Below, piece after piece: positions 1 to 64,000 of a stretch of DNA of 64,000 nt. Numbering within the stretch: position 1 is the stretch's first letter; the number at the start of each line of letters is the position of its first letter. The DNA comes from a virus (Duplodnaviria; Caudoviricetes), in the IMG/VR virus record IMGVR_UViG_3300022074_005559, one strand, 5' to 3'. Position numbers and translations under genes: made by a program. Under the pieces are notes generated by a model. That model ran no database searches, was not told the DNA's origin, and worked only from the letters and a program-made list of their open reading frames with translations.

Positions 1-1
1 A

Positions 2-421
2 ATCGGTCAGTATTTGGAAAAAAGCACAGGCAAAAAGCTGAAAGATATTTCAGATAAAGAACTTGCATTTATGGCAGGACAAGGTGCAAAAGCAGGACAA
101 TCAGTCGCTCCACAAGCAGATGCTGATCCCGAGTTACAAAAAGATTTCAAAGATGCACAAACAGCAATGGATATTCCATTTGTTGGCCCAAAGATGGTTG
201 CAAAGCGTGTAAGAGACAAAATGCCAAGTGGAACCTATAGCATGTATACTCCATCAGGAGATACTGTAGACATTGATGTAGACATTAGCGGCAGTGATCT
301 AAAAGCAATCAAAAAGGCAGCAGAACGTGCTGGCAAAACTTTTCCACAAGCACTATCAGACTTACAAAGCGGCAACTTCAGCAGTGCATTAGGGCGTGTA
401 ATAGACAGGACAGTAAAATGA
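2..421 (+). CDS. hypothetical protein, 5'-truncated at window edge
   Basis: Frame is open from position 2 (IGQYLEKSTGKK...) to the stop at 421; ATGA-coupled to the next gene; no motif recognised. Confidence 0.6.
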   Translation: MGQYLEKSTGKKLKDISDKELAFMAGQGAKAGQSVAPQADADPELQKDFKDAQTAMDIPFVGPKMVAKRVRDKMPSGTYSMYTPSGDTVDIDVDISGSDLKAIKKAAERAGKTFPQALSDLQSGNFSSALGRVIDRTVK

Positions 422-1275
422 GATTGAAAGAGCTTAAAAGTAAAGTAGAATACGATCCAAAGAACAGAATGGACGATATTACTGCTCAGAGGATAGCAAA
501 GTTTGGTGATATGATTGATAGTGACCGTGAAAGAGACCCAGATGCAGCTTCTATCTCTTTGGGAGACACTAACAAACTTATTGCACAAGCAAGAGCTCAA
601 CTAAAGCATGACCGCATAAGTGACACTAAAGCTCATGCCCACAGTAAAGACGGTGTACACAAACAAGGATTTAAGCCCGTTAAGTTTCCCCCAGTTAGAT
701 GGGATCCAGATGCTCGCACTAAAGTAGATTTTCTTGATGGCGGCAGAAAAGACGTAGGCGAAATCAAAGAGGCTGTCAAAGATGAATATGGTATTGTGCG
801 TTATCCAGATACAAGTATTTCATATGTAAAGAAAGTTGGTGACAACTGGATACACATTTACGATGCAAGTTATGGATACAAAGGACCATTGGATAAAGCG
901 GATATGAAGTATTTGTCACTTATAGATGCAGACAAAGTTCCTGGTCGTCTCAAAGAAGAGATTACTTTAGAAGATACACAAGACTTTCACGAAGAGTTTG
1001 GCATGCTAGGCTACGCCGAAGAAGAAGGTGTATTCGAAGCAGAGTATCAAGGTCGTAAAGTTAAACTTAACAAGCCGATGCGTGGCGATGTAAAAAAGTT
1101 TAAAGTATATGTTAAGAATGCCAAAGGCAACGTTGTAAAAGTTAACTTCGGTGATCCAAATATGCGTATTAAGAAATCTAATCCAAAGAGACGTAAAAGT
1201 TTCCGTGCAAGACACAACTGCGATAATCCAGGTCCTAAGTGGAAGGCACGTTATTGGTCATGTCGCAAGTGGTAA
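418..1275 (+). CDS. phage protein with basic C-terminal domain (DUF6321-like)
   Basis: C-terminal RKSFRARHNC...KARYWSCRKW segment that I recognise from large phage genomes; family name is from memory. Confidence 0.6.
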   Translation: MRLKELKSKVEYDPKNRMDDITAQRIAKFGDMIDSDRERDPDAASISLGDTNKLIAQARAQLKHDRISDTKAHAHSKDGVHKQGFKPVKFPPVRWDPDARTKVDFLDGGRKDVGEIKEAVKDEYGIVRYPDTSISYVKKVGDNWIHIYDASYGYKGPLDKADMKYLSLIDADKVPGRLKEEITLEDTQDFHEEFGMLGYAEEEGVFEAEYQGRKVKLNKPMRGDVKKFKVYVKNAKGNVVKVNFGDPNMRIKKSNPKRRKSFRARHNCDNPGPKWKARYWSCRKW

Positions 1276-1279
1276 AAAC

Positions 1280-1308
1280 TTGCAAAAAATGCTAATGTAT
1301 GCTATAGT
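1280..1308 (+). promoter_or_regulatory. sigma70-type promoter
   Basis: TTGCAA (1280-1285), 17 nt, TATAGT (1303-1308), with an extended TG; ATG follows at 1314. Confidence 0.6.
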
Positions 1309-1313
1309 ACATA

Positions 1314-2381
1314 ATGACATTTACCGTTTATCAACACTGGGATCCACTTGAAGTTTGCGTCGTAGGTCAAGCATATCCACCAGAATTTTATTCGTGGATA
1401 AAAGATACTAATACTCGCGCAAAGTTCCAACAAGTAGCACAAGAAACAGAACAAGATTTTCAAACTCTAATAGCATTATTAGAACAGTTTGACGTACAAG
1501 TCATGCGTCCTAGTATTCCAAATACGTTTGAAGATTGCATGGTTGATGAAGTATGGGTACCACCTCCAGTTACACCTCGCGACTACTTTATACAAATACA
1601 TGATAAGATGTGGGTGCCTATAGTACCAAATGCAAATCATGCTCAAAATGCATTTAAGAAACAAACTGAAAAGACTTGGATAGAATTCCAAGCACATGAT
1701 CAAGCAAAGCACAATAGAAAACTAAAATTTTATTCTGATATCCTTGCACAATGCAATACACAAGAAACAACAAACACCTATATTAGTGGATGTTTTGTAA
1801 GCCGTATAGGCAATGATTTATTCTTTGCTACACAGACTATTTTTGATGATTGGGATGCTATACGCACAGAAGTAAATGCACTGTTTCCGCACACTAACAA
1901 TCATATAGTAGATGCACAGGGACACGGTGATGCAGTGTATTGTCCTGTATCACCTGGTCTTATTATAAGCATAGCAGATGAAAGTTATAAAGATAGTTTT
2001 CCTAACTGGGAGGTTGTGCATTTGCCTGAAAGTCATTATGCTGCACACAAAATGTTCCAAGCAAGCATGAAACTTAACAGTGGTAAATGGTATATTCCAG
2101 GATTTGATAGTAATCCACTTATCACCGAGACAGTTGATACATACATGGAAGATTGGATTGGTGAAGTAAGTGAAACTGTGTTTGGTGTGAATATATTGAT
2201 TATAAATCCTACTAATGTTGTGCTTGCAGAATATAACAAACAAGCAGTAGACGCACTGGAACGTTGGGGCATTACTGCACACATTGTGCCATTTAGACAC
2301 AAGTATTTTTGGGATGCAGGTATACACTGTATAACAAATGACATTAGCAGGAGAGGCGAGTGCCAACAATACCGTTTCTAG
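1314..2381 (+). CDS. amidinotransferase (glycine/inosamine-phosphate amidinotransferase family)
   Basis: HWDPLEVCVVG start, TPRD, GHGDAV, and C-terminal DAGIHCITNDI with the catalytic Cys. Confidence 0.8.
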   Translation: MTFTVYQHWDPLEVCVVGQAYPPEFYSWIKDTNTRAKFQQVAQETEQDFQTLIALLEQFDVQVMRPSIPNTFEDCMVDEVWVPPPVTPRDYFIQIHDKMWVPIVPNANHAQNAFKKQTEKTWIEFQAHDQAKHNRKLKFYSDILAQCNTQETTNTYISGCFVSRIGNDLFFATQTIFDDWDAIRTEVNALFPHTNNHIVDAQGHGDAVYCPVSPGLIISIADESYKDSFPNWEVVHLPESHYAAHKMFQASMKLNSGKWYIPGFDSNPLITETVDTYMEDWIGEVSETVFGVNILIINPTNVVLAEYNKQAVDALERWGITAHIVPFRHKYFWDAGIHCITNDISRRGECQQYRF

Positions 2382-3214
2382 AAATGCAAGTCAATCAAGC
2401 ATGTAACCTAAGTTGCAAAGGTTGTAGTACATTCAGTGATTTAAAATGGAATGGATACCATACATGGGAAGAAGGGCGCGGTTGGTTAGAGCCTTGGATT
2501 GGTAAACTAGACATTCTTGCTATAGGATTCATGGGCGGCGAGCCTTTACTTAACCCAACTATTAAACAGTGGATACAAGGTGTGCATGAACTGTTACCTA
2601 ATGCACAACAACGATTTGTCACAAACGGTACACTTATACAAAAGCATTGGGATGTATTTCATTTGCTTAGAGATATAGGCAACAGTGTTTTTAAAATAAC
2701 ATATCATGTTGGCACTCCAGCACTAGACGAAGCAATAGAAAGAATCTTTGCACAATTCGATTGGGAACAAGTAGAAGAGTTTGGTATAGTGCGTTGGCGT
2801 GAGCGTGGCACAGATTTTCGTTTTCAAATAAACAAGCCAGACACATTTGTACAAGTATTCCGCAACGACTACGAAAACATGGCTCCGTTTAACAGCAACC
2901 CAGTAGAAGCATTTGATGCTTGTTGCCAACAACGTTGTCCGTTACTATACAAAGGTAAAATATATAAGTGCGGGCACTTAGCATATCTTCCTGAGTTGTT
3001 AGATAGATTTGATAGACCAAACTATGATCTTTGGGAACCAGCACTAGGACACGGACACAGTGCAGGAGACGACATGCAAGCGTTTGCAAATAACTTTGGA
3101 AGACCACACAGTGTTTGTACAATATGTCCTACAGCAAAAAACACAGAACAGTTTATAGATCACTATAAACATATTGACATAAAGTCCAAACTACCATATA
3201 CTATACAAACTTAA
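2360..3214 (+). CDS. radical SAM protein with C-terminal Cys-rich (SPASM/twitch-like) domain
   Basis: CNLSCKGC, GGEPLL, TNGT; C-terminal CCQQRC...KC and CTIC. Confidence 0.85.
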   Translation: MPTIPFLEMQVNQACNLSCKGCSTFSDLKWNGYHTWEEGRGWLEPWIGKLDILAIGFMGGEPLLNPTIKQWIQGVHELLPNAQQRFVTNGTLIQKHWDVFHLLRDIGNSVFKITYHVGTPALDEAIERIFAQFDWEQVEEFGIVRWRERGTDFRFQINKPDTFVQVFRNDYENMAPFNSNPVEAFDACCQQRCPLLYKGKIYKCGHLAYLPELLDRFDRPNYDLWEPALGHGHSAGDDMQAFANNFGRPHSVCTICPTAKNTEQFIDHYKHIDIKSKLPYTIQT

Positions 3215-3230
3215 ACATAAGGAGTGATAC

Positions 3231-3497
3231 ATGAGTGATACTGGCGATCGAGTCTTTAATCCAGAAGAGAAGGCAAAACTCACACAACTTGTCAACGAAG
3301 GCTTGACAGTTATGCAGGAAGTCGACGATCTAAACGCAGGTCTAAACGACACAATCAAAGCAGTAGCGGAAGAAATGCAAATCAAACCCACAGTGCTTAA
3401 AAAAGCAGTGCGCACAGCATACAAAGCAGAGTTTGATAAAGTTACTGACGAATACAGCGAACTGGAAAATATCCTAGCAACAGTTGGCAAGATTTAA
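3231..3497 (+). CDS. dsDNA-binding protein, T4 DsbA / GapR-like
   Basis: 88-aa helical protein with the IKAVAEEMQIKPTVLKKAVRTAYK pattern; SD AAGGAG upstream. Confidence 0.6.
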   Translation: MSDTGDRVFNPEEKAKLTQLVNEGLTVMQEVDDLNAGLNDTIKAVAEEMQIKPTVLKKAVRTAYKAEFDKVTDEYSELENILATVGKI

Positions 3498-3706
3498 TGA
3501 CAGGACAAAGACGATGGCTTAAAGTTTGGAGTAGAACTGTGGGCATGCCTATGGGACTTACCGACGACGATAAACCAGAGTTTTTGCCTATCAAACAATC
3601 AGATGTAAGCAAAGCACTTGCATTTAGAACATTTTGGATAGTATTGCATATTGCAACCTGTGCAATGATTATTGCAGGCAACGGAAGAGGTTTAGGATTT
3701 TGGTAA
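3497..3706 (+). CDS. small membrane protein
   Basis: 69 aa, one hydrophobic helix, TAATG-coupled. Confidence 0.6.
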   Translation: MTGQRRWLKVWSRTVGMPMGLTDDDKPEFLPIKQSDVSKALAFRTFWIVLHIATCAMIIAGNGRGLGFW

Positions 3707-3981
3707 AAGTAAGAAAGTTTTTCTACAATAGTTACAAACTTAGTCCACTTGCATTTTACTGTGAAATGATAGAAGCACTATTTCTTATCAGTGCAAGTGC
3801 TATACTCAGTGTGACTATATTAGATCCTGACGGATGGACATTTGTGCCACTGTATCTTATAGGTAGCATACTAGGTATCGTTAGTGCTATAATAAGAAAA
3901 GCAGCATTTGTCATTGTATTATGTAGTTGGTTCACAGCAATGAACTTGTTTGCACTTGTACAACTAATAGGGGCACTTTAA
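3700..3981 (+). CDS. small multi-pass membrane protein
   Basis: Three hydrophobic segments; stop overlaps the polymerase ATG; start uncertain (TTG 3700 chosen). Confidence 0.55.
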   Translation: MVKVRKFFYNSYKLSPLAFYCEMIEALFLISASAILSVTILDPDGWTFVPLYLIGSILGIVSAIIRKAAFVIVLCSWFTAMNLFALVQLIGAL

Positions 3982-6641
3982 TGAGTTATGTAGACGCATG
4001 GTTCGATAGAGAACGTGACAGGATACATGTAGTCGAACGTGTAAATGGAAAGCGAGAGTATCGCGAGTATCCTGCCAACTATGTGTTTTACTATGATGAT
4101 CCACGTGGTAAACATCGTACTATCTATGATAAACCTGTGAGTAGATTTGCTACACGCAATCGCAAAGAGTTTCAACGTGAACTTAAAATACACGGCGGCA
4201 AGGGTGTATGGGAAAGCGACATCAATCCTGTGTTCCGTTGTTTAGCGGACAACTATCTCGGAGCAGATGCTCCTAAACTACAAACTGCTTTTTTCGATAT
4301 TGAGGTAGACTTCCACAAAGAAAAAGGCTATAGTAGTCCTGAGGATCCTTTTAATCCTATTACAGCAATCTCAATCTACTTAGACTGGACAGACACACTT
4401 GTTACATTGGCTATCCCGCCTGGTGGTATGACAATGGAAACTGCTAAGGATCTAACAAAACGTTTTGATAACACATATCTGTTTACCAGTGAAGCAGAGA
4501 TGCTACAAGTGTTTTTAGACTTGTTAGAAGATGCAGACATTGTAAGTGGATGGAACAGTGAAGGTTATGATATTCCTTACACAGTAAACCGTATTACTCG
4601 TGTGCTTAGTAAAGATGATAACCGAAAGTGGTGCTTGTTCGGTCAACAGCCTAAGAAACGCACATTTGAACGCTTTGGTAAAGAAAGTCAAACATTTGAC
4701 CTAGTAGGGCGTGTACACTTGGATTACATGCAACTGTATCGCAAGTATACATACGAAGAGCGTCACAGTTATACACTGGATGCTATCGGTGAACATGAAC
4801 TAGATGAACGCAAGGTTGCATATGAAGGTACACTGGATCAGTTATACAACCAAGACTTTGAAAAGTTCATTGACTATAACAGACAAGATACTGCACTGCT
4901 AAACAAACTGGACAAGAAACTGCGATTTATTGACCTAAGTAATGTGTTGGCACATGAAAACACTGTGCTACTAATGACCACAATGGGTGCGGTTGCTGTG
5001 ACAGAGCAGGCTATCATTAATGACGCACATGCTCGCGGTATGGTTGTTCCCAATCGTAAAAACAGAGACGGTGAAAGCACTACAGCGGCAGGTGCATATG
5101 TAGCATATCCTAAAAAAGGATTGCATGACTGGATTGGTGCTATTGACATCAACAGTTTGTATCCTAGTGTGATTCGTGCGCTTAACATGGGTCCAGAGAC
5201 TGTGGTAGGACAACTGCGTCAAACAATGACTGACCATGCAGTGCGCACAAAGATGGCAGACAAAAAGAGTTTTGCTGATGCGTGGGAAGGCGAGTTTGGT
5301 AGCAAAGAGTATCAAGCAGTTATGAACATGGAGCGTGGCACTGAGATTACCATTGACTGGGAGAACGGTGACGAGGATACGCTTAGTGCATATGATGTAT
5401 GGCGTCTTATGTTTGACAGTAATCAACCTTGGACGCTGAGTGCTAACGGAACCATCTTTACATATGAGCGTAAGGGCATTATCCCTGCATTGCTTGAACG
5501 TTGGTACAGCGAACGCAAAGACATGCAAAAAGAATTAAAGAAGGCAAAGGATGAACAAGGCGATGTTGAATATTGGGATAAGCGACAGTTGGTTAAGAAG
5601 ATTAATCTCAATAGTTTATATGGTGCTATTCTTAATCCTGGGTGTCGTTTTTTTGACCATCGTATTGGGCAATCAACAACTCTTACTGGAAGGTGCATCT
5701 CCAAGCGTATGGCTGAAACAGTTAATGGTCTCCTTACAGGAAAAGAAGATCATGTAGGCGATGCCATTGTATATGGCGATACAGACAGTGTGTACTTTAG
5801 TGCATGGCCCATGATGCAAGAAGAAGTAGAAGCAGGTCGGCAAGAGTGGACCAAAGAGATCGTTACACAACTCTATGATGGCATTGCGGATCAAGTCAAT
5901 GAGGAGTTTCCTGTGTTTATGGAACGTGCTTTTCATTGTCCGCGTGAGAATGGTGAGATTATCCGAGGCGGCAGAGAGATTGTTGCTACTAAAGGACTGT
6001 ACATTACTAAGAAGCGTTACGCGGCATTGATATATGACTTGGAAGGTTTCCGTTTGGACACAGATGGCAAGCCAGGTAAAGTAAAAGCAATGGGCTTGGA
6101 TCTCAAGCGCAGTGACACACCTAAAGTAATGCAGGACTTCATGAGCGAACTACTGCTGGATGTACTAACTGGTAGCCAGCGTGAAGAGATCATTGAAAAG
6201 ATCAAAGAGTTTAAGAATACGTTTCATGAGCGTCCAGGTTGGGAAAAAGGCACACCCAAGCGTGTGAACAACTTGACCAAGTACAGTGCAGAAGAAAAGC
6301 GACTGGGCAAAGCAAACATGCCTGGACACGTTAGAGCGGCAATGAACTGGAACAACATGCGTAAGATGAATGGTGACAAGTACAGTTCAGAGATCATGGA
6401 TGGTGCTAAAACTATCGTGTGTAAACTTAAAAGCAATCCACTTGGCTGGACTAGCATTGGCTATCCCACAGATGAAACACAACTTCCGCAATGGTTTAAA
6501 GAACTACCATTTGATGACAGTTTGATGGAAGCAACTATTGTTGATCAAAAGATTGACAACCTGCTCAGTGTTCTTAAGTGGGATCTCAAAGGTGCAACAC
6601 AAACTGCTAACACATTTGACGATTTATTCTCCTTTGAGTAA
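3981..6641 (+). CDS. family B DNA polymerase with 3'-5' exonuclease domain
   Basis: Exo motifs FFDIE, SGWNSEGYDIPY, YNRQD; polymerase motifs DINSLYPS, KINLNSLYG, YGDTDS, KKRY. Start at MSYVDAW (TAATG). Confidence 0.97.
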   Translation: MSYVDAWFDRERDRIHVVERVNGKREYREYPANYVFYYDDPRGKHRTIYDKPVSRFATRNRKEFQRELKIHGGKGVWESDINPVFRCLADNYLGADAPKLQTAFFDIEVDFHKEKGYSSPEDPFNPITAISIYLDWTDTLVTLAIPPGGMTMETAKDLTKRFDNTYLFTSEAEMLQVFLDLLEDADIVSGWNSEGYDIPYTVNRITRVLSKDDNRKWCLFGQQPKKRTFERFGKESQTFDLVGRVHLDYMQLYRKYTYEERHSYTLDAIGEHELDERKVAYEGTLDQLYNQDFEKFIDYNRQDTALLNKLDKKLRFIDLSNVLAHENTVLLMTTMGAVAVTEQAIINDAHARGMVVPNRKNRDGESTTAAGAYVAYPKKGLHDWIGAIDINSLYPSVIRALNMGPETVVGQLRQTMTDHAVRTKMADKKSFADAWEGEFGSKEYQAVMNMERGTEITIDWENGDEDTLSAYDVWRLMFDSNQPWTLSANGTIFTYERKGIIPALLERWYSERKDMQKELKKAKDEQGDVEYWDKRQLVKKINLNSLYGAILNPGCRFFDHRIGQSTTLTGRCISKRMAETVNGLLTGKEDHVGDAIVYGDTDSVYFSAWPMMQEEVEAGRQEWTKEIVTQLYDGIADQVNEEFPVFMERAFHCPRENGEIIRGGREIVATKGLYITKKRYAALIYDLEGFRLDTDGKPGKVKAMGLDLKRSDTPKVMQDFMSELLLDVLTGSQREEIIEKIKEFKNTFHERPGWEKGTPKRVNNLTKYSAEEKRLGKANMPGHVRAAMNWNNMRKMNGDKYSSEIMDGAKTIVCKLKSNPLGWTSIGYPTDETQLPQWFKELPFDDSLMEATIVDQKIDNLLSVLKWDLKGATQTANTFDDLFSFE

Positions 6642-6649
6642 TATACGCA

Positions 6650-6657
6650 TATAAATA
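6650..6657 (+). promoter_or_regulatory. T4-type late promoter consensus TATAAATA
   Basis: Exact TATAAATA in the short intergenic gap, followed by SD GGAGG and ATG 6676. Confidence 0.5.
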
Positions 6658-6675
6658 CAAAGCGGAGGATGTTCG

Positions 6676-7656
6676 ATGAAACTTGTAGATAAACTTATAC
6701 TGCTCACACGTTTTCTTAGAGATAACAAGCAGTATGAACTTGACATCGAAGTAACTTTGCAACAGCATCAAAGTTACTGGCAGGATCAGCAACGGTATTA
6801 TAAAGATAAGCGCCGGCATGATAGACTAGACGGCATTTTGCAACAGATGCGAGATTTGCGAGTAGAATACACTAATGCTCTTGCTGATCTAAATCAACAT
6901 ACCGGCAACATGCTTCGCGAAGAAACAGTTGATATACTGCGTAGAGATTATCAAAAGTTCGATACTATTAAGCCAGATTTAGCACTTATGAATGATCGTG
7001 TAGAAGCACTAGATCCAGAGTTTACAAAAAAAGTAAGCAGAGATATTGGATACTACAGCGACTGGCGTTGGGCAGGAGTTGAACTAAATCCAAGTAACGG
7101 GTTACTAACCAGACAGTTTTTATCCTGTGATCCTTTGTATTTGTATACAGATCAGGTTGTTGATAAAGATATTGTAAGAAACAAGTTTAATAAATTTTTT
7201 GCTGAAAAACGTATGATGTTTGTAGACAAGATACATCACATTCCGCAAGGGCACCTAGGGCTTGCAGTTACAGTAAACTTGTTTGAGTTTTGGCCCATGG
7301 ATCCTATCAAAACACATGTAAAACAGGTATATGATTTACTACTTCCCGGCGGACACTTTATTTTTAGTTACAATGATTGTGAACATATAGCCGCACTTGA
7401 TTTGTGCGCAAATGACTATAGAAGTTACAATAGCAAAGAACTAATGAGTAGAATGGTAGAAATGTTTGGATTTGACATAGTGAAAACTGCTGAAGTATGC
7501 AATGGTGCTCATAGTTGGATGGTTGTAAAAAAACCAGGCGAACTTACAAGTCAAAAGCTCACTAGTCCACTTGTCAAGATTGAAACTCCTGAACGCTACA
7601 CCAAAGGTTGCGCTCCAGGCAACCCAAACTATCAACCCGAAAATCATAAAAAATAA
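6676..7656 (+). CDS. class I SAM-dependent methyltransferase-like protein
   Basis: N-terminal coiled-coil, then a Rossmann-like core with the QVYDLLLPGGHFIFSY motif; substrate unknown. Confidence 0.55.
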   Translation: MKLVDKLILLTRFLRDNKQYELDIEVTLQQHQSYWQDQQRYYKDKRRHDRLDGILQQMRDLRVEYTNALADLNQHTGNMLREETVDILRRDYQKFDTIKPDLALMNDRVEALDPEFTKKVSRDIGYYSDWRWAGVELNPSNGLLTRQFLSCDPLYLYTDQVVDKDIVRNKFNKFFAEKRMMFVDKIHHIPQGHLGLAVTVNLFEFWPMDPIKTHVKQVYDLLLPGGHFIFSYNDCEHIAALDLCANDYRSYNSKELMSRMVEMFGFDIVKTAEVCNGAHSWMVVKKPGELTSQKLTSPLVKIETPERYTKGCAPGNPNYQPENHKK

Positions 7657-7657
7657 C

Positions 7658-7686
7658 TTGACTTTCCACCCAAACTTAACTATAAT
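7658..7686 (+). promoter_or_regulatory. sigma70-type promoter
   Basis: TTGACT (7658-7663), 17 nt, TATAAT (7681-7686); SD AAGGA before ATG 7717. Confidence 0.7.
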
Positions 7687-7716
7687 AGATACATATTAAA
7701 CATAAAGGACAACTCG

Positions 7717-8448
7717 ATGAAAGATTATCTACTCGACATTGTCAAGCATACACATTCGCTTGGCTTCATTAGTCTTGTAAAAGTTACAGGCACAGACAAA
7801 ACCACAACAATAGAAGGACTTGCAGAAGACCGAAGTGTTATTTTGCAAGCAACTACAAAGACTCCAGTAGCAGACTTTATTGGCACATTTGGTATGCCTA
7901 ATCTGGACAAACTTGGCGTCATCCTGCGTATCCCAGAATACAACGAAGATGCTAAGATCAGTATCAACACACAAGAGCGCAACGGTGAAGATGTACCAGT
8001 TGGCATTCATTTTGAAAATGCCGGCGGAGACTTTAAGAACGATTATCGCTTTATGGCAAGCGAGATCATTAATGAAAAGCTCAAGAGCGTGAAGATGCGA
8101 GCAGTTAACTGGGGCATTGAGTTTGAACCTAGTGTTGCAAGCATTCAACGTTTCAAGTTTATGATTAGTGCTAATAGCGAAGAAACAACATTCCTTGCTA
8201 AGACAGAAGGCACAGACCTTAAGTTCTTCTTTGGCGACCACAGTACACACGCAGGTAACTTTGTGTTCCAACATGATGTAGGTGGTGCTATTACACGTGG
8301 ATGGGCATGGCCCGTTGAACAAGTCAGCAAGATTCTCAGCCTCGGCGGTGATACAACATTTAAGTTCAGTGATGACGGTGTTGCTGAGATTGTTGTAGAC
8401 AGTGGACTTGCAGAGTATCGCTACTTGCTTCCTGCACAAAGCAAGTAA
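7717..8448 (+). CDS. DNA polymerase sliding clamp (gp45/PCNA-like)
   Basis: 243 aa with alternating beta/alpha pattern, close to the polymerase gene, ending YRYLLPA as in clamp C-termini. Confidence 0.7.
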   Translation: MKDYLLDIVKHTHSLGFISLVKVTGTDKTTTIEGLAEDRSVILQATTKTPVADFIGTFGMPNLDKLGVILRIPEYNEDAKISINTQERNGEDVPVGIHFENAGGDFKNDYRFMASEIINEKLKSVKMRAVNWGIEFEPSVASIQRFKFMISANSEETTFLAKTEGTDLKFFFGDHSTHAGNFVFQHDVGGAITRGWAWPVEQVSKILSLGGDTTFKFSDDGVAEIVVDSGLAEYRYLLPAQSK

Positions 8449-9065
8449 TGGCAGACTTCTTTCGTCCTCGTTCTTATGCTATGAAAGTTGATCCAACGCT
8501 GAAATATGCGTGGATCAACATTCCTAAAAACGGAAGTAGTTTCATACAAAAAGTACTAGACGACAATGCTTGGAATGATGTACCTGATGACTTAATTAAC
8601 AGCATTGCAGAATCTCCTAGCATAAAGAAACTTGTTGTGTTACGCGATCCTGTAGAACGCTGGATCAGTGGCTTTGCACAATGTATGAGTGATCAACACA
8701 TTGACATATTGGGTTTGCTAGACAATGATAGATTTAAAAGCACTGTTATGCTGAATCCAGTATATGATGATCATACAGAATATCAACATAGATTTATAGG
8801 TAATGCACAAAACTTAGTGTATATCTATATGGCAAAAAAAAGACCTAACGAATTTTATAGACTACTTAGTGCTTGGATTAGAAAAACTGGCGGTGTTGCT
8901 GATTTTGATAACTGGCGAGATCCTGTAAACCCTGCAAAAAATAACGCTAATAAACTTGCAATCTGCAATAAACTTCGTGAACAGTTTTACAAAGACAGAA
9001 CATTAAAAGACTTACACAAGAAAGACTACGAACTGCTTAACAAATATGACAAATTTACCAACTAA
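8448..9065 (+). CDS. sulfotransferase family protein (Sulfotransfer_2-like)
   Basis: 5'-PSB-like IPKNGSSFI and 3'-PB-like VVLRDPVERWISG motifs. Confidence 0.75.
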   Translation: MADFFRPRSYAMKVDPTLKYAWINIPKNGSSFIQKVLDDNAWNDVPDDLINSIAESPSIKKLVVLRDPVERWISGFAQCMSDQHIDILGLLDNDRFKSTVMLNPVYDDHTEYQHRFIGNAQNLVYIYMAKKRPNEFYRLLSAWIRKTGGVADFDNWRDPVNPAKNNANKLAICNKLREQFYKDRTLKDLHKKDYELLNKYDKFTN

Positions 9066-10548
9066 CTTAACAGCAAATCAAAACGACTACGCTGTATTTT
9101 TGCCAGCACTCAGTACATTCTATGCACTGTTTGTAGGCAGACAACGCAGAGGTCTACTGCCTTATGATGAAAATCTAAAAGCAAGTGGCACACCTTACAT
9201 TGATTCTGCACGTCTCCCACAGGGGCTGCCGCATGGTGTAGAAGGTCTGAACTGGCTTGCACCCGAAGGACTATGGAAGTACAAGTGGAGCCTACACAGT
9301 GCTGGACATGCTAGTTTGGATCTTGAAAAAGACCTGTATCGCGAAGATATGTATCGTGTACGCAATAGAGAAACCAGTTGGCTGCTAGGCGACTCAGGTG
9401 GCTTTCAGATTGGTAAAGGCAAGTGGGAAGGTGATTGGAGAGCTGGCAGTGGTTGTCCACAAGCACAAAAGAAGCGTGAAGGTGTGCTGCGTTGGATGGA
9501 CAAGTTCATGGACTATGGCATGATTTTGGATATTCCTGCCTGGGTAGACAGATCGCCAGAAGGCAGTGCTGCTAGTAAGATCAGCAGTTATCAAGAAGCC
9601 GCAGATGGCACAAAGTACAACAACGAATACTTTATTAAACACAGAGACGGTAGTTGTAAGTTTCTAAATGTGCTACAAGGCGAAAACTTTGCTCAAGCAG
9701 ATGACTGGTATGAGCAAATGAAACACTTTAGTGACCCTAAACAATATCCAGATGCACACTTTAATGGCTGGGCAATGGGCGGGCAAAACATGTGTGATCT
9801 GCATCTTGCACTACGCCGTGTTGTTATCCTTGGACATGATGGATTACTAGAAAAGGGCAAGCAAGACCTCATGCACTTCTTGGGCACCAGTAAACTAGAA
9901 TGGGCAATGGTACTTACTGCTATACAACGCGGTATTCGCAAGCAGTTCAATGAGAACTTTACTGTAACATTTGACTGTGCAAGTCCTTTCCTTGCTACAA
10001 GCAATGGCACACAGTACACAGGCTACAGACTTGACCACGAGGACAAGTGGAGTTACATTATGGAAAAGTCTCCAGATGATAAAGCACTACATGCAGACAC
10101 TACTCCATATGACGATTATTGTAGTAAACTCTATGACAACTGGATGCCTAGTCCACTCTCATCAATGATGAAACTAAATGACATTACTGTTTATAGTCCT
10201 ACATGTGTAAACCGTATGGGCGAACAAACAAACACTAGTTGGGATAGTTTCAGTTATATGCTGATGATGAATCATAATGTTTACACACATTTACGCAGTG
10301 TGCAAGAAGCAAATCGAGTATATGATGAGGGCAAGTATCCGTATATGTTAGTGAATGACACATTCGATAAACAAGAAGTAAAAGAGGTTATTGCTAGAAT
10401 CTTTGAAATAGATGATCGAGATAAACAACTACAAATGATTGATGATCATCAACGTCTTTGGATGCGTGTAGTAGGTACACGAGGACATGTTGGTAAAAAG
10501 AGTGTGAACAGTAGCGCACAGTTCTTTAGTTTGTTTGAGGAAGCGTAA
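9046..10548 (+). CDS. dpdA: DpdA-like 7-deazaguanine DNA transglycosylase (TGT fold)
   Basis: TGT motifs in order: LGDSGGFQ, MILD, VLQG, AMGG, MHFLG, TFDCASP, NHNV; no CxCxxC zinc site; same genome region as folE/queD/queE. Confidence 0.75.
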   Translation: MTNLPTNLTANQNDYAVFLPALSTFYALFVGRQRRGLLPYDENLKASGTPYIDSARLPQGLPHGVEGLNWLAPEGLWKYKWSLHSAGHASLDLEKDLYREDMYRVRNRETSWLLGDSGGFQIGKGKWEGDWRAGSGCPQAQKKREGVLRWMDKFMDYGMILDIPAWVDRSPEGSAASKISSYQEAADGTKYNNEYFIKHRDGSCKFLNVLQGENFAQADDWYEQMKHFSDPKQYPDAHFNGWAMGGQNMCDLHLALRRVVILGHDGLLEKGKQDLMHFLGTSKLEWAMVLTAIQRGIRKQFNENFTVTFDCASPFLATSNGTQYTGYRLDHEDKWSYIMEKSPDDKALHADTTPYDDYCSKLYDNWMPSPLSSMMKLNDITVYSPTCVNRMGEQTNTSWDSFSYMLMMNHNVYTHLRSVQEANRVYDEGKYPYMLVNDTFDKQEVKEVIARIFEIDDRDKQLQMIDDHQRLWMRVVGTRGHVGKKSVNSSAQFFSLFEEA

Positions 10549-11423
10549 TGAAGGCACTTATTGTTGGCTTAGGGATTGGCGAACTTTATCGTAGTATCTA
10601 CGAAAGCAAGTTGTGGGAAGTTACTACAGTTGACACACACAAGCCTGCAGACTATTGGGACATAGAGCAAGTACAAGGTGAGTTTGATGTTGCACACATT
10701 TGTACTCCAAACTTTACACATGAAAGTATTGCTCGTACTATTGCTCCAATGTGTAAGATTGTATTTGTAGAAAAGCCAGGCTTATGCACAGCAGAAGATT
10801 GGGAAAGCCTGGTTCATACATTTCCACAAACACGTTTTGCAATGGTGAAAAACAATCAGCATCGCAATAACCTAGCAGACATTTATGTGCATGCTCGTAG
10901 CAGTGATGAGATTATTATCAACTGGCACAACTATAATCGTGTTCCAAGTCCAGGCAGTTGGTTTACAGAACGTGACAAAGCATGGGGTGGCGTAAGCAGA
11001 GACTTAATGCCTCATTGTTTAAGTTGGGTACAGATATTTGAGCCAGAGTTTAGTGAGCTAGCGTTTTTCAGTGCTAACACACATCAGCACTATGACTTAG
11101 ATACAGTTGGAAGTACAGACTATGGAACAATAGATCCATACGGAATCTACGACGTAGATGATCAAGCAGACATTGTTTTTAGTAACAAGTGGCACAAGTA
11201 CACTTGCACTACAAGTTGGAAGAATCCTGTTGGCGATAAGATTTGCTTAGAGTTTTATAAACAAGGTAACCTTACATATACAGAGCCACTAGGACTGTGT
11301 CCAGAAGATGCATATGAAAAAATGATTGACACAGCAGTAAACAACTTGTATAATGATACATACTGGAGCAGTGAGCTTCACAGAGATATTTGGATTCATC
11401 AACAACTAGAGTTGTTAAAATAA
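10548..11423 (+). CDS. Gfo/Idh/MocA family oxidoreductase
   Basis: GLGIG Rossmann motif, ICTPNFTH, VFVEKP, DLMPH. Confidence 0.85.
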   Translation: MKALIVGLGIGELYRSIYESKLWEVTTVDTHKPADYWDIEQVQGEFDVAHICTPNFTHESIARTIAPMCKIVFVEKPGLCTAEDWESLVHTFPQTRFAMVKNNQHRNNLADIYVHARSSDEIIINWHNYNRVPSPGSWFTERDKAWGGVSRDLMPHCLSWVQIFEPEFSELAFFSANTHQHYDLDTVGSTDYGTIDPYGIYDVDDQADIVFSNKWHKYTCTTSWKNPVGDKICLEFYKQGNLTYTEPLGLCPEDAYEKMIDTAVNNLYNDTYWSSELHRDIWIHQQLELLK

Positions 11424-12343
11424 TGACTAGACTATTATACACCACAGGCGATGGTGTATTTAAAGAAACTGAATACGTTATTGCTCCGTTACAAGACAAT
11501 GAGATTCGTGTTCGAGCTGTGATGACAGGAGTTTGTCGCAGTGATGTTGCCATGATGAATGGCGACTTTGGCCCACTTCCGTTAGGCATGCAAGGACATG
11601 AAGGACTTGCACAGGTTATGGAGTTGGGCAGTGGTGTAAGAGATGTACAGATCGGCGACTTTGTAGCGACTAGAGGCGAGCCGGCATATGCTGATGAGTA
11701 TAATGTACGATCTTTTGAATATGTTGTCGTTCCAGGTAAAGATCCTAAATGGATACTGGAACCTATTGCATGTGGAATCAACTGTGTGTTACAATCGCAG
11801 ACTGCAATAGATTCGCTCTGTGCGAATACAACAACACCACTGCCCCGTGCGGTGATAATCGGCAGTGGATTTCTTGCAAAGATTGTGTTGCGCACATTCT
11901 CTATTCTTTATCCTAACATAAGTGTAGACGTAGTTGGTTCTAGTAATGAAGAATATTTCAGCGAGAATGGTAGTCCACTGTTGGTTGATTTCGACGGCAC
12001 TTACGATATTGTAGTAGACCTTAAAGAAGACGACCGTGTATTCAACACAGACTGTGTAAATGAAAACGGGCTTGTTATTATGGCAACTGAAAAGCCAAAT
12101 GGTGTGGACACAACCTTTAGTCACTTCTTATGGAAGGCTATCACAATGGTGTTCCCAAGTCCAAGAGCTCCAACATTTTATGATGCAATGCTATTGGCTA
12201 GAGATTGGCAAATGGATGACTATTTAGATGTTGAGGACTTTTGGACAAAAGGCTACAATAGAGACACAGAATGGCAGCAAGCATTTGAAGATGCAAACAA
12301 TCGTACAGGCAACTATGGTAGAGGTTATATTCAATGGGACTAG
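11423..12343 (+). CDS. medium-chain (Zn-type) alcohol/sugar dehydrogenase
   Basis: GVCRSD, GHEG, GDFV, EPIAC, GSGF motifs; TAATG start at 11423. Confidence 0.85.
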   Translation: MTRLLYTTGDGVFKETEYVIAPLQDNEIRVRAVMTGVCRSDVAMMNGDFGPLPLGMQGHEGLAQVMELGSGVRDVQIGDFVATRGEPAYADEYNVRSFEYVVVPGKDPKWILEPIACGINCVLQSQTAIDSLCANTTTPLPRAVIIGSGFLAKIVLRTFSILYPNISVDVVGSSNEEYFSENGSPLLVDFDGTYDIVVDLKEDDRVFNTDCVNENGLVIMATEKPNGVDTTFSHFLWKAITMVFPSPRAPTFYDAMLLARDWQMDDYLDVEDFWTKGYNRDTEWQQAFEDANNRTGNYGRGYIQWD

Positions 12344-12846
12344 ATACTAACAAGCGACAGGAAGTTGTATACTTCACAGGCACAGAAGTAGAACACACAG
12401 CAATGTATGGTGAGCAAACACTGTTTGTTGTTGGGGTACAACCTTGTAATGAAATACAACAACGAGCAGATGCACATGGTATCAAACATTTGTACTTTGG
12501 TACAAGTCAAAGTTTTGCACCTGAGAGCGAAGCAGATTGGACTGCTTGGGAAAACATGATCAAAGCATTGCTTAGTGCAGGCTATTGGTGTACACTAGAC
12601 TATGATGTATTCTATGTTAAAGAAGTATTAGAACTTGGATTTGATGAACACAATAACTTCATTAACATGATTTCAGTTAAACTACCATATATTAAGCAGT
12701 TCAACTACAATGCTACACTGAAGTTAGATGACAACACTTGGGGAGATACTAACTCGGGTGTTTGGTGCCATAGCATACACAGTTTAATGGATCGCCGTGT
12801 GTACACTGATTGGAAAGATTATACAGGAGATCAATCCGTTGACTAG
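12334..12846 (+). CDS. conserved hypothetical phage protein in the dpdA cluster
   Basis: 170 aa, phage-like codon usage, coupled to its neighbours; motifs FTGTEVEHT, HLYFG, GVWCH; function unknown. Confidence 0.7.
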   Translation: MGLDTNKRQEVVYFTGTEVEHTAMYGEQTLFVVGVQPCNEIQQRADAHGIKHLYFGTSQSFAPESEADWTAWENMIKALLSAGYWCTLDYDVFYVKEVLELGFDEHNNFINMISVKLPYIKQFNYNATLKLDDNTWGDTNSGVWCHSIHSLMDRRVYTDWKDYTGDQSVD

Positions 12847-13438
12847 ACTGTTTGCATGTGGAGATAGTTTTACATACGGACATGAACTAAGTGATTGTCC
12901 TAGTAACAACCATCCAACACACAGTATGCTGACTTACAGTGCTTTGACTGCAAAACATTTGGGTACCGAATATGTTTGTTTAGCAGAAGGTATGGCGGCA
13001 AATAATAGTATACTAAAACAGATTGAAAGTGCTGATATCACTGCAAATGATACTGTATTAGTTATGTGGACTTTTGCACAACGTTATGCACTTATGTTAG
13101 ATCAAGGATACTACACATTAGGACTAGACGAACATAAGTGGTGGTGGACAAATGTAGACCAAAGTTCAGAGCAGTGTTTGAATAGGACTACGGATTTTAT
13201 ACTTGCAGGACATCAGATCCTAAATAAAATAGGATGCAACTACATTTTTTTGTGTAATAATATTGAACTACAAAACAAAATACAGTATAATACAAGTTAT
13301 ATAGATACAGAAAGATGGATGTTTCTAGATAAACATGACGAAATGATTAATCACGATTCACCACATACATTACACCCCGGAGACAGTGTACACAATAGTC
13401 TCTATAAACAACTAGTAAAGGCAAAACTAAATGGCTGA
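12839..13438 (+). CDS. SGNH/GDSL hydrolase-like protein
   Basis: Block I ACGDSFTYG, later GMAANNSI, and C-terminal HP; TTG start chosen at 12839. Confidence 0.6.
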   Translation: MTRLFACGDSFTYGHELSDCPSNNHPTHSMLTYSALTAKHLGTEYVCLAEGMAANNSILKQIESADITANDTVLVMWTFAQRYALMLDQGYYTLGLDEHKWWWTNVDQSSEQCLNRTTDFILAGHQILNKIGCNYIFLCNNIELQNKIQYNTSYIDTERWMFLDKHDEMINHDSPHTLHPGDSVHNSLYKQLVKAKLNG

Positions 13439-13913
13439 AATAGATAACATGATGCTTAACGCAATGCGCGAAGATGCAATGAAAACACAGTTAACAAAAA
13501 GCAAAAGAAGTATTTGGGTAACATTCCAAAAGGAAGGTGTACACAAGTATCCTGCTGCTTTAGAAGATCCTAAACTAGCAACAGGAGATTGGGATGATGT
13601 ATCGTTTCTTGGGTATCCTCATCGTCATATGTTTCATTTCCGGGTGTCAATCGAAGTGTACCACGATGATAGAGAAATCGAGTTCATCCAGTTCAGCAGA
13701 TGGTTGCAAAGACTGTACGATATGGGAACAGGTGAAGGAGTCGACGGTGCCGTGGATAAAGTGCTCGATCTTGACTACAAGTCGTGTGAAATGATTGCAG
13801 ATGATTTATTCTTAGAGATCCGTAAAAAGTACGGAGATCAAAGAGAAGTAACTATTGAAGTAAGCGAAGATGGTGAGAATGGTTGCACTGTCTTTTTTCC
13901 TAGAGCCAGATAA
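13431..13913 (+). CDS. dpdL: T-fold QueD paralogue, probable CDG decarboxylase (DpdL-like)
   Basis: LGYPHRHMF fits the LxxxHRHxF signature I recall for DpdL rather than QueD CxxxHGH; SCEMIA and VSEDGENG T-fold motifs; a canonical queD is present elsewhere. Confidence 0.65.
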   Translation: MAEIDNMMLNAMREDAMKTQLTKSKRSIWVTFQKEGVHKYPAALEDPKLATGDWDDVSFLGYPHRHMFHFRVSIEVYHDDREIEFIQFSRWLQRLYDMGTGEGVDGAVDKVLDLDYKSCEMIADDLFLEIRKKYGDQREVTIEVSEDGENGCTVFFPRAR

Positions 13914-13924
13914 GGAGATATACC

Positions 13925-14185
13925 GTGGCTGTAAAATATAATAAAGAAGCATACGACAAGGTCTGGGCTGACCTTGATGATTTTAAACGCTTTTGTAAAG
14001 AGTTTGGATGGGCATATGACGAAGCCGATTTGTATCGTGCTGAAGCACCTGCTTATGCAGAGTATACTCGCTTTAAGCAAGGTACTCGTATTCCTAAAAA
14101 CTGGATGCGGGATGCCAAGTTCCGTTTGAACCAGTATCGCGATAATAATCAAAAGGGTGGTCGCTACAACAGCGGTCGTAGGTAA
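13925..14185 (+). CDS. hypothetical protein
   Basis: 86 aa, SD AAGGAG then GTG start. Confidence 0.7.
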   Translation: MAVKYNKEAYDKVWADLDDFKRFCKEFGWAYDEADLYRAEAPAYAEYTRFKQGTRIPKNWMRDAKFRLNQYRDNNQKGGRYNSGRR

Positions 14186-14187
14186 CA

Positions 14188-15276
14188 ATGGGTACTGTTT
14201 ATATTGTGGACATCGAAGCGGTTGACACTCGCTACACAAAGCAATGGAAGGAACATCTTCCTGATCAGCTTCAACGTGCTCTAATACAGGATACCGCTAT
14301 TCTTGCAGAAGTTGAAGTGATTAGCGGCGGAGATGTTCCACAAGCAACTACACCTGGTGCTTTCCTAAACTTTGGAGGCACAAATGTATACAAGAGCAAT
14401 CAACTACAACAGATTGCTACACTGTTCTGTGAGGGCAAAGTTCGTAACGGAGATTACTTCTTGTATACGGATGCTTGGAACCCTACTGTTATCCAGTTAC
14501 GCTACATGGCTGAACTCCTTGGAGTTGACATACGCATTGGCGGCTTGTGGCATGCTGGTAGTTATGATCCACAGGACTTCCTAGGTAGATTAATAGGCAA
14601 TAAACCTTGGGTACGTTTTGCTGAACAAAGTATGTTTGAATGTTATGATGATAACTTCTTTGCTAGTCAGTTTCATATTGATATGTTCAGCAAAACCTTT
14701 AGTCTACAAAACAGAATCGTATCTGTACAGGATAAAATCAAACGTGTTGGTTGGCCCATGGAATATCTTAATACAGGGCTTGAACAATATAAAGGTATGG
14801 AAAAGCGTGATCTTATTCTTTTCCCACATCGTATTGCTCCAGAGAAACAACCTGAAATCTTCCGTGATCTTGCAGACAGTATGCCAGAGTATGAGTTTGT
14901 TGTGTGCCAAGAGAAAGAGCTTAGTAAAGTAGAATATCATAATCTACTAGGCGAAGCAAAGATGGTGTTCAGTGCAAACTTACAAGAAACACTGGGTATT
15001 AGTTGGTATGAAGGTGCTGTTGTAGGCGCACTGCCTATGGTTCCTAATAGACTAAGTTATAGTGAAATGGCGGACAGTGATTTCTTATATCCTAGTGAAT
15101 GGACTGAAAGTTATGATAAATACTTACAGCATAAACAAGACCTTATGCGTTTTATCAAAGACTATATGGAAAACTACACAAAGTTTCTCCCAGCACTCCA
15201 TACACAGGTTAAAAAACTAGAAACTGAATTCTTCAGTGGCAAAGCACTTTATAACAATATCCGAGAAAGTATCTAA
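14188..15276 (+). CDS. GT-B fold glycosyltransferase (GT4-like)
   Basis: C-terminal FPHRIAPEKQ and SANLQETLGISWYEG (the E-x7-E nucleotide-sugar motif); N-terminal WHAGSYD. Confidence 0.75.
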   Translation: MGTVYIVDIEAVDTRYTKQWKEHLPDQLQRALIQDTAILAEVEVISGGDVPQATTPGAFLNFGGTNVYKSNQLQQIATLFCEGKVRNGDYFLYTDAWNPTVIQLRYMAELLGVDIRIGGLWHAGSYDPQDFLGRLIGNKPWVRFAEQSMFECYDDNFFASQFHIDMFSKTFSLQNRIVSVQDKIKRVGWPMEYLNTGLEQYKGMEKRDLILFPHRIAPEKQPEIFRDLADSMPEYEFVVCQEKELSKVEYHNLLGEAKMVFSANLQETLGISWYEGAVVGALPMVPNRLSYSEMADSDFLYPSEWTESYDKYLQHKQDLMRFIKDYMENYTKFLPALHTQVKKLETEFFSGKALYNNIRESI

Positions 15277-16505
15277 TGAATATAGCATTTATAGGCACAG
15301 GCAAACTAGGCATGCCTTGTGCTGAAGAAATAGCAAAAGCAGGTCATAGTGTAACAGGATATGATGTTGCTAAAGTAAAAAGTGAACTAGTTGAAGTCAA
15401 AGATACTATTGCAGAAGCAGTTAAGTTTGCAAAGATAGTTTTTGTAGCAGTTCCTACTCCGCATGATCCGGCATATGATGGTCGTGCTCCTACTGCACAT
15501 TTAGAACCAAAAGACTTTAGTTACGACATCGTTAAAGATGTACTGCGTGAGTGTGATAGAGTAATGAATCCTGCGCAGATGATTGTGCTTATTAGCACAG
15601 TACTACCTGGCACAGTTCGCAGAGAACTAGAACCTATTGTTACTAACACACGCTTTGTATACAATCCATATCTTATTGCTATGGGCAGTGTTGCTTGGGA
15701 CTTTGTAAATCCTGAAATGGTTATGATCGGTACAGAAGATGGTGACGAAACTGGAGATGCAAAAGAGCTAGTAAACTTTTATAAAACTGTTATTGAGAAT
15801 GATCCTAGATATGTAGTTGGTACTTGGGATGAATGCGAATGTATCAAAGTTTTTTATAACACATTTATCAGTACAAAACTTGGACTAGCAAATATGATAC
15901 AGGATGTTGCAATGAAGCAAGGCAATATCAATGTCGATGTAGTTACTGATGCACTTGCGAAAAGTACCAAACGCATTATGGGACCGCAGTATATGACTGC
16001 TGGCATGGGCGATGGCGGTGCTTGTCACCCACGTGATAACATTGCACTACGTTGGATGGCACAGGAACTTGGCTTAGGGTATGATATTTTTGATGCTATT
16101 ATGAATGCTCGTGAGATTCAAGCAAAGAATCTAGCAGAGTTTTTAGTAGCGCAAGCAAAGGAACACGATCTACCTGTGCTCATACACGGTGAAGCATACA
16201 AGCCAGATGTACCGTATAAAGACGGTAGTTACAGTATACTGGTAGAACATTATTGTAGAGAACTTGGTTATCATCCTATTATGGTAGATCCTCATACAAG
16301 TCCTCAGCGTGGTCCTTTCAAAGCAGTTGTACTACTTGGTCACAGTAATCAAGTAACCTACAAATACACAGAAAAAGAAACTACACAAACTTTCTATTGT
16401 CTGTTCGAAGAAGGCAGCGTAATCGTTGACCCATGGAGACTATATCGTAATGAAGAAAACAAGTATAAAATCATCCATTACGGAAACACACGACAGGTGG
16501 CATAA
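15276..16505 (+). CDS. ugd: UDP-glucose/GDP-mannose dehydrogenase family
   Basis: GTGKLG, VAVPTP, ISTVLPG, YNPY, IKVFYN, GDGGAC, AYKPD. Confidence 0.9.
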   Translation: MNIAFIGTGKLGMPCAEEIAKAGHSVTGYDVAKVKSELVEVKDTIAEAVKFAKIVFVAVPTPHDPAYDGRAPTAHLEPKDFSYDIVKDVLRECDRVMNPAQMIVLISTVLPGTVRRELEPIVTNTRFVYNPYLIAMGSVAWDFVNPEMVMIGTEDGDETGDAKELVNFYKTVIENDPRYVVGTWDECECIKVFYNTFISTKLGLANMIQDVAMKQGNINVDVVTDALAKSTKRIMGPQYMTAGMGDGGACHPRDNIALRWMAQELGLGYDIFDAIMNAREIQAKNLAEFLVAQAKEHDLPVLIHGEAYKPDVPYKDGSYSILVEHYCRELGYHPIMVDPHTSPQRGPFKAVVLLGHSNQVTYKYTEKETTQTFYCLFEEGSVIVDPWRLYRNEENKYKIIHYGNTRQVA

Positions 16506-17010
16506 AGGGCATATAGAACCTTTTTGGACCGCTAAAAGTTACAAAAAACTAAACTATCAGTTGTTTCCTTTTCCCAACGAAAAAGATCTAGTGATTTGGA
16601 GACGGCAAGGCTATGTACATCCTAGCACTCATTATAGCGGCATGCTTTGCGATATGAGAGAAACTCAAGCAGAATGGAACGACGATATTATCCAGTGGTT
16701 TGCAGATACATACAGTGCTAAAGACGTAGGTACAAGTTACTATCGTATGGGCACAGATGTTATATTGCCTACGCATCAAGATACATATTTTAGATACAGA
16801 GACCTATATAACACTGCATTAGAAGATTGTTTTCGTGTCATTATTTTTTTAGCAGACTGGAGTAGTGGGCACATGTTTGAAATAGACAATGCACCTGTTA
16901 CAAACTGGAAAGCAGGCGATTATGTTTATTGGGAAAGCGATGTGCCTCATATGGCGGCAAACATGGGTCTTGTAAAAAGATATACCCTGCAACTTACAGG
17001 TCACAAATGA
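16450..17010 (+). CDS. 2OG-Fe(II) oxygenase / cupin-like protein
   Basis: HxD (PTHQD) and distal His (PHMAAN) plus a C-terminal R-x-T-L-Q strand; start uncertain. Confidence 0.65.
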   Translation: MKKTSIKSSITETHDRWHKGHIEPFWTAKSYKKLNYQLFPFPNEKDLVIWRRQGYVHPSTHYSGMLCDMRETQAEWNDDIIQWFADTYSAKDVGTSYYRMGTDVILPTHQDTYFRYRDLYNTALEDCFRVIIFLADWSSGHMFEIDNAPVTNWKAGDYVYWESDVPHMAANMGLVKRYTLQLTGHK

Positions 17011-17612
17011 CATTAACTTATGATACACTAAAGCAGTTTGAAAGTGTACTAAGTGATTATACAGGCGCACCTTATGTTGTGCTAACTGACTGCTGCACAC
17101 ATGCATTAGAACTTTGTTTTAGATACAAAAATCCAGGTCCTGTAACATGCAATGCGCACACATATCTCAGTGTTCCTATGATGTTACACAAGTTAAATAT
17201 TCCTTTCTTTTGGGATCATGAACCGTGGGAATATGAATACAGGTTAGCACCAAGCAACATCTGGGATAGTGCAAGAGGACTAAAACAAGGAATGTATCGT
17301 GCAGGAGCATTACAATGCCTTAGTTTTGGAAACAGTAAAAGATTAGAACTACAAGCCGGCGGTGCTATTCTTACAAGTAACAAACAGGATTATATTGCCT
17401 TAAAGCGTATGGCATATGATGGCAGAGATTTAGATATCACGCCGTGGCAATCACAAGAATCATTTAGCGTAGGATATCATTATGGCATGAGATTAGAAAC
17501 TGCCAAAAGAGGTATTGAAATGCTAACAAATGGTAACCTTAAAGACTTACAAACACAAGCAGTAACTTATCCTGATTGCAGTCTAATAAAGATTGACACA
17601 TTACCTAAATAA
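17007..17612 (+). CDS. short DegT/DnrJ/EryC1/StrS-like PLP aminotransferase
   Basis: CCTHALEL, WDSA, LSFGNSKRL..AGGAIL (Schiff-base Lys position), GYHY; only about 201 aa. Confidence 0.7.
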   Translation: MTLTYDTLKQFESVLSDYTGAPYVVLTDCCTHALELCFRYKNPGPVTCNAHTYLSVPMMLHKLNIPFFWDHEPWEYEYRLAPSNIWDSARGLKQGMYRAGALQCLSFGNSKRLELQAGGAILTSNKQDYIALKRMAYDGRDLDITPWQSQESFSVGYHYGMRLETAKRGIEMLTNGNLKDLQTQAVTYPDCSLIKIDTLPK

Positions 17613-17621
17613 TCATATAAT
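17593..17621 (+). promoter_or_regulatory. sigma70-type promoter for folE operon
   Basis: Perfect TTGACA (17593-17598), 17 nt, TATAAT (17616-17621). Confidence 0.8.
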
Positions 17622-17660
17622 ATAACACAGTGACACACCACTATAACTCGGAGAAAAAAT

Positions 17661-18347
17661 ATGACAACAAGTAACGTAATAACACAACGCCTACGCAATG
17701 CAGGTGCTAGGTATTGGGCAAGTGACAACATTGCCTCTTATCTATATGAAGGTGAAAAAGAACAGCTCATAGACGAACTTACTACTAAGTTTGAAGATGT
17801 ACTGGATAGCCTTATTATTGATCGTGCAAACGATCCTAACAGCAATGACACAGGCAGACGCCTTGCAAAGATGTACATCAACGAATTAATGAGCGGTCGT
17901 TATGATCCTATGCCCAACGCAACTGCATTTCCTAATCATGTCGAAGAAGGCTACAAAGGCATGCTGGTGGTGCGCAGTGAACTTAAGAGTGTGTGTTCGC
18001 ATCATCACCAGCCTGTGAGTGGCGTGGCATACATTGGTATTATTGCTGCAGAAAAACTTATTGGACTAAGCAAGTATACACGCATTGCACAATGGTGTGC
18101 TAGACGCGGTACACTACAAGAAGAACTTTGCAACGATATTGCTCGTGAGATTATGGATGCAACCGGCAGTGAAAATGTAGGTGTTTACATCCAAGCAACA
18201 CACGGTTGTTGTGAGAATAGAGGCATTATGGCACATAGCAGTCTAACACAAACTACTGTGCTAGAAGGTGCATTTACTGAAGATGCAGGTACAAAGAAAG
18301 AGTTTTTCGATAACATTAAACTCCAACAAGAGTTTGCACCTAGATAA
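17661..18347 (+). CDS. folE: GTP cyclohydrolase I
   Basis: SVCSHH, IGLSKYTRI, QEEL, HGCCENRG. Confidence 0.95.
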   Translation: MTTSNVITQRLRNAGARYWASDNIASYLYEGEKEQLIDELTTKFEDVLDSLIIDRANDPNSNDTGRRLAKMYINELMSGRYDPMPNATAFPNHVEEGYKGMLVVRSELKSVCSHHHQPVSGVAYIGIIAAEKLIGLSKYTRIAQWCARRGTLQEELCNDIAREIMDATGSENVGVYIQATHGCCENRGIMAHSSLTQTTVLEGAFTEDAGTKKEFFDNIKLQQEFAPR

Positions 18348-19375
18348 TGTATACAGATCTAAGTAACTACTTGTGCGGAAAAACACAACTACCTGTTCTA
18401 CCAAGTTCGATAGATATTGACTTGACTAACGTGTGTAATCAGGATTGTTTTTATTGCAATAGTGCAGACTTTAGAGCAAACTTCTTAACTACGCCAAACA
18501 AAGAAAGATTTATCGAACTTATAGATAGACTTGCAGATTGGCGTAGTCATACACCTTTGAGTGTAGGCACTGTGCGTAGCATTAACTTTACTGGCGGTGG
18601 GGAGCCTACTGTACACCCTCACTATCACGAAATCGTAGAGTACGCTATCGACAAAGGTTTTCTTGTAACTATGATTACTAATGCAAGTAAACTTGATAGA
18701 TTAGCAAAACACTTACCAAGAGAAAAAGCACAGCGTATCATTTGGATTGGTGTTGATGTAGACAGTGCAGTTGATACCACTTACGAACGTGTTAGACGTA
18801 GTATGACAACTTTTGATATGCTACCTAGAGTCAAAGAAAATATTAAACTTGCAGTAGATGCAGGTATTAATGTTGATATCAAAGCTCTGCTTATGAAAAA
18901 TAACACAAGCGATGCAGAACTACAAGCATTGTTTGATATGGTTAAAGACACAGGTGCAAGACAGTTACACATAAGACCTTTGTTTGATTTAGAAACACAA
19001 AAAATATTCGAAGTTACAGAAAGTCTAAAGCAAAAGATTAAAGCAATATCTACACTAACTAACGTAGAGTACAACTTGCCCGAAAACAGGAAAGAAACTA
19101 GAACCTATAGTAAATGCCATCAAATGTTTTTGTATACAATCTTTGCCGCTAATGGAGATGTAAATGTTTGTTGCGAAAGCAGAGGTGATCGTAGTTTTAC
19201 TATTGGCAACTGGCTAGAGCAAGATCCAAGAGATTTTTGGATGGGCGAACGGCATATGCAAGTATACAATAAAACTAACACTATGCTTTGCCCGCCTTGT
19301 AAACCTAACAAGATTAATAACATCATCCAGAAAGACATAGACAACGACGCTTTGCTTGAAAGGCAAATAATGTGA
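18347..19375 (+). CDS. radical SAM/SPASM protein
   Basis: CNQDCFYC, TGGGEP, ITNA; C-terminal CHQ...VCC...CPPC. Confidence 0.9.
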   Translation: MYTDLSNYLCGKTQLPVLPSSIDIDLTNVCNQDCFYCNSADFRANFLTTPNKERFIELIDRLADWRSHTPLSVGTVRSINFTGGGEPTVHPHYHEIVEYAIDKGFLVTMITNASKLDRLAKHLPREKAQRIIWIGVDVDSAVDTTYERVRRSMTTFDMLPRVKENIKLAVDAGINVDIKALLMKNNTSDAELQALFDMVKDTGARQLHIRPLFDLETQKIFEVTESLKQKIKAISTLTNVEYNLPENRKETRTYSKCHQMFLYTIFAANGDVNVCCESRGDRSFTIGNWLEQDPRDFWMGERHMQVYNKTNTMLCPPCKPNKINNIIQKDIDNDALLERQIM

Positions 19376-20298
19376 TTGTTGCTCGTAGTCCTTTGCGTGT
19401 TAGTTTTGCCGGCGGAGGTAGTGACCTTTCGCCGTTTGTAGATACCTATGGCGGTAGTAATCTTAATGCTACAATAGATAGATATGCATACTGTACAATA
19501 GAACCAGCAGACACTTATTCAACAAACGTACCTGAAATAGTGGACCATTGTGTGGACTATGTTTGCCCTCAAAGACCTCGCAGTAAAATCATACTACACA
19601 GCGACACAGAACAAGGCAGTGGACTTGGAAGCAGTAGTGCATTGGTTGTTGCATGCATGAAAGCACTAGGATATCAAGGCACACAAAAAGAGCTTGCTGA
19701 AGATGCAATCTATGTAGAACGTAAGTTGTGCGGATTTCCTGGTGGTAAACAAGATCAGTTTGCTACAGTATACGGCGGATTTAACTATATAGAGTTTGAC
19801 AAAGACGGCACTAATACTATCAGTCAGATTCATCTAAGCGACGAAGCCAAACGTAAACTTAACTATAGCCTAATATTATACAACATTGGTGTTAGCAGAA
19901 CAAACAACACAGTGCTAGATCGTAATATAGAAGGTCTTAAAAATAACACTGCAATGATTGAAAGCACAAAAGAGCTTGTGCAAAACTGTAGCGAAACACT
20001 TCAGTATTTGGTAACCGGAAACCTAAAGAAACTTGCATACAGTTTTGAAAAGAACTGGGAGATCAAAGCAGATTTGCATAGTGGTATTACTAGTAATCCG
20101 TTCGTCGAAGTCAAAGATACAGGAATCAAAAATGGTGCGTTAGGTAGTAAAATATGCGGTGCCGGAGGTGGTGGTCATATGATATTTGTAGTAGATCCGT
20201 TAGAACGACACAGCCTACTTAAAGCATTACAACCTTTGCCTGGACACGTTGAACATTTTTCGTTTACAAATACAGGATGTGAAAGTTGGGAACAATAG
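19372..20298 (+). CDS. GHMP sugar kinase (HddA-like heptose-7-phosphate kinase)
   Basis: PLRVSFAGGGSD, GSGLGSSSA, GKQDQ, KICGAGGGG. Confidence 0.85.
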   Translation: MIVARSPLRVSFAGGGSDLSPFVDTYGGSNLNATIDRYAYCTIEPADTYSTNVPEIVDHCVDYVCPQRPRSKIILHSDTEQGSGLGSSSALVVACMKALGYQGTQKELAEDAIYVERKLCGFPGGKQDQFATVYGGFNYIEFDKDGTNTISQIHLSDEAKRKLNYSLILYNIGVSRTNNTVLDRNIEGLKNNTAMIESTKELVQNCSETLQYLVTGNLKKLAYSFEKNWEIKADLHSGITSNPFVEVKDTGIKNGALGSKICGAGGGGHMIFVVDPLERHSLLKALQPLPGHVEHFSFTNTGCESWEQ

Positions 20299-20636
20299 AA
20301 GAACATCCTAAGGGCTGGGGCAGAGAACTTTGGATTGTAAACACCAATGGATATTGCGGAAAGATATTAGAGTTTGATGTAGGTAAACGTTGTAGTTTTC
20401 ACTATCACTTGCTAAAAGATGAGACATTTTATCTTCAAGAAGGCAGCATAGAACTACATACTAGTTGGGAAGATGACTTATCCAATGCAGAAAAAACCGT
20501 GTTAAAGCCAGGTGATAAGTATCATATACCACAAGGACTTAGACATCAAATGGTTGCACTAGAATCAAGTAAACTGTTTGAGTTTAGCACTACACATTAT
20601 GAATCAGATAGCTATCGAGTAGTCAAAGGCGACTAA
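20286..20636 (+). CDS. cupin (sugar isomerase-like)
   Basis: KGWGRELW, SFHYH..KDETFY, LRH cupin motifs. Confidence 0.75.
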   Translation: MGTIEEHPKGWGRELWIVNTNGYCGKILEFDVGKRCSFHYHLLKDETFYLQEGSIELHTSWEDDLSNAEKTVLKPGDKYHIPQGLRHQMVALESSKLFEFSTTHYESDSYRVVKGD

Positions 20637-21511
20637 TGAAAATCTCTACACATAACGAATGGGCACCTCTTAAAGAGGTAGTAGTTGGAATGGCAGCAGG
20701 TGCTAACAAGCCTGATGGTTGTCATTTTGAAAAGCCAGGTGCATACCCCGGACATGTTACTGCACAAGCAGACATGGACTTGGATCGCTTTGCTCGCACA
20801 CTAGAACAAGAAGGTGTAAAAGTACACAGACCCAAGTACAATAACTTTGCACAAACTGCTGGCATGTACAACTACTGCCCACGAGATAGACTGTTAGTAG
20901 TTGGTAATACTGTTGTTGATTGTAATATGCAATATCCATGCAGAGAACAAGAGAGCAGATACTATGATTTTGTTCTCAAAAGTGCAAAAAATGTGCTTAC
21001 AGTGCCTCGCAACAGTAGAGTATTTTTTGATGCAGCTAATGTTCTTAGGCTTAACAAAACATTACTTTATCTAGTAAGCCCAAGTGGCAACCGCCAGGGT
21101 GCAAAATGGTTGCAAAAACATTTTAAAGAGTATACAATAGAAATAACTGAAACATACAGTGGTATTCATATTGACAGTACATTTGCTCCTGTAGCAGATG
21201 GACTTGTTGTAGTAAACAAGGATCGTGTTACAAAGCGAACTTTACCACAATGTTTTAAAGATTGGGAGGTGATTTGGCTTGGTGCTGAAGATCTTCCGAA
21301 TAAGAGTTTTGCAGGGCAGGCTTTTGCCAGCAACTATATACTGCTTAACTTTTTTATGATCCGTCCTAACTTGGCGGTGATAGATGATGCGCCAAAACTT
21401 AAACAGGCGTTATCAGCAAATGGTGTTGACAGTTATACAATACCATTTACACACAGTCGTACACTTGGTGGTGGTCACCATTGTTGTACTTTAGATCTAC
21501 ATAGGAGATAA
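20636..21511 (+). CDS. amidinotransferase (StrB1/inosamine-phosphate amidinotransferase-like)
   Basis: HNEWAPLKEVVVG, NYCPRD, FDAAN, HIDST, LGGGHHCCTLDL. Confidence 0.85.
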   Translation: MKISTHNEWAPLKEVVVGMAAGANKPDGCHFEKPGAYPGHVTAQADMDLDRFARTLEQEGVKVHRPKYNNFAQTAGMYNYCPRDRLLVVGNTVVDCNMQYPCREQESRYYDFVLKSAKNVLTVPRNSRVFFDAANVLRLNKTLLYLVSPSGNRQGAKWLQKHFKEYTIEITETYSGIHIDSTFAPVADGLVVVNKDRVTKRTLPQCFKDWEVIWLGAEDLPNKSFAGQAFASNYILLNFFMIRPNLAVIDDAPKLKQALSANGVDSYTIPFTHSRTLGGGHHCCTLDLHRR

Positions 21512-21514
21512 AAT

Positions 21515-22804
21515 ATGTTAGAAAAAATGTTTGGACTTGCCAAAGCAGGAACCTCAGTTAAAACTGAAGTGATGGCTGGCATTGCAACATTCCTGACAAT
21601 GGCTTACATTACAGTAGTCAACCCTGCTATTCTTTCAACTGAAGGAACTGGTATGGCGTTTGGTGCTGTGTTTACTGCAACTATTATTGCGGCAGTAGTG
21701 GGCACATTGATTATGGGACTATGGGCAAACTGGCCCATTGCACTTGCACCTGGTATGGGACTTAATGCGTTCTTTGCTTTTGGTGTAGTGTTTGGTATGG
21801 GTTACACATATCAACAAGCACTTGCCGCTGTATTTGTAGCAGGTATTGTGTTTATTGCACTCAGTGTTACGCCGGCACGAAAGTACATTATTAATAGTAT
21901 TCCCAAGAGTATGAAACTGGGTATCGGTGCAGGCATTGGCTTGTTCCTTGCTATTATTGGACTCAAGAACGCTGGCGTTGTTGTAGATAATCCTGCGACA
22001 TTAGTTGGTCTAGGTGACGTTGCTAGTGTACCAGTATTGCTTGCAGGCTTAGGCTTTGCGATCATGGCAATCCTAGACAAGCGCGGAGTACCAGGAAGTA
22101 TTATCATTGGCATCCTTGCTACAAGTATTATTGCTTGGGTATTTGGTGTTTCTGATCTTGCTGGTGTAGTTGGTGCTATTCCTAGCCCAGAGCATGCATT
22201 TAGCATGGACTTTAGTTTGCTGTTCACAGCAGGCTTTATTGGAACTGCTTTTGCATTCTTGTTTGTTGACTTTATGGATACAGCAGGCACACTTACCAGT
22301 GTTGCTAACTTGACAGGAAAAGTGAACAAAGATGGCGAAGTAGAAGGCATTGATCGTGCATTGCTTGCTGACTCAGTTGCTACCTCAGTGGGTGCATTGG
22401 CAGGAACAAGTAACACTACTTCATACATTGAAAGTGGTGCAGGTGTCAAAGAAGGCGGACGTACAGGACTAACAGCAGTTGTTGTTGCTGGTTTATTCTT
22501 GTTGTGTTTGGTGTTTGCACCTCTAGCACAGAGCATTCCTGCATTTGCAACAGCACCTGCATTGGTGTTTATTGCAACATATTTCCTACGCAATATTGCA
22601 GATATTGCATGGGACGATGTAACAGAGTATGCACCTGCGGTTTTAGCAGCTATTATCATGCCACTAACATTTAGTATCGCATATGGTATTGCTATTGGTT
22701 TTATTGCTTATGTTGTTATTAAAGCACTAAGTGGTAACACCACAGACATTAACAAAGGCAGTGTTGCACTTGCCGCTGTTAGTGTACTCTACTTCTTGGT
22801 GTAA
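21515..22804 (+). CDS. NCS2/AzgA-family nucleobase (purine) permease
   Basis: Highly hydrophobic 429 aa; TFLTMAYI..VNP, APGMGLNAFF, DTAGT, SYIES..G...GGRTG, PLTFSIA. Confidence 0.9.
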   Translation: MLEKMFGLAKAGTSVKTEVMAGIATFLTMAYITVVNPAILSTEGTGMAFGAVFTATIIAAVVGTLIMGLWANWPIALAPGMGLNAFFAFGVVFGMGYTYQQALAAVFVAGIVFIALSVTPARKYIINSIPKSMKLGIGAGIGLFLAIIGLKNAGVVVDNPATLVGLGDVASVPVLLAGLGFAIMAILDKRGVPGSIIIGILATSIIAWVFGVSDLAGVVGAIPSPEHAFSMDFSLLFTAGFIGTAFAFLFVDFMDTAGTLTSVANLTGKVNKDGEVEGIDRALLADSVATSVGALAGTSNTTSYIESGAGVKEGGRTGLTAVVVAGLFLLCLVFAPLAQSIPAFATAPALVFIATYFLRNIADIAWDDVTEYAPAVLAAIIMPLTFSIAYGIAIGFIAYVVIKALSGNTTDINKGSVALAAVSVLYFLV

Positions 22805-23103
22805 TGACTGAGAAGCTCATACCAGGGGAGGCTCTTATATACGAGAGTTATAATGGCGTAGTTTACGCTAGGTATAGAGATCCTCCCCATAATGAAAAAC
22901 CTCGGTGGGTTGTCGGTGGCGATCCTCGAGGTTTTATTAATGGCACAAGTATACCCAGAGATAGAGTAGGATTAAGTGATTTCGACAACGTTATCCCGGA
23001 TTGGAAAATGTTGCAAGAATACCCTGCACTACAAAGAAAATATGTAGAATATTTACAACTACAAGAAAAGTATAAGACATGGGAGACTCTCAGTGGGAAA
23101 TGA
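22804..23103 (+). CDS. hypothetical phage protein
   Basis: 99 aa, TAATG-coupled; LIYES...VVYARY motif. Confidence 0.65.
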   Translation: MTEKLIPGEALIYESYNGVVYARYRDPPHNEKPRWVVGGDPRGFINGTSIPRDRVGLSDFDNVIPDWKMLQEYPALQRKYVEYLQLQEKYKTWETLSGK

Positions 23104-23353
23104 TGATTTTAGTTTAACATCAGCCGAAATCGAAAAGATTACACTGGATCTTGAAGAATGGGACAAAATGGCTTGTGCAGATGATTATATCAACGTAAGT
23201 ATTATCGATCCTATCTACCAAAGTGTACAAGAAACAGAACGTGAACTTAAAGAAAAACACCTCAGAGAGCAACACATAGACTTACAAAACGCATACAATG
23301 AGTACATAAAACTGTTAGCAAAGTACGACTTCTGGGAAACACTAAACAAATAG
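23093..23353 (+). CDS. hypothetical protein, C-terminally similar to the upstream ORF
   Basis: 86 aa; both ORFs end in a similar ...Y..L..KY..WETL.K tail. Confidence 0.6.
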   Translation: MGNDDFSLTSAEIEKITLDLEEWDKMACADDYINVSIIDPIYQSVQETERELKEKHLREQHIDLQNAYNEYIKLLAKYDFWETLNK

Positions 23354-23382
23354 GTTGACAAATCTTGCATTTTCGCTATACT
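23353..23382 (+). promoter_or_regulatory. GGTTGACA-N16-TATACT promoter
   Basis: TTGACA 23355-23360, 16 nt, TATACT 23377-23382, followed by TATAGTAA and SD AGGAG. Confidence 0.7.
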
Positions 23383-23409
23383 TGTATAGTAATAAGAGTG
23401 TAGGAGAGT

Positions 23410-26400
23410 TTGATGAAGATATTATCCAATACAGTTTTACTTGCTAGTTTCAGTGCTCTTGCCGCTTGTGGCGGTGGAGGCGGCGGCGGAGGCGGTGATA
23501 ACTATACTCCAATCTCTGTGTCCAGTTTAGGTAGTTTGAATACTACAAGTATTTCTAGTGGATTTGCTAGCGTAGTGCAACAAGTAAGTGAAGATGGACT
23601 TGTCACTGCACAGGAAACTGTTGAAATATTTAAGTGGGTGGATGCTAATCAAAATATCAACACTACTGAACTTGCGAAGTACACAGTAGATGTAAATGGC
23701 ACTACATACACACTGCAAGAAGCATGGCATATGCTCAAAGGCTACAAAGCTCTTTACTACGATGGCAAAGAAGACTTTTGGCAGGACATGATGAACACTG
23801 GCGAGTTTGATGATGCTAGCAATGATTATGTAGAACTAAAAGCTCTAGCACAACACGATGATCCTAACTATGCTAAGAAGATTGGCGAAGGTGCAAAAAG
23901 TGTTGATGATTTCAAACAAGACAAAAACGTTGTTACTCTAAGTAGCACTAACACAGACACTATTAACATCACAGGTGATGCAGTAGTTGGCGAACCTACA
24001 GTGACTACAACATACACAGATGCAACAGTAGATACAGTACTCGATGATGGACGCACACAACACGATGTAGTTCGTACATACACACATACCAGCAAAACTC
24101 CTAGCACAGTGCGTACTACAACTGTTACACAAAAGACCTACACATTCAGTGACGGTACTACAAAAGTTGAAAAACTTGCCGAAACACACAGCGATGCAAC
24201 TACATACACTACAACAATCAGCACAGAACAAAAAACTATTTCAACTACATATACTGCGGCGGCAAGCGAGCCAGACTCAGAAGATCCTGCAGAAGAAGAT
24301 ACAACAGAAGAAACTGTAGAAGTTACTGTTGTAAGCACAGATGTTAGTTATGGTGGTAAGACTTGGTTGCGGGTAGACAAGACCTACAGTGATCCTGTTG
24401 TGACTACACAAGACGTTGTAACATATGAAGGTAGTTATAAAGTTACAACTCGTGTTACAACAACTACAAAACAGCAGTGGCACGAACACTTTGACACACA
24501 GGTAAAAACTACACTAACAACCTACAGTGACGGCACTACTAAAACTGAGACCGAAACTGCGATTACTAGCCGCGGCAAAGTACAAAAGCCAGACATTGTT
24601 ACAACCAGCAGTGTTGAGATTGCTCGTGTTAACACTGACGATTATGTAGAAGAAAGTGACCATGCAGACATGGGCACACGCACTCCTGGTTATGTTGCAG
24701 ATGCAAGTCACTATCGTACAGATGAGTTTGCTTATATTAGCAATAAACAACTCAGCGTAAGTAACTTTGATGTTGCATACAGCCGAGGATGGACTGGTAA
24801 AGGTAGTACTATCGTTATTGCCGACACAGGTGCAAACACTGCACACACCGACTTGGATGGTAACATCAAGCATACAAAAGACTTTACTAACACAGGCGTA
24901 GCAACCAATGCAGACCACGGCACACACGTTGCAGGTATTGCGGGTGCAGAACGTAATGGTAGTGGTATGCATGGTGCGGCATTTGATGCAGACATTGCTA
25001 TTGCTAAAGTTGCTGGTGGATACTCTTACAGTTTTGCGAATGCAATCAAAGCGGCGGCTTGGGGTAACACTATAGACAGTGTTGCTATCAATGTTAGTGC
25101 AGAAGTACGTTATGACAGTGCTTTTCGCAACAGCATTGTAAAAACTGCGCCTGGCGAGTATCATAGCACACATTGGTACTATGGTGAAAATGGTTACAAC
25201 GGTGCTGTTATTGAAGCAGGCAAATGGAAAGCCGCACTTGGCGACGAGCAGGTACTTGTTAAGGCAGCAGGCAATGCAGGTTGGGATTACAGTGCTGGCA
25301 TGAACCAGATGGCTACTGCTACAGACGGCAATGGTAACCTAATACTTGATGGACAAATGATCATTGTTGGCAACTATGACGAAAACAACAAGAAGATCAA
25401 CGGTTCAAGCAACAAAGCAGGCACAGTTTGTACAACAATGAAAAATGGTGTGTGTATTGATGCTGCAAAGATCAAAGACTACTACATCATGGCAAATGGT
25501 ACTGCGATAACCAGTACTGCCGCTAACGGCGGCTATGTAACAATGAGTGGTACAAGTATGGCGGCTCCTGTTGTAACAGGTAGTATTGCTATACTGCATC
25601 AAATGTGGCCCTTTATGAAAGGCAAGCACTTGGTACAGTTGGTTTTGGTAACCGGCAATAAAGACATTGCAGGCTATAATGAAAATGTACATGGTCAAGG
25701 CTTGCTAGACATGGACGCCGCTACACGCCCTGTGGGTGCTACAGGCATTCCTACTACAGGACGTACAGATGGCGGCGTAAGCAATGTTGTAGGCGGTGCT
25801 AGCGTTGCAGGTGTAAGTGCAAGCAACTTGCAAGCACTGACTGGCGTAATGGTATTGGACAGTTTCGAACGTGACTTTTACATTGACCTAGGTGATATGG
25901 CACAGGATGTGGATACTCGTACTGCTAGTGTTGCACAGCAAATGGGTGCAGTAAACTACTTTGCAGGATACATGAATCCTAACCAACACATTGCAGTGCC
26001 TTATACACTAACCGAAAACAGCAATGTTACACTAGGTGTTGGTAAGAGTGATGAACATTACTTAGGCAACAGTTTTAGCGGCACACTTGGTACTACAGTA
26101 GATAGTAACACAGTGTATGCTAACTACAACTATCGCAACGGCGGCTTTTACGCACAAGCAGGACTTGGCGTAACAAATGTAAATATGGATAAGACAAACA
26201 GCATGCTTGTTGACGCAGGCACAGTGTTAAGTAGCACAGCAACAGTGGGCTACGAAGTTGTACCAACAGATGGACACACACTAGGGTTTGCTGTAAGTCA
26301 GCCTGTTACTGTTGAACGTGCAGAAATGCAGTACAAGATTCCTACTGGTCGTACTTTGGATGGGCGTGTAGAACACGAACTGCGTACAGTAGATTTCCGT

Positions 26401-26589
26401 AATACAGAACGTGAGATTGATTTAGGAACTTATTACAGTTTTGATATCACACGTACTGGCATCAAGCAAGTAGACCATGTTACTAACATGTTAGGCTTGC
26501 AAGGTGACGTCAGCACATTTGCAGAACTTCGCGGTCTGCAAAAAGAGATTGAAAAACGTGCTGGCGTGAATGTAAACTTAAAGTTCTAA
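23410..26589 (+). CDS. lipoprotein S8 (subtilisin-like) serine protease with Thr-rich stalk and beta-barrel-like C-terminus
   Basis: Lipobox LAAC followed by Gly9; catalytic IADTG, HGTHVAG, AAGN, SGTSMAAP; amphipathic C-terminal strands ending in Phe. Confidence 0.85.
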   Translation: MMKILSNTVLLASFSALAACGGGGGGGGGDNYTPISVSSLGSLNTTSISSGFASVVQQVSEDGLVTAQETVEIFKWVDANQNINTTELAKYTVDVNGTTYTLQEAWHMLKGYKALYYDGKEDFWQDMMNTGEFDDASNDYVELKALAQHDDPNYAKKIGEGAKSVDDFKQDKNVVTLSSTNTDTINITGDAVVGEPTVTTTYTDATVDTVLDDGRTQHDVVRTYTHTSKTPSTVRTTTVTQKTYTFSDGTTKVEKLAETHSDATTYTTTISTEQKTISTTYTAAASEPDSEDPAEEDTTEETVEVTVVSTDVSYGGKTWLRVDKTYSDPVVTTQDVVTYEGSYKVTTRVTTTTKQQWHEHFDTQVKTTLTTYSDGTTKTETETAITSRGKVQKPDIVTTSSVEIARVNTDDYVEESDHADMGTRTPGYVADASHYRTDEFAYISNKQLSVSNFDVAYSRGWTGKGSTIVIADTGANTAHTDLDGNIKHTKDFTNTGVATNADHGTHVAGIAGAERNGSGMHGAAFDADIAIAKVAGGYSYSFANAIKAAAWGNTIDSVAINVSAEVRYDSAFRNSIVKTAPGEYHSTHWYYGENGYNGAVIEAGKWKAALGDEQVLVKAAGNAGWDYSAGMNQMATATDGNGNLILDGQMIIVGNYDENNKKINGSSNKAGTVCTTMKNGVCIDAAKIKDYYIMANGTAITSTAANGGYVTMSGTSMAAPVVTGSIAILHQMWPFMKGKHLVQLVLVTGNKDIAGYNENVHGQGLLDMDAATRPVGATGIPTTGRTDGGVSNVVGGASVAGVSASNLQALTGVMVLDSFERDFYIDLGDMAQDVDTRTASVAQQMGAVNYFAGYMNPNQHIAVPYTLTENSNVTLGVGKSDEHYLGNSFSGTLGTTVDSNTVYANYNYRNGGFYAQAGLGVTNVNMDKTNSMLVDAGTVLSSTATVGYEVVPTDGHTLGFAVSQPVTVERAEMQYKIPTGRTLDGRVEHELRTVDFRNTEREIDLGTYYSFDITRTGIKQVDHVTNMLGLQGDVSTFAELRGLQKEIEKRAGVNVNLKF
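23990..24620 (+). repeat. degenerate internal Thr-rich repeats within the subtilase
   Basis: TYTFSDGTTK and TYSDGTTK (AGTGACGG at 24148 and 24526, 378 nt apart) within a Thr/Val-rich region. Confidence 0.55.
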
Positions 26590-26590
26590 A

Positions 26591-26767
26591 ATGATAAGCA
26601 AACCAGCAATAGTATTCGCACTAGAAAGCGAAATAAAACACGCAGAGTCATGCCTGCAACCGCATGACACAGGACACATAAACACAGCCATTGGTTGGAT
26701 GCAACATCGTGTCCGCGAACTTAAACAGGAACTAAAGGAACAACATGAAAAAGACATACATCAGTGA
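26591..26767 (+). CDS. small hypothetical protein (58 aa, not in ORF track)
   Basis: MISKPAIVFALESEIKHAESCLQPHDTGHINTAIGWMQHRVRELK...; fills the gap between the subtilase and the PRTase. Confidence 0.65.
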   Translation: MISKPAIVFALESEIKHAESCLQPHDTGHINTAIGWMQHRVRELKQELKEQHEKDIHQ

Positions 26768-27221
26768 ACAGCAAATCAAAAGTGGTGTACTAGACATCAT
26801 TAGACAAATGTTGCAGGATGACTGGCGTCCTGATTACATTGTAGGCATTACACGAGGCGGACTTATTCCTGCTGTATTGATGAGCCATTATACAGGCATC
26901 AAAATGCATACACTGGATGTCAGACTGCGTGATGGTGGAGAAGATGGTCCTGAATCTAATACATGGCTAGCTGAATATGCAAGCCAAGGTAAAAAAATTC
27001 TTGTGTTAGATGACATCAACGACACAGGAGAAACATTTAAGTGGATTGTGCAGGACTGGCAAGCCAGTGTTATTGACCATATTGATTGGGGCAACACAGT
27101 ACGTTTTGCGGCAATCATCGACAACGTTCCAAGTGAAATGGATGTAGAATACTCTAGCATGGAGATTAACAAGTTGGAAGATCCAAGTTGGATTGTATTT
27201 CCATTTGAGGAGTGGTGGTAA
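26745..27221 (+). CDS. type I phosphoribosyltransferase (xanthine/guanine PRT-like)
   Basis: VGITRGGLIPA, PRPP-binding LVLDDINDTGET, C-terminal WIVFPFE. Confidence 0.9.
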   Translation: MKKTYISEQQIKSGVLDIIRQMLQDDWRPDYIVGITRGGLIPAVLMSHYTGIKMHTLDVRLRDGGEDGPESNTWLAEYASQGKKILVLDDINDTGETFKWIVQDWQASVIDHIDWGNTVRFAAIIDNVPSEMDVEYSSMEINKLEDPSWIVFPFEEWW

Positions 27222-27793
27222 TGCTTATACAAGAACATCCAAACTTTGCTACGAAAGATGACCTAGCCGCTATTTGGGCAATCTGTGTTTGCAACGGGCC
27301 ATGGAGATTTGGACAAAAAAGTAATCCAGACACTTTGTATCCGATGTGGCATCAAGGATACTATGACAATAAAACTGAAGAATATCCAGAAGGTATACCT
27401 GACAATGTGATAGAGCTAGGTAAACGTTTTCTCGAACTATGTGGAGAAGATTACATACTAGTTCGTAACATGATGGCTGGTAATACTTTCGGACAAGATG
27501 GTGATATTCACAAGGACTGGTTGCATCCAGGAGAAAGTCTTACTGGTGTGATTTACCTAAATAGAAGATGGGAAGATAACTGGGGAGGCGAAACACTGGT
27601 ATACAGTGAAAATGGTTCTGCGGAGATAAGTAAATTCGAAGCAGGTAAACTCGCAATGTTTGATGGTTACTATGATCATATAGGTAAAGGTCCTCAACGT
27701 GCTTGTGGAGAACTACGTTGCATACTTGCTATACAGGCAGTCAAACGTGACGCATGGGAAAAACATCTTGACAACATGCGCAAAATATCATAA
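27221..27793 (+). CDS. 2OG-Fe(II) oxygenase (prolyl-4-hydroxylase-like)
   Basis: HKD, YLN..W...WGGET, distal His, LRC..A. Confidence 0.8.
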   Translation: MLIQEHPNFATKDDLAAIWAICVCNGPWRFGQKSNPDTLYPMWHQGYYDNKTEEYPEGIPDNVIELGKRFLELCGEDYILVRNMMAGNTFGQDGDIHKDWLHPGESLTGVIYLNRRWEDNWGGETLVYSENGSAEISKFEAGKLAMFDGYYDHIGKGPQRACGELRCILAIQAVKRDAWEKHLDNMRKIS

Positions 27794-27796
27794 ACT
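27768..27796 (+). promoter_or_regulatory. sigma70-type promoter for queD-queE
   Basis: TTGACA 27768-27773, 17 nt, TAAACT 27791-27796. Confidence 0.65.
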
Positions 27797-27805
27797 ATAC
27801 ACAAT

Positions 27806-27845
27806 AGACGTCACAGGATCGTCCGTCTTAAAACATTCCGACCAT
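27806..27845 (+). promoter_or_regulatory. candidate structured leader (preQ1-I riboswitch-like hairpin/pseudoknot)
   Basis: AGACG/CGTCT stem, 13-nt loop TCACAGGATCGTC, A-rich tail TAAAAC, in the 5' UTR of queD; match to consensus is imperfect. Confidence 0.35.
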
Positions 27846-27862
27846 AACAGAAGGAGTGGGTA

Positions 27863-28342
27863 ATGCCCTATACAAGTACAAAAACATACGGACACAACAT
27901 TGGACTCAGTGCAGTGTTTCGTCAACCACATGCAGATCACAGTCATTGTAGATTCTTGCATGGCTACAGTCTAGCATTTAAGTTTACATTTGCATGCAGT
28001 GATTTAGATCACAGAAACTGGGTACAGGACTTTGGTGGACTAAAAGAACTGAAGAAATGGCTTGAAGAACAGTTTGATCACAAAGTTGTTATTGACAGTC
28101 AAGATCCTCACATGGAAGACTTTTATCATCTAGAGAAACTTGGACTTGCAGAGATTACAGTAATGGATGGTGTAGGCGCAGAGAAGTTCGCAGAACATGC
28201 TTGGCGCTTTGCAGATGAACTTGTACGCAATCAAACAGCAGGTCGTGTAAGTTGTGAAAGCGCAGAGTGCAGTGAGCATGGCGCAAACAGTGCAATCTAT
28301 ACACCATGGCAGGTGCGTAAAGAAACATTCACTGATGTATGA
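27863..28342 (+). CDS. queD: 6-carboxy-5,6,7,8-tetrahydropterin synthase
   Basis: HCRFLHGYS, DFG, FDH, CSEHGANSA. Confidence 0.9.
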   Translation: MPYTSTKTYGHNIGLSAVFRQPHADHSHCRFLHGYSLAFKFTFACSDLDHRNWVQDFGGLKELKKWLEEQFDHKVVIDSQDPHMEDFYHLEKLGLAEITVMDGVGAEKFAEHAWRFADELVRNQTAGRVSCESAECSEHGANSAIYTPWQVRKETFTDV

Positions 28343-29297
28343 AAGTCCAGTATTTGAAAAAGGTTATCCCTCACATGAAGCAGTTAATAGGAAGCCAGCA
28401 ATGAAACTTAGATACAGTGAAGCGTTTTACAGCGTACAAGGTGAAGGCAAGTTTGTAGGAGTACCCAGTGTGTTCCTACGCACATTTGGTTGTAACTTTC
28501 GTTGTATGAACTTTGGACTAGGCAGAAATGAGCCTAGTAGAGAAGAGAAGCACAATGCAGGACAGCGTTACAACGAAGAAGTAAAATCTTTGATTGACGC
28601 CGGAGTAGATAAAACAACAGAAAAGTTTGAAGACTTGCCTATCATTCACACAGGCTGTGATACATATGCAAGTATCTATCCAGAGTTTAAACATTTTAAC
28701 AAGCAAGCAACAGTTGATGAAGTAGTAGAACATCTGCTATCTCTTACACCTAACGGAAAATGGGTACAGGATAACGGACAAGATGTGCATCTTATCATTA
28801 CCGGCGGTGAGCCATTGTTAGCATGGCAAAGACTTTATGTAGACTTATTCGAACATCCAAAGATGAAGGACTTAAGAAATGTTACTTTTGAAACAAATAC
28901 AACACAAATGCTCTACCCTGAGCTCGCAGACTATTTCAACAATCAGGACAGGATTACAGTCACTTGGTCTTGCTCCCCAAAGTTATCAGTTAGCGGAGAG
29001 TCTTGGACAGACGCTATTAAGCCTGATGTGGCTGTTAGTTATAGCAATGTACGCGGCAGTGACATTTATCTTAAATTTGTCGTGGCTGATAGGGTTGATT
29101 TTGAAGAAGTCACTAAGGCTGTTGAAGAGTATCGTGGCGCCGGGATCGAGTGTCCAGTTTATCTTATGCCGCTTGGCGGACGTTCGGAAGAGTATAGCCT
29201 CAATGTTAAAGATGTCGCCGAAGCATGTATGGAGCGAGGTTGGCGCTTCACACCAAGGCTCCACATCAGTCTCTTCGGAAACGCTTGGGGAACCTAG
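28335..29297 (+). CDS. queE: 7-carboxy-7-deazaguanine synthase (radical SAM)
   Basis: YSEAFYSVQGEG, VFLRTFGCNFRC...GCDT, ITGGEP, FETN, CSPK, PRLH; directly follows queD. Confidence 0.9.
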   Translation: MYESPVFEKGYPSHEAVNRKPAMKLRYSEAFYSVQGEGKFVGVPSVFLRTFGCNFRCMNFGLGRNEPSREEKHNAGQRYNEEVKSLIDAGVDKTTEKFEDLPIIHTGCDTYASIYPEFKHFNKQATVDEVVEHLLSLTPNGKWVQDNGQDVHLIITGGEPLLAWQRLYVDLFEHPKMKDLRNVTFETNTTQMLYPELADYFNNQDRITVTWSCSPKLSVSGESWTDAIKPDVAVSYSNVRGSDIYLKFVVADRVDFEEVTKAVEEYRGAGIECPVYLMPLGGRSEEYSLNVKDVAEACMERGWRFTPRLHISLFGNAWGT

Positions 29298-29372
29298 TCC
29301 TGTACAGGATAAAAACAAAAAAGCAATGGCTGAGCCATTGGATGTAGATAAAATAAGAAAGGCAGGATATTA

Positions 29373-29537
29373 ATGAAAATATTTGTTAAACCAGCACTAA
29401 CATCAGCAAGTGCTTTCTGTTTAATGCTTGTAGCATTTAAATGGGGAGAAGGAATGATGATGTTAGCAGGATTGCTAATGCTAGCACATGCTGTCTGGGA
29501 TATTGCAGAAACAGTTAAGGATCGTCAAGATGTTTGA
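29373..29537 (+). CDS. small membrane protein (54 aa, not in ORF track)
   Basis: MKIFVKPALTSASAFCLMLVAFKWGEGMMMLAGLLMLAHAVWDIAETVKDRQDV; two hydrophobic helices. Confidence 0.55.
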   Translation: MKIFVKPALTSASAFCLMLVAFKWGEGMMMLAGLLMLAHAVWDIAETVKDRQDV

Positions 29538-29877
29538 TAAACTTTTTGGTAAGAAAAAAGAAGAACCTAAAAAGACAGTTGCTAAGAAAAAGAAAAGCGA
29601 GAAAGAACTCGCAACTGAACAAGGCGAACCTTGGGTAAGTGTACTAGGCATGGAACTGCATGAAGACAGTCTAGAACAAGGTGCATTTGAACTTGATTGG
29701 AATGACCTATTTGTTGCTAAACTTGTTCGTGCAGGCTATCCAGGTAAAACAGACGCAGACATTGTAGATAACTGGTTCCAGGATGTATGTCGTAACATTG
29801 TTATGGAAAGTTACGAAAAGGAACAAGCAATGAACAATGTAGAAAACATAGACGAGCACAGAAACGCTTATAAATGA
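29530..29877 (+). CDS. conserved hypothetical phage protein
   Basis: MFDKLFGKKK start; GAFELDWN...WFQDVC core. Confidence 0.7.
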   Translation: MFDKLFGKKKEEPKKTVAKKKKSEKELATEQGEPWVSVLGMELHEDSLEQGAFELDWNDLFVAKLVRAGYPGKTDADIVDNWFQDVCRNIVMESYEKEQAMNNVENIDEHRNAYK

Positions 29878-30578
29878 TTTACATAAATGGTGATAGCCAT
29901 AGTGCCGGAGCAGAACTAGTAAAAGACTACTGTTTTGCAGAAGATGATCCTAGATATGGTGCGTGGGGCAGACGCCCACATCCCGAGTCGACTCCTTTAA
30001 CTTTTGGTTATAAACTAGCCCAGACCTTAAACCAGCCTTTTCATACAGACGCCGAAAGTGCAAGCAGTAATGCAAGAATACTAAGAACAGCAACAAAGTT
30101 TGTAGAAGAAACAAATAACAAACGAGATTTATTTGTTCTAATAGGATGGACTACATGGGAGCGTGAAGAATGGAAATACGGAGAAGATTACTTGCAAGTC
30201 ACAGCAAGTGGTACAGATTCTGTGCCAGAAAATATGGTAGAAGAATACAAAAAGTGGGTAATAAAGCAAACACCACAAGAGCTAGAACGTAAAAAGTTAT
30301 ATTGGCAAAATCTTATAATGGAGTTCAGTAGCAACCTAGACGATCTAGGAATAAAGCATTTATTCTTTACTACAGATGAATATACACAATACCTTAAAGA
30401 ACATGGTTACCAAACTGTAAACAACGGGTATCATTTCGGAGTTGATGGTCATGTTGCTTGGTACAAAAAACTTTTACCTGAGATACAAAGTCAATACACA
30501 ATCAAAACAGGCTTGACAAATACACCAAAACGTAGTATAGTAACTAAAGCTAAACAACAGTTTAAAGGTTTTAACTAA
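29874..30578 (+). CDS. SGNH hydrolase-like protein
   Basis: INGDSHSAG block I, SSNARILR, HFGVDGH. Confidence 0.6.
   Translation: MIYINGDSHSAGAELVKDYCFAEDDPRYGAWGRRPHPESTPLTFGYKLAQTLNQPFHTDAESASSNARILRTATKFVEETNNKRDLFVLIGWTTWEREEWKYGEDYLQVTASGTDSVPENMVEEYKKWVIKQTPQELERKKLYWQNLIMEFSSNLDDLGIKHLFFTTDEYTQYLKEHGYQTVNNGYHFGVDGHVAWYKKLLPEIQSQYTIKTGLTNTPKRSIVTKAKQQFKGFN
30513..30541 (+). promoter_or_regulatory. sigma70-type promoter inside the upstream CDS
   Basis: TTGACA 30513-30518, 17 nt, TATAGT 30536-30541, 37 nt before the RNase H ATG. Confidence 0.6.
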
Positions 30579-31585
30579 TGGCAACTTATCTACTAGTTGA
30601 TACTATGAATACATTCTTTCGTGCTAGACATGTAGTGCGAGGAGATGCTGAGACAAAGATTGGCATGGCTATTCATATCACACTAAACGCCGTCAATAAA
30701 TGTTATCGCAAGTTCAATGCAGATCATGTTGTATTTGCCCTAGAAGGACGCAGTTGGCGCAAAGACTTCTATACTCCATACAAAAAGAATAGAAGCGACA
30801 AGCGGGCGGCACAGAGCCCTACAGAGCAAGAAGAGGACGCATTGTTCTTTGAGGCGTATGATGACTTCTTAAAGTTTATTGATGAACGCACAAACTGTAG
30901 TGCTATGCGCTGTGAGATTGCTGAAGCAGATGATATCATTGCACGTTTCATCGCACTACATCCTAATGATACACACGTTATTGTAAGCAGTGACACAGAC
31001 TTTGTACAGTTGATTACACCTACAGTGCATCAGTACAACGGTATCACAAACGAGTTGATCAAGATTGATGGCGTAGTAGACGATGAAGGCAAGCCTGTGT
31101 TGGATAAAAAAACAGGGGAACAAAAAGTTCCTGCTGATCCTCAGTATCAACTGTTTAAGAAATGCATGCGTGGTGATCCTACAGACAATGTGTTTAGTGC
31201 GTATCCTGGTGTGCGTGAGAAAGGCAGTAGCAAAAAAGTTGGACTAGTAGAAGCATATGCAGACAAAAACAGCAAAGGCTTTGCTTGGAACAATCTTATG
31301 CTACAGCGTTGGACAGATCACAATGGCGAAGAGCATCGTGTACTTGACGACTATGAGCGCAATGTAGTGCTTGTGGATTTGACTGCACAGCCCGCAGAGA
31401 TTCGTGATTATGTTGATGACATTATCCGTGAAGGTGCTAGTGCAAAAAACAAGCCTATGGTAGGGGCACACTTTTTAAAGTTCTGTGGTAAGTGGGATAT
31501 GCAACGCATTGCAGATAACGCACAACAGTTTGCAGAACTGTTAAATGCAAACTATGTGGAGGATAAAGATGCAGTTCGTGGCTAA
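30578..31585 (+). CDS. rnh: T4 RNase H-like 5'-3' exonuclease (FEN/PIN fold)
   Basis: LLVDTMN, SWRKDFY..YK..R, EADDII, SSDTDFVQL, MRGDPTDNV. Confidence 0.9.
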   Translation: MATYLLVDTMNTFFRARHVVRGDAETKIGMAIHITLNAVNKCYRKFNADHVVFALEGRSWRKDFYTPYKKNRSDKRAAQSPTEQEEDALFFEAYDDFLKFIDERTNCSAMRCEIAEADDIIARFIALHPNDTHVIVSSDTDFVQLITPTVHQYNGITNELIKIDGVVDDEGKPVLDKKTGEQKVPADPQYQLFKKCMRGDPTDNVFSAYPGVREKGSSKKVGLVEAYADKNSKGFAWNNLMLQRWTDHNGEEHRVLDDYERNVVLVDLTAQPAEIRDYVDDIIREGASAKNKPMVGAHFLKFCGKWDMQRIADNAQQFAELLNANYVEDKDAVRG

Positions 31586-32027
31586 GCCTGTTCTAGAAAA
31601 TAAGTTCTGGATTGTAGAAAACGATGGTCAAAAAGTTGGCACTATTCGCAGTAGTGATCAAGGTATTGTATTGCAAGTAGGAGATGTAAACAAAACATTC
31701 AGTTGCATCAAAGACCTTGTCAATGTAACATTTGAAGGCAAGAATGCAGAAAAGACTGAGAAGCAAGAGCACGAAGTACACGGGTATCCTTGCAAAACAA
31801 CACCATACAATCCAATCTATGACCTCAAACGCAAACTTCCTATCTACACAAAAACACAAAACAGCCAAAGTTTTTTCTGTGCTGGTTACTATGTAGTGCA
31901 TTGGGAAGATGGAAGTCATAGCCCAAGTTACTGTCCTAAGTTGATTACACTGAGTAGATATGATTTTGATGGACCTTTCAAAACAAAACTTGAAATGCAA
32001 GAAACACTGAGACGGGCAAATGGCTAG
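31569..32027 (+). CDS. conserved hypothetical phage protein
   Basis: Start at MQFVAKPV; SQSFFCAGYY, CPKLITL, GPFKT. Confidence 0.7.
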   Translation: MQFVAKPVLENKFWIVENDGQKVGTIRSSDQGIVLQVGDVNKTFSCIKDLVNVTFEGKNAEKTEKQEHEVHGYPCKTTPYNPIYDLKRKLPIYTKTQNSQSFFCAGYYVVHWEDGSHSPSYCPKLITLSRYDFDGPFKTKLEMQETLRRANG

Positions 32028-32232
32028 ACCTCAGTTTCCTAACTTAGATAGATTTGCACACAGTTGTATTAACCTGCGCAAAGACAGTTTGACTGTACCA
32101 GCGCAGGATGCACGTGGTGTAGCAAACGATTACACCCGCCTACTTGAGTATATCACTGAACTACAAAACACTGTTATCGAACTTAAACTAAACGATACTA
32201 TTACAGTAGAGTTAGACAATGGTGAGTTCTAA
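32020..32232 (+). CDS. hypothetical protein
   Basis: 70 aa, coupled to both neighbours. Confidence 0.6.
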   Translation: MARPQFPNLDRFAHSCINLRKDSLTVPAQDARGVANDYTRLLEYITELQNTVIELKLNDTITVELDNGEF

Positions 32233-32959
32233 ACATATACTACTGCATTTTCCTGGTCATCACGGAAACTTTCTCAGTAGAATGTTTGACTTTGCTAGTG
32301 GGCGATCAGAACCGTTTGACATTTTCACAAACAACGGTACAGCTCACAACAACAAGAAAACAAACCCTCATAAAACTTTTAAGAATGCTCATCCAGGAGA
32401 ACTTCTCGGAGAGTACGACAATGAGTTTGCACTAACAGGAAAAGACGTAAGTATCACTTATACTACAGACTTTGTATATGAGACAGTTTATCTACTGTTT
32501 AAGGCAAACAGAGACAGAGGTATTGACTTATTAGATGATAATCAACTGCATTTGGCTACCGGTCTTACACTGGATAATCATGAAAATCGTAATATACTGG
32601 TAGATCCAACTGCATTTGAAAATCATTGGGAATGGTTAATATATCAGTTTCATGTTGTAGCAGAACTACAACAGCATCACAAACCACTCGATTACTCATT
32701 CAGTGTACACTGGATTTACAGCGACAACTTTGAAAACCAACTCAAACATTTGTTAGACTTTTATGGTGAAGAATACAAACATAGTGTTGCACATCATCAT
32801 GCAAAGTTTTTAAAGTTAAGACAGCCTATGCTTGATACAAAAGGCAAAGTAGGTAGTATGTTTCAAAACGCATATCTAGCCTGGCAAAAGCAAACTCCTC
32901 CAACAATAAATCCTGCTATCATAGGACCTAGATACAAAGACTCATTTAAAAATCATTAA
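32219..32959 (+). CDS. hypothetical protein, possibly sulfotransferase/P-loop-like
   Basis: N-terminal ILLHFPGHHGNFL resembles a degenerate PAPS-binding loop; weak. Confidence 0.4.
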   Translation: MVSSKHILLHFPGHHGNFLSRMFDFASGRSEPFDIFTNNGTAHNNKKTNPHKTFKNAHPGELLGEYDNEFALTGKDVSITYTTDFVYETVYLLFKANRDRGIDLLDDNQLHLATGLTLDNHENRNILVDPTAFENHWEWLIYQFHVVAELQQHHKPLDYSFSVHWIYSDNFENQLKHLLDFYGEEYKHSVAHHHAKFLKLRQPMLDTKGKVGSMFQNAYLAWQKQTPPTINPAIIGPRYKDSFKNH

Positions 32960-32974
32960 ATACGCATATTTCTG

Positions 32975-32982
32975 TATAAATA
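32975..32982 (+). promoter_or_regulatory. T4-type late promoter consensus TATAAATA
   Basis: Exact octamer in the intergenic gap before ATG 33015. Confidence 0.5.
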
Positions 32983-33014
32983 ATAGTAGCATATTACTAA
33001 GTGAGATCCAGAAA

Positions 33015-33302
33015 ATGAGTAGACCAAAACCTACGGTGTTGTTGGAAAAAGTCGAGAAAGAAACTTATAAAACAGAACAAGTGCTTCAGAGCGAAGGCAT
33101 TTGGGCAGTTTACTACAACAACAAACCAATCAATCTAAAAACATTCAATATGCTTATCAGTTACCCTGGACCAAAGTACAAAAAGGTATCCTTTAGTAAC
33201 CCTGGGCATGCTATTAACTTAGCCAAAAAACTCAACAAACAATATACCACAGATCAGTTCACAGTTGTACTATTAGACAAAGGCGAACAGATTTACCCAT
33301 GA
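33015..33302 (+). CDS. conserved hypothetical phage protein
   Basis: MSRPKP start, YPGPKYKKVSFSNPGHA motif. Confidence 0.75.
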   Translation: MSRPKPTVLLEKVEKETYKTEQVLQSEGIWAVYYNNKPINLKTFNMLISYPGPKYKKVSFSNPGHAINLAKKLNKQYTTDQFTVVLLDKGEQIYP

Positions 33303-33303
33303 C

Positions 33304-33675
33304 ATGCGCACTAAAGATGAATACACTGTAGCATTCATTGAAAATGATCCCAAAGAACCTAAAATGGGATTCGCTCAAGCATACAATCTCTGGTGGCAGA
33401 ACCAACGCAGAGACGGTGGCTTTAGACTTCATGCTCGTGGTTACAAACACTGTACATCTGCTCTAAAACTAGAACATTTTAACATAGCACTACCAGATGT
33501 AAGCATCACCAGTAGATTCTTATTAGATCTTGACAGATTCATCAAAACACCTTATTATATAAAGAACATTAACAAAAAGGATAAAAGCATAGTGTTATTT
33601 GATAAGAAAACATATTTTGCTTTGACCATGTACAACAACGACTTTGAGAAGTTTATTAATGCACACAAAGTTTAA
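33304..33675 (+). CDS. hypothetical protein
   Basis: 123 aa; WWQN.R..GGFRL, PYYI motifs. Confidence 0.7.
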   Translation: MRTKDEYTVAFIENDPKEPKMGFAQAYNLWWQNQRRDGGFRLHARGYKHCTSALKLEHFNIALPDVSITSRFLLDLDRFIKTPYYIKNINKKDKSIVLFDKKTYFALTMYNNDFEKFINAHKV

Positions 33676-33922
33676 GCACTGGAATACACGAGAACTAAGC
33701 GACACACATTGGCGCTGGATCGTTACAGCAGAAGTGCCCAATCACACACCAAAAGAAAAGAAGAGATTTTTGAACTGGATGTACCAATATTTTGGAGAAC
33801 CAGGCAATCGTTGGAGCATACGTTGGAGTATGCTGGGCGTAGATATACGCTTTCACAAGCCCAAAGACTACTTTAAGTTTAAGATGTTTCACACTGTAGA
33901 ACCCGATAAAGACGATTTTTAA
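33659..33922 (+). CDS. hypothetical protein
   Basis: About 87 aa, Trp-rich; start at 33659 chosen. Confidence 0.6.
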   Translation: MHTKFKHWNTRELSDTHWRWIVTAEVPNHTPKEKKRFLNWMYQYFGEPGNRWSIRWSMLGVDIRFHKPKDYFKFKMFHTVEPDKDDF

Positions 33923-33932
33923 ACACTTTTTA

Positions 33933-33962
33933 GGTTGACACATTTGTATAGTGTGCTATGTT
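33933..33962 (+). promoter_or_regulatory. GGTTGACA-N16-TATGTT promoter
   Basis: TTGACA 33935-33940, 16 nt ending TGC, TATGTT; SD GAGGAG. Confidence 0.75.
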
Positions 33963-33992
33963 TAATAGTAAGTTGTTTTTGAGGAGAGAGAC

Positions 33993-34145
33993 ATGATTAA
34001 GTATTTCATTATTACCGCTAATATGAAAAATGGTGATGCTTGGGAAACAAGGCGTCATACTAAAGCAGGTTTGGATACAGTAATCCAAGAAATCCTTAAA
34101 GATGAACAAGTTGAAAACTTCACAGTGGTTGAGGTAGGTGTATAA
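33993..34145 (+). CDS. small hypothetical protein (50 aa, not in ORF track)
   Basis: MIKYFIITANMKNGDAWETRRH...; strong SD; TAATG-coupled to the next ORF. Confidence 0.7.
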   Translation: MIKYFIITANMKNGDAWETRRHTKAGLDTVIQEILKDEQVENFTVVEVGV

Positions 34146-34378
34146 TGGAAGTTGGTACAGTAGTCGTCCTAACTGGCATTAGTCGCCATGGTAAAAACCG
34201 CATTGAACAGCATGGTAATCCATGGACTGTAAACGCAATAGGCTCATTCAACGGCAATGATGCAGTGCGTATGCGCAGTGAAAATGAAACATTTAACCTA
34301 GGGCGAGGTCGTAAAATGCACGACGAACGCTGGGTGTTTTTAAAAGAAGATCCTAACTTTAGATATGAGGTAGTATAA
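34145..34378 (+). CDS. hypothetical protein
   Basis: 77 aa; GISRHGKNRIEQHG motif. Confidence 0.7.
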   Translation: MEVGTVVVLTGISRHGKNRIEQHGNPWTVNAIGSFNGNDAVRMRSENETFNLGRGRKMHDERWVFLKEDPNFRYEVV

Positions 34379-34533
34379 TGTATTGGTTAGAAATAGCAAT
34401 GCCTGACGGCGAACTAATGATTTGGGAATATATGGATGCCCAACAAATGATGTTTTTGCGTAATATGTATATGCAACAAAATCTACCTGTTCGTAGCGGA
34501 AAGCACGAAGAAAAGGTTGACAACGTAGCATAA
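34378..34533 (+). CDS. small hypothetical protein (51 aa, not in ORF track)
   Basis: MYWLEIAMPDGELMIWEY...; TAATG-coupled. Confidence 0.6.
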   Translation: MYWLEIAMPDGELMIWEYMDAQQMMFLRNMYMQQNLPVRSGKHEEKVDNVA

Positions 34534-34544
34534 GATGTTACTAT
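34515..34544 (+). promoter_or_regulatory. GGTTGACA-N16-TACTAT promoter
   Basis: TTGACA 34517-34522, 16 nt ending TGT, TACTAT 34539-34544. Confidence 0.7.
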
Positions 34545-34576
34545 ATATTGTAAGTTAACAAAACGGAGAAGAGACT

Positions 34577-35686
34577 ATGTCAGCAGTTGATGCAAGAACA
34601 GTTACAGTAAAAGAGGCGATTAGCCGAGTAACCCGTGCTATTGAAAAAGATCGTCCATTGTTCCTTTGGGGACCTCCAGGTGTTGGTAAGAGTGAACTCT
34701 GCCAAGGCATTGTAGATAGTGGTGCGTTAGGTAAGGCAAAACTTATCGATATTCGTGCTAGTTTGTTGGATCCCACAGACGTTCGTGGTTTTCCGGCTCC
34801 TGATGTAGCAAACAACAGAATGGTTTGGTTACCACCTGTAGACTTTCCTACAGAAGAAGAAGCCGCACAATATGACACTATTCTCATCCTGTTTGATGAA
34901 CTTAACAGTGGTGCACAGGCTGTGCAAGCGGCACTATACCAGTTGATTCTTAACAAGCGTGTTGGTCAGTATGTACTGCCTAAGAATGTGCGTATTGTTG
35001 CCGCTGGCAACCGTGAGAGCGATAAAGGTGTTACATATCGTATGCCTACTCCGCTTGCTAACCGTTTTGTACACCTTGAGATCCGTGCAGACTTTGAAGC
35101 ATGGCTGGATTGGGCTGTGACTAACAAAGTCCATGAGGATGTAGTTGGTTACATTTCGTTTGCTAAGGCAGACTTGTTTGACTTTGATCCTCGCACTAGC
35201 GGGCATGCTTTTGCTACGCCTCGGGCTTGGACTTTTGTAAGCCAGTTCTGTGAAGATGATGACATCTTAGATGCTGAACTTACAGACTTGGTAGCAGGCA
35301 CTGTTGGCGAAGGCATTGCAGTGAAGTTTATGAATCACCGCAAGTTTGCTAAAGACATGCCTAATCCAGAAGACATCCTTAACGGCAAGGTTAAGGAGTG
35401 TAAGATCAAAGAGATCTCGGCACAGTATGCACTGACTATTGGCATGTGCTATGAACTGCAGGATCAGTTTGAGAAGATGGGCAAGGATGATGTTGATGGA
35501 TGGCACAAACTTGCTGATAACTTCTTCCGCTTTATGATGGACTTCTTCCCAACGGAGATGACTGTAATGGGTTGTCGTGTTGCTATCAACCAGTACAACC
35601 TTCCTTTCCAACCAGATAAGCTCAAGCATTTCGATGAGTTTTACGATCGCTTTGGCAAGTATGTTGCCGCTAGTAACGAAGACTAG
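34577..35686 (+). CDS. MoxR-like AAA+ ATPase
   Basis: Walker A GPPGVGKS, Walker B LFDELN, AAGN, PLANRF, TPRAW. Confidence 0.9.
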   Translation: MSAVDARTVTVKEAISRVTRAIEKDRPLFLWGPPGVGKSELCQGIVDSGALGKAKLIDIRASLLDPTDVRGFPAPDVANNRMVWLPPVDFPTEEEAAQYDTILILFDELNSGAQAVQAALYQLILNKRVGQYVLPKNVRIVAAGNRESDKGVTYRMPTPLANRFVHLEIRADFEAWLDWAVTNKVHEDVVGYISFAKADLFDFDPRTSGHAFATPRAWTFVSQFCEDDDILDAELTDLVAGTVGEGIAVKFMNHRKFAKDMPNPEDILNGKVKECKIKEISAQYALTIGMCYELQDQFEKMGKDDVDGWHKLADNFFRFMMDFFPTEMTVMGCRVAINQYNLPFQPDKLKHFDEFYDRFGKYVAASNED

Positions 35687-35687
35687 C

Positions 35688-35717
35688 GGTTGACACATCC
35701 TTGTATGATGCTATACT
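35688..35717 (+). promoter_or_regulatory. GGTTGACA-N16-TATACT promoter
   Basis: TTGACA 35690-35695, 16 nt ending TGC, TATACT 35712-35717. Confidence 0.75.
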
Positions 35718-35746
35718 ATATGTATAGTTAGAAGAGAGGACAAGAC

Positions 35747-36616
35747 ATGAACTACAGTTTCGCACTTGAAACCCGCATTGATGCCCTGCTCCAGAAGCGG
35801 GGTATCTTCGGTCATACTGCCGCAGATCGTTTTGTAGCAGATTTTAAAGCCTATCTCTGTTATTTTGCACACAAGTTTGATGCTAGTGCAGAAGCAACGG
35901 TTGCTCTGCTAGAAGATGATTCTAAACTAGTAAACAGTGAAATACTTAATAAAAACTTCCGTGCTACTTTTGCAGATCTGATTCCAGATGCACTGATGCA
36001 AGATCCTATTTTTCCTACATTGTTTAGACAGTTACTTGACAACAACGGTAAAGGCATTGGCATTGGCGAGTTGGTTCTTCCGTTGATTATGACTGACTAC
36101 AGTTTTAGTGTTGTAAGCGACGGAGAAATGGCAAACGGTGCTAAAGTTGAGATTAAAAAGAATGGTGCTAGTTTGAAGCCAGTTGCAACCGGACTGACTG
36201 ACAAAGGGCTAGTTGATAAACTTAATAAAAAATACTTTAATGGCACTGCACCCGGCAAGGTACAAAAGAAGCAGTTCGAACAGCATCTTGCAGAAGTAAA
36301 AGATCCTGCGACATATGCTGATTACTTCCGCGAACTGTATGTTGGCTGTGATACTACAGAACTTGCAGAGGAAGTACAAAAGGTGTACACTGATGCACAA
36401 GCATTTAACAAAGCAGTTGGCAAGTTTGCCCTTAAAAACTACCAGCGTGTAGATGGCTGGAACAACATCCTGTACATTGATGATAAGAAAATGACAGTGG
36501 TAAACATTGCTGACATTACTGACATTGATTCACTTGGTGTAAAGTTTAGTCCAAAGTTGTTGCGTGGTGGCGATACACAAGCCATTGCTGACGGATATGT
36601 GAACGTAAACATATGA
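35747..36616 (+). CDS. putative PD-(D/E)xK nuclease-like protein
   Basis: GIGE...SDG...KVEIK pattern; ATGA-coupled to a DNA methyltransferase. Confidence 0.45.
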   Translation: MNYSFALETRIDALLQKRGIFGHTAADRFVADFKAYLCYFAHKFDASAEATVALLEDDSKLVNSEILNKNFRATFADLIPDALMQDPIFPTLFRQLLDNNGKGIGIGELVLPLIMTDYSFSVVSDGEMANGAKVEIKKNGASLKPVATGLTDKGLVDKLNKKYFNGTAPGKVQKKQFEQHLAEVKDPATYADYFRELYVGCDTTELAEEVQKVYTDAQAFNKAVGKFALKNYQRVDGWNNILYIDDKKMTVVNIADITDIDSLGVKFSPKLLRGGDTQAIADGYVNVNI

Positions 36617-37506
36617 TAAAGCCACTTTATATATGGGCAGGCGGTAAACGTAAAATGATTCCTCATTATACTAAATCGCCTACCATTCCACTGGACGGTT
36701 ATGACACTTATGTTGAACCGTTCTTTGGTGGTGGTGCTATGATGCTACACATTTATAATAACAATCCCACAGTCAAAAACTTTATTATGAATGACATCAA
36801 TCCAGAGATTGTTGGTATCTATACAGCCATTAAGACAGACGTGACTAACTTTCTTCAGCGCATGGATCAGCTACAAGCACACTACATGCCTTTAAATAAA
36901 GAAGATCGTAAAAAGTACTTTTATGAAATGCGTGAGCAGTATACTACTAACTGGCATGTTTGGTCACCAACTGAAGAAAGCGCAACTCTGTACTTTCTTA
37001 TGAAAACAGCATTTAACGGTATTTGGCAAGTCAATCAAAAAAGCAACGGACGTTTTGCTACTCCAAGTGGACTGTTAAATCAGAAGACAACCGTGTACGA
37101 CAATGAAAATGTTATGGCATGGCACGACTTCTTGCAACGTGTAGACATACGTTGCGGCGACTGGAGCAGTGCAGTACAAGATGTTTCGGGTCGTGCTTTT
37201 TACTTTTTAGATCCCCCCTATCGTGATAGTTTTACTACATACGGACAAAGCAATGCAGATCAAATGCAAGATGATATTATCGCATTTTGCAGAGACAGAG
37301 ATGCGGTTGGAGATATTGCTTGGTTTTGCGGCAGAGATAGCGGAGATGATTTTTACACCAGTAGACAAGGTAACCTAAGACTAGAAACCTACGATATAAA
37401 ATACACTGCTGGCAGACGTAAACGCGAAGATGATGGCGGGCATAGTGCCAAAAAAGCAACAGAAATATTGTTGCACAATACTATCCCTTTAATAGATTTT
37501 GGTTGA
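36613..37506 (+). CDS. D12-class N6-adenine DNA methyltransferase (Dam-like)
   Basis: WAGGK, EPFFGGGA, NDIN, FNG, LDPPY. Confidence 0.9.
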   Translation: MIKPLYIWAGGKRKMIPHYTKSPTIPLDGYDTYVEPFFGGGAMMLHIYNNNPTVKNFIMNDINPEIVGIYTAIKTDVTNFLQRMDQLQAHYMPLNKEDRKKYFYEMREQYTTNWHVWSPTEESATLYFLMKTAFNGIWQVNQKSNGRFATPSGLLNQKTTVYDNENVMAWHDFLQRVDIRCGDWSSAVQDVSGRAFYFLDPPYRDSFTTYGQSNADQMQDDIIAFCRDRDAVGDIAWFCGRDSGDDFYTSRQGNLRLETYDIKYTAGRRKREDDGGHSAKKATEILLHNTIPLIDFG

Positions 37507-37530
37507 CATTTCTCTAATGTGTGCTATATT
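37501..37530 (+). promoter_or_regulatory. GGTTGACA-N16-TATATT promoter
   Basis: TTGACA 37503-37508 (overlapping the MTase stop), 16 nt ending TGC, TATATT, then TATAGTAA. Confidence 0.75.
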
Positions 37531-37556
37531 AGTATAGTAACAGTAAGGAGTAGAAG

Positions 37557-38852
37557 ATGGCTAGAGGCACAGAAAACACAAAGAATATCGACCTCCCTGT
37601 AGGATTCGAAACTGATCCACGTGAGGACTATGAAGCTCGAGAAGCACTGACAACTGCTCGTGTTAAGATGTTGCTCAAGACCAGTTGGTTTGGCACAATG
37701 GCTACACGCCTGCCGCTAGTAAATGCTGATGCGTGGCTTGCTACTGCCGCTACCGATGGCAAGTATTTCTATTACAACTCCAAGTTCATCCTTATGCTCA
37801 AGCCTGGTGAACTTATTTTCCTATTTGGTCACGAAGTGTTACACAATGTCTACGAACACTTGGGGCGTAGTAAAGCACAAAAACACAATCCTATGTTGGC
37901 TAACATTGCCGCTGACTATTGTGTGAACCGTGACTTAAAAGAAAATCGCATTGGTACTTTTATTACTACTGTTCCTGCTCTGTACGATCGCAAGTATGAC
38001 GGCATGAGCATGGAAGAAGTGTATGACAGCCTTTATGAAAACGCTGACAAGATTGACATGGAGCAACTGTTGGACCAGTTGTTAGATGAACACTTGGATG
38101 ATGAAGGTGGCAACAGTTCCGGACAAGGCAACAGTGAGCCGCAAGAAGATGAAAACGGTAACCTTGTTAGTAAGAGCAAGCCAAGTTACACTAAAGAACA
38201 GCGTCAAGAGATTCGTGATCAGATCAAAGAAAGCCTGCTACAAAGTGCCGCTGGTGCTAGTGCTGGTGAGATGCCTGCAGGTGTAAAGCGCATTATAAGT
38301 GACCTTACTGAGCCTAAGATGCCTTGGCAAGAACTGCTTAACATGAGCATCCAAAGCACACTTAAAGGTGACTACAGTTTTATGAGCCGCAGTAAAAAAG
38401 GCTACTTCAGTGAAGTAGCACTGCCTGGCATGTTGCCTGAAAACACCATCGACATTGCACTTGCATTGGATATGAGTGGCAGTATATCAGACACACAAGG
38501 CAAAGAAATGCTGTCAGAAGTGCGTGGTATTATGGAACAGTTTCAGGACTTCCGTGTTAAGGTTTGGTGCTTTGATACAGATGTTTACAACTATAAAGAG
38601 TTTACACCGCAGAACATTGACGAGTTTGACGATTACGAACTTGCTGGCGGCGGCGGTACTGACTTTGATGCTAACTGGAAGTTTATGAAAGACAATGATC
38701 TTCATCCAGAACGCTTTATTATGTTTACGGATGGTTATCCGTGGAACTCGTGGGGTGATCCAGACTACTGCGACACAGTGTTTGTCATACATGGTAGTCA
38801 AGACATTAAACCGCCCTTTGGAAACTATGCCTACTATGATGAGGCTAAATAA
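37557..38852 (+). CDS. metallopeptidase-like + VWA domain protein (MoxR partner)
   Basis: HEVLH (HExxH), acidic linker, MIDAS DMSGS, GGGTDF, FTDG. Confidence 0.85.
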   Translation: MARGTENTKNIDLPVGFETDPREDYEAREALTTARVKMLLKTSWFGTMATRLPLVNADAWLATAATDGKYFYYNSKFILMLKPGELIFLFGHEVLHNVYEHLGRSKAQKHNPMLANIAADYCVNRDLKENRIGTFITTVPALYDRKYDGMSMEEVYDSLYENADKIDMEQLLDQLLDEHLDDEGGNSSGQGNSEPQEDENGNLVSKSKPSYTKEQRQEIRDQIKESLLQSAAGASAGEMPAGVKRIISDLTEPKMPWQELLNMSIQSTLKGDYSFMSRSKKGYFSEVALPGMLPENTIDIALALDMSGSISDTQGKEMLSEVRGIMEQFQDFRVKVWCFDTDVYNYKEFTPQNIDEFDDYELAGGGGTDFDANWKFMKDNDLHPERFIMFTDGYPWNSWGDPDYCDTVFVIHGSQDIKPPFGNYAYYDEAK

Positions 38853-38871
38853 TATAATAAGGAGAAGTGCA

Positions 38872-39237
38872 ATGCTAAGAATACTTACTTTGGCTTGCGC
38901 TATTGCATTTTTACCAGTTAAATCTGTACTAGCACAACAGGCATTCTGGGCTCAAAAGCCTGTTCAGTGCGGACCATTGGAAGGTGCATTGAATATTACA
39001 CTTGAAAAAGGAATGGTTCCTATACTAGCAGGTAAGGGCTGGGCTAATAGTGCTAACTATGAAGACCCTATTCCAGTCAAAGTTGGGCTATACTTAAATC
39101 CAATATCACAAGAGTTTGCAGTCCTAGAGATAGACGTAGACATGGAAGAAGCATGCATTGTTGCATATGGCGAAGGTATTGAAGCATCAGCCGAAGGTAT
39201 CAATAACTTTTTATACAGTAACTCAAACCCGAGCTAA
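38872..39237 (+). CDS. secreted hypothetical protein
   Basis: Signal-peptide-like N-terminus, KPVQCG...ACIVAYG; preceded by CTAAATA (38845) and SD AAGGAG. Confidence 0.65.
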   Translation: MLRILTLACAIAFLPVKSVLAQQAFWAQKPVQCGPLEGALNITLEKGMVPILAGKGWANSANYEDPIPVKVGLYLNPISQEFAVLEIDVDMEEACIVAYGEGIEASAEGINNFLYSNSNPS

Positions 39238-39266
39238 ATAGTTATAATAGCATATAATGATTTTGC

Positions 39267-39296
39267 TTGACATAACCCACTTCATGAACATATAAT
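39267..39296 (+). promoter_or_regulatory. sigma70-type promoter (18-nt spacer)
   Basis: TTGACA 39267-39272, 18 nt, TATAAT 39291-39296; CTAAATA at 39234. Confidence 0.55.
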
Positions 39297-39334
39297 AAAC
39301 AGAATAGATATATCTAATACACAAGGAGATTCGA

Positions 39335-39583
39335 ATGTCTGAAGAAACTACTCAGGCAGTGGAAGAAACTGCCGAAACAGTAGAAGCCCCTCAACTAGGT
39401 ATTGCTGACCTTAAACTTATGGCAAATATTATCGATGTTGTAAGTAATCGAGGCGCAATCAAAGCCAACGAAATGCAAGCGGTTGGTGGACTGTACAACA
39501 ACCTAATGACGTTCCTAGTTGCCAATGGCGCTATTGAACTACCTCAACCTGAGGCAGAAGAACAAGGAGAAAGCAATGATTAA
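39335..39583 (+). CDS. conserved hypothetical phage protein
   Basis: IIDVVSNRGAIKANEM..VGGLYN motif; SD AAGGAG. Confidence 0.75.
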   Translation: MSEETTQAVEETAETVEAPQLGIADLKLMANIIDVVSNRGAIKANEMQAVGGLYNNLMTFLVANGAIELPQPEAEEQGESND

Positions 39584-40214
39584 ACATGTAGGCAGACACG
39601 GCGAGAAACGTGTTGCAGTAATATTTCGTGAGGTACCTGGCGAAGAACACATGGCATTGGTCACATACCCAGACCAACTAAAACAAAATCTGCATGATGA
39701 TCTAATGAATGCTATCCAAAGCAACAAAGGGCAAGAAGCAAATCACCTAGGCGAAGCACTGCATGGTATGACAGGCACAGACGGTCAAACATTGTTGAAC
39801 CTGCTGCACAAAGAAGGCTTTATGAAAAAAGTACGCACACAAGACGTAATCATGATGCCTCGTCCTAATACACCAGGCGCACGGTTAGATGAGATCAACG
39901 AAATCATCCGCGGGCTTGAAACTGGCAGTGATGCTGCACAGAAGATGGCAAAACTTGATGCTGAAAGTGGTATGGCTGATCCTGCTAAGAGAGCCAAAGG
40001 CATTGAAGCGGCTGCTAAAGTTGCTGGTGTACAAGCAGGTGTACTAGGTGATGCTGACATTGCACAAAACTTAGTAACACAAGCAGAGCAAATGAAAGCG
40101 CAAATGGCTACACTACAGGCTGAAGCAGAACGTCTCATGGAAGAAGCTGCTAGTTTAGATCCTAGTTTAGCACCAAAAAAGAAACGCGGACGTCCAGCAA
40201 AGGCTAAAGCATAA
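39576..40214 (+). CDS. conserved hypothetical phage protein
   Basis: MIKHVG start, Ala-rich coiled C-terminus ending in AT-hook-like KKKRGRPAK. Confidence 0.75.
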   Translation: MIKHVGRHGEKRVAVIFREVPGEEHMALVTYPDQLKQNLHDDLMNAIQSNKGQEANHLGEALHGMTGTDGQTLLNLLHKEGFMKKVRTQDVIMMPRPNTPGARLDEINEIIRGLETGSDAAQKMAKLDAESGMADPAKRAKGIEAAAKVAGVQAGVLGDADIAQNLVTQAEQMKAQMATLQAEAERLMEEAASLDPSLAPKKKRGRPAKAKA

Positions 40215-40874
40215 ATGAAGTGTAAACTTATCAGTTACAGCCAACCTGCTGAGGATTTTGTAGCAGAGGGTATCGACAATGTGCAAGAACTTATTGCATA
40301 CTGTGCTCGTGTAAGTAATCCTAGCAATCAGATGAATACCGAAACAAGTGAAAAACTTATTAGGTATTTGGTTAAGCATGCGCACTGGTCACCGTTAGAA
40401 ATGGTCAGTGCTTGTCTTGAGATTGAAACTACTCGTGATATTGCACATCAGATTGTACGTCATCGTAGTTTCAGTTTTCAAGAGTTTAGCCAGCGTTATG
40501 CAAACCCTGTAGAGGACTTAGCGTTTGTTACTCGAGAAGCTCGTTTGCAAGACATGTCTAATAGACAAAACAGTATTGAAACAGATGATGATGAACTTGC
40601 TAAAGAATGGGCTATTCAACAAGACAAAGTTGTGCTACAGGCAGCAAAAGCATATGAATGGGCAACCAAAAACGGCATTGCTAAAGAACAAGCTCGTGTT
40701 GTTCTCCCAGAGGGACTTACTAAAACCCGTTTGTATATGAACGGTACACTTCGCAGTTGGGTACACTATATTGAACTGCGCGGTGCAAACGGAACACAAA
40801 AAGAGCATATGGAAATCGCTAAGGCGTGTGCCGAAGTTATTTCGACAATCTTTCCACTTGCTAAAACTCTCTAA
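40215..40874 (+). CDS. thyX: flavin-dependent thymidylate synthase
   Basis: ARVS, HWSPLE, RHRSFSFQEFSQRY, ARVVLP, NGTLRSW, TQKEH. Confidence 0.95.
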   Translation: MKCKLISYSQPAEDFVAEGIDNVQELIAYCARVSNPSNQMNTETSEKLIRYLVKHAHWSPLEMVSACLEIETTRDIAHQIVRHRSFSFQEFSQRYANPVEDLAFVTREARLQDMSNRQNSIETDDDELAKEWAIQQDKVVLQAAKAYEWATKNGIAKEQARVVLPEGLTKTRLYMNGTLRSWVHYIELRGANGTQKEHMEIAKACAEVISTIFPLAKTL

Positions 40875-40885
40875 AGGAGATTCCC

Positions 40886-41107
40886 ATGGGAGCAAAGCAT
40901 CCAATGGCTGTGGTAGCACAGCTCAATGCAAATAAAAACGAGTTCATTTTAGCGGCAAAACATTTGGTTCGGACTGGTGTAGTAAAATCAGCTGGAGATG
41001 CTATTAGGTACATGGAAGAAAACAATAGCAATGTAGATGATATCATAGAAGATATGATAAATGGATCATTGCAAAAACACAGTGTACAAGAAACAGAAGA
41101 TGAATAA
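40886..41107 (+). CDS. hypothetical protein
   Basis: 73 aa, SD AAGGAG. Confidence 0.6.
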   Translation: MGAKHPMAVVAQLNANKNEFILAAKHLVRTGVVKSAGDAIRYMEENNSNVDDIIEDMINGSLQKHSVQETEDE

Positions 41108-42032
41108 TGTTTTAATCATTGGTGGATTAGGTTTTATCGGACATCACCTTGTAGGACAACTACAAGGTGATTTTCACGTTACAGTGGTGGATAGTCGTGC
41201 TAGTTACACTCCTTCGCAACTGTATACAGCCCGCAGAAATACAATCAAAACTATTGATGTACACAGCATGAACATTACAGATGTTGTAAGCACCGACTTC
41301 GAACAAGACTTTACAACAGTGGTGCACCTAGGCAGTTACCCAAACATTAAAGAGATCGAACGTAATCCTGCACTAGGCATCAGCAGTCTTACACATGGTG
41401 TATTTCACAGTATTGAACTAGCAAAGAAACTAGGCGCACAACGTTTTATTTACAGTTCAAGCAGCATGGTGTACGGAGACTTTACACAGAATCCTTGCCC
41501 AGAAACACACAGTAGAAATGCTAAAAGCATTTATGGTATTTACAAAAAAGCCGCGGAAGATTTGATAATCAGTCGTTGCGAAATGCTTGAAATGGATTAC
41601 ACTATTATACGTCCTATTGCAGTTTACGGTCCACGGGACAACGACAATCGTGTTATTAGCAAGTTCTTTAAACTTGCTAGAATGGGAGCAGAACTACCTG
41701 TGCGTGGTGATACTGCACTAGATGCTACTTATGTTATGGACACTGTACAAGGCTTTGAATGTGCAGTGCGTAGCAAAAACACAAACTTGATTGCAAACAT
41801 CAGCAGTGGCAAGAGTGTAACACTGCACAAAGTTGCAGAACATATTATTGATATAGTAGGCAGTGGAAGCATACAACAACTACCAAAAGATCCTATCTAT
41901 CCAAACAGAGGTGCGCTGGATATTACCACAGCAGAAACACTGTTAGATTACAAACCTCAGTACGACATCAAAAAAGGACTTAAAGCATATGATACCTTTT
42001 ACAGATCTACAGAGTCAGTATCAGGAATGTAA
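41100..42032 (+). CDS. NAD-dependent epimerase/dehydratase (SDR)
   Basis: GGLGFIG, SSSSMVYG, YGIYK (YxxxK), VYGP. Confidence 0.9.
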   Translation: MNNVLIIGGLGFIGHHLVGQLQGDFHVTVVDSRASYTPSQLYTARRNTIKTIDVHSMNITDVVSTDFEQDFTTVVHLGSYPNIKEIERNPALGISSLTHGVFHSIELAKKLGAQRFIYSSSSMVYGDFTQNPCPETHSRNAKSIYGIYKKAAEDLIISRCEMLEMDYTIIRPIAVYGPRDNDNRVISKFFKLARMGAELPVRGDTALDATYVMDTVQGFECAVRSKNTNLIANISSGKSVTLHKVAEHIIDIVGSGSIQQLPKDPIYPNRGALDITTAETLLDYKPQYDIKKGLKAYDTFYRSTESVSGM

Positions 42033-43068
42033 ACGTGAGATTGATGCGGCAATAGAACATTGTTTACGCAACAACAGTTTCATTACAGGCAAAGACACAC
42101 AAAGATTTGAAGAAGAAATAAAAGCATACACAGGTGCAGAAGCCTGTGCGGCATGCGGTAGCGGCACCACTGCACTACAGATTGCATTAAAAGCCTGTGG
42201 TATCGGAGCAGGCGATGAAGTTATTACTGTAAGTCATACGTTTGTAAGCACGCCGGAAGCAGTGTGTACAGTGGGCGCAACACCTGTATTTTGTGACGTC
42301 GATCCAGTAAATGCATGTATAGATATATCACTAGTAGAGACGCTCATAACAGATCGTACACGGGCAATACTATGGGTGGACTTATATGGGCAAACCCCCG
42401 ATGTAGATGCGCTGTTAGAACTTTGTCGCAAGCACGATCTCTATGCTATCGAAGATGCCGCACAGAGTTTTGGCTACCAATACAAAGGTCGTAGAGTAGG
42501 TAGCCTTGCTGACCTAACTTGTATTAGTTTTAATCCTGTTAAGAACTTAGGTGCTATCGGCGATGCAGGCTGCGTAACTGGTCGCAAAGACCTAGTTGAC
42601 CTTGCAAGAATGTATAGTAACCATGGACGTAACACAAAATATGTGTACGAACATTTAGGATACAATGCTCGTATTGATAATATTCAAGCACGGGTAGTAC
42701 AAGCAAAACTTCCTTATCTACAAGCCTGGCTTGACCGAAAACGTGAGATTGCACAGTACTATACAAAAGAACTAACTGGCTTGTATAACACACCAGTAGA
42801 AGAAGATTGGGGCAATCACAGTTACTATGTTTATGTGTTAGAGCATCCAGAACGAAATCAGATTAGGAAACAACTGTTAGAAGCAGGTATCCAAACAAAT
42901 GTTCATTATGAAAATCCTGCGCATTCCACACCTGCTTTTGAAAAATGGTATCGTAGTTTGCCTGTAACAGAACTCAAAAGTAAAGTTATCTTTAGTATTC
43001 CTGTTTTTCCTCATCTCAAGGACGAGCAAGTAGAGTACATTGCTCGAGAGGTAAAAAGACTAGCATGA
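41989..43068 (+). CDS. DegT/DnrJ/EryC1/StrS sugar aminotransferase
   Basis: MIPFTDL, SGTTAL, IEDAAQ, SFNPVKNLGAIGDAG, GYNARID. Confidence 0.93.
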   Translation: MIPFTDLQSQYQECKREIDAAIEHCLRNNSFITGKDTQRFEEEIKAYTGAEACAACGSGTTALQIALKACGIGAGDEVITVSHTFVSTPEAVCTVGATPVFCDVDPVNACIDISLVETLITDRTRAILWVDLYGQTPDVDALLELCRKHDLYAIEDAAQSFGYQYKGRRVGSLADLTCISFNPVKNLGAIGDAGCVTGRKDLVDLARMYSNHGRNTKYVYEHLGYNARIDNIQARVVQAKLPYLQAWLDRKREIAQYYTKELTGLYNTPVEEDWGNHSYYVYVLEHPERNQIRKQLLEAGIQTNVHYENPAHSTPAFEKWYRSLPVTELKSKVIFSIPVFPHLKDEQVEYIAREVKRLA

Positions 43069-43958
43069 AGTTTTGGTTAGTAGGTGCTGGCTATTGGGGC
43101 AGTAAAGTCAAAGAAACATTGGAAAACATTAATGGCGTAACAGAAGTTGCAGTCATTGATGTTAAGAATGGTCAGACCATTGACGACATTGACACTGTAG
43201 ATCCTGTTATTCTAGCAACGCCACTTTGGCAACACTATGAACAAGCGAAGATATTGCTACAACGTGGACATGATGTTTATGTAGAGAAGCCAATGGCTGA
43301 AACATTGGAGCAGTGCAGAGAACTTAAGAGCTTACTTGTAGGCGATCAAGTGTTAATGGTTGGTCATATCTTTTTATACAATCCACTTTGCACCATGCTG
43401 AAAGAGTTTATTGAATGGGGCAGACTAGGAGACACTATTCACGTTGAAAGCCGTAGACTTAACTGGGGTATTAGACAAACACAAACAACTCCTTTGCTTA
43501 GTCTTGCACCACATGATGTTAGCATTATTAACTATCTAACAGAGCGTGTAGCACAGCCTACATGGGCAAGCAGTCAAAACCTTAGCTACAATAGTGTACC
43601 AGACATGATAGAGTTTGGCGGCTATAACTTTAACTGTAAAGTAAGTTGGTGGTGGCCCAAACGTGAACGCATTGTTACGGTTGTAGGCGATCGAGCTCAA
43701 GCAGTATGGGACGAAGATGCAAAAACACTAACTGTATACAATGGTCAAATGGAAGAAAAGTATCCTGTTAGAGAACTTAAAGGTACTGTGTATGGTGGGG
43801 ATGATTTAGTGTCTCACAAGTCACCGCTTGAAATAGAACTCGATCATTTTAGTGCTTGTTGTTTGCGCAGGCATCAACCTACCACAGGCATTGATAATGC
43901 TATTGAAGTTGCAACTGTGCTTGATCAGGTTGACAAACTTCTTCAAAATAACTCTTAA
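43065..43958 (+). CDS. Gfo/Idh/MocA family oxidoreductase
   Basis: GAGYWG, ATP..H, VEKPMA, VGHIF, LAPHDVS. Confidence 0.9.
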   Translation: MKFWLVGAGYWGSKVKETLENINGVTEVAVIDVKNGQTIDDIDTVDPVILATPLWQHYEQAKILLQRGHDVYVEKPMAETLEQCRELKSLLVGDQVLMVGHIFLYNPLCTMLKEFIEWGRLGDTIHVESRRLNWGIRQTQTTPLLSLAPHDVSIINYLTERVAQPTWASSQNLSYNSVPDMIEFGGYNFNCKVSWWWPKRERIVTVVGDRAQAVWDEDAKTLTVYNGQMEEKYPVRELKGTVYGGDDLVSHKSPLEIELDHFSACCLRRHQPTTGIDNAIEVATVLDQVDKLLQNNS

Positions 43959-45165
43959 GCCAATCCCACCTAAATGTTTTCTTTAGCTCAACGACGTTGT
44001 CTTTGTGCTGATTGTAAAACTCTACACCATGACGAGCGCCAGCAGTGCAATACTGTGCATAGTCGCCTTCTGCATGTTCACACCAAACTTTAAGTCTGTA
44101 GCGTGTTTCAATAGTGGGGGCTTCATCCATTTGCTGTGCTAGTTTGATTGTTTCTCTAAATGCAGCACGCCATGTTTCAAACGGACTTGTGTTGAACACA
44201 CCATAGCAACTTGTTTCAGGCACAACATCATGTCTGTGACTCATTGTGTAGTCTAGTCCTAGTTTCTCATAATCGTGACTGTCTAAGACCATTTGACGAT
44301 GGTAAAGTATAACGCCCATGTGTCCATACTCTAATCCATTCACTAGATTCTTACAGTTAAAGATATAGTGCTTGTCGCCCTGCAATCTATCTGGCAAGTA
44401 ACTAAAATCAAAGTCCTCGTGTAAACGTGTTTTGGCAAACACTGCAAAGAACCAATCTGTTTCGCTCATCACTGCCGCTTGATAAAGTGCATTTTCCATG
44501 CCTTCTACACCATGTAATCTCTTGGTGCGCGGATGCTTTTCTTTCAGTATATCATAGTTTAAATCGGCGTTTTTTTCGTCATAACTAATGAACACTACAT
44601 CTTGTGGTTTTTCATCCACATTCCAGTCGATATGACGCAATATGTATGGGTAGTCGTAGTGCTGAGTGCGAAAATGCGTTTTACAGTCGCGTGGCACCAA
44701 GAGTACACTACCGTTTGTACCAAAGGCATGTAAAATACGTTTTTCCCAAAGATTAGGATAGAACTCAAAACGTGCATCACTGTAATGATGCCAATCATAC
44801 ATGTTACCTAATGTAGTACGAGGTACACCGTCGCTGTGCCAGTTAATGTGTTCATACCAGCCCAATACCTTAAGGCCCTCTGCTTGACGCTTAAAAGCGT
44901 GTACAGGTACCAGAAAAGTATCGCCGTATTGTTGATCACCGCTTGCCCAGCAATGTATTTGATCCGCTTCCCAAGGTACAGGTTGCCAAGCAAAGTCAAA
45001 GTCTGTATAGTCACACAAGTCACTCACAATCCAAACATATTCTGTTGTAGCACGTTCTACAATACGTTTGATAGTTGCTAGATGCGTATTGTTATAGCGT
45101 GTGTATTTTGTGTGCGCAGGCAGGTCAGTTTTGCCACCCATTTGCATACAGTAAATGTCAAACAT
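43900..45165 (-). CDS. glycosyltransferase-like (GT-A-like) phage protein with duplicated domain
   Basis: DVVFISYDE...GVEG...FDF, LEYG..G, WRAAFRE; paralogue of 63008-63919; start MFDIYC at 45165. Confidence 0.55.
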   Translation of the reverse strand: MFDIYCMQMGGKTDLPAHTKYTRYNNTHLATIKRIVERATTEYVWIVSDLCDYTDFDFAWQPVPWEADQIHCWASGDQQYGDTFLVPVHAFKRQAEGLKVLGWYEHINWHSDGVPRTTLGNMYDWHHYSDARFEFYPNLWEKRILHAFGTNGSVLLVPRDCKTHFRTQHYDYPYILRHIDWNVDEKPQDVVFISYDEKNADLNYDILKEKHPRTKRLHGVEGMENALYQAAVMSETDWFFAVFAKTRLHEDFDFSYLPDRLQGDKHYIFNCKNLVNGLEYGHMGVILYHRQMVLDSHDYEKLGLDYTMSHRHDVVPETSCYGVFNTSPFETWRAAFRETIKLAQQMDEAPTIETRYRLKVWCEHAEGDYAQYCTAGARHGVEFYNQHKDNVVELKKTFRWDWLKSYFEEVCQPDQAQLQLQ

Positions 45166-46166
45166 TAGAATCCTCTGATAAGTTCTACGTCTATGTCTTG
45201 GTCTATTGCACTTAATATTTGATTGCATCTTGCGTGTAGTTCTACAAAATGTTGTCTATTTTTGTAGGCTCTTTTCATAACATCAGGTAATACTTTTGTA
45301 GTTGCGAGTCGCTTTATTTCTTTACAAAAAAGTTCTTGTCTTACATGACTTTCGTGTTGCAAATCATATGTAAAATCTACAATATCTCTGTAAATGTCAA
45401 ACCCAAGACTTTCCAAATAATGCATCATTCCTTGTTGTCCTAAACTCACAACAATCTTTCCCCAGAGAAATCCTTTATATCCTTTTTCACTTAGCCAAGG
45501 ATATTTTTCTCCTTGAAATGTTTCTGCATTAAAATCGAATAAAAAGTCTTGCTGTGGAAAATACCACTGCGCACTTCTTGGAGGATGATTATAGTCGTCG
45601 TTGTATTCAGGATCGTCAAAGTTTCTAAAAGTTTCACTGCCAATAGTAATCTGTGAGTGAATAGTTCCATCATCTTGCCTGTCTCTGAAACTGACGTATC
45701 CTAGGTGTACAAGATTTTCTTTCACCAAAAAATCATATATTGCAACTCTTTCTGGTGTGTTTCTATTACTTAGGTAGCAATAGGATTTATTTGGCTCGGT
45801 TATATCGGGTAGGTTATAGAGATCTAAATGTAATCCAACTTGTCCTAATGCTATCAAAGGCACACAACAATAGGTAAAGTTGTCATACTTTTGCAAAGCA
45901 ACAAACTCTTTGTCTGGTCTTCTTGCGCAGTAAAAATAAACCAGTTCTGTACATAAATTGTTATTATCTCTTTTATCTAGTAGGTTTTGTATGTGATTTG
46001 CCAGAGATTCGCTAGGAAATAAATCCAGTGCATGATGCACAAACATATGCACATTGCCTCGTTGTTTATAACAAACGCTGATGTTATTTTGTAGATCTAA
46101 AAGTCTAAATCCAGCATCATATAAAGGCGTAGGAATAGCACTTAAATGATAAGGATCTAACTGCAT
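45165..46166 (-). CDS. exostosin/GT10-like glycosyltransferase-like protein
   Basis: AET...LSEK.YK...G....LESLGFD...D.TYD family motif. Confidence 0.45.
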   Translation of the reverse strand: MQLDPYHLSAIPTPLYDAGFRLLDLQNNISVCYKQRGNVHMFVHHALDLFPSESLANHIQNLLDKRDNNNLCTELVYFYCARRPDKEFVALQKYDNFTYCCVPLIALGQVGLHLDLYNLPDITEPNKSYCYLSNRNTPERVAIYDFLVKENLVHLGYVSFRDRQDDGTIHSQITIGSETFRNFDDPEYNDDYNHPPRSAQWYFPQQDFLFDFNAETFQGEKYPWLSEKGYKGFLWGKIVVSLGQQGMMHYLESLGFDIYRDIVDFTYDLQHESHVRQELFCKEIKRLATTKVLPDVMKRAYKNRQHFVELHARCNQILSAIDQDIDVELIRGF

Positions 46167-47641
46167 ACCTTAACACCGTATCTTTCCTCGAAGCGATCTG
46201 CGTCACTGCGATTGTTTACCATGGGTTCGCCTTTGATGTTAAGACTGGTATTCAGCAACATAGGACAGCCTGTCATAAAGTACCACTTCTCAAGCAGTGC
46301 TCTTACTCCTGGGTGATCGTTTTTACCTACTGTTTGCACACGACTTGTGCCATCTTTGTGTACAATAGCAGGAAACAGTTCTGGGTTTTTGCAAATATAT
46401 GTTCCTTGCATGTATGGATTTTTATCATCCAGTAGATTACTAAAGTGTTCTGTAAAGTGTTCTTCTAATATCATGGGTGCAAATGGACGAAACTTTTGTC
46501 TGCGTTTAATATCATTTACACGATCCTTGATGTCCTCGCCACGTGGATCTGCAAGTAGACTGCGAGTGCCTAATGCTCTAGGACCAAACTCTGCACGACC
46601 AGTAGCAACACCCACAATCTTTTCAGTCATTAGTTCGCCTATTACAGCATCAACAGGATATTCGCCGCCCATGTCATGTCCTAGATAAGGACCTTGCCAG
46701 TTAAGACGTTTACCATAACGCAATGCCGCGCTGCCTAAACTACTGCCACAGTCACCTGGATTAGGCATAATCCACATATCAGCAACTTCTTTGCGTATCT
46801 TACTGTTAGCAACACAGTTAAGAGCAACACCGCCCATGAACACAAGATTGCGATTTCTGCCGCAGTGTGTTTTCACAAGATTCATAAGCAACTGTTCAAC
46901 GACTTTTTGTGCTCCTGCCGCTAGATCATACTTGCTAAGTCCAGTGCCTGCAAAGTAGTCCCCTGGTAAGCCAGCATGCATGTTTTCTGTAAATGTACAA
47001 CGTTCAGCATCATCCACAAGTTTACCAACTTCTTCAAATGCTGTTAAGTAAGGTTTGCCATATGCCGCCATGCCCATGAGGATGTATTCATCTTCCATGG
47101 GCTTTAATCCAACATAGTCTGTGATTGCACTGTACATTAATCCAATACTGTGAGGATACTTCTGCCCCCATACTTTTTGGTACTGCGCATATCCTTCTGC
47201 ATCATAATGTGCGTCCCATACAGAGATTGTATCCCACTCTCCAATAGCATCTACTACTAGTACAGTAGCAGTGTCGTAAGGACTTGTTTGGAATCCTGCT
47301 GCGGCATGTGTAAGGTGATGATTGTGATAGGCTATGTGCATATCGAAATCAAAGTATTCATGTGCAGCACTGATTTGACGTTCTGGACTTGGTGTCGAAA
47401 ATATTTTACGCCATTCGCCACTGCGCAACTGACGTATTTGTTTTATTAGTGGACGTTCATACCAACTAATATCACTAGGCTCGCCGTAACTCAGTGCATC
47501 ATCTAACAGTGCATGGTTAAGATTGGCATCGTTTTTAACACCACTGTATCTTTCAGCATGTCCCGCGAATAGTATGTTTCCGTTTAAGTCGATTACTGTT
47601 GCGCCAGCATCGTGAAATCCTGCGCTAAGTCCTAGATACAA
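46157..47641 (-). CDS. carbamoyltransferase (NodU/CmcH/TobZ family)
   Basis: GFHDAGA, HHLTHAA, DAIGE, GGVALNC, GRAEFGPRALG.RS, RFRPFAP, LNTSLN; start uncertain. Confidence 0.93.
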   Translation of the reverse strand: MYLGLSAGFHDAGATVIDLNGNILFAGHAERYSGVKNDANLNHALLDDALSYGEPSDISWYERPLIKQIRQLRSGEWRKIFSTPSPERQISAAHEYFDFDMHIAYHNHHLTHAAAGFQTSPYDTATVLVVDAIGEWDTISVWDAHYDAEGYAQYQKVWGQKYPHSIGLMYSAITDYVGLKPMEDEYILMGMAAYGKPYLTAFEEVGKLVDDAERCTFTENMHAGLPGDYFAGTGLSKYDLAAGAQKVVEQLLMNLVKTHCGRNRNLVFMGGVALNCVANSKIRKEVADMWIMPNPGDCGSSLGSAALRYGKRLNWQGPYLGHDMGGEYPVDAVIGELMTEKIVGVATGRAEFGPRALGTRSLLADPRGEDIKDRVNDIKRRQKFRPFAPMILEEHFTEHFSNLLDDKNPYMQGTYICKNPELFPAIVHKDGTSRVQTVGKNDHPGVRALLEKWYFMTGCPMLLNTSLNIKGEPMVNNRSDADRFEERYGVKVCS

Positions 47642-48344
47642 AAGCCCGCTCCTGTACAAAAGTTCCGGCTGTCTTCTTATTTCCTTCTTCCCATCCATTG
47701 TTGGTGAGAAGTTGTTTTACATCGTTATTGAAACCCATGCTACCACAAATCATTACTTTGTCTTTGCTAGCAACACTGTCTGTCATCAATGTTCCCTGTT
47801 TGATCATTGTGGTAATACGTTGATTGCAACCAGTCCATTCTCTGTCCTGAGTTACAATAGGTGTGTAGTCAATGGGCAACTCTTGTAGAAACTCATGATA
47901 ACTGTGTAGCTCTGCAGGTGTTCTCACACTCCAAGCAACATGTATTTTATCAAAACTATCAAACGTTTCTGGATCACGCAGTAAACTTATAAAAGGCGCA
48001 ATGCCTGTGCCTGTTGCTAGCATCCATAAGTTGCCGCCCAGTTCTAAGTTTGCAAGTGTTAGTGTACCCGTAGGTTTGTTGCCTACTTCAATAGTATCTC
48101 CAACACGAATGTGTTGCAGTCTACTTGTAAGCGGCCCATCTTGAACTTTAATACTGTAGAACTCTATATAGTCATCATACGGACCGCTTGTGTAACTGTA
48201 CGCTCTATTAATGTCATCATCACCCATGCCAATCATAGTAAACTGTCCAGCAGTGTATCTATAACTTACAGGACGTTCAGTGCGTATTCTAAAAAGCGTA
48301 TCTGTGTAGTGCTCTACTTCAATAACTTTTAAAAAATCACTCAT
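47625..48344 (-). CDS. fpr: ferredoxin/flavodoxin-NADP+ reductase
   Basis: GQF, RAYS, GPLTS, ATGTGIAPF, MICGS, ERAF. Confidence 0.92.
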   Translation of the reverse strand: MSDFLKVIEVEHYTDTLFRIRTERPVSYRYTAGQFTMIGMGDDDINRAYSYTSGPYDDYIEFYSIKVQDGPLTSRLQHIRVGDTIEVGNKPTGTLTLANLELGGNLWMLATGTGIAPFISLLRDPETFDSFDKIHVAWSVRTPAELHSYHEFLQELPIDYTPIVTQDREWTGCNQRITTMIKQGTLMTDSVASKDKVMICGSMGFNNDVKQLLTNNGWEEGNKKTAGTFVQERAFVSRT

Positions 48345-48445
48345 TTGTATATAAAAGGATCCCGTTTTTTAAGTTCTTTTAAACGCTTGCGGTAGCGTAG
48401 TTCCATTTTAATTTTATTATAAATCTTTTTAAACCAGTTAACCAC
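48341..48445 (-). CDS. small basic protein (34 aa, not in ORF track)
   Basis: MVNWFKKIYNKIKMELRYRKRLKELKKRDPFIYK; ATGA-coupled to fpr. Confidence 0.65.
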   Translation of the reverse strand: MVNWFKKIYNKIKMELRYRKRLKELKKRDPFIYK

Positions 48446-48623
48446 TGACATATATTTCCTCATCCTCAGGTCTGTACCAAACTTTTTGGTGATAAAACTT
48501 TCCGAGAAGTTCTTGTACTTCTTTAGCTCTATTAGGCTGTGTTTGCTGATAACTTATTAAACTCATTTCAATAAGTGCAAGTTCTTTTACTGTTAGTTTA
48601 AAATCTTCATTGGGTTTAACCAT
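48438..48623 (-). CDS. small hypothetical protein
   Basis: 61 aa, ends QKVWYRP...YVSG. Confidence 0.7.
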   Translation of the reverse strand: MVKPNEDFKLTVKELALIEMSLISYQQTQPNRAKEVQELLGKFYHQKVWYRPEDEEIYVSG

Positions 48624-49037
48624 TTATAGTTCACCGTCCTCTCTCATTTTTGCTCTAATATTTGTAGCACTAATATTATGTATGTCAGCACCTAAGTCAT
48701 GTTCTGTGAATGTGTAGCCTACACCTCTGCCGTAACTAATGTCTACAATATTTGGTACACGCATAATGATGTACTCTCGTGCATATTCATACCCTGCAGC
48801 ACTTAGTCCTTCTTTAATATTCTTAAACACTGTTTCTTGGTCAAATGGATTATCAGTTTGTGCGGCTGTGCGTCCTGCGCCAGCGTCATTGCCTACGATA
48901 CCGCCTACGTCACGCACCATAATACATACTTGTCCTGTTTCTGCAAGTGCCCGTTCGAACAGTGCAGTGTGTCCATCATGCCATGGTTGCCATCTACCTA
49001 GCATTTCTGTTGTAGGCTTTTGCCAATCAAAACTCAT
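48624..49037 (-). CDS. HIGH-family nucleotidyltransferase (cytidylyltransferase-like)
   Basis: GRWQPWHDGH, ISYGRGVGY, ISATNIR. Confidence 0.8.
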   Translation of the reverse strand: MSFDWQKPTTEMLGRWQPWHDGHTALFERALAETGQVCIMVRDVGGIVGNDAGAGRTAAQTDNPFDQETVFKNIKEGLSAAGYEYAREYIIMRVPNIVDISYGRGVGYTFTEHDLGADIHNISATNIRAKMREDGEL

Positions 49038-49513
49038 TATATTCTCTCCGTTGGTTTATTTTGCATTCTTAACATATAGTTGTTTACTACTTTACATAGT
49101 TCAGCATGTGTGTCATTGAACCATTCTGCTACATGATAGTCGCACAGTGGCGGTGCTTCAAACATTTTATTTGTTTGTTCAAATGTACTGCCTGGTGCGG
49201 CTGGTCCGTTCACACTTTGTGATTCTTTTACTGTGTCCATCCATACTGTAAAGTCTGGATCAAACTGTGCTCTTGCTGCTTCTGTTGGACATACAAAGTC
49301 TGCTACAGCAATTTTACCTGCCATTACAACTCCATCGCTAAGAAAGCGCATACGCAGTGCCTGTCTCATCCTGCCTTCTGGAGTAAAGTCCCAATCATCG
49401 TAATGGGTGCGTACTTTATCTGCATTGATCCATACAGCGCCTAATAGTTCTGCAAGTGGTTCGGCAAGTGTGCTTTTACCACTGCCTGGTAGCCCAAATA
49501 TTAATATTTTCAT
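49037..49513 (-). CDS. adenylylsulfate kinase-like P-loop kinase
   Basis: GLPGSGKST, NADKVR, DFTPEGR..Q, DFVCP. Confidence 0.75.
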   Translation of the reverse strand: MKILIFGLPGSGKSTLAEPLAELLGAVWINADKVRTHYDDWDFTPEGRMRQALRMRFLSDGVVMAGKIAVADFVCPTEAARAQFDPDFTVWMDTVKESQSVNGPAAPGSTFEQTNKMFEAPPLCDYHVAEWFNDTHAELCKVVNNYMLRMQNKPTERI

Positions 49514-50598
49514 GATAAACTCTCGATTTGTCTTTGTTCGTGATCTGCGTTACTCCAGTGATAATCAAAAGTTGCACTGACTGTGTCGCATTCGATCTTG
49601 TAAATGTCTAGGAAGTCGCCCAGTTTTTGCCAAATCTCTTCGGCAGTGTCTGTTCCAAAACTATTTAGCAAGTCAACTTGACCTATGTTTAAATAACCAC
49701 TGCTAAGGCTAGGATCGTCTGGATTAAAATCATTTGCTGTAAGCCAACTTCTAAATGCATCTATTTCATCTACAAACCAACTTTGTTGAGGATTGTAAGT
49801 AATGCTGTTGCCCCATTCAATGTCAAACTCTCCACTGTAATACTGCAAGTGTGTAATAGCTTCGCATACAGTAGCAGTAAGTTCTGGGGCATGCTCGTCT
49901 CTGAATACTTCAATAAGTGTTTTACCTATTTGACACCAATGCATGTACACACCGCCTAGCACACGGTCATAGCCATTTTCTACAAAGCCCAATCTGTGTT
50001 CATCTGTAAGTGTGCGTCTTGGGCAACGAAGAAATGTTGTGATCTGACTAGGGCGTACCCATTGCGGTGCTTGTATGATTTTACGTCTACTTAAACACAG
50101 TGTTTCCATTTCGTGGCAAATATTGTTTAACTGACGCACTGCATGACGTACACTTGGTGACATGTGTTCAGTGTATTCACTTGGATTTTCAACTGTGCCT
50201 TCCAGCACTTCAAAATGATTGTGCAGTTTATTCATTACTTCGTGTTTAACTTGGCGTCCTTTATTAAGCGGACTATCATCCATTCTGCCCACAGGATATT
50301 CATCGCCGAATGTAACCACGTCTGGGGCAAACCATTCTTCAATCATATAGTCTAAACCGCTTTGATTTATTGTAAAGATATGACGATTAAGTTCTTTGCA
50401 TAAAAAATCTAAACTGCGTTGTGTATAAGGAAAACCGTGAAAGCAATAGTTCTTTTCTAGGTGCAAACTTTTTAGCAGTACATCTTGCTTGAGTGCTATA
50501 ATCCAGTCTTGCGCAAGTTGATTGTCTGCCGGGTGTATATTATAATCCAACAGTTCTCCGGTTTTATAGTTACGCAGCACTACTTTAACAGATTTCAT
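49510..50598 (-). CDS. conserved hypothetical protein of phage tailoring islands
   Basis: 362 aa; NKLHNHFE, QLNNICHEME, YMHWCQIGKT motifs; no function recognised. Confidence 0.75.
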   Translation of the reverse strand: MKSVKVVLRNYKTGELLDYNIHPADNQLAQDWIIALKQDVLLKSLHLEKNYCFHGFPYTQRSLDFLCKELNRHIFTINQSGLDYMIEEWFAPDVVTFGDEYPVGRMDDSPLNKGRQVKHEVMNKLHNHFEVLEGTVENPSEYTEHMSPSVRHAVRQLNNICHEMETLCLSRRKIIQAPQWVRPSQITTFLRCPRRTLTDEHRLGFVENGYDRVLGGVYMHWCQIGKTLIEVFRDEHAPELTATVCEAITHLQYYSGEFDIEWGNSITYNPQQSWFVDEIDAFRSWLTANDFNPDDPSLSSGYLNIGQVDLLNSFGTDTAEEIWQKLGDFLDIYKIECDTVSATFDYHWSNADHEQRQIESLS

Positions 50599-51862
50599 TC
50601 CACCATTCCTTCACTTTACTGTCCATGAGTGTATCCTCAAAGCGCATACCTCCTCTGAGATTATCCATTGCTTGCATACGCCACTTGCCACTTATACGAG
50701 CTTTGGCATATTCATCTGGATATTGTTCTTCAAAGACAGGACGCTCAAGTAAACTCTTAAGCATGTTTCTTATTGTAACATTGTCTACGCCAGTAGTCAA
50801 TAACAGTTGGTTTACTACAAAGTCTAAATGTTTGCGTGGAAGGAAAAGAGGACTCATTGCAATATCTGGAGTAAAGGCAAATGTTACTTTTGCTAATATG
50901 TCTGCATCGTACTTTTTTGCAAGGTCACAGATGAAAGGTATTTCCCAAAGCCCAGGCAGTGTTAGTGTAAAGTCAATGCGCATTTTTCTTCTGTCGTTGC
51001 CCGCATATTCTCTGCCTTGTGCAAAATATTCTTCCCACTGCACCCAGTCTAATCCTGTGCGGATGTATTCACCCACTGCACCTGTGCCATCTATACTAGC
51101 ACATACTTGCCAATCTCTTACATGTGCAAGTATGTCCTTATAAAGATTAACGCCTTTGTAATCAACGCGACTGAGATTAGTGTTATACCGTGCATAGAGA
51201 TTAGGACCATCGCCTAGTTCAACAATGCGGCGCATGTAACGCCAATGTTGCTCATACATAAGTGGCTCTCCGCCTACCCAGTATACTTCTTCAATACGAT
51301 GCTGCTCAACAGCATCACTAAACTCTTGCTCTACTACATCTGCTTGAAAAGTTTCAATAGCCTTTTTTACAGGCTTTTCCATCCAAGGTTCAACTTTGCC
51401 TTGCTTGCGAGCTTCTGTTTCCCAACTACTACTTAACATTGGACCGCACATACGACATTTAAAGTTGCACAAGTTACTGAAACGATAATCCCAACTAACA
51501 GGTTTCATTGTTGTGTACCCGTCCCAGTCTGTGTGTGCTACGACATCTTCGTATTTGTGTGAAAACAAATGATTGAAATAATCTCTGTATACGTCTTGGT
51601 TAAGCAGTCTTTTATCGCATACTTGACATGCATCTGGCACTTCGTTGCGCAACATCTGCATGCGTATATTGCGTATGTGTTCACCATTCCACCATTCATC
51701 CAGTGTTTGTGGTTTGTACTCGTTAGTGCCTTCTGCTGTGTCGATGTACTGTTTAAAGTTTTGTGCTGGCTCGCGGCTGGCGCAACACAGTCTGCGTTCA
51801 CTTTGTGGACTTAGATAAGTGTGCGTCCATGGTGCCATGCATAGGTTATCTGGTTTGTTCAT
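50585..51862 (-). CDS. radical SAM protein with N-terminal Fe-S (SPASM-like) domain
   Basis: N-terminal CMAPW...LCC...CQVC; core CNFKCRMC, GGEP, YNTN, SIDG. Confidence 0.9.
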   Translation of the reverse strand: MNKPDNLCMAPWTHTYLSPQSERRLCCASREPAQNFKQYIDTAEGTNEYKPQTLDEWWNGEHIRNIRMQMLRNEVPDACQVCDKRLLNQDVYRDYFNHLFSHKYEDVVAHTDWDGYTTMKPVSWDYRFSNLCNFKCRMCGPMLSSSWETEARKQGKVEPWMEKPVKKAIETFQADVVEQEFSDAVEQHRIEEVYWVGGEPLMYEQHWRYMRRIVELGDGPNLYARYNTNLSRVDYKGVNLYKDILAHVRDWQVCASIDGTGAVGEYIRTGLDWVQWEEYFAQGREYAGNDRRKMRIDFTLTLPGLWEIPFICDLAKKYDADILAKVTFAFTPDIAMSPLFLPRKHLDFVVNQLLLTTGVDNVTIRNMLKSLLERPVFEEQYPDEYAKARISGKWRMQAMDNLRGGMRFEDTLMDSKVKEWWNEIC

Positions 51863-52415
51863 GATAATACTCTGCTACTTGGTTGTGTATGTTTTGATCA
51901 TCAATATGAAAACAAGGAACAAACTTCAAACTATCTCCATAGTCCCAAAGATTATATTTACTTCTATGCGAATCATAATATGTAAAATATCGTTGTGTTA
52001 CTCCCCATTTAGGATGTTCGAATCCTCCTTGGTCAAACAAGAATGGAATACCACTTTGATCTAATCTAGACAACACACCTTCAATGATACATTTATTTTT
52101 GTATATTTCTCTATCTAAATCAAAAAACTCCGCTGTCCAACTTTTAATAATGTCTCGTTGTACACTGTTTAATCCGCTGGTGATAAGATTTTGTATTGTG
52201 TAAGGTCCCGATTCATGCTCGTAACGGCAACTGCTGGTAAACAAAACAATGACGAACTCCGCTCGTTGTTCTATAGCAATGTCTACTTGCTTACTAATCA
52301 TAACATTGCTAGCACATACTTCGCCAAGACTCGTACAGTCTAATAGTTCATGCCATGGAGTTATATCACTACGGGGATCACTGCTTGCAAAACTATCTCC
52401 ACATACATATATCAT
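51846..52415 (-). CDS. SGNH hydrolase-like protein
   Basis: VCGDSF, ASNVMI, FHIDD..IH. Confidence 0.55.
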   Translation of the reverse strand: MIYVCGDSFASSDPRSDITPWHELLDCTSLGEVCASNVMISKQVDIAIEQRAEFVIVLFTSSCRYEHESGPYTIQNLITSGLNSVQRDIIKSWTAEFFDLDREIYKNKCIIEGVLSRLDQSGIPFLFDQGGFEHPKWGVTQRYFTYYDSHRSKYNLWDYGDSLKFVPCFHIDDQNIHNQVAEYYHEQTR

Positions 52416-53368
52416 GATTCTATAAACTCCATTAATGGATCAACAAGTTGTTCAACAAACAACTGTTTTACAATGCTGGGATTGTAAAAATGTTTTTTAT
52501 TATGTACAAGTATACGCTGAGTTTCACTATCTGTAAAGATAGTTTTGTCGGCAATGATATCTTTTACTACTGTGTGTATCATATCCAGTCTGACTTGTTC
52601 ATCAGATTCTGTGTCGTACCCTTCGTCGATAGCATGAGAGAAAGTTTCAAACCCTAGTCTCTGCATTTCAGCTAGTGTGCCTTGTTGTCCATAAACAACA
52701 TAAGCATGCTCGAATGCCATTGGTTTAAATATTTTTTCACTGACATGTATCCAGTTTCTACTGCGGTCTTGTACGCTTACATCTTTTACTGTGCTTTCAC
52801 TTACTAAACTAAAGCGTGTATCTCTATACCAGTCTGGGTTTATATGCCGTTGCCAGTTTTCATCGTAAGGTGCATCCACAGCATTTTGTAATGTTATGTC
52901 GTTGCCTACATAACTGTAAATATTATCATCTAGTACACTATAAAACTTTCTATATAAATCATTTCTCCATCCAGTGCGCATATGCATCAAACAAATAAAA
53001 TCTCGAGTTGGATTATGCTCAACGGGTTTATTATACCCTAGTGCAGTGTACCAAATACTTTCATGCCAACGTATAAAATCACGTGGACGTAATGTGTAAT
53101 CTGCCGCAAAGTCTAGATGTCCATCCCAGCAGTCCCAGCACTTGTCAATGATTAATCTCATGCCTCTGTCTCTGAGTGCAAGTTCGTCCTGTGCATTGCC
53201 AGTACAAAACTCATGATAATCAACGACTACCACTGTGTTTTTTACATCATAGTATTTTGCAGTGTCTAGTAGTTCAACGTTAAAATATTCAGCAAGATGA
53301 TCTTCCATAAACCAGTTACTGAATATAGTTTTGTCTTGACTTATTAGCAGTGTAGGTTTACAGTTCAT
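52412..53368 (-). CDS. exostosin/GT10-like glycosyltransferase-like protein
   Basis: FSLVSES...SEKIFKP...G....RLGFETF...YD. Confidence 0.5.
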   Translation of the reverse strand: MNCKPTLLISQDKTIFSNWFMEDHLAEYFNVELLDTAKYYDVKNTVVVVDYHEFCTGNAQDELALRDRGMRLIIDKCWDCWDGHLDFAADYTLRPRDFIRWHESIWYTALGYNKPVEHNPTRDFICLMHMRTGWRNDLYRKFYSVLDDNIYSYVGNDITLQNAVDAPYDENWQRHINPDWYRDTRFSLVSESTVKDVSVQDRSRNWIHVSEKIFKPMAFEHAYVVYGQQGTLAEMQRLGFETFSHAIDEGYDTESDEQVRLDMIHTVVKDIIADKTIFTDSETQRILVHNKKHFYNPSIVKQLFVEQLVDPLMEFIES

Positions 53369-54539
53369 ATCCTATAACCTTTGCCATCTTAGCGTGGCTT
53401 TCTGCAAAGTTTTGATTGCGATATAAATCTGTTAGTCTTAGTTTTGTGTGCAACCCTTGTGCATCTTGCGTTCTGCTATGCATGACTAACTCTTTTATAC
53501 TGTGAATGTCTTGTGCATACTTTGCCCATTTCACTTGACATTTTTGCAAGTATAACATTAATACACTTTGCGCACTGTTGGGTGTGTTAACAATACTGAA
53601 CTCCCAAGGGTCATGCATTAGGTTAAAATGCACACTGTCAAAGTCCATGGTTTCTGCCCAAGTTAATACTTCGTCCATATAGTATACATTTTGTAGATTC
53701 CATGTTACACATAACTGTGTAGTAATAGGGTAACCTTGATCTCTAAGTTGATTTACTTTTTTAATATTATTATTTGCAGTACGCCACTTAGCACCGTAGC
53801 GTTCATATTCAAAACGTTTACCTGTGTTGTCCACACTGAATGCTATTTGCACATGTTTAAAATGTTGCCATATTGTAGGATCTTTTGGATATTGTGTTGC
53901 GTTTGTATTATAATGAATATCAATATCTTTTGCATAACCACGATCCACTGCACCTTGTAGTAAATCAAAATGCTGTTTAATCATCCATGGCTCACCACCA
54001 GTAAACTCAAAATACTTTATTTGCGGTAACAGTTCGTCCATGTTATCCCAGAATGTTTTACTCTTTCTGGGCCATTGTCCATCTTTTAACCATTTGTATG
54101 CACTGTGTTCTTTTGCAGGGATTTGATCAGCAACATAATCTATTTCTTCCTGTGCCCACTTACTACTGCTCCAACTACCACAGATACGACATTTAAGATT
54201 ACATATGTTGCCTAGTTTTAAATCTATAAACTGTAGTTCGTGTCCCGTTTCAACTGCGTCCCAGTCTACTTCTATGTGCTTGAACTTTTCCAACATATAC
54301 TGACGTTTGCTTTTCTTACCAGCACCTTCTTCACGCCAGCAGTTACGACACTGCCCTGGTTCTTTGTTGTCTCTAAATGCTGCACGGAGATTCTGCATAT
54401 ACTCGCTGTTAAAGCCGTCTTGCAGTGTGTGCGTTTTAAGATTCATATCCGGTATTTCATTAGTGGTTAAACAACAAGGACGCATTGTTCCCAATGGCGT
54501 TGTTTCAATGCTGATCCATGGCAGTATACATTTAGGCAT
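53358..54539 (-). CDS. radical SAM protein with N-terminal Fe-S domain
   Basis: CILPW...PCC...CRNC; CNLKCRIC; TGGEP; YNTN; SVD. Confidence 0.9.
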   Translation of the reverse strand: MPKCILPWISIETTPLGTMRPCCLTTNEIPDMNLKTHTLQDGFNSEYMQNLRAAFRDNKEPGQCRNCWREEGAGKKSKRQYMLEKFKHIEVDWDAVETGHELQFIDLKLGNICNLKCRICGSWSSSKWAQEEIDYVADQIPAKEHSAYKWLKDGQWPRKSKTFWDNMDELLPQIKYFEFTGGEPWMIKQHFDLLQGAVDRGYAKDIDIHYNTNATQYPKDPTIWQHFKHVQIAFSVDNTGKRFEYERYGAKWRTANNNIKKVNQLRDQGYPITTQLCVTWNLQNVYYMDEVLTWAETMDFDSVHFNLMHDPWEFSIVNTPNSAQSVLMLYLQKCQVKWAKYAQDIHSIKELVMHSRTQDAQGLHTKLRLTDLYRNQNFAESHAKMAKVIGYEL

Positions 54540-55848
54540 ATTTGCGCAACCTTTCTAGTTCTGGAAATACTGTCCAAAAACTTTCATCCCTGAACCCGTC
54601 CATTTCGTCATTTTTTTCTACAAACTGCGGTAATAAATGACTGTTGTCTGCGCTATTCATGAATGTCATTGCACTGCGAAATCCATTTGTTGCACGAGTA
54701 AGATAGTCACCTTCTGTAGCAATCCATGCAATGTGTTCGTTGTATAGTTGTTCAAGTTCTGCTTTCATGTCTGCAGGCAATATGTCTAATCTAAAACGAT
54801 CAGGGTCTTGCAGTATGTTAACATTAAAATCTTCTGCTTTAATCAATCCTAGCTCAACCCATTCTTTATGGAAGTCTAGTATATTGTAAGCATTCATAAC
54901 ACTTAGCGTAGCACTTATATAAAAGTCTACTGTAGGACAAACTTCAAGCATACGCCGGCGGTTCTCTACAACTTGATTCCAATCTGTGCCTTTGCGCATA
55001 AGTTCGCCACGAGCATGATTAGCATCTAGACTGGCACCAATACTTACTACATCAAACTTATTCCATAAGTCAAGTACGTCTTGTTGTTTAAACACTAGCT
55101 CTGTAAAGTTTGTGTTATAGTTAAGACGTACATCTGTTCTACCTCGTTCAATAAGTGCATTAAGTAGATTATAATGCTCTTTCATCATAAGTGGTTCGCC
55201 GCCCGCAAAATAAACATTTTCAATACTGTCTAGATGTGGCTGTAGTTGTTCCCACATATCCATTTCATAACGACCTGTATAACTTACGTTAGGATGATCT
55301 TTTGCTAGCCAACCATATTTTTTTGCTTCTTTTACCCAGTTACTACTAAAAATATCACCGCAGGTTCTGCAACTTAGATTACACAAGTTACTAAAGCGAA
55401 TGTCATAGTAAGTTAGTTTAAACTCATCGAGGCTTCCGTCTGTGTTTGTTGCATCTGCTTTTCCAATGTGATGTCCGTGATTTTTATTTGCACTGTAGCG
55501 CATGCTTACAAAACCGCTGCTTTCTTGTTCATAGCATTTAGTACACTGACTGCATGGTTTATCTTGCAGCATGTTTACACGCATCTGTTTAAGATCATCA
55601 CTGTTCCATATTTCTTCCATTGTGCTTTCTCTGAGTGTGCCCAATGGCTGATCCATTCGTGCAAGACAGCAAGGATATGCTTCGCCTGTAGGAAATGCAT
55701 GCAAATGTACCCAAGGTAGAATACAAAAACTTTCGCTTGTAAGTAATCTGTCTCGCTGTGTATCTGTTAAATCTTCGACATCTATATACACAGGTTTACG
55801 AGTATGATAGTCATAGTTTTTGTAGTAGTTTGCTATATCATCGGTCAT
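54532..55848 (-). CDS. radical SAM protein with N-terminal Fe-S domain
   Basis: CILPWVH...PCC...CTKC; CNLSCRTC; AGGEP; YNTN; SLD. Confidence 0.9.
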   Translation of the reverse strand: MTDDIANYYKNYDYHTRKPVYIDVEDLTDTQRDRLLTSESFCILPWVHLHAFPTGEAYPCCLARMDQPLGTLRESTMEEIWNSDDLKQMRVNMLQDKPCSQCTKCYEQESSGFVSMRYSANKNHGHHIGKADATNTDGSLDEFKLTYYDIRFSNLCNLSCRTCGDIFSSNWVKEAKKYGWLAKDHPNVSYTGRYEMDMWEQLQPHLDSIENVYFAGGEPLMMKEHYNLLNALIERGRTDVRLNYNTNFTELVFKQQDVLDLWNKFDVVSIGASLDANHARGELMRKGTDWNQVVENRRRMLEVCPTVDFYISATLSVMNAYNILDFHKEWVELGLIKAEDFNVNILQDPDRFRLDILPADMKAELEQLYNEHIAWIATEGDYLTRATNGFRSAMTFMNSADNSHLLPQFVEKNDEMDGFRDESFWTVFPELERLRKYA

Positions 55849-57221
55849 AGGTTTTCGTACCATTCTGCTAGTTCCGGAAATGTAATCGGAAAGTTTTTAT
55901 TACGTCTTACATCATACTGCTGGTAAAACTTTTTAAAATCGTTATGTAGTTTAGGCATGTCAAAACCTTCACTGTGAGGCTTGTTTACTACTTGTAAATA
56001 CTCGATGAGTCTGTCCAGTTGTCCTAGTTCAAACTCGTGAAAGTCCAAGCCTGCGTTGCGTAGTTCTGTAAGCCGTTGTGCATGACGCTGTCGCTGCTCT
56101 GTTGGCAACACCAGTGCGCTTTGAAAACTAGGGAAACGCAGTATATTAAAACTCATTACACAGAATCTATTACCGCCATATTGTTCGCGCTTTGCCATAA
56201 TACGATGTACAAGCTCTGGCAGTGTTTCTAAACACAGTGCATTCACTGTCATCATACAGTGTGTATCAATGTCTGCTTCATGCAAGCGTTGCACATTTTC
56301 CCACCATTGTTTAAACACCATGCCATCTCTAATATATTCTGCGGCACCGTCTATTGCTTCTGCACTTGTATATACACCCAAACTAGGCAAACGTTCTCGC
56401 ACATTTACCAGTCTATCAATAAGTTCTGGCTTTGCTACTAGGTTACTGTTAATAGCAAGACTGGTTTGTGTCTTATCGCCATTTTGTTCAAACCATTCAA
56501 TAAGTCTCCATAAACTGTCACTCATTAATGGCTCGCCACCCGTAACACGCAACTGCCTCAGTGTTTTGTGTAGGTCAGTTTCCCACCATTTAAAAAACGC
56601 TTCTACATATGGATTTGTTTGATCCCGTTTAAACAGTTGACTGCTGTTGTGCGGATGTATAAAGTGACCTCTGCCATCACTGACAAGGTCTTTGTATGCA
56701 CCATTTTGTTTGAGGTCTTTTACCCAAGTACTCGAAAATGCAGGGTTGCAATAACTGCAAGCAAAGTTACATGTTCTGTCAAAGGCGATCTCAAGACTTC
56801 TGAGGTCAAAATCGTCTCTGTAATCTGATTCAAATGCATCTGTTAGTTCCTCATTAGTATATATCCAACTTTTGTAAACACGGTCACTGATATGCTCTGC
56901 TCCCATGTCCTCAATCTTCCAACAATATTCACAGCCTTGTGGTCGTTCTCCGCACTGCATCTGATGTCTTTGTTGTTTTTTCTGCGGAGTGTTGTGCAGT
57001 AGTTTAGGATTTTTTGTAACTTCTACTGGATCAATCTTATGTGGCAGAGGATGGTGACAACTTGTAGTCATGCCACTGCCTAACCACACTGTGGCATTAT
57101 ACCATTTAGCACCACAAAAACTAGCACTGCGAGTGTCTAGGTGTTCACGTTTAAAATCATGCGGCGGTAGTGTATTTTGCAGTACTGCTTCTAAGTGATT
57201 ATTTGGATTGCCTTCGCTCAT
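55845..57221 (-). CDS. radical SAM protein with N-terminal Fe-S domain
   Basis: FCGAKW...SCHH...CEYC; CNFACSYC; TGGEP; INSN. Confidence 0.9.
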   Translation of the reverse strand: MSEGNPNNHLEAVLQNTLPPHDFKREHLDTRSASFCGAKWYNATVWLGSGMTTSCHHPLPHKIDPVEVTKNPKLLHNTPQKKQQRHQMQCGERPQGCEYCWKIEDMGAEHISDRVYKSWIYTNEELTDAFESDYRDDFDLRSLEIAFDRTCNFACSYCNPAFSSTWVKDLKQNGAYKDLVSDGRGHFIHPHNSSQLFKRDQTNPYVEAFFKWWETDLHKTLRQLRVTGGEPLMSDSLWRLIEWFEQNGDKTQTSLAINSNLVAKPELIDRLVNVRERLPSLGVYTSAEAIDGAAEYIRDGMVFKQWWENVQRLHEADIDTHCMMTVNALCLETLPELVHRIMAKREQYGGNRFCVMSFNILRFPSFQSALVLPTEQRQRHAQRLTELRNAGLDFHEFELGQLDRLIEYLQVVNKPHSEGFDMPKLHNDFKKFYQQYDVRRNKNFPITFPELAEWYENL

Positions 57222-57526
57222 GACAGTTTCCTTTTCAATATTTGTTTGACATCATCTTCTGTAAACTTGATATGCCATGTGCCATTAAAAGACACAAAAT
57301 CAACATTTGTTAAGTGTGCATAATCATGATTGTCTGTTGCCATTGTTGTGTATTCAAACAGTTCAGGCAGTGTTAAATCTTTGTACCTAATAGTGTTTAT
57401 TTTTATATAACTATTAGGATCTGTGCGATAGTCTTTGCCATAAAAGTGTAGTTTTAGTTCTGTAGGCGATATATTTTCACGTTTTATATAAAATGCACCC
57501 ACTGTTTCAAACTTAAAATCTATCAT
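57218..57526 (-). CDS. hypothetical protein
   Basis: 102 aa, ATGA-coupled on both sides. Confidence 0.6.
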   Translation of the reverse strand: MIDFKFETVGAFYIKRENISPTELKLHFYGKDYRTDPNSYIKINTIRYKDLTLPELFEYTTMATDNHDYAHLTNVDFVSFNGTWHIKFTEDDVKQILKRKLS

Positions 57527-58158
57527 TTAAATCTCGTTAATATTAGAACACTACTGCGAGGATACTTACCACTAAAGTTAGCACTGACATGAAAACGTTT
57601 TCTGGGCCAAGTCATTGCTGTACCTAGCCTCCAACAGTGTATACGGTCCACTGTAAAGCCTGCTAGTTTATCATAGTCTAAGTGCGTAAGTAATCCATAA
57701 TCAGTTCGGTCAAATGGTGTGTCGTCTAGTCCGTATTCTTCTCTGGTAGTCTGTTTATAAGTTGTAATACCTTTACTGCCCAATCCTGTCTCAGCATTAA
57801 ATGTGATAGCTCTGTCACTGCTCTGTTTGAACACCAGTGTATAATAAGCCTCTTCGCCTGTGTACCTAATAGGTATTAGATAACTGTTTGCAATATCGTC
57901 ATCTTTATCATGATCCAAATAGCCGTCGCTGTGTATACCGCCTGCACCATAATCATGATTGATGTTTACTGTGGTAATCTCTTCATTTGCAGGCAGTTTT
58001 GCTTGCAGTTGTGCTAGTTTATGTGCAAAGAAAGGCTGCGCATAATGACACATGGTTTGGTAGCGCAGTCCGTTGTCTCGAGTTTCCGGTAGCACAGTGT
58101 CATACCATAAAAACCAATCGCATTCTTCCTGCGTAAAAAAGTTGTCAATCTGTTTCAT
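57523..58158 (-). CDS. 2OG-Fe(II) oxygenase-like protein
   Basis: IHSD and distal HVS, followed by RSSV. Confidence 0.55.
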   Translation of the reverse strand: MKQIDNFFTQEECDWFLWYDTVLPETRDNGLRYQTMCHYAQPFFAHKLAQLQAKLPANEEITTVNINHDYGAGGIHSDGYLDHDKDDDIANSYLIPIRYTGEEAYYTLVFKQSSDRAITFNAETGLGSKGITTYKQTTREEYGLDDTPFDRTDYGLLTHLDYDKLAGFTVDRIHCWRLGTAMTWPRKRFHVSANFSGKYPRSSVLILTRFK

Positions 58159-58657
58159 TAGCAAAATATTCTTTTATTTGTGTTAGCACTGTGCGTGTAC
58201 TTTCCTGTCCTTCTTGTGTGTCTTGGCGTACACCCAGTCTACGTTGTATATCCAGTAGCAAAGGATTATCGAACTTCCAAACTATTGTTCCGTTATGACC
58301 AAGGTATGTATTGCCTTGTTGTGTGAAAGGTTCGTCCCAGGGTGCAACAATAGGATACTGTGTACATTCCCATAATATGTTTTTAAGGTCAATGTTGTTA
58401 ACATGTATATCAGTAACTTCTATAAACTTATCATGTTCATTATACATGTTTTTTCCATAATGTTCAACCGTTAACTTGCTTGTGCCATCAGGTTTAGGTA
58501 ACACTATAAACTCTACACTGTCTCCGTCTGCTTTAAAGTTTGCCACTTGTTCACCATCCCATAACACTCTGCACAAGGGCCAGCCATGAAAAGGATCGTG
58601 TTCACTATGAGTGTAGGATATCTTTAAAGTGATAGGTATTTTGTTTAATACGCTCAT
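58145..58657 (-). CDS. hypothetical protein
   Basis: About 170 aa, beta-rich; YLGHNG motif; start uncertain. Confidence 0.6.
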   Translation of the reverse strand: MSVLNKIPITLKISYTHSEHDPFHGWPLCRVLWDGEQVANFKADGDSVEFIVLPKPDGTSKLTVEHYGKNMYNEHDKFIEVTDIHVNNIDLKNILWECTQYPIVAPWDEPFTQQGNTYLGHNGTIVWKFDNPLLLDIQRRLGVRQDTQEGQESTRTVLTQIKEYFANETD

Positions 58658-60104
58658 AACTTGCTTTAAGTCTTTTTAGTTGATGGTCGCCATTCCATAC
58701 AGTGTAGCCCAGGTCCATGAGCAACTCTTGTAGGTCTATTCGTCGATTGATGCGTTCAAGCAGTGTTAGTTTAGGATTGTCTTTACTGGTCCAGTCTAGT
58801 CCAAATAATTCTGTGTCATCTTCTTGTGTAGGACTAAGTCCGTAGTGTATACTGTCTTGGTGCAATGGACTGCCCTCATCAATACTTAGTGTGCCTCCGA
58901 GGTTAACACCAAATATAGTTCCGTCCATTGCATAGCCTTGGTATTTTGTAAACTGTTGCATAGTTTCTAAATGATGATCTTCAGTCTCTGTAGGGTATCC
59001 AACAATCATTAAGAAGTAACAGTTAACATTATTTAACCTAAACTGCTCCAAGGTGTAATCCAAGTCAGCATTGGTAAAGCCTTTGTTCATGTCTATGCGT
59101 ATTTGTTCGCTAAGACTTTCCACACCCATTGCCAGACCATTCATGCCACTTTGTGCGGCAAAACGATAATCCTCAGGTGTGAGTTGTTTTGCTGTTCGTA
59201 CAATCCATTGCCCGCCCCAACTAAAAAACTTGTCTGGTAGATTGTTTGCACGATAGTAGTCTACCAGGCTGCGACTAAGGTCACGGAAACTTTTTAGACT
59301 ACCATTAATCAAACTGTCTGTAAAAAAGAAATCAGTAACACCATGTTTTTCATAATGGTGTATCATTTCCTGTGCTACATTGTCACCGTCACGGTATGTA
59401 TACTTTTTCCAAAACGCATGTATATCACAAAAACTACAGCGTCTTACACAGCCGCGACTTGTGGTTACTGGCAACTGTGTGCGTCCAATAGCATAATGAT
59501 ATTTGTAATCTATAACATCATCGTAGTCTGGAAACGCAACACTGTTTAGATCCTCAATCTGTACATAGTTGTCATTGTTTACACCTGGCCCTGCATTATC
59601 TACAAGTATGTCTAATAGTGCATACTCTCCTTCGCCTCTTACATAGTAGTCCACAAGTCCGACATTTTTTAGTGCATTACCAAAGTCATTGGTCTGTGTA
59701 GCAATACCTGTGGTGCTCAGACCTGCACCCCCTATGATAATCTTGCCTTTATAGTGCGGACGAAGAAGTTTACATAGTTCTTGCGTGGCACGTTGACATT
59801 CAAATGTAAACACACTGATGCCAACAAAGCGAGGATTAACATCTAGCACATAGTCTACTACCTCTGCATACCATGTGTCAATGATTGTTTTACAACGGTC
59901 GTTTAGTTCGCTGTTAGGAATAGTAAAATAGTTTGTGATCGTTTCAAAGTCATCTTCGTCTTTAATGCTGTCCAGCAGTTCAAAGTTTGTGTCTTTTACA
60001 GTGCATGTAAAGCCGTTTTCTTGCACGACACCTTTTAGCAAACTAGTGCCTGCAGGAGGGTACACTAAACTAATGCGTGGTACATTAAGTAGCAATAAGT
60101 CCAT
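58605..60104 (-). CDS. cobalamin-binding radical SAM enzyme (class B methyltransferase-like)
   Basis: B12 domain (VGISVF, IIIGGA, GEGE); TSRGCVRRCSFC; GVES; IVGYPTET. Confidence 0.88.
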   Translation of the reverse strand: MDLLLLNVPRISLVYPPAGTSLLKGVVQENGFTCTVKDTNFELLDSIKDEDDFETITNYFTIPNSELNDRCKTIIDTWYAEVVDYVLDVNPRFVGISVFTFECQRATQELCKLLRPHYKGKIIIGGAGLSTTGIATQTNDFGNALKNVGLVDYYVRGEGEYALLDILVDNAGPGVNNDNYVQIEDLNSVAFPDYDDVIDYKYHYAIGRTQLPVTTSRGCVRRCSFCDIHAFWKKYTYRDGDNVAQEMIHHYEKHGVTDFFFTDSLINGSLKSFRDLSRSLVDYYRANNLPDKFFSWGGQWIVRTAKQLTPEDYRFAAQSGMNGLAMGVESLSEQIRIDMNKGFTNADLDYTLEQFRLNNVNCYFLMIVGYPTETEDHHLETMQQFTKYQGYAMDGTIFGVNLGGTLSIDEGSPLHQDSIHYGLSPTQEDDTELFGLDWTSKDNPKLTLLERINRRIDLQELLMDLGYTVWNGDHQLKRLKASYERIKQNTYHFKDILHS

Positions 60105-60723
60105 TTGCGTAGTATTCCCAACTGTGTGTATCTTTGTAGTCCCAATGACATCTATGCCACTGTGTATATATTTGTTTTGCACGAATGTAGTCTATGTCTA
60201 CAAGCCATCTTGTGTCATGATAAAAATGATCAAAGTGCCCTTGGTATAAACTGTCTGTATAAATCACATCAACGCCACTAGTCTCCATTGCGCACTTGCG
60301 ATCATACATTATTTCGTGCATGTTAAGTATGTTTTCTTCTCGTGTACTGCCGCCAAAATCCAGTATGTTACCTGCTTTTTCTATGTAAGCTCTGACTTGC
60401 CAATCAAATGCCATGCGACTTTTTGGTAGCACTGCTACACAATGTCCTAGTGTTTGTAGTTTTTTGAAGTCTTTGGTGTTGTGGAAAGCACTGTGGTTTA
60501 CATACAAGTTTGACTCTAAACTGTCTATGTTTACACTATCTGCTACTATGTTTATTCTTGTTGTGCGTTCCTTTTCTATCCAACTGTTAAACGTACCATC
60601 ATACAGTGTGTTTACCAAGTTATAATCGAAAGGACAGGTGTAGCGATTGTCTAGTAAGAAAAGGTTTTTAACTAGATTTGTTCCTGCTCCTAAATCACCT
60701 AACAGTATTAGACTATCTTGCAT
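60085..60723 (-). CDS. hypothetical protein, possibly sulfotransferase/P-loop-like
   Basis: ILLGDLGAGTNLV N-terminal loop; weak. Confidence 0.4.
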   Translation of the reverse strand: MQDSLILLGDLGAGTNLVKNLFLLDNRYTCPFDYNLVNTLYDGTFNSWIEKERTTRINIVADSVNIDSLESNLYVNHSAFHNTKDFKKLQTLGHCVAVLPKSRMAFDWQVRAYIEKAGNILDFGGSTREENILNMHEIMYDRKCAMETSGVDVIYTDSLYQGHFDHFYHDTRWLVDIDYIRAKQIYTQWHRCHWDYKDTHSWEYYANGLIAT

Positions 60724-62068
60724 GATACTTGCACTGGTTCCAAAAACTTGCCATCTCCGGAAAGGTTGCTAAAAAGTCTGTGCCTCTCCGACGATCGTGT
60801 TCATTAAAGAATCTATAAAAATCAGCACGTTTGCGTTCTACGTCTGAAGTGCCTTGTAACATCCAATCTAAATCACGTTGCATTTTTTGAACTTCATAGT
60901 CTTTAAAGCCATGCATTTCGTCTAAGTTATCTTGCATATATCTAATACAATCCTGCAAAACTAACTGATATTCTCCAGGCAGTATTTGCATGCTTTGCCA
61001 TTCTGGAGTATACAATAGTGGAGTATCAAACCATACACGTTGATATGTATCAGTGTAAGTTTTACGCAAGTATACAATATGCTCTAGCAACCGTTGTAAA
61101 CCAAGTATGCTGAGATTGTTCATTGTAATGATAAATGTAAGACTACTGCGTCTTGGGATGTCTCGAATAAACTCTTCACATCTATTTATCGCCAGGTCAA
61201 AGTCCAGTCCATGTCGGATATATTCTGCTTGCGCACCCCAAGTGTCTAGACTTACAAACTGCATGAAGTGTTCAATGTTTTCTCCATCACATAGTCGCTG
61301 TACATAAGTTTTGTACTTGTTCCACACTGTGGGATCAACACTGAAGTTACTAGTGACGTTTAAATGCAAGTCTTGCTTGGGATTGTCTAACACATAATCA
61401 AACACACGATATGTGTTAGGATCCATAGTAGGCTCGCCGCCTGTCATTCTAAAGTGTTGTAACGATGGGTAAAGGTCGGGCCACCATTTCCAGAACGCTT
61501 CTCGGTAGGGGTTGTCTTCTCTGTTAGGTATAGCCCTGCGTTCTCCGGAAAAGTGTTCTGGGGCATTGTGCGGTACACTTGTGGGCCATGCTCCGTGTTC
61601 GTTGGATTCACGAGTCCACATGCTGCTAAACTGAGGACTGCAATAACTGCACTTAAGATTACATACATTATTAAAGTTTACCTCCATGTAACTTGGGTTA
61701 ATATCTGCTAAAGGACGATTTATTATCTCATCAAAACTATTCATAGCCCATGGCTCACCACTGCGATAATGTCTATCGCTGATATTGCCTTGACTTTCTA
61801 TATTCCAACAATACTTGCAATCCGTACACTTGATGCCTGCCATCATTTCTGCACGACTTGCTTTTTTGTGTGCAGTGTTGTGCAGTGCGCTTGGATTAGT
61901 TGCTAATGGTTCAACTGGTATTCGATGCAGTGGCGGATGATAGCAACTGTTTGTGTGTCCGGTTGTAAGATGCAAACTAACTTGTTTCCACTTAGCCAAA
62001 CAAAAACTATCGCTGACTGTTGCTAGTTTATCTTTGGCTGCTAGTGCATCTTTATAGTAATCGCTCAA
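60713..62068 (-). CDS. radical SAM protein with N-terminal Fe-S domain
   Basis: FCLAKW...SCYH...CKYC; CNLKCSYC; TGGEP; SLD; paralogue of 55845-57221. Confidence 0.9.
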   Translation of the reverse strand: MSDYYKDALAAKDKLATVSDSFCLAKWKQVSLHLTTGHTNSCYHPPLHRIPVEPLATNPSALHNTAHKKASRAEMMAGIKCTDCKYCWNIESQGNISDRHYRSGEPWAMNSFDEIINRPLADINPSYMEVNFNNVCNLKCSYCSPQFSSMWTRESNEHGAWPTSVPHNAPEHFSGERRAIPNREDNPYREAFWKWWPDLYPSLQHFRMTGGEPTMDPNTYRVFDYVLDNPKQDLHLNVTSNFSVDPTVWNKYKTYVQRLCDGENIEHFMQFVSLDTWGAQAEYIRHGLDFDLAINRCEEFIRDIPRRSSLTFIITMNNLSILGLQRLLEHIVYLRKTYTDTYQRVWFDTPLLYTPEWQSMQILPGEYQLVLQDCIRYMQDNLDEMHGFKDYEVQKMQRDLDWMLQGTSDVERKRADFYRFFNEHDRRRGTDFLATFPEMASFWNQCKYHAR

Positions 62069-63014
62069 AATCTTTATCCATCATTTCATTTAGTAGTGTT
62101 TGATTTGCTTGTAATCTATCTTTAAGAGTATTACAGTCCGTGTCACTTTGCATAAACTTTTTCAGACTTGCATACATCATGTCAATCCTAATATAGTCTG
62201 ATTGTGTGTCATAACTCTTATCCAATATGTCATCGAAAATATCAAAGCCCATATCTTTAAGACGTTGCTCACAGTCTTTACTGCCTGCTATCATAAACAG
62301 TCTTCCATATTGAATAGGTCTCCACGTTTTTTCTGTGATATACATTGTATTGTCTGTGGTTACAGTTTCGTATGCAAGTTCAATACTAACAGTTTTATAT
62401 ACACTAGTCCAAAAATCTACATCATACTGATTTCCTAAGTTGATAGGATGTTTTCCATATGTTTTTTGAAAATCGCTGTAAGGAAGATCTTCTAATATAT
62501 TTTTATACTCATTGATATATTCTAATGCAAACTCCTGAACAGGTGTAACTTTGTATGCCATTGGGTCATGATGAAAAGTAGTTACACTTCTATCCTTGAA
62601 TAAAAAGTTTTTGTGTTTAAGATACCCGTACATTCTATTATTATCAGCTCTGCCTAACAGTTGACAATAAGTATGTTGTTTTGGAAAACCGATATCTGCC
62701 GGTATTTTTAACCCTTTCATTGCAACCAATGCCTCATTCCAGCCTATATATTTGCATTCAAATATATCACTTTTAGCAAGCATATCATTTGTAATAAAAC
62801 TAATAGTTTCATACGGAATGCTTAAATGATCTGCAATATTTTTTACGGCTAATTCTAGTCCGTTGTGCGTTATATCAAACCCTTCATTATTCAAACTTAA
62901 ACATATTTTTTGGTCAATGCTGTTATGGAAATGTTTTGCTATTTCACATGCTAATATTTCAATGTCGAGGGTAGAAGCGGTAGTGCAATAAGGAGTTACA
63001 TCAATAGTTACCAT
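62052..63014 (-). CDS. exostosin/GT10-like glycosyltransferase-like protein
   Basis: YET...ITEKTWRP...FMIAG...MGFDIF...SYD. Confidence 0.5.
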   Translation of the reverse strand: MVTIDVTPYCTTASTLDIEILACEIAKHFHNSIDQKICLSLNNEGFDITHNGLELAVKNIADHLSIPYETISFITNDMLAKSDIFECKYIGWNEALVAMKGLKIPADIGFPKQHTYCQLLGRADNNRMYGYLKHKNFLFKDRSVTTFHHDPMAYKVTPVQEFALEYINEYKNILEDLPYSDFQKTYGKHPINLGNQYDVDFWTSVYKTVSIELAYETVTTDNTMYITEKTWRPIQYGRLFMIAGSKDCEQRLKDMGFDIFDDILDKSYDTQSDYIRIDMMYASLKKFMQSDTDCNTLKDRLQANQTLLNEMMDKDFERLL

Positions 63015-63919
63015 CCTTCATGCCTTCTAATCATGTCTATTTCCAAACTCATGGGATCACTAGGACAGTAGGTTTCAGCATAGTATTTTTTGAAAAACTT
63101 ACTACTGTAAGTATCTAAGTTTAACATAGGCAAACCTAATCTACTTAGTAGCGCACCGTTTATTTCCGGCATTTGTAAAACATCAAACTCGTTGAAAATG
63201 CGTTCTAAGTTTTCGAACCATTGTACTTCTGTATGATCCCAGTCTGTAAGCATGGTCATGTATGTACCAAGTCTTGCTCCGTTTATAGCAAACTCGCCAT
63301 GCTCTGCATCTCTGCCTACATTATGCCAAATGCTCAGTCTATCGAAGTTTGATTTATGCACCATATCCTCAAACTCTTGCAAGGTAGGTTTAGTGCCATT
63401 GCGTAAGCACATCTTTACACCTTCACGAAAGCCAGCTCTAAATGCATGCTTGTTGCTGCCATTTGGATAGGTTGTACTGTAAACATTATTCATTGCTAGG
63501 TACTTAGGATCGTAGCAAAACTCTACTGCCGTTTCATCACTACCGTCGCTGTGTTCGTGTGTGCGCATGTTGTATACAAAGTCTTTTGTCCAGCAACTTA
63601 ATCCTCCATTGCCGTACATAAGTCCGTTGATGTCATTTACTGCTTTCCAACGGAATACACAATCCTCATGCTTGTCCTCAATGTCTAGTGTAACATCAAA
63701 AAACTCTGAGAAGGGCATGTTGTCGCCATCAATGAGAATAAAGCGTTCTGTGTCACTTGCATCTGCTGCCGCTTTATGAGCCGCATCACTGCCTTCTACG
63801 CCATCAACACGCTTTGCCCAAGGCACCATGTTTTGGATCTTTACCCAAAACTCTTCTTTTTTTGGCTCATCGTAACTTAGATAAACACAGTCTAAGTCTG
63901 CTACATCAACTTTTAACAT
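63008..63919 (-). CDS. glycosyltransferase-like (GT-A-like) phage protein
   Basis: CVYLSYDE...GVEGSDAAHKAAA, DxD in IDGDN, YGNGG, FRAGFREGVK. Confidence 0.6.
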   Translation of the reverse strand: MLKVDVADLDCVYLSYDEPKKEEFWVKIQNMVPWAKRVDGVEGSDAAHKAAADASDTERFILIDGDNMPFSEFFDVTLDIEDKHEDCVFRWKAVNDINGLMYGNGGLSCWTKDFVYNMRTHEHSDGSDETAVEFCYDPKYLAMNNVYSTTYPNGSNKHAFRAGFREGVKMCLRNGTKPTLQEFEDMVHKSNFDRLSIWHNVGRDAEHGEFAINGARLGTYMTMLTDWDHTEVQWFENLERIFNEFDVLQMPEINGALLSRLGLPMLNLDTYSSKFFKKYYAETYCPSDPMSLEIDMIRRHEGW

Positions 63920-63998
63920 ATGGATTTCTTTCTAGTTCCTGTTGCGTTAGGTTCCAAGTACGTTGCTTGGGGGGAGTGAATACAAGTTCATTTTCTAT
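63906..63998 (-). CDS. 3' end of a gene truncated by the window edge
   Basis: Open frame IENELVFTPPKQRTWNLTQQELERNPYVKS*, overlapping the next start. Confidence 0.5.
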   Translation of the reverse strand: MENELVFTPPKQRTWNLTQQELERNPYVKS

Positions 63999-64000
63999 AA

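What the first reader, a model, noticed from the sequence alone, without database searches (positions are those of the whole stretch)
9046..16505. DpdA operon coupled to sugar redox enzymes and a glycosyltransferase: candidate new glycosylated/hypermodified 7-deazaguanine DNA base
Seen: dpdA is translationally coupled (TAATG overlaps) to a Gfo/Idh/MocA oxidoreductase and an MDR dehydrogenase, and the run continues through an unknown 170-aa protein, an SGNH-like protein, a DpdL-like T-fold protein, a GT-B glycosyltransferase and UDP-glucose dehydrogenase. I found no sigma70-type promoter within this run; the nearest upstream one drives clamp-sulfotransferase-dpdA. Established: DpdA inserts 7-deazaguanine bases into DNA, and the phage derivatives I know (dPreQ0, dPreQ1, dG+, dADG, dDG, dCDG, methyl- and formyl-preQ1) carry no sugar. 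GT-B enzymes glycosylate bases in T-even phages. Inference: this operon may attach a sugar (possibly a uronic acid, then oxidised, acylated or sulfated) to a deazaguanine or another base, in a transcript shared with the replication clamp.
Basis: partly seen in the sequence, partly recalled or inferred. Interest (0 to 1): 0.85.

Follow-up and report, generated by a model that had tools for sequence, protein, structure and literature searches.

The report
Sugar enzymes inside phage deazaguanine operon
An uncultured marine jumbo phage carries the known genes for swapping guanine in its DNA for 7-deazaguanine. Wedged among them are a sugar-transferring enzyme and two sugar-type dehydrogenases that travel with these genes in hundreds of phages, which points to an undescribed sugar-bearing purine in DNA that could be tested in cultured phages such as PA5oct.

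Summary
The 500-aa protein has no Pfam, PHROG or NCBIfam hit, but it folds (pLDDT 92) as a tRNA-guanine-transglycosylase barrel and keeps the catalytic motifs, so it is DpdA-like. The 160-aa protein has the published DpdL motif. The 362-aa protein is a GT4-type GT-B glycosyltransferase with an invariant EX7E motif. FolE, QueD and QueE are also in the window.

One claim is wrong. A perfect TTGACA-17-TATAAT promoter lies inside the run at 11326-11354, and it is conserved in the closest relatives.

- **Glycosyltransferase:** it lies next to a DpdA-like gene in 49 of 49 informative viral contigs, in all 22 cultured-phage records that hold it (PA5oct group, Phosso, ACP17, BUDD, BCSR5) and in bacterial islands.
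- **Gfo and MDR:** they sit between dpdA and a conserved 170-aa unknown in 74 of the 80 best MDR loci. In PA5oct the three form a separate Gfo-MDR-u170 module.

It came out negative or weak for the rest. The UDP-sugar dehydrogenase also occurs in cyanophage glycan clusters without DpdA. The sulfotransferase, aminotransferase and amidinotransferase are rarer add-ons.

Best reading (confidence about 0.5): a glycosylated 7-deazaguanine DNA modification with lineage-specific sugar tailoring. The chemistry is untested. I found no paper describing it. This scan has noted the same theme on other DNA many times.

The parts
7658..7686 (+). Promoter-like site (11/12 match) upstream of the clamp gene.
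7717..8448 (+). Sliding-clamp-like protein (243 aa). It always precedes dpdA in relatives.
   Evidence: phrog_12062, E 3e-31. The Phosso homologue is annotated as a sliding clamp. Synteny.
8448..9065 (+). Sulfotransferase-like protein (205 aa). It is a rare accessory insert.
   Evidence: Pfam Sulfotransfer_2, 25.1 bits against a cut-off of 22. Present in 5 of 80 MDR loci and in none of the 80 GT loci.
9046..10548 (+). DpdA-like DNA guanine transglycosylase (500 aa) with a TGT-fold TIM barrel.
   Evidence: AF2 pLDDT 92. Foldseek top 50 are all TGT, E about 4e-7. D116, S117, G119, H277 and D310 are invariant; D162 is nearly invariant. hhalign to ACP17 gp123 gives prob 96%.
10548..11423 (+). Gfo/Idh/MocA-type NAD(P) oxidoreductase (291 aa).
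   Evidence: Pfam PF01408, 32.4 bits. It lies between dpdA and MDR in 78 of 80 MDR loci. PA5oct gp123 is 28% identical.
11326..11354 (+). Perfect sigma70-type promoter (TTGACA, 17 nt, TATAAT) inside the end of the Gfo gene, ahead of MDR.
   Evidence: It is 12/12 conserved in L006-L008.
11423..12343 (+). Zn-type medium-chain dehydrogenase (MDR, 306 aa).
   Evidence: Pfam ADH_N, E 3.5e-10. 457 IMG/VR relatives; the 80 best all lie in the dpdA cluster. PA5oct gp122 is 34% identical.
12334..12846 (+). u170: a conserved core protein of unknown fold (170 aa).
   Evidence: Present in 72 of 83 GT loci and 76 of 80 MDR loci. PA5oct gp121 is 47% identical and ACP17 gp122 matches at E 8e-10. No family or PDB hit.
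12797..13438 (+). DUF6071/GDSL-like (SGNH-like) protein. It is a rare accessory; the start codon is uncertain.
   Evidence: ESM Atlas features score 0.96 to viral DUF6071/Lipase_GDSL clusters. Found in only 2 related loci.
13431..13913 (+). DpdL-like QueD paralogue (160 aa).
   Evidence: phrog_17812, E 7e-32. Motif LGYPHRHMF matches the published LxxxHRHxF. Present in 82 of 83 GT loci.
13925..14185 (+). u86: a small basic protein (pI 9.5) just upstream of the GT.
   Evidence: Present in 44 of 83 GT loci. pI. Function unknown.
14188..15276 (+). GT4-type GT-B glycosyltransferase (362 aa). It is a core partner of DpdA and DpdL.
   Evidence: AF2 pLDDT 88. VIA Z 24.7-20 to GT4 enzymes; T4 AGT Z 17.5. 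EX7E (E267, E275) is invariant. Synteny.
15276..16505 (+). Nucleotide-sugar 6-dehydrogenase (Ugd-like, 409 aa). Accessory.
   Evidence: Pfam PF03721 and PF00984. phrog_9148, E 2e-93. It also occurs without DpdA in cyanophages.
16450..17010 (+). u194: an unassigned protein, by eye possibly cupin/2OG-like. The start codon is uncertain.
   Evidence: No Pfam hit. Co-occurs with Ugd and DegT in a few relatives.
17007..17612 (+). Short DegT-like aminotransferase (about 201 aa).
   Evidence: Pfam DegT_DnrJ_EryC1, E 1.3e-9, N-terminal third only. Present in 20 of 80 MDR loci.
17593..17621 (+). Perfect sigma70-type promoter ahead of folE.
17661..18347 (+). FolE (GTP cyclohydrolase I).
   Evidence: Pfam, E 2.4e-38.
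18347..19375 (+). Radical SAM enzyme with a SPASM/twitch domain. It is not QueE.
   Evidence: Pfam. Weak NCBIfam hits to MoaA, viperin, twitch and BlsE.
19372..20298 (+). HddA-like GHMP sugar kinase.
   Evidence: NCBIfam NF049969, E 2e-51, below the curated cut-off. Pfam GHMP.
20286..20636 (+). Small cupin (WbuC-like).
20636..21511 (+). Amidinotransferase/ADI-fold protein.
   Evidence: Weak Pfam ADI hit, E 1e-3, below the cut-off. The C-terminal GGGHHCCT motif was read by eye. Present in a few relatives.
21515..22804 (+). NCS2/AzgA-type purine permease.
   Evidence: Pfam Xan_ur_permease, E 3e-50.
26745..27221 (+). Gpt-like purine phosphoribosyltransferase. It is a core cluster member in relatives.
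   Evidence: Pfam Pribosyltran. NCBIfam xanthine PRT, weak. Present in 68 of 83 GT loci.
27863..28342 (+). QueD (6-carboxytetrahydropterin synthase).
   Evidence: Pfam PTPS, E 3e-15. TIGR03367.
28254..29297 (+). QueE (7-carboxy-7-deazaguanine synthase). The start codon is uncertain.
   Evidence: Pfam Radical_SAM. Five QueE NCBIfam models at E 1e-11 to 2e-7.

Best explanation
This is the 7-deazaguanine DNA-modification cluster of an uncultured marine jumbo phage, in an extended form.

What the homology indicates:
- FolE, QueD and QueE make 7-carboxy-7-deazaguanine from GTP.
- A DpdL-type QueD paralogue is present and no QueC was seen. This matches the published phiST-type route to 7-deazaguanine.
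- A TGT-fold DpdA-like enzyme is there to exchange guanine in DNA for the deazapurine.

What I infer:
- A GT4-type retaining glycosyltransferase is an obligatory companion of DpdA and DpdL in this phage group. I infer that it transfers a sugar from a nucleotide sugar onto the deazaguanine, either once it is in DNA or just before insertion. The result would be a glycosylated deazapurine base.
- Gfo/Idh/MocA, MDR and the conserved 170-aa protein form a dedicated three-gene module of the same pathway. It would carry out redox tailoring of the sugar or of its attachment point.
- Ugd, the short DegT-like aminotransferase, the amidinotransferase, the HddA-like kinase, the cupins and the sulfotransferase are lineage-specific add-ons that would diversify the donor sugar. 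The analogy is the way T-even phages vary the sugars on hydroxymethylcytosine.

The likely payoff is evasion of restriction and of modification-sensing nucleases.
For: DpdA-like identity:
- AF2 pLDDT 92 and TGT as all top-50 PDB matches.
- Invariant DSGGFQ and Asp residues.
- Profile alignment to TGT at the same motifs.
- hhalign prob 96% to ACP17 gp123.

DpdL motif. FolE, QueD and QueE.

GT is a real GT4:
- Fold, Z 20-25.
- Invariant EX7E across homologues down to 26% identity.
- 9 of 19 family members hit Glycos_transf_1.

GT linkage to DpdA:
- At least 599 IMG/VR relatives.
- 49 of 49 loci with enough flank have a DpdA-like gene close by.
- All 22 cultured-phage records with a GT homologue are deazaguanine-cluster phages, including 24-27% identical homologues in BUDD and BCSR5 that directly abut dpdA.
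- Bacterial islands carry YhhQ-GT-DpdA or DpdA-DpdL-GT.
- The GT is as conserved as FolE and QueE (median identity 71% against 75%) and more conserved than polB (63%) or DpdA (56%).

Gfo-MDR-u170:
- 457 IMG/VR MDR relatives. In the best 80 the order is always dpdA-Gfo-MDR-u170-dpdL-GT.
- Among 50,697 phage records, Gfo and MDR homologues occur only in the 11 PA5oct-like phages, as gp123-gp122-gp121.

PA5oct DNA resists G-containing restriction sites and is targeted by hypermodification-sensing END nucleases, and its nucleoside has not been identified (PMC12191111).

dDG could not be reconstituted from dpdL plus dpdA of phiST or ACP17 alone (PMC10516641).

There are precedents for sugars on 7-deazapurines. 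HuiG N-glycosylates a preQ0 derivative (10.64898/2026.04.15.718813). From my own knowledge, QTMAN mannosylates queuosine.
Against: - No chemical data exist. 7-Deazaguanine itself has no hydroxyl, so the acceptor atom is unknown.
- phiST makes plain dDG with DpdL and DpdA3 and has no GT homologue detectable at E 1e-3. The GT is therefore not needed for dDG as such.
- The nearest structural relatives of the GT act on small molecules or glycans (MshA, BshA, sucrose-phosphate synthase). T4 AGT is only rank 38.
- The GT is acidic, pI 5.0.
- Ugd occurs in DpdA-free phages.
- The sulfotransferase, SGNH-like protein, amidinotransferase and kinase are rare, and the locus is also an insertion hot spot holding unrelated genes such as a permease and a subtilase.
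- An internal promoter splits the run.
Confidence: 0.5

Rival explanations
1. The GT works on a free small molecule of the pathway rather than on DNA. The acceptor would be the free deazapurine base or a pterin intermediate. The product would be a glycosylated base that DpdA then inserts, or a protected or solubilised intermediate that never reaches DNA.
For: - The top structural neighbours are small-molecule GT4 enzymes (BshA, MshA, sucrose-phosphate synthase). Tetrahydrobiopterin glucosyltransferases appear at Z 19.3 and at Foldseek rank 37.
- HuiG glycosylates a free preQ0 derivative.
- The GT is acidic.
Against: - In the Pseudooctadecabacter island the GT sits with only a YhhQ-type transporter and DpdA, with no pterin-pathway genes. 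A pterin acceptor is therefore unlikely there.
- The GT never appears without DpdA in the loci examined, although DpdA appears without the GT.
Confidence: 0.15
2. Gfo, MDR and u170 act on the base and not on a sugar. They would convert the C7 carboxyl or formyl group into a hydroxymethyl or similar handle. That handle would be the final modification or the acceptor for the GT.
For: - The three genes lie between dpdA and dpdL, not beside the GT.
- u170 is a core gene even where Gfo and MDR are absent.
- In PA5oct the trio sits 26 kb from the GT.
- MDR enzymes interconvert alcohols and carbonyls.
Against: - Most GT-bearing clusters lack Gfo and MDR, so the GT's acceptor cannot depend on them.
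- Gfo/Idh/MocA enzymes mostly act on sugars and cyclitols.
- Neither family is known to reduce carboxylates.
Confidence: 0.15
3. The sugar genes have nothing to do with DNA. The GT and the accessory enzymes would decorate host envelope glycans or virion proteins, and they sit here only because the region after the clamp is a hot spot for early genes.
For: - Ugd lies in a glycan-type cluster in cyanophage Bellamy.
- The window's locus also holds a permease, a subtilase and other unrelated inserts.
- Several accessory genes are sporadic.
Against: - It does not explain why the GT abuts dpdA or dpdL in very different genomic settings: T4-like ACP17, Xanthomonas and Burkholderia jumbo phages, a Methylobacterium prophage-like element and a Pseudooctadecabacter island.
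- It does not explain why Gfo and MDR homologues are confined to deazaguanine-cluster phages.
Confidence: 0.1

Closest known systems
DpdL-type 7-deazaguanine (dDG) system of Cellulophaga phage phiST (FolE, QueD, QueE, DpdL, DpdA3; PMC10516641)
   Same: - Both have FolE, QueD and QueE plus a QueD paralogue with LxxxHRHxF, and no QueC was seen.
- Both have a divergent TGT-fold transglycosylase that Pfam misses.
- Both clusters lie next to the polymerase genes.
   Different: - phiST has no detectable homologue of the GT, and its DNA carries plain dDG.
- The cluster here adds GT, u170 and u86, a PRTase, and in a large subclade Gfo plus MDR.
- I could not establish which DpdA subfamily this protein belongs to. 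The only link is a profile match to ACP17 gp123.
T-even phage hydroxymethylcytosine glucosylation (T4 alpha- and beta-glucosyltransferases)
   Same: - A phage GT-B enzyme is encoded with base-modification genes.
- T4 AGT shares the fold (VIA Z 17.5, rmsd 4.5 over 307 residues).
- Lineage-specific sugar variation may be analogous.
   Different: - There is no sequence similarity, and generic GT4 enzymes match better (Z 20-25).
- The base is a purine analogue inserted by base exchange, not a pre-replicative hydroxymethyl pyrimidine.
- No obvious hydroxyl acceptor is present.
tRNA-queuosine alpha-mannosyltransferase (QTMAN/GTDC1; Pfam QTMAN_N plus Glycos_transf_1)
   Same: - Both are GT4-type enzymes, and QTMAN puts a sugar on a 7-deazaguanine derivative in a nucleic acid.
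- Bacterial QTMAN_N clusters are among the nearest structural neighbours in the ESM Atlas (TM 0.76-0.77).
   Different: - None of 19 family members hits QTMAN_N, even at E 10.
- Generic GT4 clusters match equally well or better (TM 0.72-0.81).
- QTMAN's acceptor is the cyclopentenediol of queuosine, which this pathway cannot make.
HuiG of huimycin biosynthesis (10.64898/2026.04.15.718813)
   Same: A glycosyltransferase acts on a 7-deazapurine made through the preQ0/CDG pathway. It shows that the exocyclic amine of such bases can be glycosylated.
   Different: It belongs to a secondary-metabolite pathway in actinomycetes, acts on a free base and has no DpdA. I did not test homology to the phage GT.
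Nucleotide-sugar tailoring sets such as WbpA/WbpB/WbpE and aminocyclitol (streptidine) enzymes (own knowledge, not tested)
   Same: The window combines a 6-dehydrogenase, a Gfo-type oxidoreductase, a DegT-type aminotransferase, a kinase and an amidinotransferase.
   Different: All matches are far below the equivalog cut-offs. The aminotransferase is about half the normal length. No nucleotidyltransferase was found.

Membership tests
TGT/DpdA superfamily | TGT-type TIM-barrel fold | tested here: met
   AF2 pLDDT 92, pTM 0.91. All top-50 Foldseek PDB matches are Z. mobilis TGT, prob 1.00, E 4e-7 to 7e-6.
TGT/DpdA superfamily | Catalytic and base-binding Asp residues in the DSGG(F/Y)Q, LD and FD motifs | tested here: met
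   D116, S117, G119 and D310 are invariant and D162 is nearly invariant in 67 homologues. The profile aligns DSGGFQ, LD and QG with the TGT motifs. Assigning D310 as the nucleophile rests on my own knowledge of TGT.
TGT/DpdA superfamily | Match to the Pfam TGT model (PF01702) or a DpdA profile | tested here: not met
   No Pfam, PHROG or NCBIfam family at E 0.01. Profile against PDB sequences gives only E about 0.7-1 to TGT. The published DpdA3 and DpdA4 were also found only by HHpred.
TGT/DpdA superfamily | Guanine exchange in DNA | not testable with these tools
   Needs biochemistry or nucleoside LC-MS.
DpdL (proposed CDG decarboxylase) | Signature LxxxHRHxF replacing QueD's CxxxHGH | tested here: met
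   LGYPHRHMF in the 160-aa protein. The motif is as published in PMC10516641.
DpdL (proposed CDG decarboxylase) | Co-occurrence with FolE, QueD, QueE and DpdA, and absence of QueC | tested here: inconclusive
   FolE, QueD, QueE and DpdA are present. No QueC was found among the ORFs scanned, but minus-strand genes at 43.9-64 kb were not scanned and no whole genome is held.
GT4 retaining GT-B glycosyltransferases | Two-Rossmann-domain GT-B fold | tested here: met
   AF2 pLDDT 88. VIA Z 24.7-20 over about 300 residues to GT4 enzymes. Foldseek E 1e-9.
GT4 retaining GT-B glycosyltransferases | EX7E donor-site motif | tested here: met
   E267 and E275 are invariant in 19 homologues down to 26% identity.
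GT4 retaining GT-B glycosyltransferases | Pfam Glycos_transf_1 match | tested here: inconclusive
   The window protein has no hit. 9 of 19 family members hit PF00534, best E 6.8e-12.
QTMAN/GTDC1 queuosine mannosyltransferases | QTMAN_N (PF12038) N-terminal domain | tested here: not met
   None of 19 members match at E up to 10. Structural similarity of TM 0.76-0.77 is no better than to generic GT4. GTDC1 is not in the Swiss-Prot top 30.
T4-type DNA glucosyltransferases (AGT/BGT) | Specific structural or sequence kinship, and a hydroxymethyl-pyrimidine pathway | tested here: not met
   AGT is rank 38, Z 17.5, and BGT is not in the top 50. No sequence hit in PDB. No hydroxymethylase was seen in the ORFs scanned.
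Gfo/Idh/MocA oxidoreductases | N-terminal NAD(P) Rossmann domain with the EKP motif, and a C-terminal alpha/beta domain | tested here: met
   PF01408, 32.4 bits against a cut-off of 24. The C-terminal domain scores 23.7 bits, below its cut-off of 27. VEKPG was read in the sequence.
Zn-dependent medium-chain dehydrogenases (MDR) | GroES-like ADH_N domain with Cys and GHE zinc ligands, and a Rossmann GxGxxA motif | tested here: met
   PF08240, 40.5 bits against a cut-off of 23.5. GVCRSD, GHEG and GSGFLA were read in the sequence. G58, E60, G147, S148 and G149 are invariant in 7 homologues.
UDP-glucose/GDP-mannose dehydrogenase family | N-terminal NAD domain, central domain and C-terminal UDP-binding domain | tested here: inconclusive
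   The N-terminal and central domains pass. No hit to a C-terminal domain model was returned. TIGR03026 scores 151 bits, below its cut-off of 189.8. phrog_9148, E 2e-93. Substrate unknown.

The most novel reading that the evidence does not exclude
A widespread group of marine, soil and clinical jumbo phages replaces guanine with a sugar-bearing 7-deazaguanine. The sugar may be linked to the ring carbon or to an exocyclic nitrogen. The sugar is diversified lineage by lineage: oxidised, aminated, amidinated or sulfated by the Gfo-MDR-u170, Ugd, DegT, amidinotransferase and sulfotransferase add-ons. This would be a purine counterpart of the sugar arms race known for hydroxymethylcytosine in T-even phages, and the first glycosylated purine analogue in any DNA.
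Probability: 0.3. Interest if true: 0.9.

Novelty: new variant of a known kind. Interest (0 to 1): 0.75.

Why it matters
All eight 7-deazaguanine derivatives described in phage DNA up to 2023 are small and carry no sugar (PMC10516641). A glycosylated one would add a new chemical class of DNA base. It could explain why dDG could not be reconstituted from dpdL plus dpdA alone. It would also give a chemical identity to the unexplained G-modification of the therapy-candidate phage PA5oct, which END nucleases sense.

The gene set is very common: at least 599 GT and 457 MDR relatives in IMG/VR. It is also present in at least five groups of cultured phages, so the question can be tested directly by nucleoside mass spectrometry.

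It also matters for sequencing and restriction-based handling of such phages, and as a source of enzymes for DNA glyco-engineering.

Tried and rejected
Searches that gave nothing:
- Sequence-only searches of the DpdA-like protein and the GT against PDB found nothing. Only folds and profiles helped.
- u170 stayed unassigned. It had no Pfam, PHROG or NCBIfam hit and no PDB profile hit. The ESM Atlas gave only sub-threshold leads to TIM-barrel glycosidase fragments.
- The small proteins at the same position in BUDD and BCSR5 matched u170 at best weakly (E 0.41 and 0.016).
- The gene after the DpdA-like gene of Vibrio phage 2.275.O is not a GT homologue.
- A single-protein scan for Gfo in IMG/VR found nothing. 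I replaced it with an MDR profile scan.

Sources that were not available or not informative:
- No whole genome is held for this window, so absence of QueC, QueF or ArcS cannot be shown genome-wide.
- The supplement of PMC10516641 is not held. I could not confirm which DpdA subfamily ACP17 gp123 was assigned to.
- The PA5oct omics paper says nothing usable on these genes.

Approaches dropped:
- Isoelectric point as a hint of DNA binding is uninformative, because DpdA itself is acidic.
- The overall count of promoter-like sites does not exceed shuffles (42 against 47). Only the rare perfect matches were taken seriously.
- Both structure-prediction jobs went to DpdA and the GT, so u170, u86 and u194 were not folded.

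Full report
**What is in the window.** The + strand from about 3.9 kb to 29.3 kb is a densely packed replication and nucleotide-metabolism block of a jumbo-phage-like genome. It reads as follows:
- B-family polymerase (3927-6641) and a clamp-like protein (7717-8448).
- A weak sulfotransferase (8448-9065).
- A 500-aa protein with no family hit (9046-10548).
- Gfo/Idh/MocA (10548-11423) and a Zn-type MDR (11423-12343).
- An unknown 170-aa protein, u170 (12334-12846).
- A DUF6071/GDSL-like protein (12797-13438).
- A phrog_17812 protein (13431-13913) and an 86-aa basic protein, u86.
- A 362-aa protein with no family hit (14188-15276).
- A nucleotide-sugar dehydrogenase (15276-16505) and an unassigned protein.
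- A short DegT-like aminotransferase.
- FolE, a radical-SAM/SPASM enzyme, an HddA-like kinase, a cupin, an amidinotransferase-like protein and a purine permease.
- Further on, a Gpt-like phosphoribosyltransferase, a 2OG oxygenase, QueD and QueE.

Gene junctions are mostly 1-56 nt overlaps, and four are TAATG.

**Is the 500-aa protein DpdA?** Profile libraries and a sequence search of PDB gave nothing. The protein does carry LGDSGGFQ, VLQG, WAMGG and TFDCASP. An exhaustive search gave 887 cluster representatives. In an alignment of 67 homologues, D116, S117, G119, P164, H277 and D310 are invariant and D162 is nearly so. The AlphaFold model is confident (pLDDT 92, pTM 0.91). All top-50 Foldseek matches in PDB are Zymomonas tRNA-guanine transglycosylase at probability 1.00. 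The family profile aligns its DSGGFQ, LD and QG motifs with those of TGT. It also matches ACP17 gp123 by hhalign (prob 96%, E 1.6e-9). I accept it as a DpdA-like DNA transglycosylase of a divergent subfamily. Which published subfamily it belongs to could not be settled.

**DpdL and the base pathway.** The 160-aa protein has LGYPHRHMF, which is the LxxxHRHxF signature published for DpdL. FolE, QueD and QueE are present and no QueC was seen. This is the phiST-type gene set that yields 2'-deoxy-7-deazaguanosine. No whole genome is held, so absence of QueC is shown only for the ORFs scanned.

**The glycosyltransferase.**
- The 362-aa protein folds confidently as a GT-B enzyme (pLDDT 88).
- Its best matches are retaining GT4-type enzymes: sucrose-phosphate synthase Z 24.7, BshA 23.9, GlgM, PglA and PimB'.
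- T4 alpha-glucosyltransferase shares the fold at Z 17.5 (rank 38). T4 beta-glucosyltransferase is not in the top 50.
- E267 and E275 (EX7E) are invariant in homologues down to 26% identity.
- 9 of 19 family members hit Pfam Glycos_transf_1. None hits QTMAN_N.
- QTMAN_N clusters are structural neighbours in the ESM Atlas (TM 0.76-0.77), but no closer than generic GT4.
- So it is a genuine GT4-like transferase. It is not a demonstrable member of the queuosine mannosyltransferase family.

- The GT has at least 599 relatives in IMG/VR.
- In the 80 closest loci the order is polB, clamp, dpdA, u170, dpdL, (u86), GT, PRTase, folE, queE.
- Every one of 49 loci with enough flanking DNA has the DpdA-like gene nearby.
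- All 22 cultured-phage records with a GT homologue are deazaguanine-cluster phages:
  - In the PA5oct group the GT (gp167) directly follows the DpdA-like gp168.
  - In Phosso the GT lies between the clamp gene and FolE/QueE.
  - In ACP17 the order is FolE, u170, DpdA, GT, DpdL, QueE.
  - In BUDD and BCSR5 the homologues are 24-27% identical and directly abut an annotated queuine tRNA-ribosyltransferase.
- Bacterial genomes show the same pairing. One is a Pseudooctadecabacter island with a YhhQ-type transporter, GT, DpdA-like gene and an integrase. Another is a Methylobacterium prophage-like element with DpdA, DpdL and GT.
- The reverse does not hold. Vibrio phage 2.275.O has the DpdA-like gene with QueC and QueF and no GT. 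No Cellulophaga (phiST) record was among the GT hits.
- The GT is as conserved as FolE and QueE and more so than the polymerase.

**Gfo, MDR and u170.**
- In the first sample Gfo and MDR looked rare (6 of 80 loci). That was a sampling effect.
- An MDR profile found 457 IMG/VR relatives. In the best 80 the order is invariably dpdA, Gfo, MDR, u170, dpdL, GT: Gfo in 78, u170 in 76, DpdA in 74, GT in 70, with the shortfall due to contig ends.
- Among 50,697 phage records, homologues of both enzymes occur only in the 11 PA5oct-like phages.
- There they form gp123-gp122-gp121, that is Gfo-MDR-u170, 26 kb from the dpdA-GT-dpdL genes.
- u170 is 47% identical between PA5oct and this marine phage and is also ACP17 gp122. 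Its fold and function remain unknown.

**The other sugar genes.**
- Ugd homologues occur in cyanophages (Bellamy, 61% identity), a pelagiphage and Bacillus phage SP-15 without DpdA. In Bellamy the gene lies in a glycan-type cluster.
- In the relatives examined, Ugd, u194, DegT and the amidinotransferase appear in a minority. The sulfotransferase appears in 5 of 80 MDR loci. The SGNH-like gene appears in two loci.
- These are accessory inserts. Their link to the base modification rests only on position.

**Transcription.** A perfect TTGACA-17-TATAAT sits at 11326-11354, 69 nt before the MDR start. Only three perfect matches exist in the window: 11326, 17593 before folE, and 39267. The one at 11326 is perfectly conserved in the three closest relatives. 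The clamp promoter therefore probably serves clamp, sulfotransferase, dpdA and Gfo, and a second promoter serves MDR through the GT and beyond.

**Interpretation.** Three things are shown:
- A complete DpdL-type deazaguanine pathway.
- A genuine glycosyltransferase that is an obligate neighbour of DpdA.
- A dedicated Gfo-MDR-u170 module.

It is inferred that a sugar ends up on the deazapurine in DNA. Literature support is indirect:
- PA5oct DNA resists enzymes with G in their sites and is sensed by hypermodification-dependent END nucleases. Its nucleoside was not determined (PMC12191111).
- dDG could not be reconstituted with dpdL and dpdA alone (PMC10516641).
- A GT that glycosylates a preQ0 derivative exists in huimycin biosynthesis.

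Six literature searches found no report of a glycosylated deazaguanine in DNA. The main weaknesses are the unknown acceptor atom, the small-molecule flavour of the nearest GT4 structures, and the fact that phiST makes plain dDG without this GT.

**Relation to earlier notes of this scan.** The same GT-in-dpdA-cluster theme has been noted on other DNA in at least 61 genomes, and several follow-ups reached a similar verdict. My tests agree on the linkage. They do not reproduce the QTMAN_N membership claimed in one of them. This report adds the Gfo-MDR-u170 module, its presence in PA5oct, the internal promoter, and the separation of core genes from accessory sugar genes.

**Verdict.** This is a real and widespread extension of a known DNA-modification system, and it can be tested directly in cultured phages. 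The chemistry is unproven.

Noticed in passing
window 21515-22804 and 26745-27221: The phage encodes an AzgA/NCS2-type purine permease and a Gpt-like purine phosphoribosyltransferase. The PRTase is a core member of the cluster in relatives (68 of 83 loci). It might recycle the guanine released by DpdA into GTP for FolE.
   Followed up: partly
window 23410-26589: A 1059-aa protein with a subtilase (Peptidase_S8) domain has its own strong promoter-like site at 23355. It lies between the deazaguanine genes.
   Followed up: no
window 36613-37506: A Dam-type N6-adenine DNA methyltransferase is encoded here. This would be a second DNA modification in the same phage.
   Followed up: no
L095 9410-16685 (Pseudooctadecabacter jejudonensis) and L093 7590-15259 (Methylobacterium sp. 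NFXW15): Isolate bacterial genomes carry the GT and DpdA-like pair on integrase- or recombinase-bearing elements. One has a YhhQ-type transporter, a second GT4 of the 'conflict system' type and a C5 DNA methylase nearby. The other has DpdL, VapE, endonuclease I and HNH genes.
   Followed up: partly
L086, L087, L089 (genome contigs): Contigs binned into Legionellales, Neomarinimicrobiota and Methanobacteriota MAGs carry this phage's polB-clamp-dpdA-GT block at 56-91% identity. They are almost certainly phage contigs mis-binned into those MAGs.
   Followed up: no
relatives, between PRTase and folE (for example L026 5246-5722, L038 8679-9107): A HIT-domain protein (47 loci) and an HhH-GPD glycosylase-like protein (10 loci) recur inside the cluster in relatives. 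They have no counterpart in the window.
   Followed up: partly
window 17007-17612: The DegT-like aminotransferase is only about 201 aa against a usual length of about 370. It keeps an SxxK motif that could hold the PLP lysine, and it is 69% conserved in relatives, so it is probably functional in a reduced form.
   Followed up: partly
window 2360-3214: A third radical-SAM protein (284 aa) lies upstream of the polymerase. In some relatives its homologue sits between the clamp gene and dpdA.
   Followed up: no
DpdA-like homologues P0123, P0131, P0180, P0185: Some homologues are 617-752 aa and match the query in 3 separate stretches. This suggests inteins or inserted domains in the transglycosylase.
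   Followed up: no

Follow-up and report, generated by a model that had tools for sequence, protein, structure and literature searches.

The window, that is, the whole 64,000-nucleotide stretch of viral DNA analyzed here, contains a queD gene preceded by a short leader and followed, after a gap of 58 nt (28343 to 28400), by a queE-like gene. Genes for a purine phosphoribosyltransferase and a 2OG-Fe(II) oxygenase lie upstream of queD. Inspection of the leader confirmed the layout described by the sequence-only reading, since the promoter, the AGACG/CGTCT stem with its G-C closure and the AAGGAG motif ahead of queD are all present at 27768-27863, and the promoter, helix P1, loop, tail, Shine-Dalgarno (SD) sequence and queD AUG follow each other in the order given there. 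The features of the locus are as follows.

27768..27796, + strand: sigma-70-like promoter TTGACA-17-TAAACT (10/12 consensus matches)
27806..27843, + strand: whole aptamer-like H-type pseudoknot (match to covariance model R1 and covariation in alignment A1)
27806..27810, + strand: P1 5′ strand AGACG (partner, 27824-27828)
27811..27815, + strand: L1, UCACA (mostly ACU or UCU in relatives)
27816..27821, + strand: P2 5′ strand (GG, P2b; A27818, bulged; U27819, at the mismatch site; CG, P2a)
27822..27823, + strand: L2, UC (C27823 is invariant and occupies the position of the preQ1-I specificity cytosine)
27824..27828, + strand: P1 3′ strand CGUCU (covariation in A1)
27829..27838, + strand: L3, A-rich loop UAAAACAUUC (little or no variation in its A, U and C columns)
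27834..27839, + strand: anti-SD stretch CAUUCC, formed by the last bases of L3 together with C27839 of P2a′ (complementary to GGAGUG at 27853-27858 in the MFE and centroid folds)
27839..27843, + strand: P2 3′ strand (CG, P2a′; A27841, pairs with U27819; CC, P2b′)
27851..27856, + strand: Shine-Dalgarno sequence AAGGAG (from the sequence)
27863..28342, + strand: queD, PTPS family, 159 aa, the gene under candidate control (PF01242, 3.4e-15; TIGR03367 QueD below cut-off)
28401..29297, + strand: queE-like radical SAM gene (true start set at 28401; NCBIfam QueE models below their cut-offs)
17661-18347: folE, the FolE gene of the window

Transcription is predicted to start at about 27803, approximately 3 nt ahead of P1. 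The P1 hairpin encloses a 13-nt loop, UCACAGGAUCGUC (27811-27823), and is followed by the tail UAAAACAUUCCGACC (27829-27843). The leader, queD and queE are covered in RNA libraries by assembled contigs of relatives that are 90-95% alike, and the window's own sequence is present in seawater metagenomes and viromes of several studies. The stretch 28312-28400 (89 nt) is swapped for 23 other bases in the relatives from RNA-library contigs, and queD and queE are overlapping or unlinked in other relatives. Purine phosphoribosyltransferase genes were found near queD in the window (26745-27221) and in the unrelated phages of loci L426 (4884-5441, + strand) and L447 (Synechococcus phage BUCT-ZZ01), a recurrence that hints at a coupling of guanine salvage to deazaguanine synthesis.

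Folded alone as a nested structure, the leader was no more stable than shuffled sequence (MFE z = -0.05). Single-sequence folding is uninformative here because the fold is pseudoknotted, and the case therefore rests on comparison with other sequences. Leaders were collected by a gene-blind scan, in which four DNA patterns derived from the conserved core were run against IMG/VR and metagenome contigs and only matches with a complementary P1 were kept, and by a gene-anchored set of 80 IMG/VR loci picked solely for encoding a QueD relative. The scan revealed an element of 40-48 nt before genes of the PTPS/QueD family in at least 166 distinct IMG/VR leaders and at least 82 distinct metagenome leaders, 60 of the latter being new relative to the IMG/VR set. 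The same element was present in the upstream regions of the gene-anchored queD loci.

Association with queD was nearly complete. Among the matches listed in the IMG/VR pattern scan, 183 of the 185 distinct downstream proteins fell into one BLAST cluster; the other two comprised one PTPS protein according to Pfam and one chance match. Ten diverse representatives of the downstream proteins were all assigned to PF01242 (PTPS) by Pfam. Among the matches listed for JGI and other metagenomes, P1 was complementary in 120/120 and a QueD-like open reading frame lay downstream in 108/109. The lone exception (L508, 4563-4907, - strand) has a 115-aa cupin-like gene between the pseudoknot leader and queD. 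Downstream of queD, a 273-aa protein matching neither Pfam nor NCBIfam was encoded in 51 of 94 motif-bearing loci (for example, L314, 4442-5260, - strand), often followed by genes for UvdE and a HesB/IscA-like Fe-S protein. In 102 of 163 leaders, P1 is preceded at a distance of 5-17 nt by the end of a promoter with at least 10/12 consensus matches, and the element therefore starts the transcript in these; in the remaining leaders, it directly follows the stop codon of the upstream gene.

Covariation was analyzed in alignment A1, which contains 124 distinct aptamers in 54 columns and was scored with the pseudoknot ...(((((........[[[[[.[[..)))))..........]].]]]]]...... Paired cells amounted to 90.0%, compared to 66.2% after shuffling (a value of 90.0% was reached in 0/500 shuffles) and to at most 55.8% when the structure was slid along the alignment; the covariation score was 0.598 versus 0.184, and both sides changed in 10 of the 12 pairs. 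P1 was 94.8% paired, with changes on both sides in four of its five pairs (AGACG/CGUCU, AGUGG/CCACU, AGAGG/CCUCU, UGAGG/CCUCG, AGUCG/CGACU and the 4-bp form NAGG/CCUN), and its closing pair (columns 8-27) was G-C in 121/124 sequences. P2 spans 7-8 positions and consists of a 2-bp P2a and a P2b of 2-7 bp around a conserved U.C mismatch, the mismatch position being C in 153 of the at least 166 leaders. P2a exists in two forms, UCG with CG and UCA with UG, and the switch between G-C and A-U was without exception where the search had left it unconstrained (21 plus 14 gene-anchored and 40 plus 79 metagenome sequences). P2b occurs in more than 60 distinct pair combinations (UGGCG/CGCCA, UAGCG/CGCUA, GACAA/UUGUC, GACUU/AAGUC, GGCAU/AUGCC, ACAC/GUGU and UAGU/ACUA, for example) and was picked by RNAalifold without any hint. 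On average, the loop of an IMG/VR leader forms 4.43 bp with its own tail versus 2.49 bp with the tail of another sequence, and the independent metagenome set gave 4.48 versus 2.48 bp. Comparative analysis showed, at the level of predicted structure, an H-type pseudoknot with crossing, covarying P1 and P2 helices in the queD leader, a fold that the sequence-only reading had considered possible.

The register of the pseudoknot differs from the one proposed there, in which GGA of the loop paired with UCC of the tail: the covarying register joins loop GG(A)UCG to tail CGACC. P2 of the window thus has 5 bp, G27816 G27817 (A27818 bulged) U27819 C27820 G27821 pairing with C27839 G27840 A27841 C27842 C27843, and a U-A pair stands where most relatives have U.C. 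Its 2-bp P2b is the weakest of its group, close relatives extending this helix to AGG/CCU or UAGG/CCUA. The subtype of loci L081, L123, L138, L162 and L168, whose L1 begins with AUGG, carries a hairpin or insert of 8-12 nt between P2a′ and P2b′. P2b complementarity is retained despite the inserted hairpin in L081, L123, L138 and L168.

Unpaired positions were conserved as well. L1 starts with ACU in 108, UCU in 33 and UCA in 8 of the at least 166 leaders. L2 is AC in 84, UC in 51 and CC in 27, with C always in the last position. The L3 consensus is (A/U)UAAAYAUUC, one subtype having the shorter CUAAYUC, and the end of L3 is an invariant UUC or CUC. Such invariant unpaired bases resemble those of ligand pockets.

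Covariance model R1 was built from A1 with P2 taken as the nested structure. It matched the 64-kb window once, at 27804-27849 (38.7 bits, E = 9.5e-9). In the 80 QueD-anchored loci, R1 gave 64 matches, all directly before queD, and no match elsewhere in their 459 kb. The motif is missing from 13 of about 77 related queD leaders. The folE leader (17612-17660) had been considered as a second, weaker copy of the element. Its AGTG/CACT hairpin is indeed present, but the relationship did not hold, R1 having no match there: the region contains only a strong TTGACA-17-TATAAT promoter of its own and this 4-bp hairpin before the SD sequence, and it was rejected as a copy of the motif.

The sequence-only reading placed the element in a queD-queE leader. 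Joint control of the two genes is not the rule, since queE is not beside queD in most relatives and the motif is found at queD only. Large related records encode a QueE 75-82% identical to that of the window, beside FolE and tens of kilobases from the motif-bearing queD. The motif therefore follows queD rather than the pathway. In the close relatives G002 (C1, 68493-69945) and G006 (C1, 100009-101450), folE and queE are adjacent, far from queD, and the pseudoknot leader occurs at queD only. In 29 motif-bearing records, some of them estimated to be 100%, 91%, 86% and 75% complete, QueC was missing or at best marginal. DpdA was sought with the Pfam TGT model in five related records without a match, a result that is uninformative given the divergence of DpdA.

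A scan of 185,579 prokaryotic species genomes, one per species, with a pattern that covers AGWGG subtypes only, returned three chance hairpins and one true instance (L440), the latter on phage-like DNA within a metagenome-assembled genome and with phage-protein neighbors. QueD relatives are encoded in 107 cultured phage records. No R1 match was obtained, with filters off, in the queD regions of 10 diverse cultured phages (Cellulophaga phiST and phi13:1, Pan1, BUCT-ZZ01, R7M, R5C, MA9V-3, PA5oct, Me-ZS1 and M39). blastn searches with the aptamer for cultured-phage carriers returned nothing or chance 18- to 21-mers, and those with a 3-kb region of the window against cultured phages returned only an 84-nt match within the queD coding sequence, in two Pseudomonas phages. 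The annotated QueD coding sequence of Cellulophaga phage phiST (KC821604.1; L444, 1330-1959) starts 171 nt before the QueD homology (locus position 1501), and no motif is found there; the deposited start may lie too far upstream. Judged from these comparisons, the element is evidently real, abundant and uncatalogued, and it was seen in phage DNA only.

The distance from the end of the aptamer to the AUG has a median of 22 nt, and the SD sequence is not inside P2; the pseudoknot therefore cannot bury the SD sequence. Across leaders, the SD sequence, the spacer and the AUG have complementary bases in the terminal part of L3 and in the P2 3′ strand, after which CAU usually follows. The pairing is CAUUCC/GGAGUG in the window, CCUAC/GUAGG in close relatives and ACUCC/GGAGU in another subtype. 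Predicted fully exclusive helices reach 8-9 bp in some lineages, as in L364 (AAGUCAUC/GAUGACUU) and L202 (CCAUUAUUA/UAAUAAUGG), and a further pairing of this region is UGUCAUCUU/AAGAUGACA. An anti-RBS helix of at least 5 bp can form in 125 of the at least 166 leaders, and the AUG is covered in 96. Ensemble folding of the 3′ half of the aptamer with the ribosome-binding site (RBS) window gave 4.1 expected bp versus 2.3 with dinucleotide-shuffled downstream sequence, the corresponding values being 6.4 versus 2.3 for the window's own group. In all, 83% of the leaders exceeded their shuffles (Wilcoxon 3e-20, kinship ignored). Leaders also pair better with their own RBS than with that of another leader, kinship again being ignored, an effect that is modest with one representative per class (p of about 0.001-0.01). 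Because the anti-RBS helices reuse P2 or L3 bases, the two predicted folds would be mutually exclusive, and a locked pseudoknot should therefore free the ribosome site. This modeled wiring suggests an ON switch. Loci L321, L335, L391 and L399 keep a block, AUCAAACUU(A/G)CUC ... GGAG(G/A)C(A/U)AGAGAUG, between the aptamer and the AUG; CAUC of this block pairs with GAUG, and the rest has no evident partner.

Rfam searches did not assign the element to a catalogued family. A cmscan of the whole window against the 4227 families of Rfam 15 gave nothing at the gathering thresholds (39 bits for PreQ1). At E<=10, scans of 261 or 126 nt covering three subtypes returned chance-level snoRNA and sRNA matches only, without any match to RF00522. 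RF00522 was also absent from the 316-kb record of a related phage, whereas the control search found it in B. subtilis. None of the Rfam models for preQ1-II (RF01054), preQ1-III (RF02680), SAM-II/SAM-V and guanidine-III matched. We found no description of the motif in the literature on phage or queD preQ1-like riboswitches. By the family's own model, the motif is not a member of preQ1-I, even though the preQ1-I-like architecture noted by the sequence-only reading (the C before the P1 3′ strand, the G-C closing pair and the A-rich L3) was borne out, as was a departure from the canonical form, which concerns the start of L1, the end of L3, the length of P2 and the position of the SD sequence.

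Three other explanations of the element were weighed. It might be a divergent but true preQ1-I riboswitch, binding preQ1 (or preQ0) and exerting ordinary OFF feedback on the pathway. The H-type topology, a 5-bp P1 with G-C closure, an A/U-C dinucleotide with invariant C, the A-rich L3 and the que gene downstream would all be accounted for. We nevertheless consider this quite unlikely in view of the RF00522 searches (no match at E<=10 in three short scans or in the 316-kb relative, with a positive B. subtilis control), of an L1 without the U/UU motif and an L3 that ends in UUC instead of the ligand-contacting A, and of a P2 of 7-8 positions with an internal U.C mismatch, an SD sequence outside P2 and an RBS complementary to P2′. 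The carriers also have no QueC, and because QueC is missing these phages make no preQ0 or preQ1 themselves.

Regulation could instead be exerted by a protein, QueD itself or another phage product binding the pseudoknot as a translational operator and autoregulating queD without any small-molecule ligand. The motif is tied to one gene family wherever this is placed, FolE and QueE being encoded without it in the same genomes, and autoregulation by a protein typically shows such a single-gene-family pattern too; pseudoknots in phage leaders that are bound by the product of their own gene are known, T4 gene 32 being an example. However, hardly any variation is seen in the unpaired core despite the great diversity of the QueD proteins encoded downstream (several PTPS subfamilies, 150-306 aa), and the pocket-like features of this core coincide with those of preQ1-I. 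We also know of no T-fold enzyme that binds RNA, which counts against an operator of this type, and we regard it as unlikely. The remaining explanation, a constitutive 5′-terminal pseudoknot that senses nothing and serves to shield the mRNA or adjust its translation, or that possibly acts as an RNA thermometer, would fit the position of the element at the very 5′ end of the transcript and the existence of relatives that do without the motif. It appears very unlikely to us, since stabilizing elements need neither invariant loop bases nor a second helix that is in competition with the RBS and covaries with it.

Nucleotides 27806-27843 are probably the aptamer of an uncatalogued, phage-specific cis-regulatory RNA, located at the 5′ end of the queD mRNA, that would turn on translation in response to a guanine-like ligand. 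According to this proposal, a small guanine-like molecule would bind at the P1/P2 junction, pair with the invariant C as in preQ1-I and lock the pseudoknot. Without ligand, the bases at the end of L3 and in the P2 3′ strand would pair with the SD and start-codon region and block initiation (CAUUCC with GGAGUG in the window). With ligand, these bases would be held in the pseudoknot, leaving the ribosome site free for the production of QueD. QueD would act as the committed step, channeling dihydroneopterin triphosphate into 7-deazaguanine synthesis for DNA modification.

Candidate ligands would include 7-carboxy-7-deazaguanine (CDG), 7-deazaguanine, preQ0/preQ1, guanine and a GTP-derived pterin, such as the substrate of QueD. 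A ligand with a guanine-like face is suggested by the invariant C located where P1 and P2 meet and by the G-C floor. Judged from the gene association and the missing QueC, CDG, 7-deazaguanine, guanine or a GTP-derived pterin would be better candidates than phage-made preQ0/preQ1, and the deviations from preQ1-I together with the lack of QueC in the carriers therefore make a ligand other than phage-made preQ0/preQ1 plausible. To our knowledge, all known preQ1 riboswitches are OFF switches, and biosynthetic genes are rarely controlled by ON switches; a precursor or signal would suit ON logic better than an end product would. The element is most likely a new riboswitch variant with a preQ1-I-related architecture and inverted logic. 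We put at about even the further proposition that it constitutes a new, phage-confined riboswitch class, with a preQ1-I-like pocket on another pseudoknot scaffold, in which translation of QueD is switched on by a guanine-like metabolite (CDG, 7-deazaguanine, guanine from DNA base exchange or the pterin substrate).

Few riboswitch classes exist, and the phage examples known to us all belong to classes first found in bacteria. Modification of DNA by 7-deazaguanines is an anti-restriction strategy, and QueD is its committed enzyme. If the proposal is correct, aquatic samples, marine ones included, would harbor an abundant riboswitch class seen so far in phage DNA only. No riboswitch would previously have been connected with the modification of viral DNA, and no relative of the preQ1 riboswitches would previously have been of the ON type. 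Through it, the phage would gate DNA hypermodification at the committed step of the pathway, the viruses themselves sensing a metabolite to time or dose the modification of their genomes. The identity of the ligand would also reveal the deazapurine or pterin pool that is limiting for these uncultured jumbo phages. Reconstruction of a preQ1-I-like pocket on another scaffold, with inverted (ON) logic, would be informative for aptamer evolution, and the element would offer a compact ON-switch part of about 40 nt.

Class I preQ1 riboswitches are H-type pseudoknots in which an A-rich L3 occupies the minor groove of P1 and the specificity cytosine, with U or A in front of it, adjoins the P1 3′ strand on its 5′ side (PMC11625349, a 2024 review of preQ1 riboswitches). 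The P1 closing pair contains a conserved G (G5) that forms the floor of the pocket, L1 starts with U (or UU), the L1 U and the L3 adenine next to P2 read the edge of the ligand, and the short P2 reaches the SD sequence (PMC11625349). Like preQ1-I (RF00522, types I-III, as found at B. subtilis queC and in T. tengcongensis and E. coli), the phage motif is a small H-type pseudoknot with a 5-bp P1 and a conserved G-C closing pair, has an invariant C immediately 5′ of the P1 3′ strand, mostly with A or U in front of it, has an A-rich L3 after P1, and sits in the leader of a gene of the queuosine/7-deazaguanine pathway. Unlike preQ1-I, its L1 begins with A/U-C-U instead of U or UU, its extended L3 ends in AUUC without the ligand-contacting A, and its P2 is longer and split by the conserved U.C mismatch, P2 of preQ1-I having about four steps and either including some SD bases or being followed by a terminator. 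In the phage leaders, the SD sequence is outside the pseudoknot at a distance of 8-12 nt from the end of the aptamer, complementarity exists between the RBS and the P2 3′ strand, with apparent ON logic, and the motif was seen before queD only and in phage DNA only. It may have descended from preQ1-I or converged on it.

Three other systems offer partial parallels. The guanidine-III (ykkC-III) riboswitch, an H-type pseudoknot with a compact size of about 40 nt, probably activates translation upon ligand binding. The phage motif shares this compact format, but it has no similarity in sequence or Rfam model, and guanidine-III controls efflux and guanidine genes, whereas the phage element precedes queD. 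The pseudoknot in the T4 gene 32 leader nucleates the binding of its own product, gp32, for autoregulation; the queD-leader element resembles it in being a pseudoknot located 5′-terminally in a phage mRNA and tied to one gene, but the conserved core of the element resembles a metabolite pocket. The adenine riboswitch of Vibrio vulnificus add is a translational ON switch in which the 3′ strand of the aptamer pairs either within the aptamer or with the SD and start region, so that the ligand frees the ribosome site. The add aptamer is a three-way junction, with a different fold and from a different family, whereas its ON logic by exclusive pairing is the one that the predicted pairings suggest for the queD leaders.
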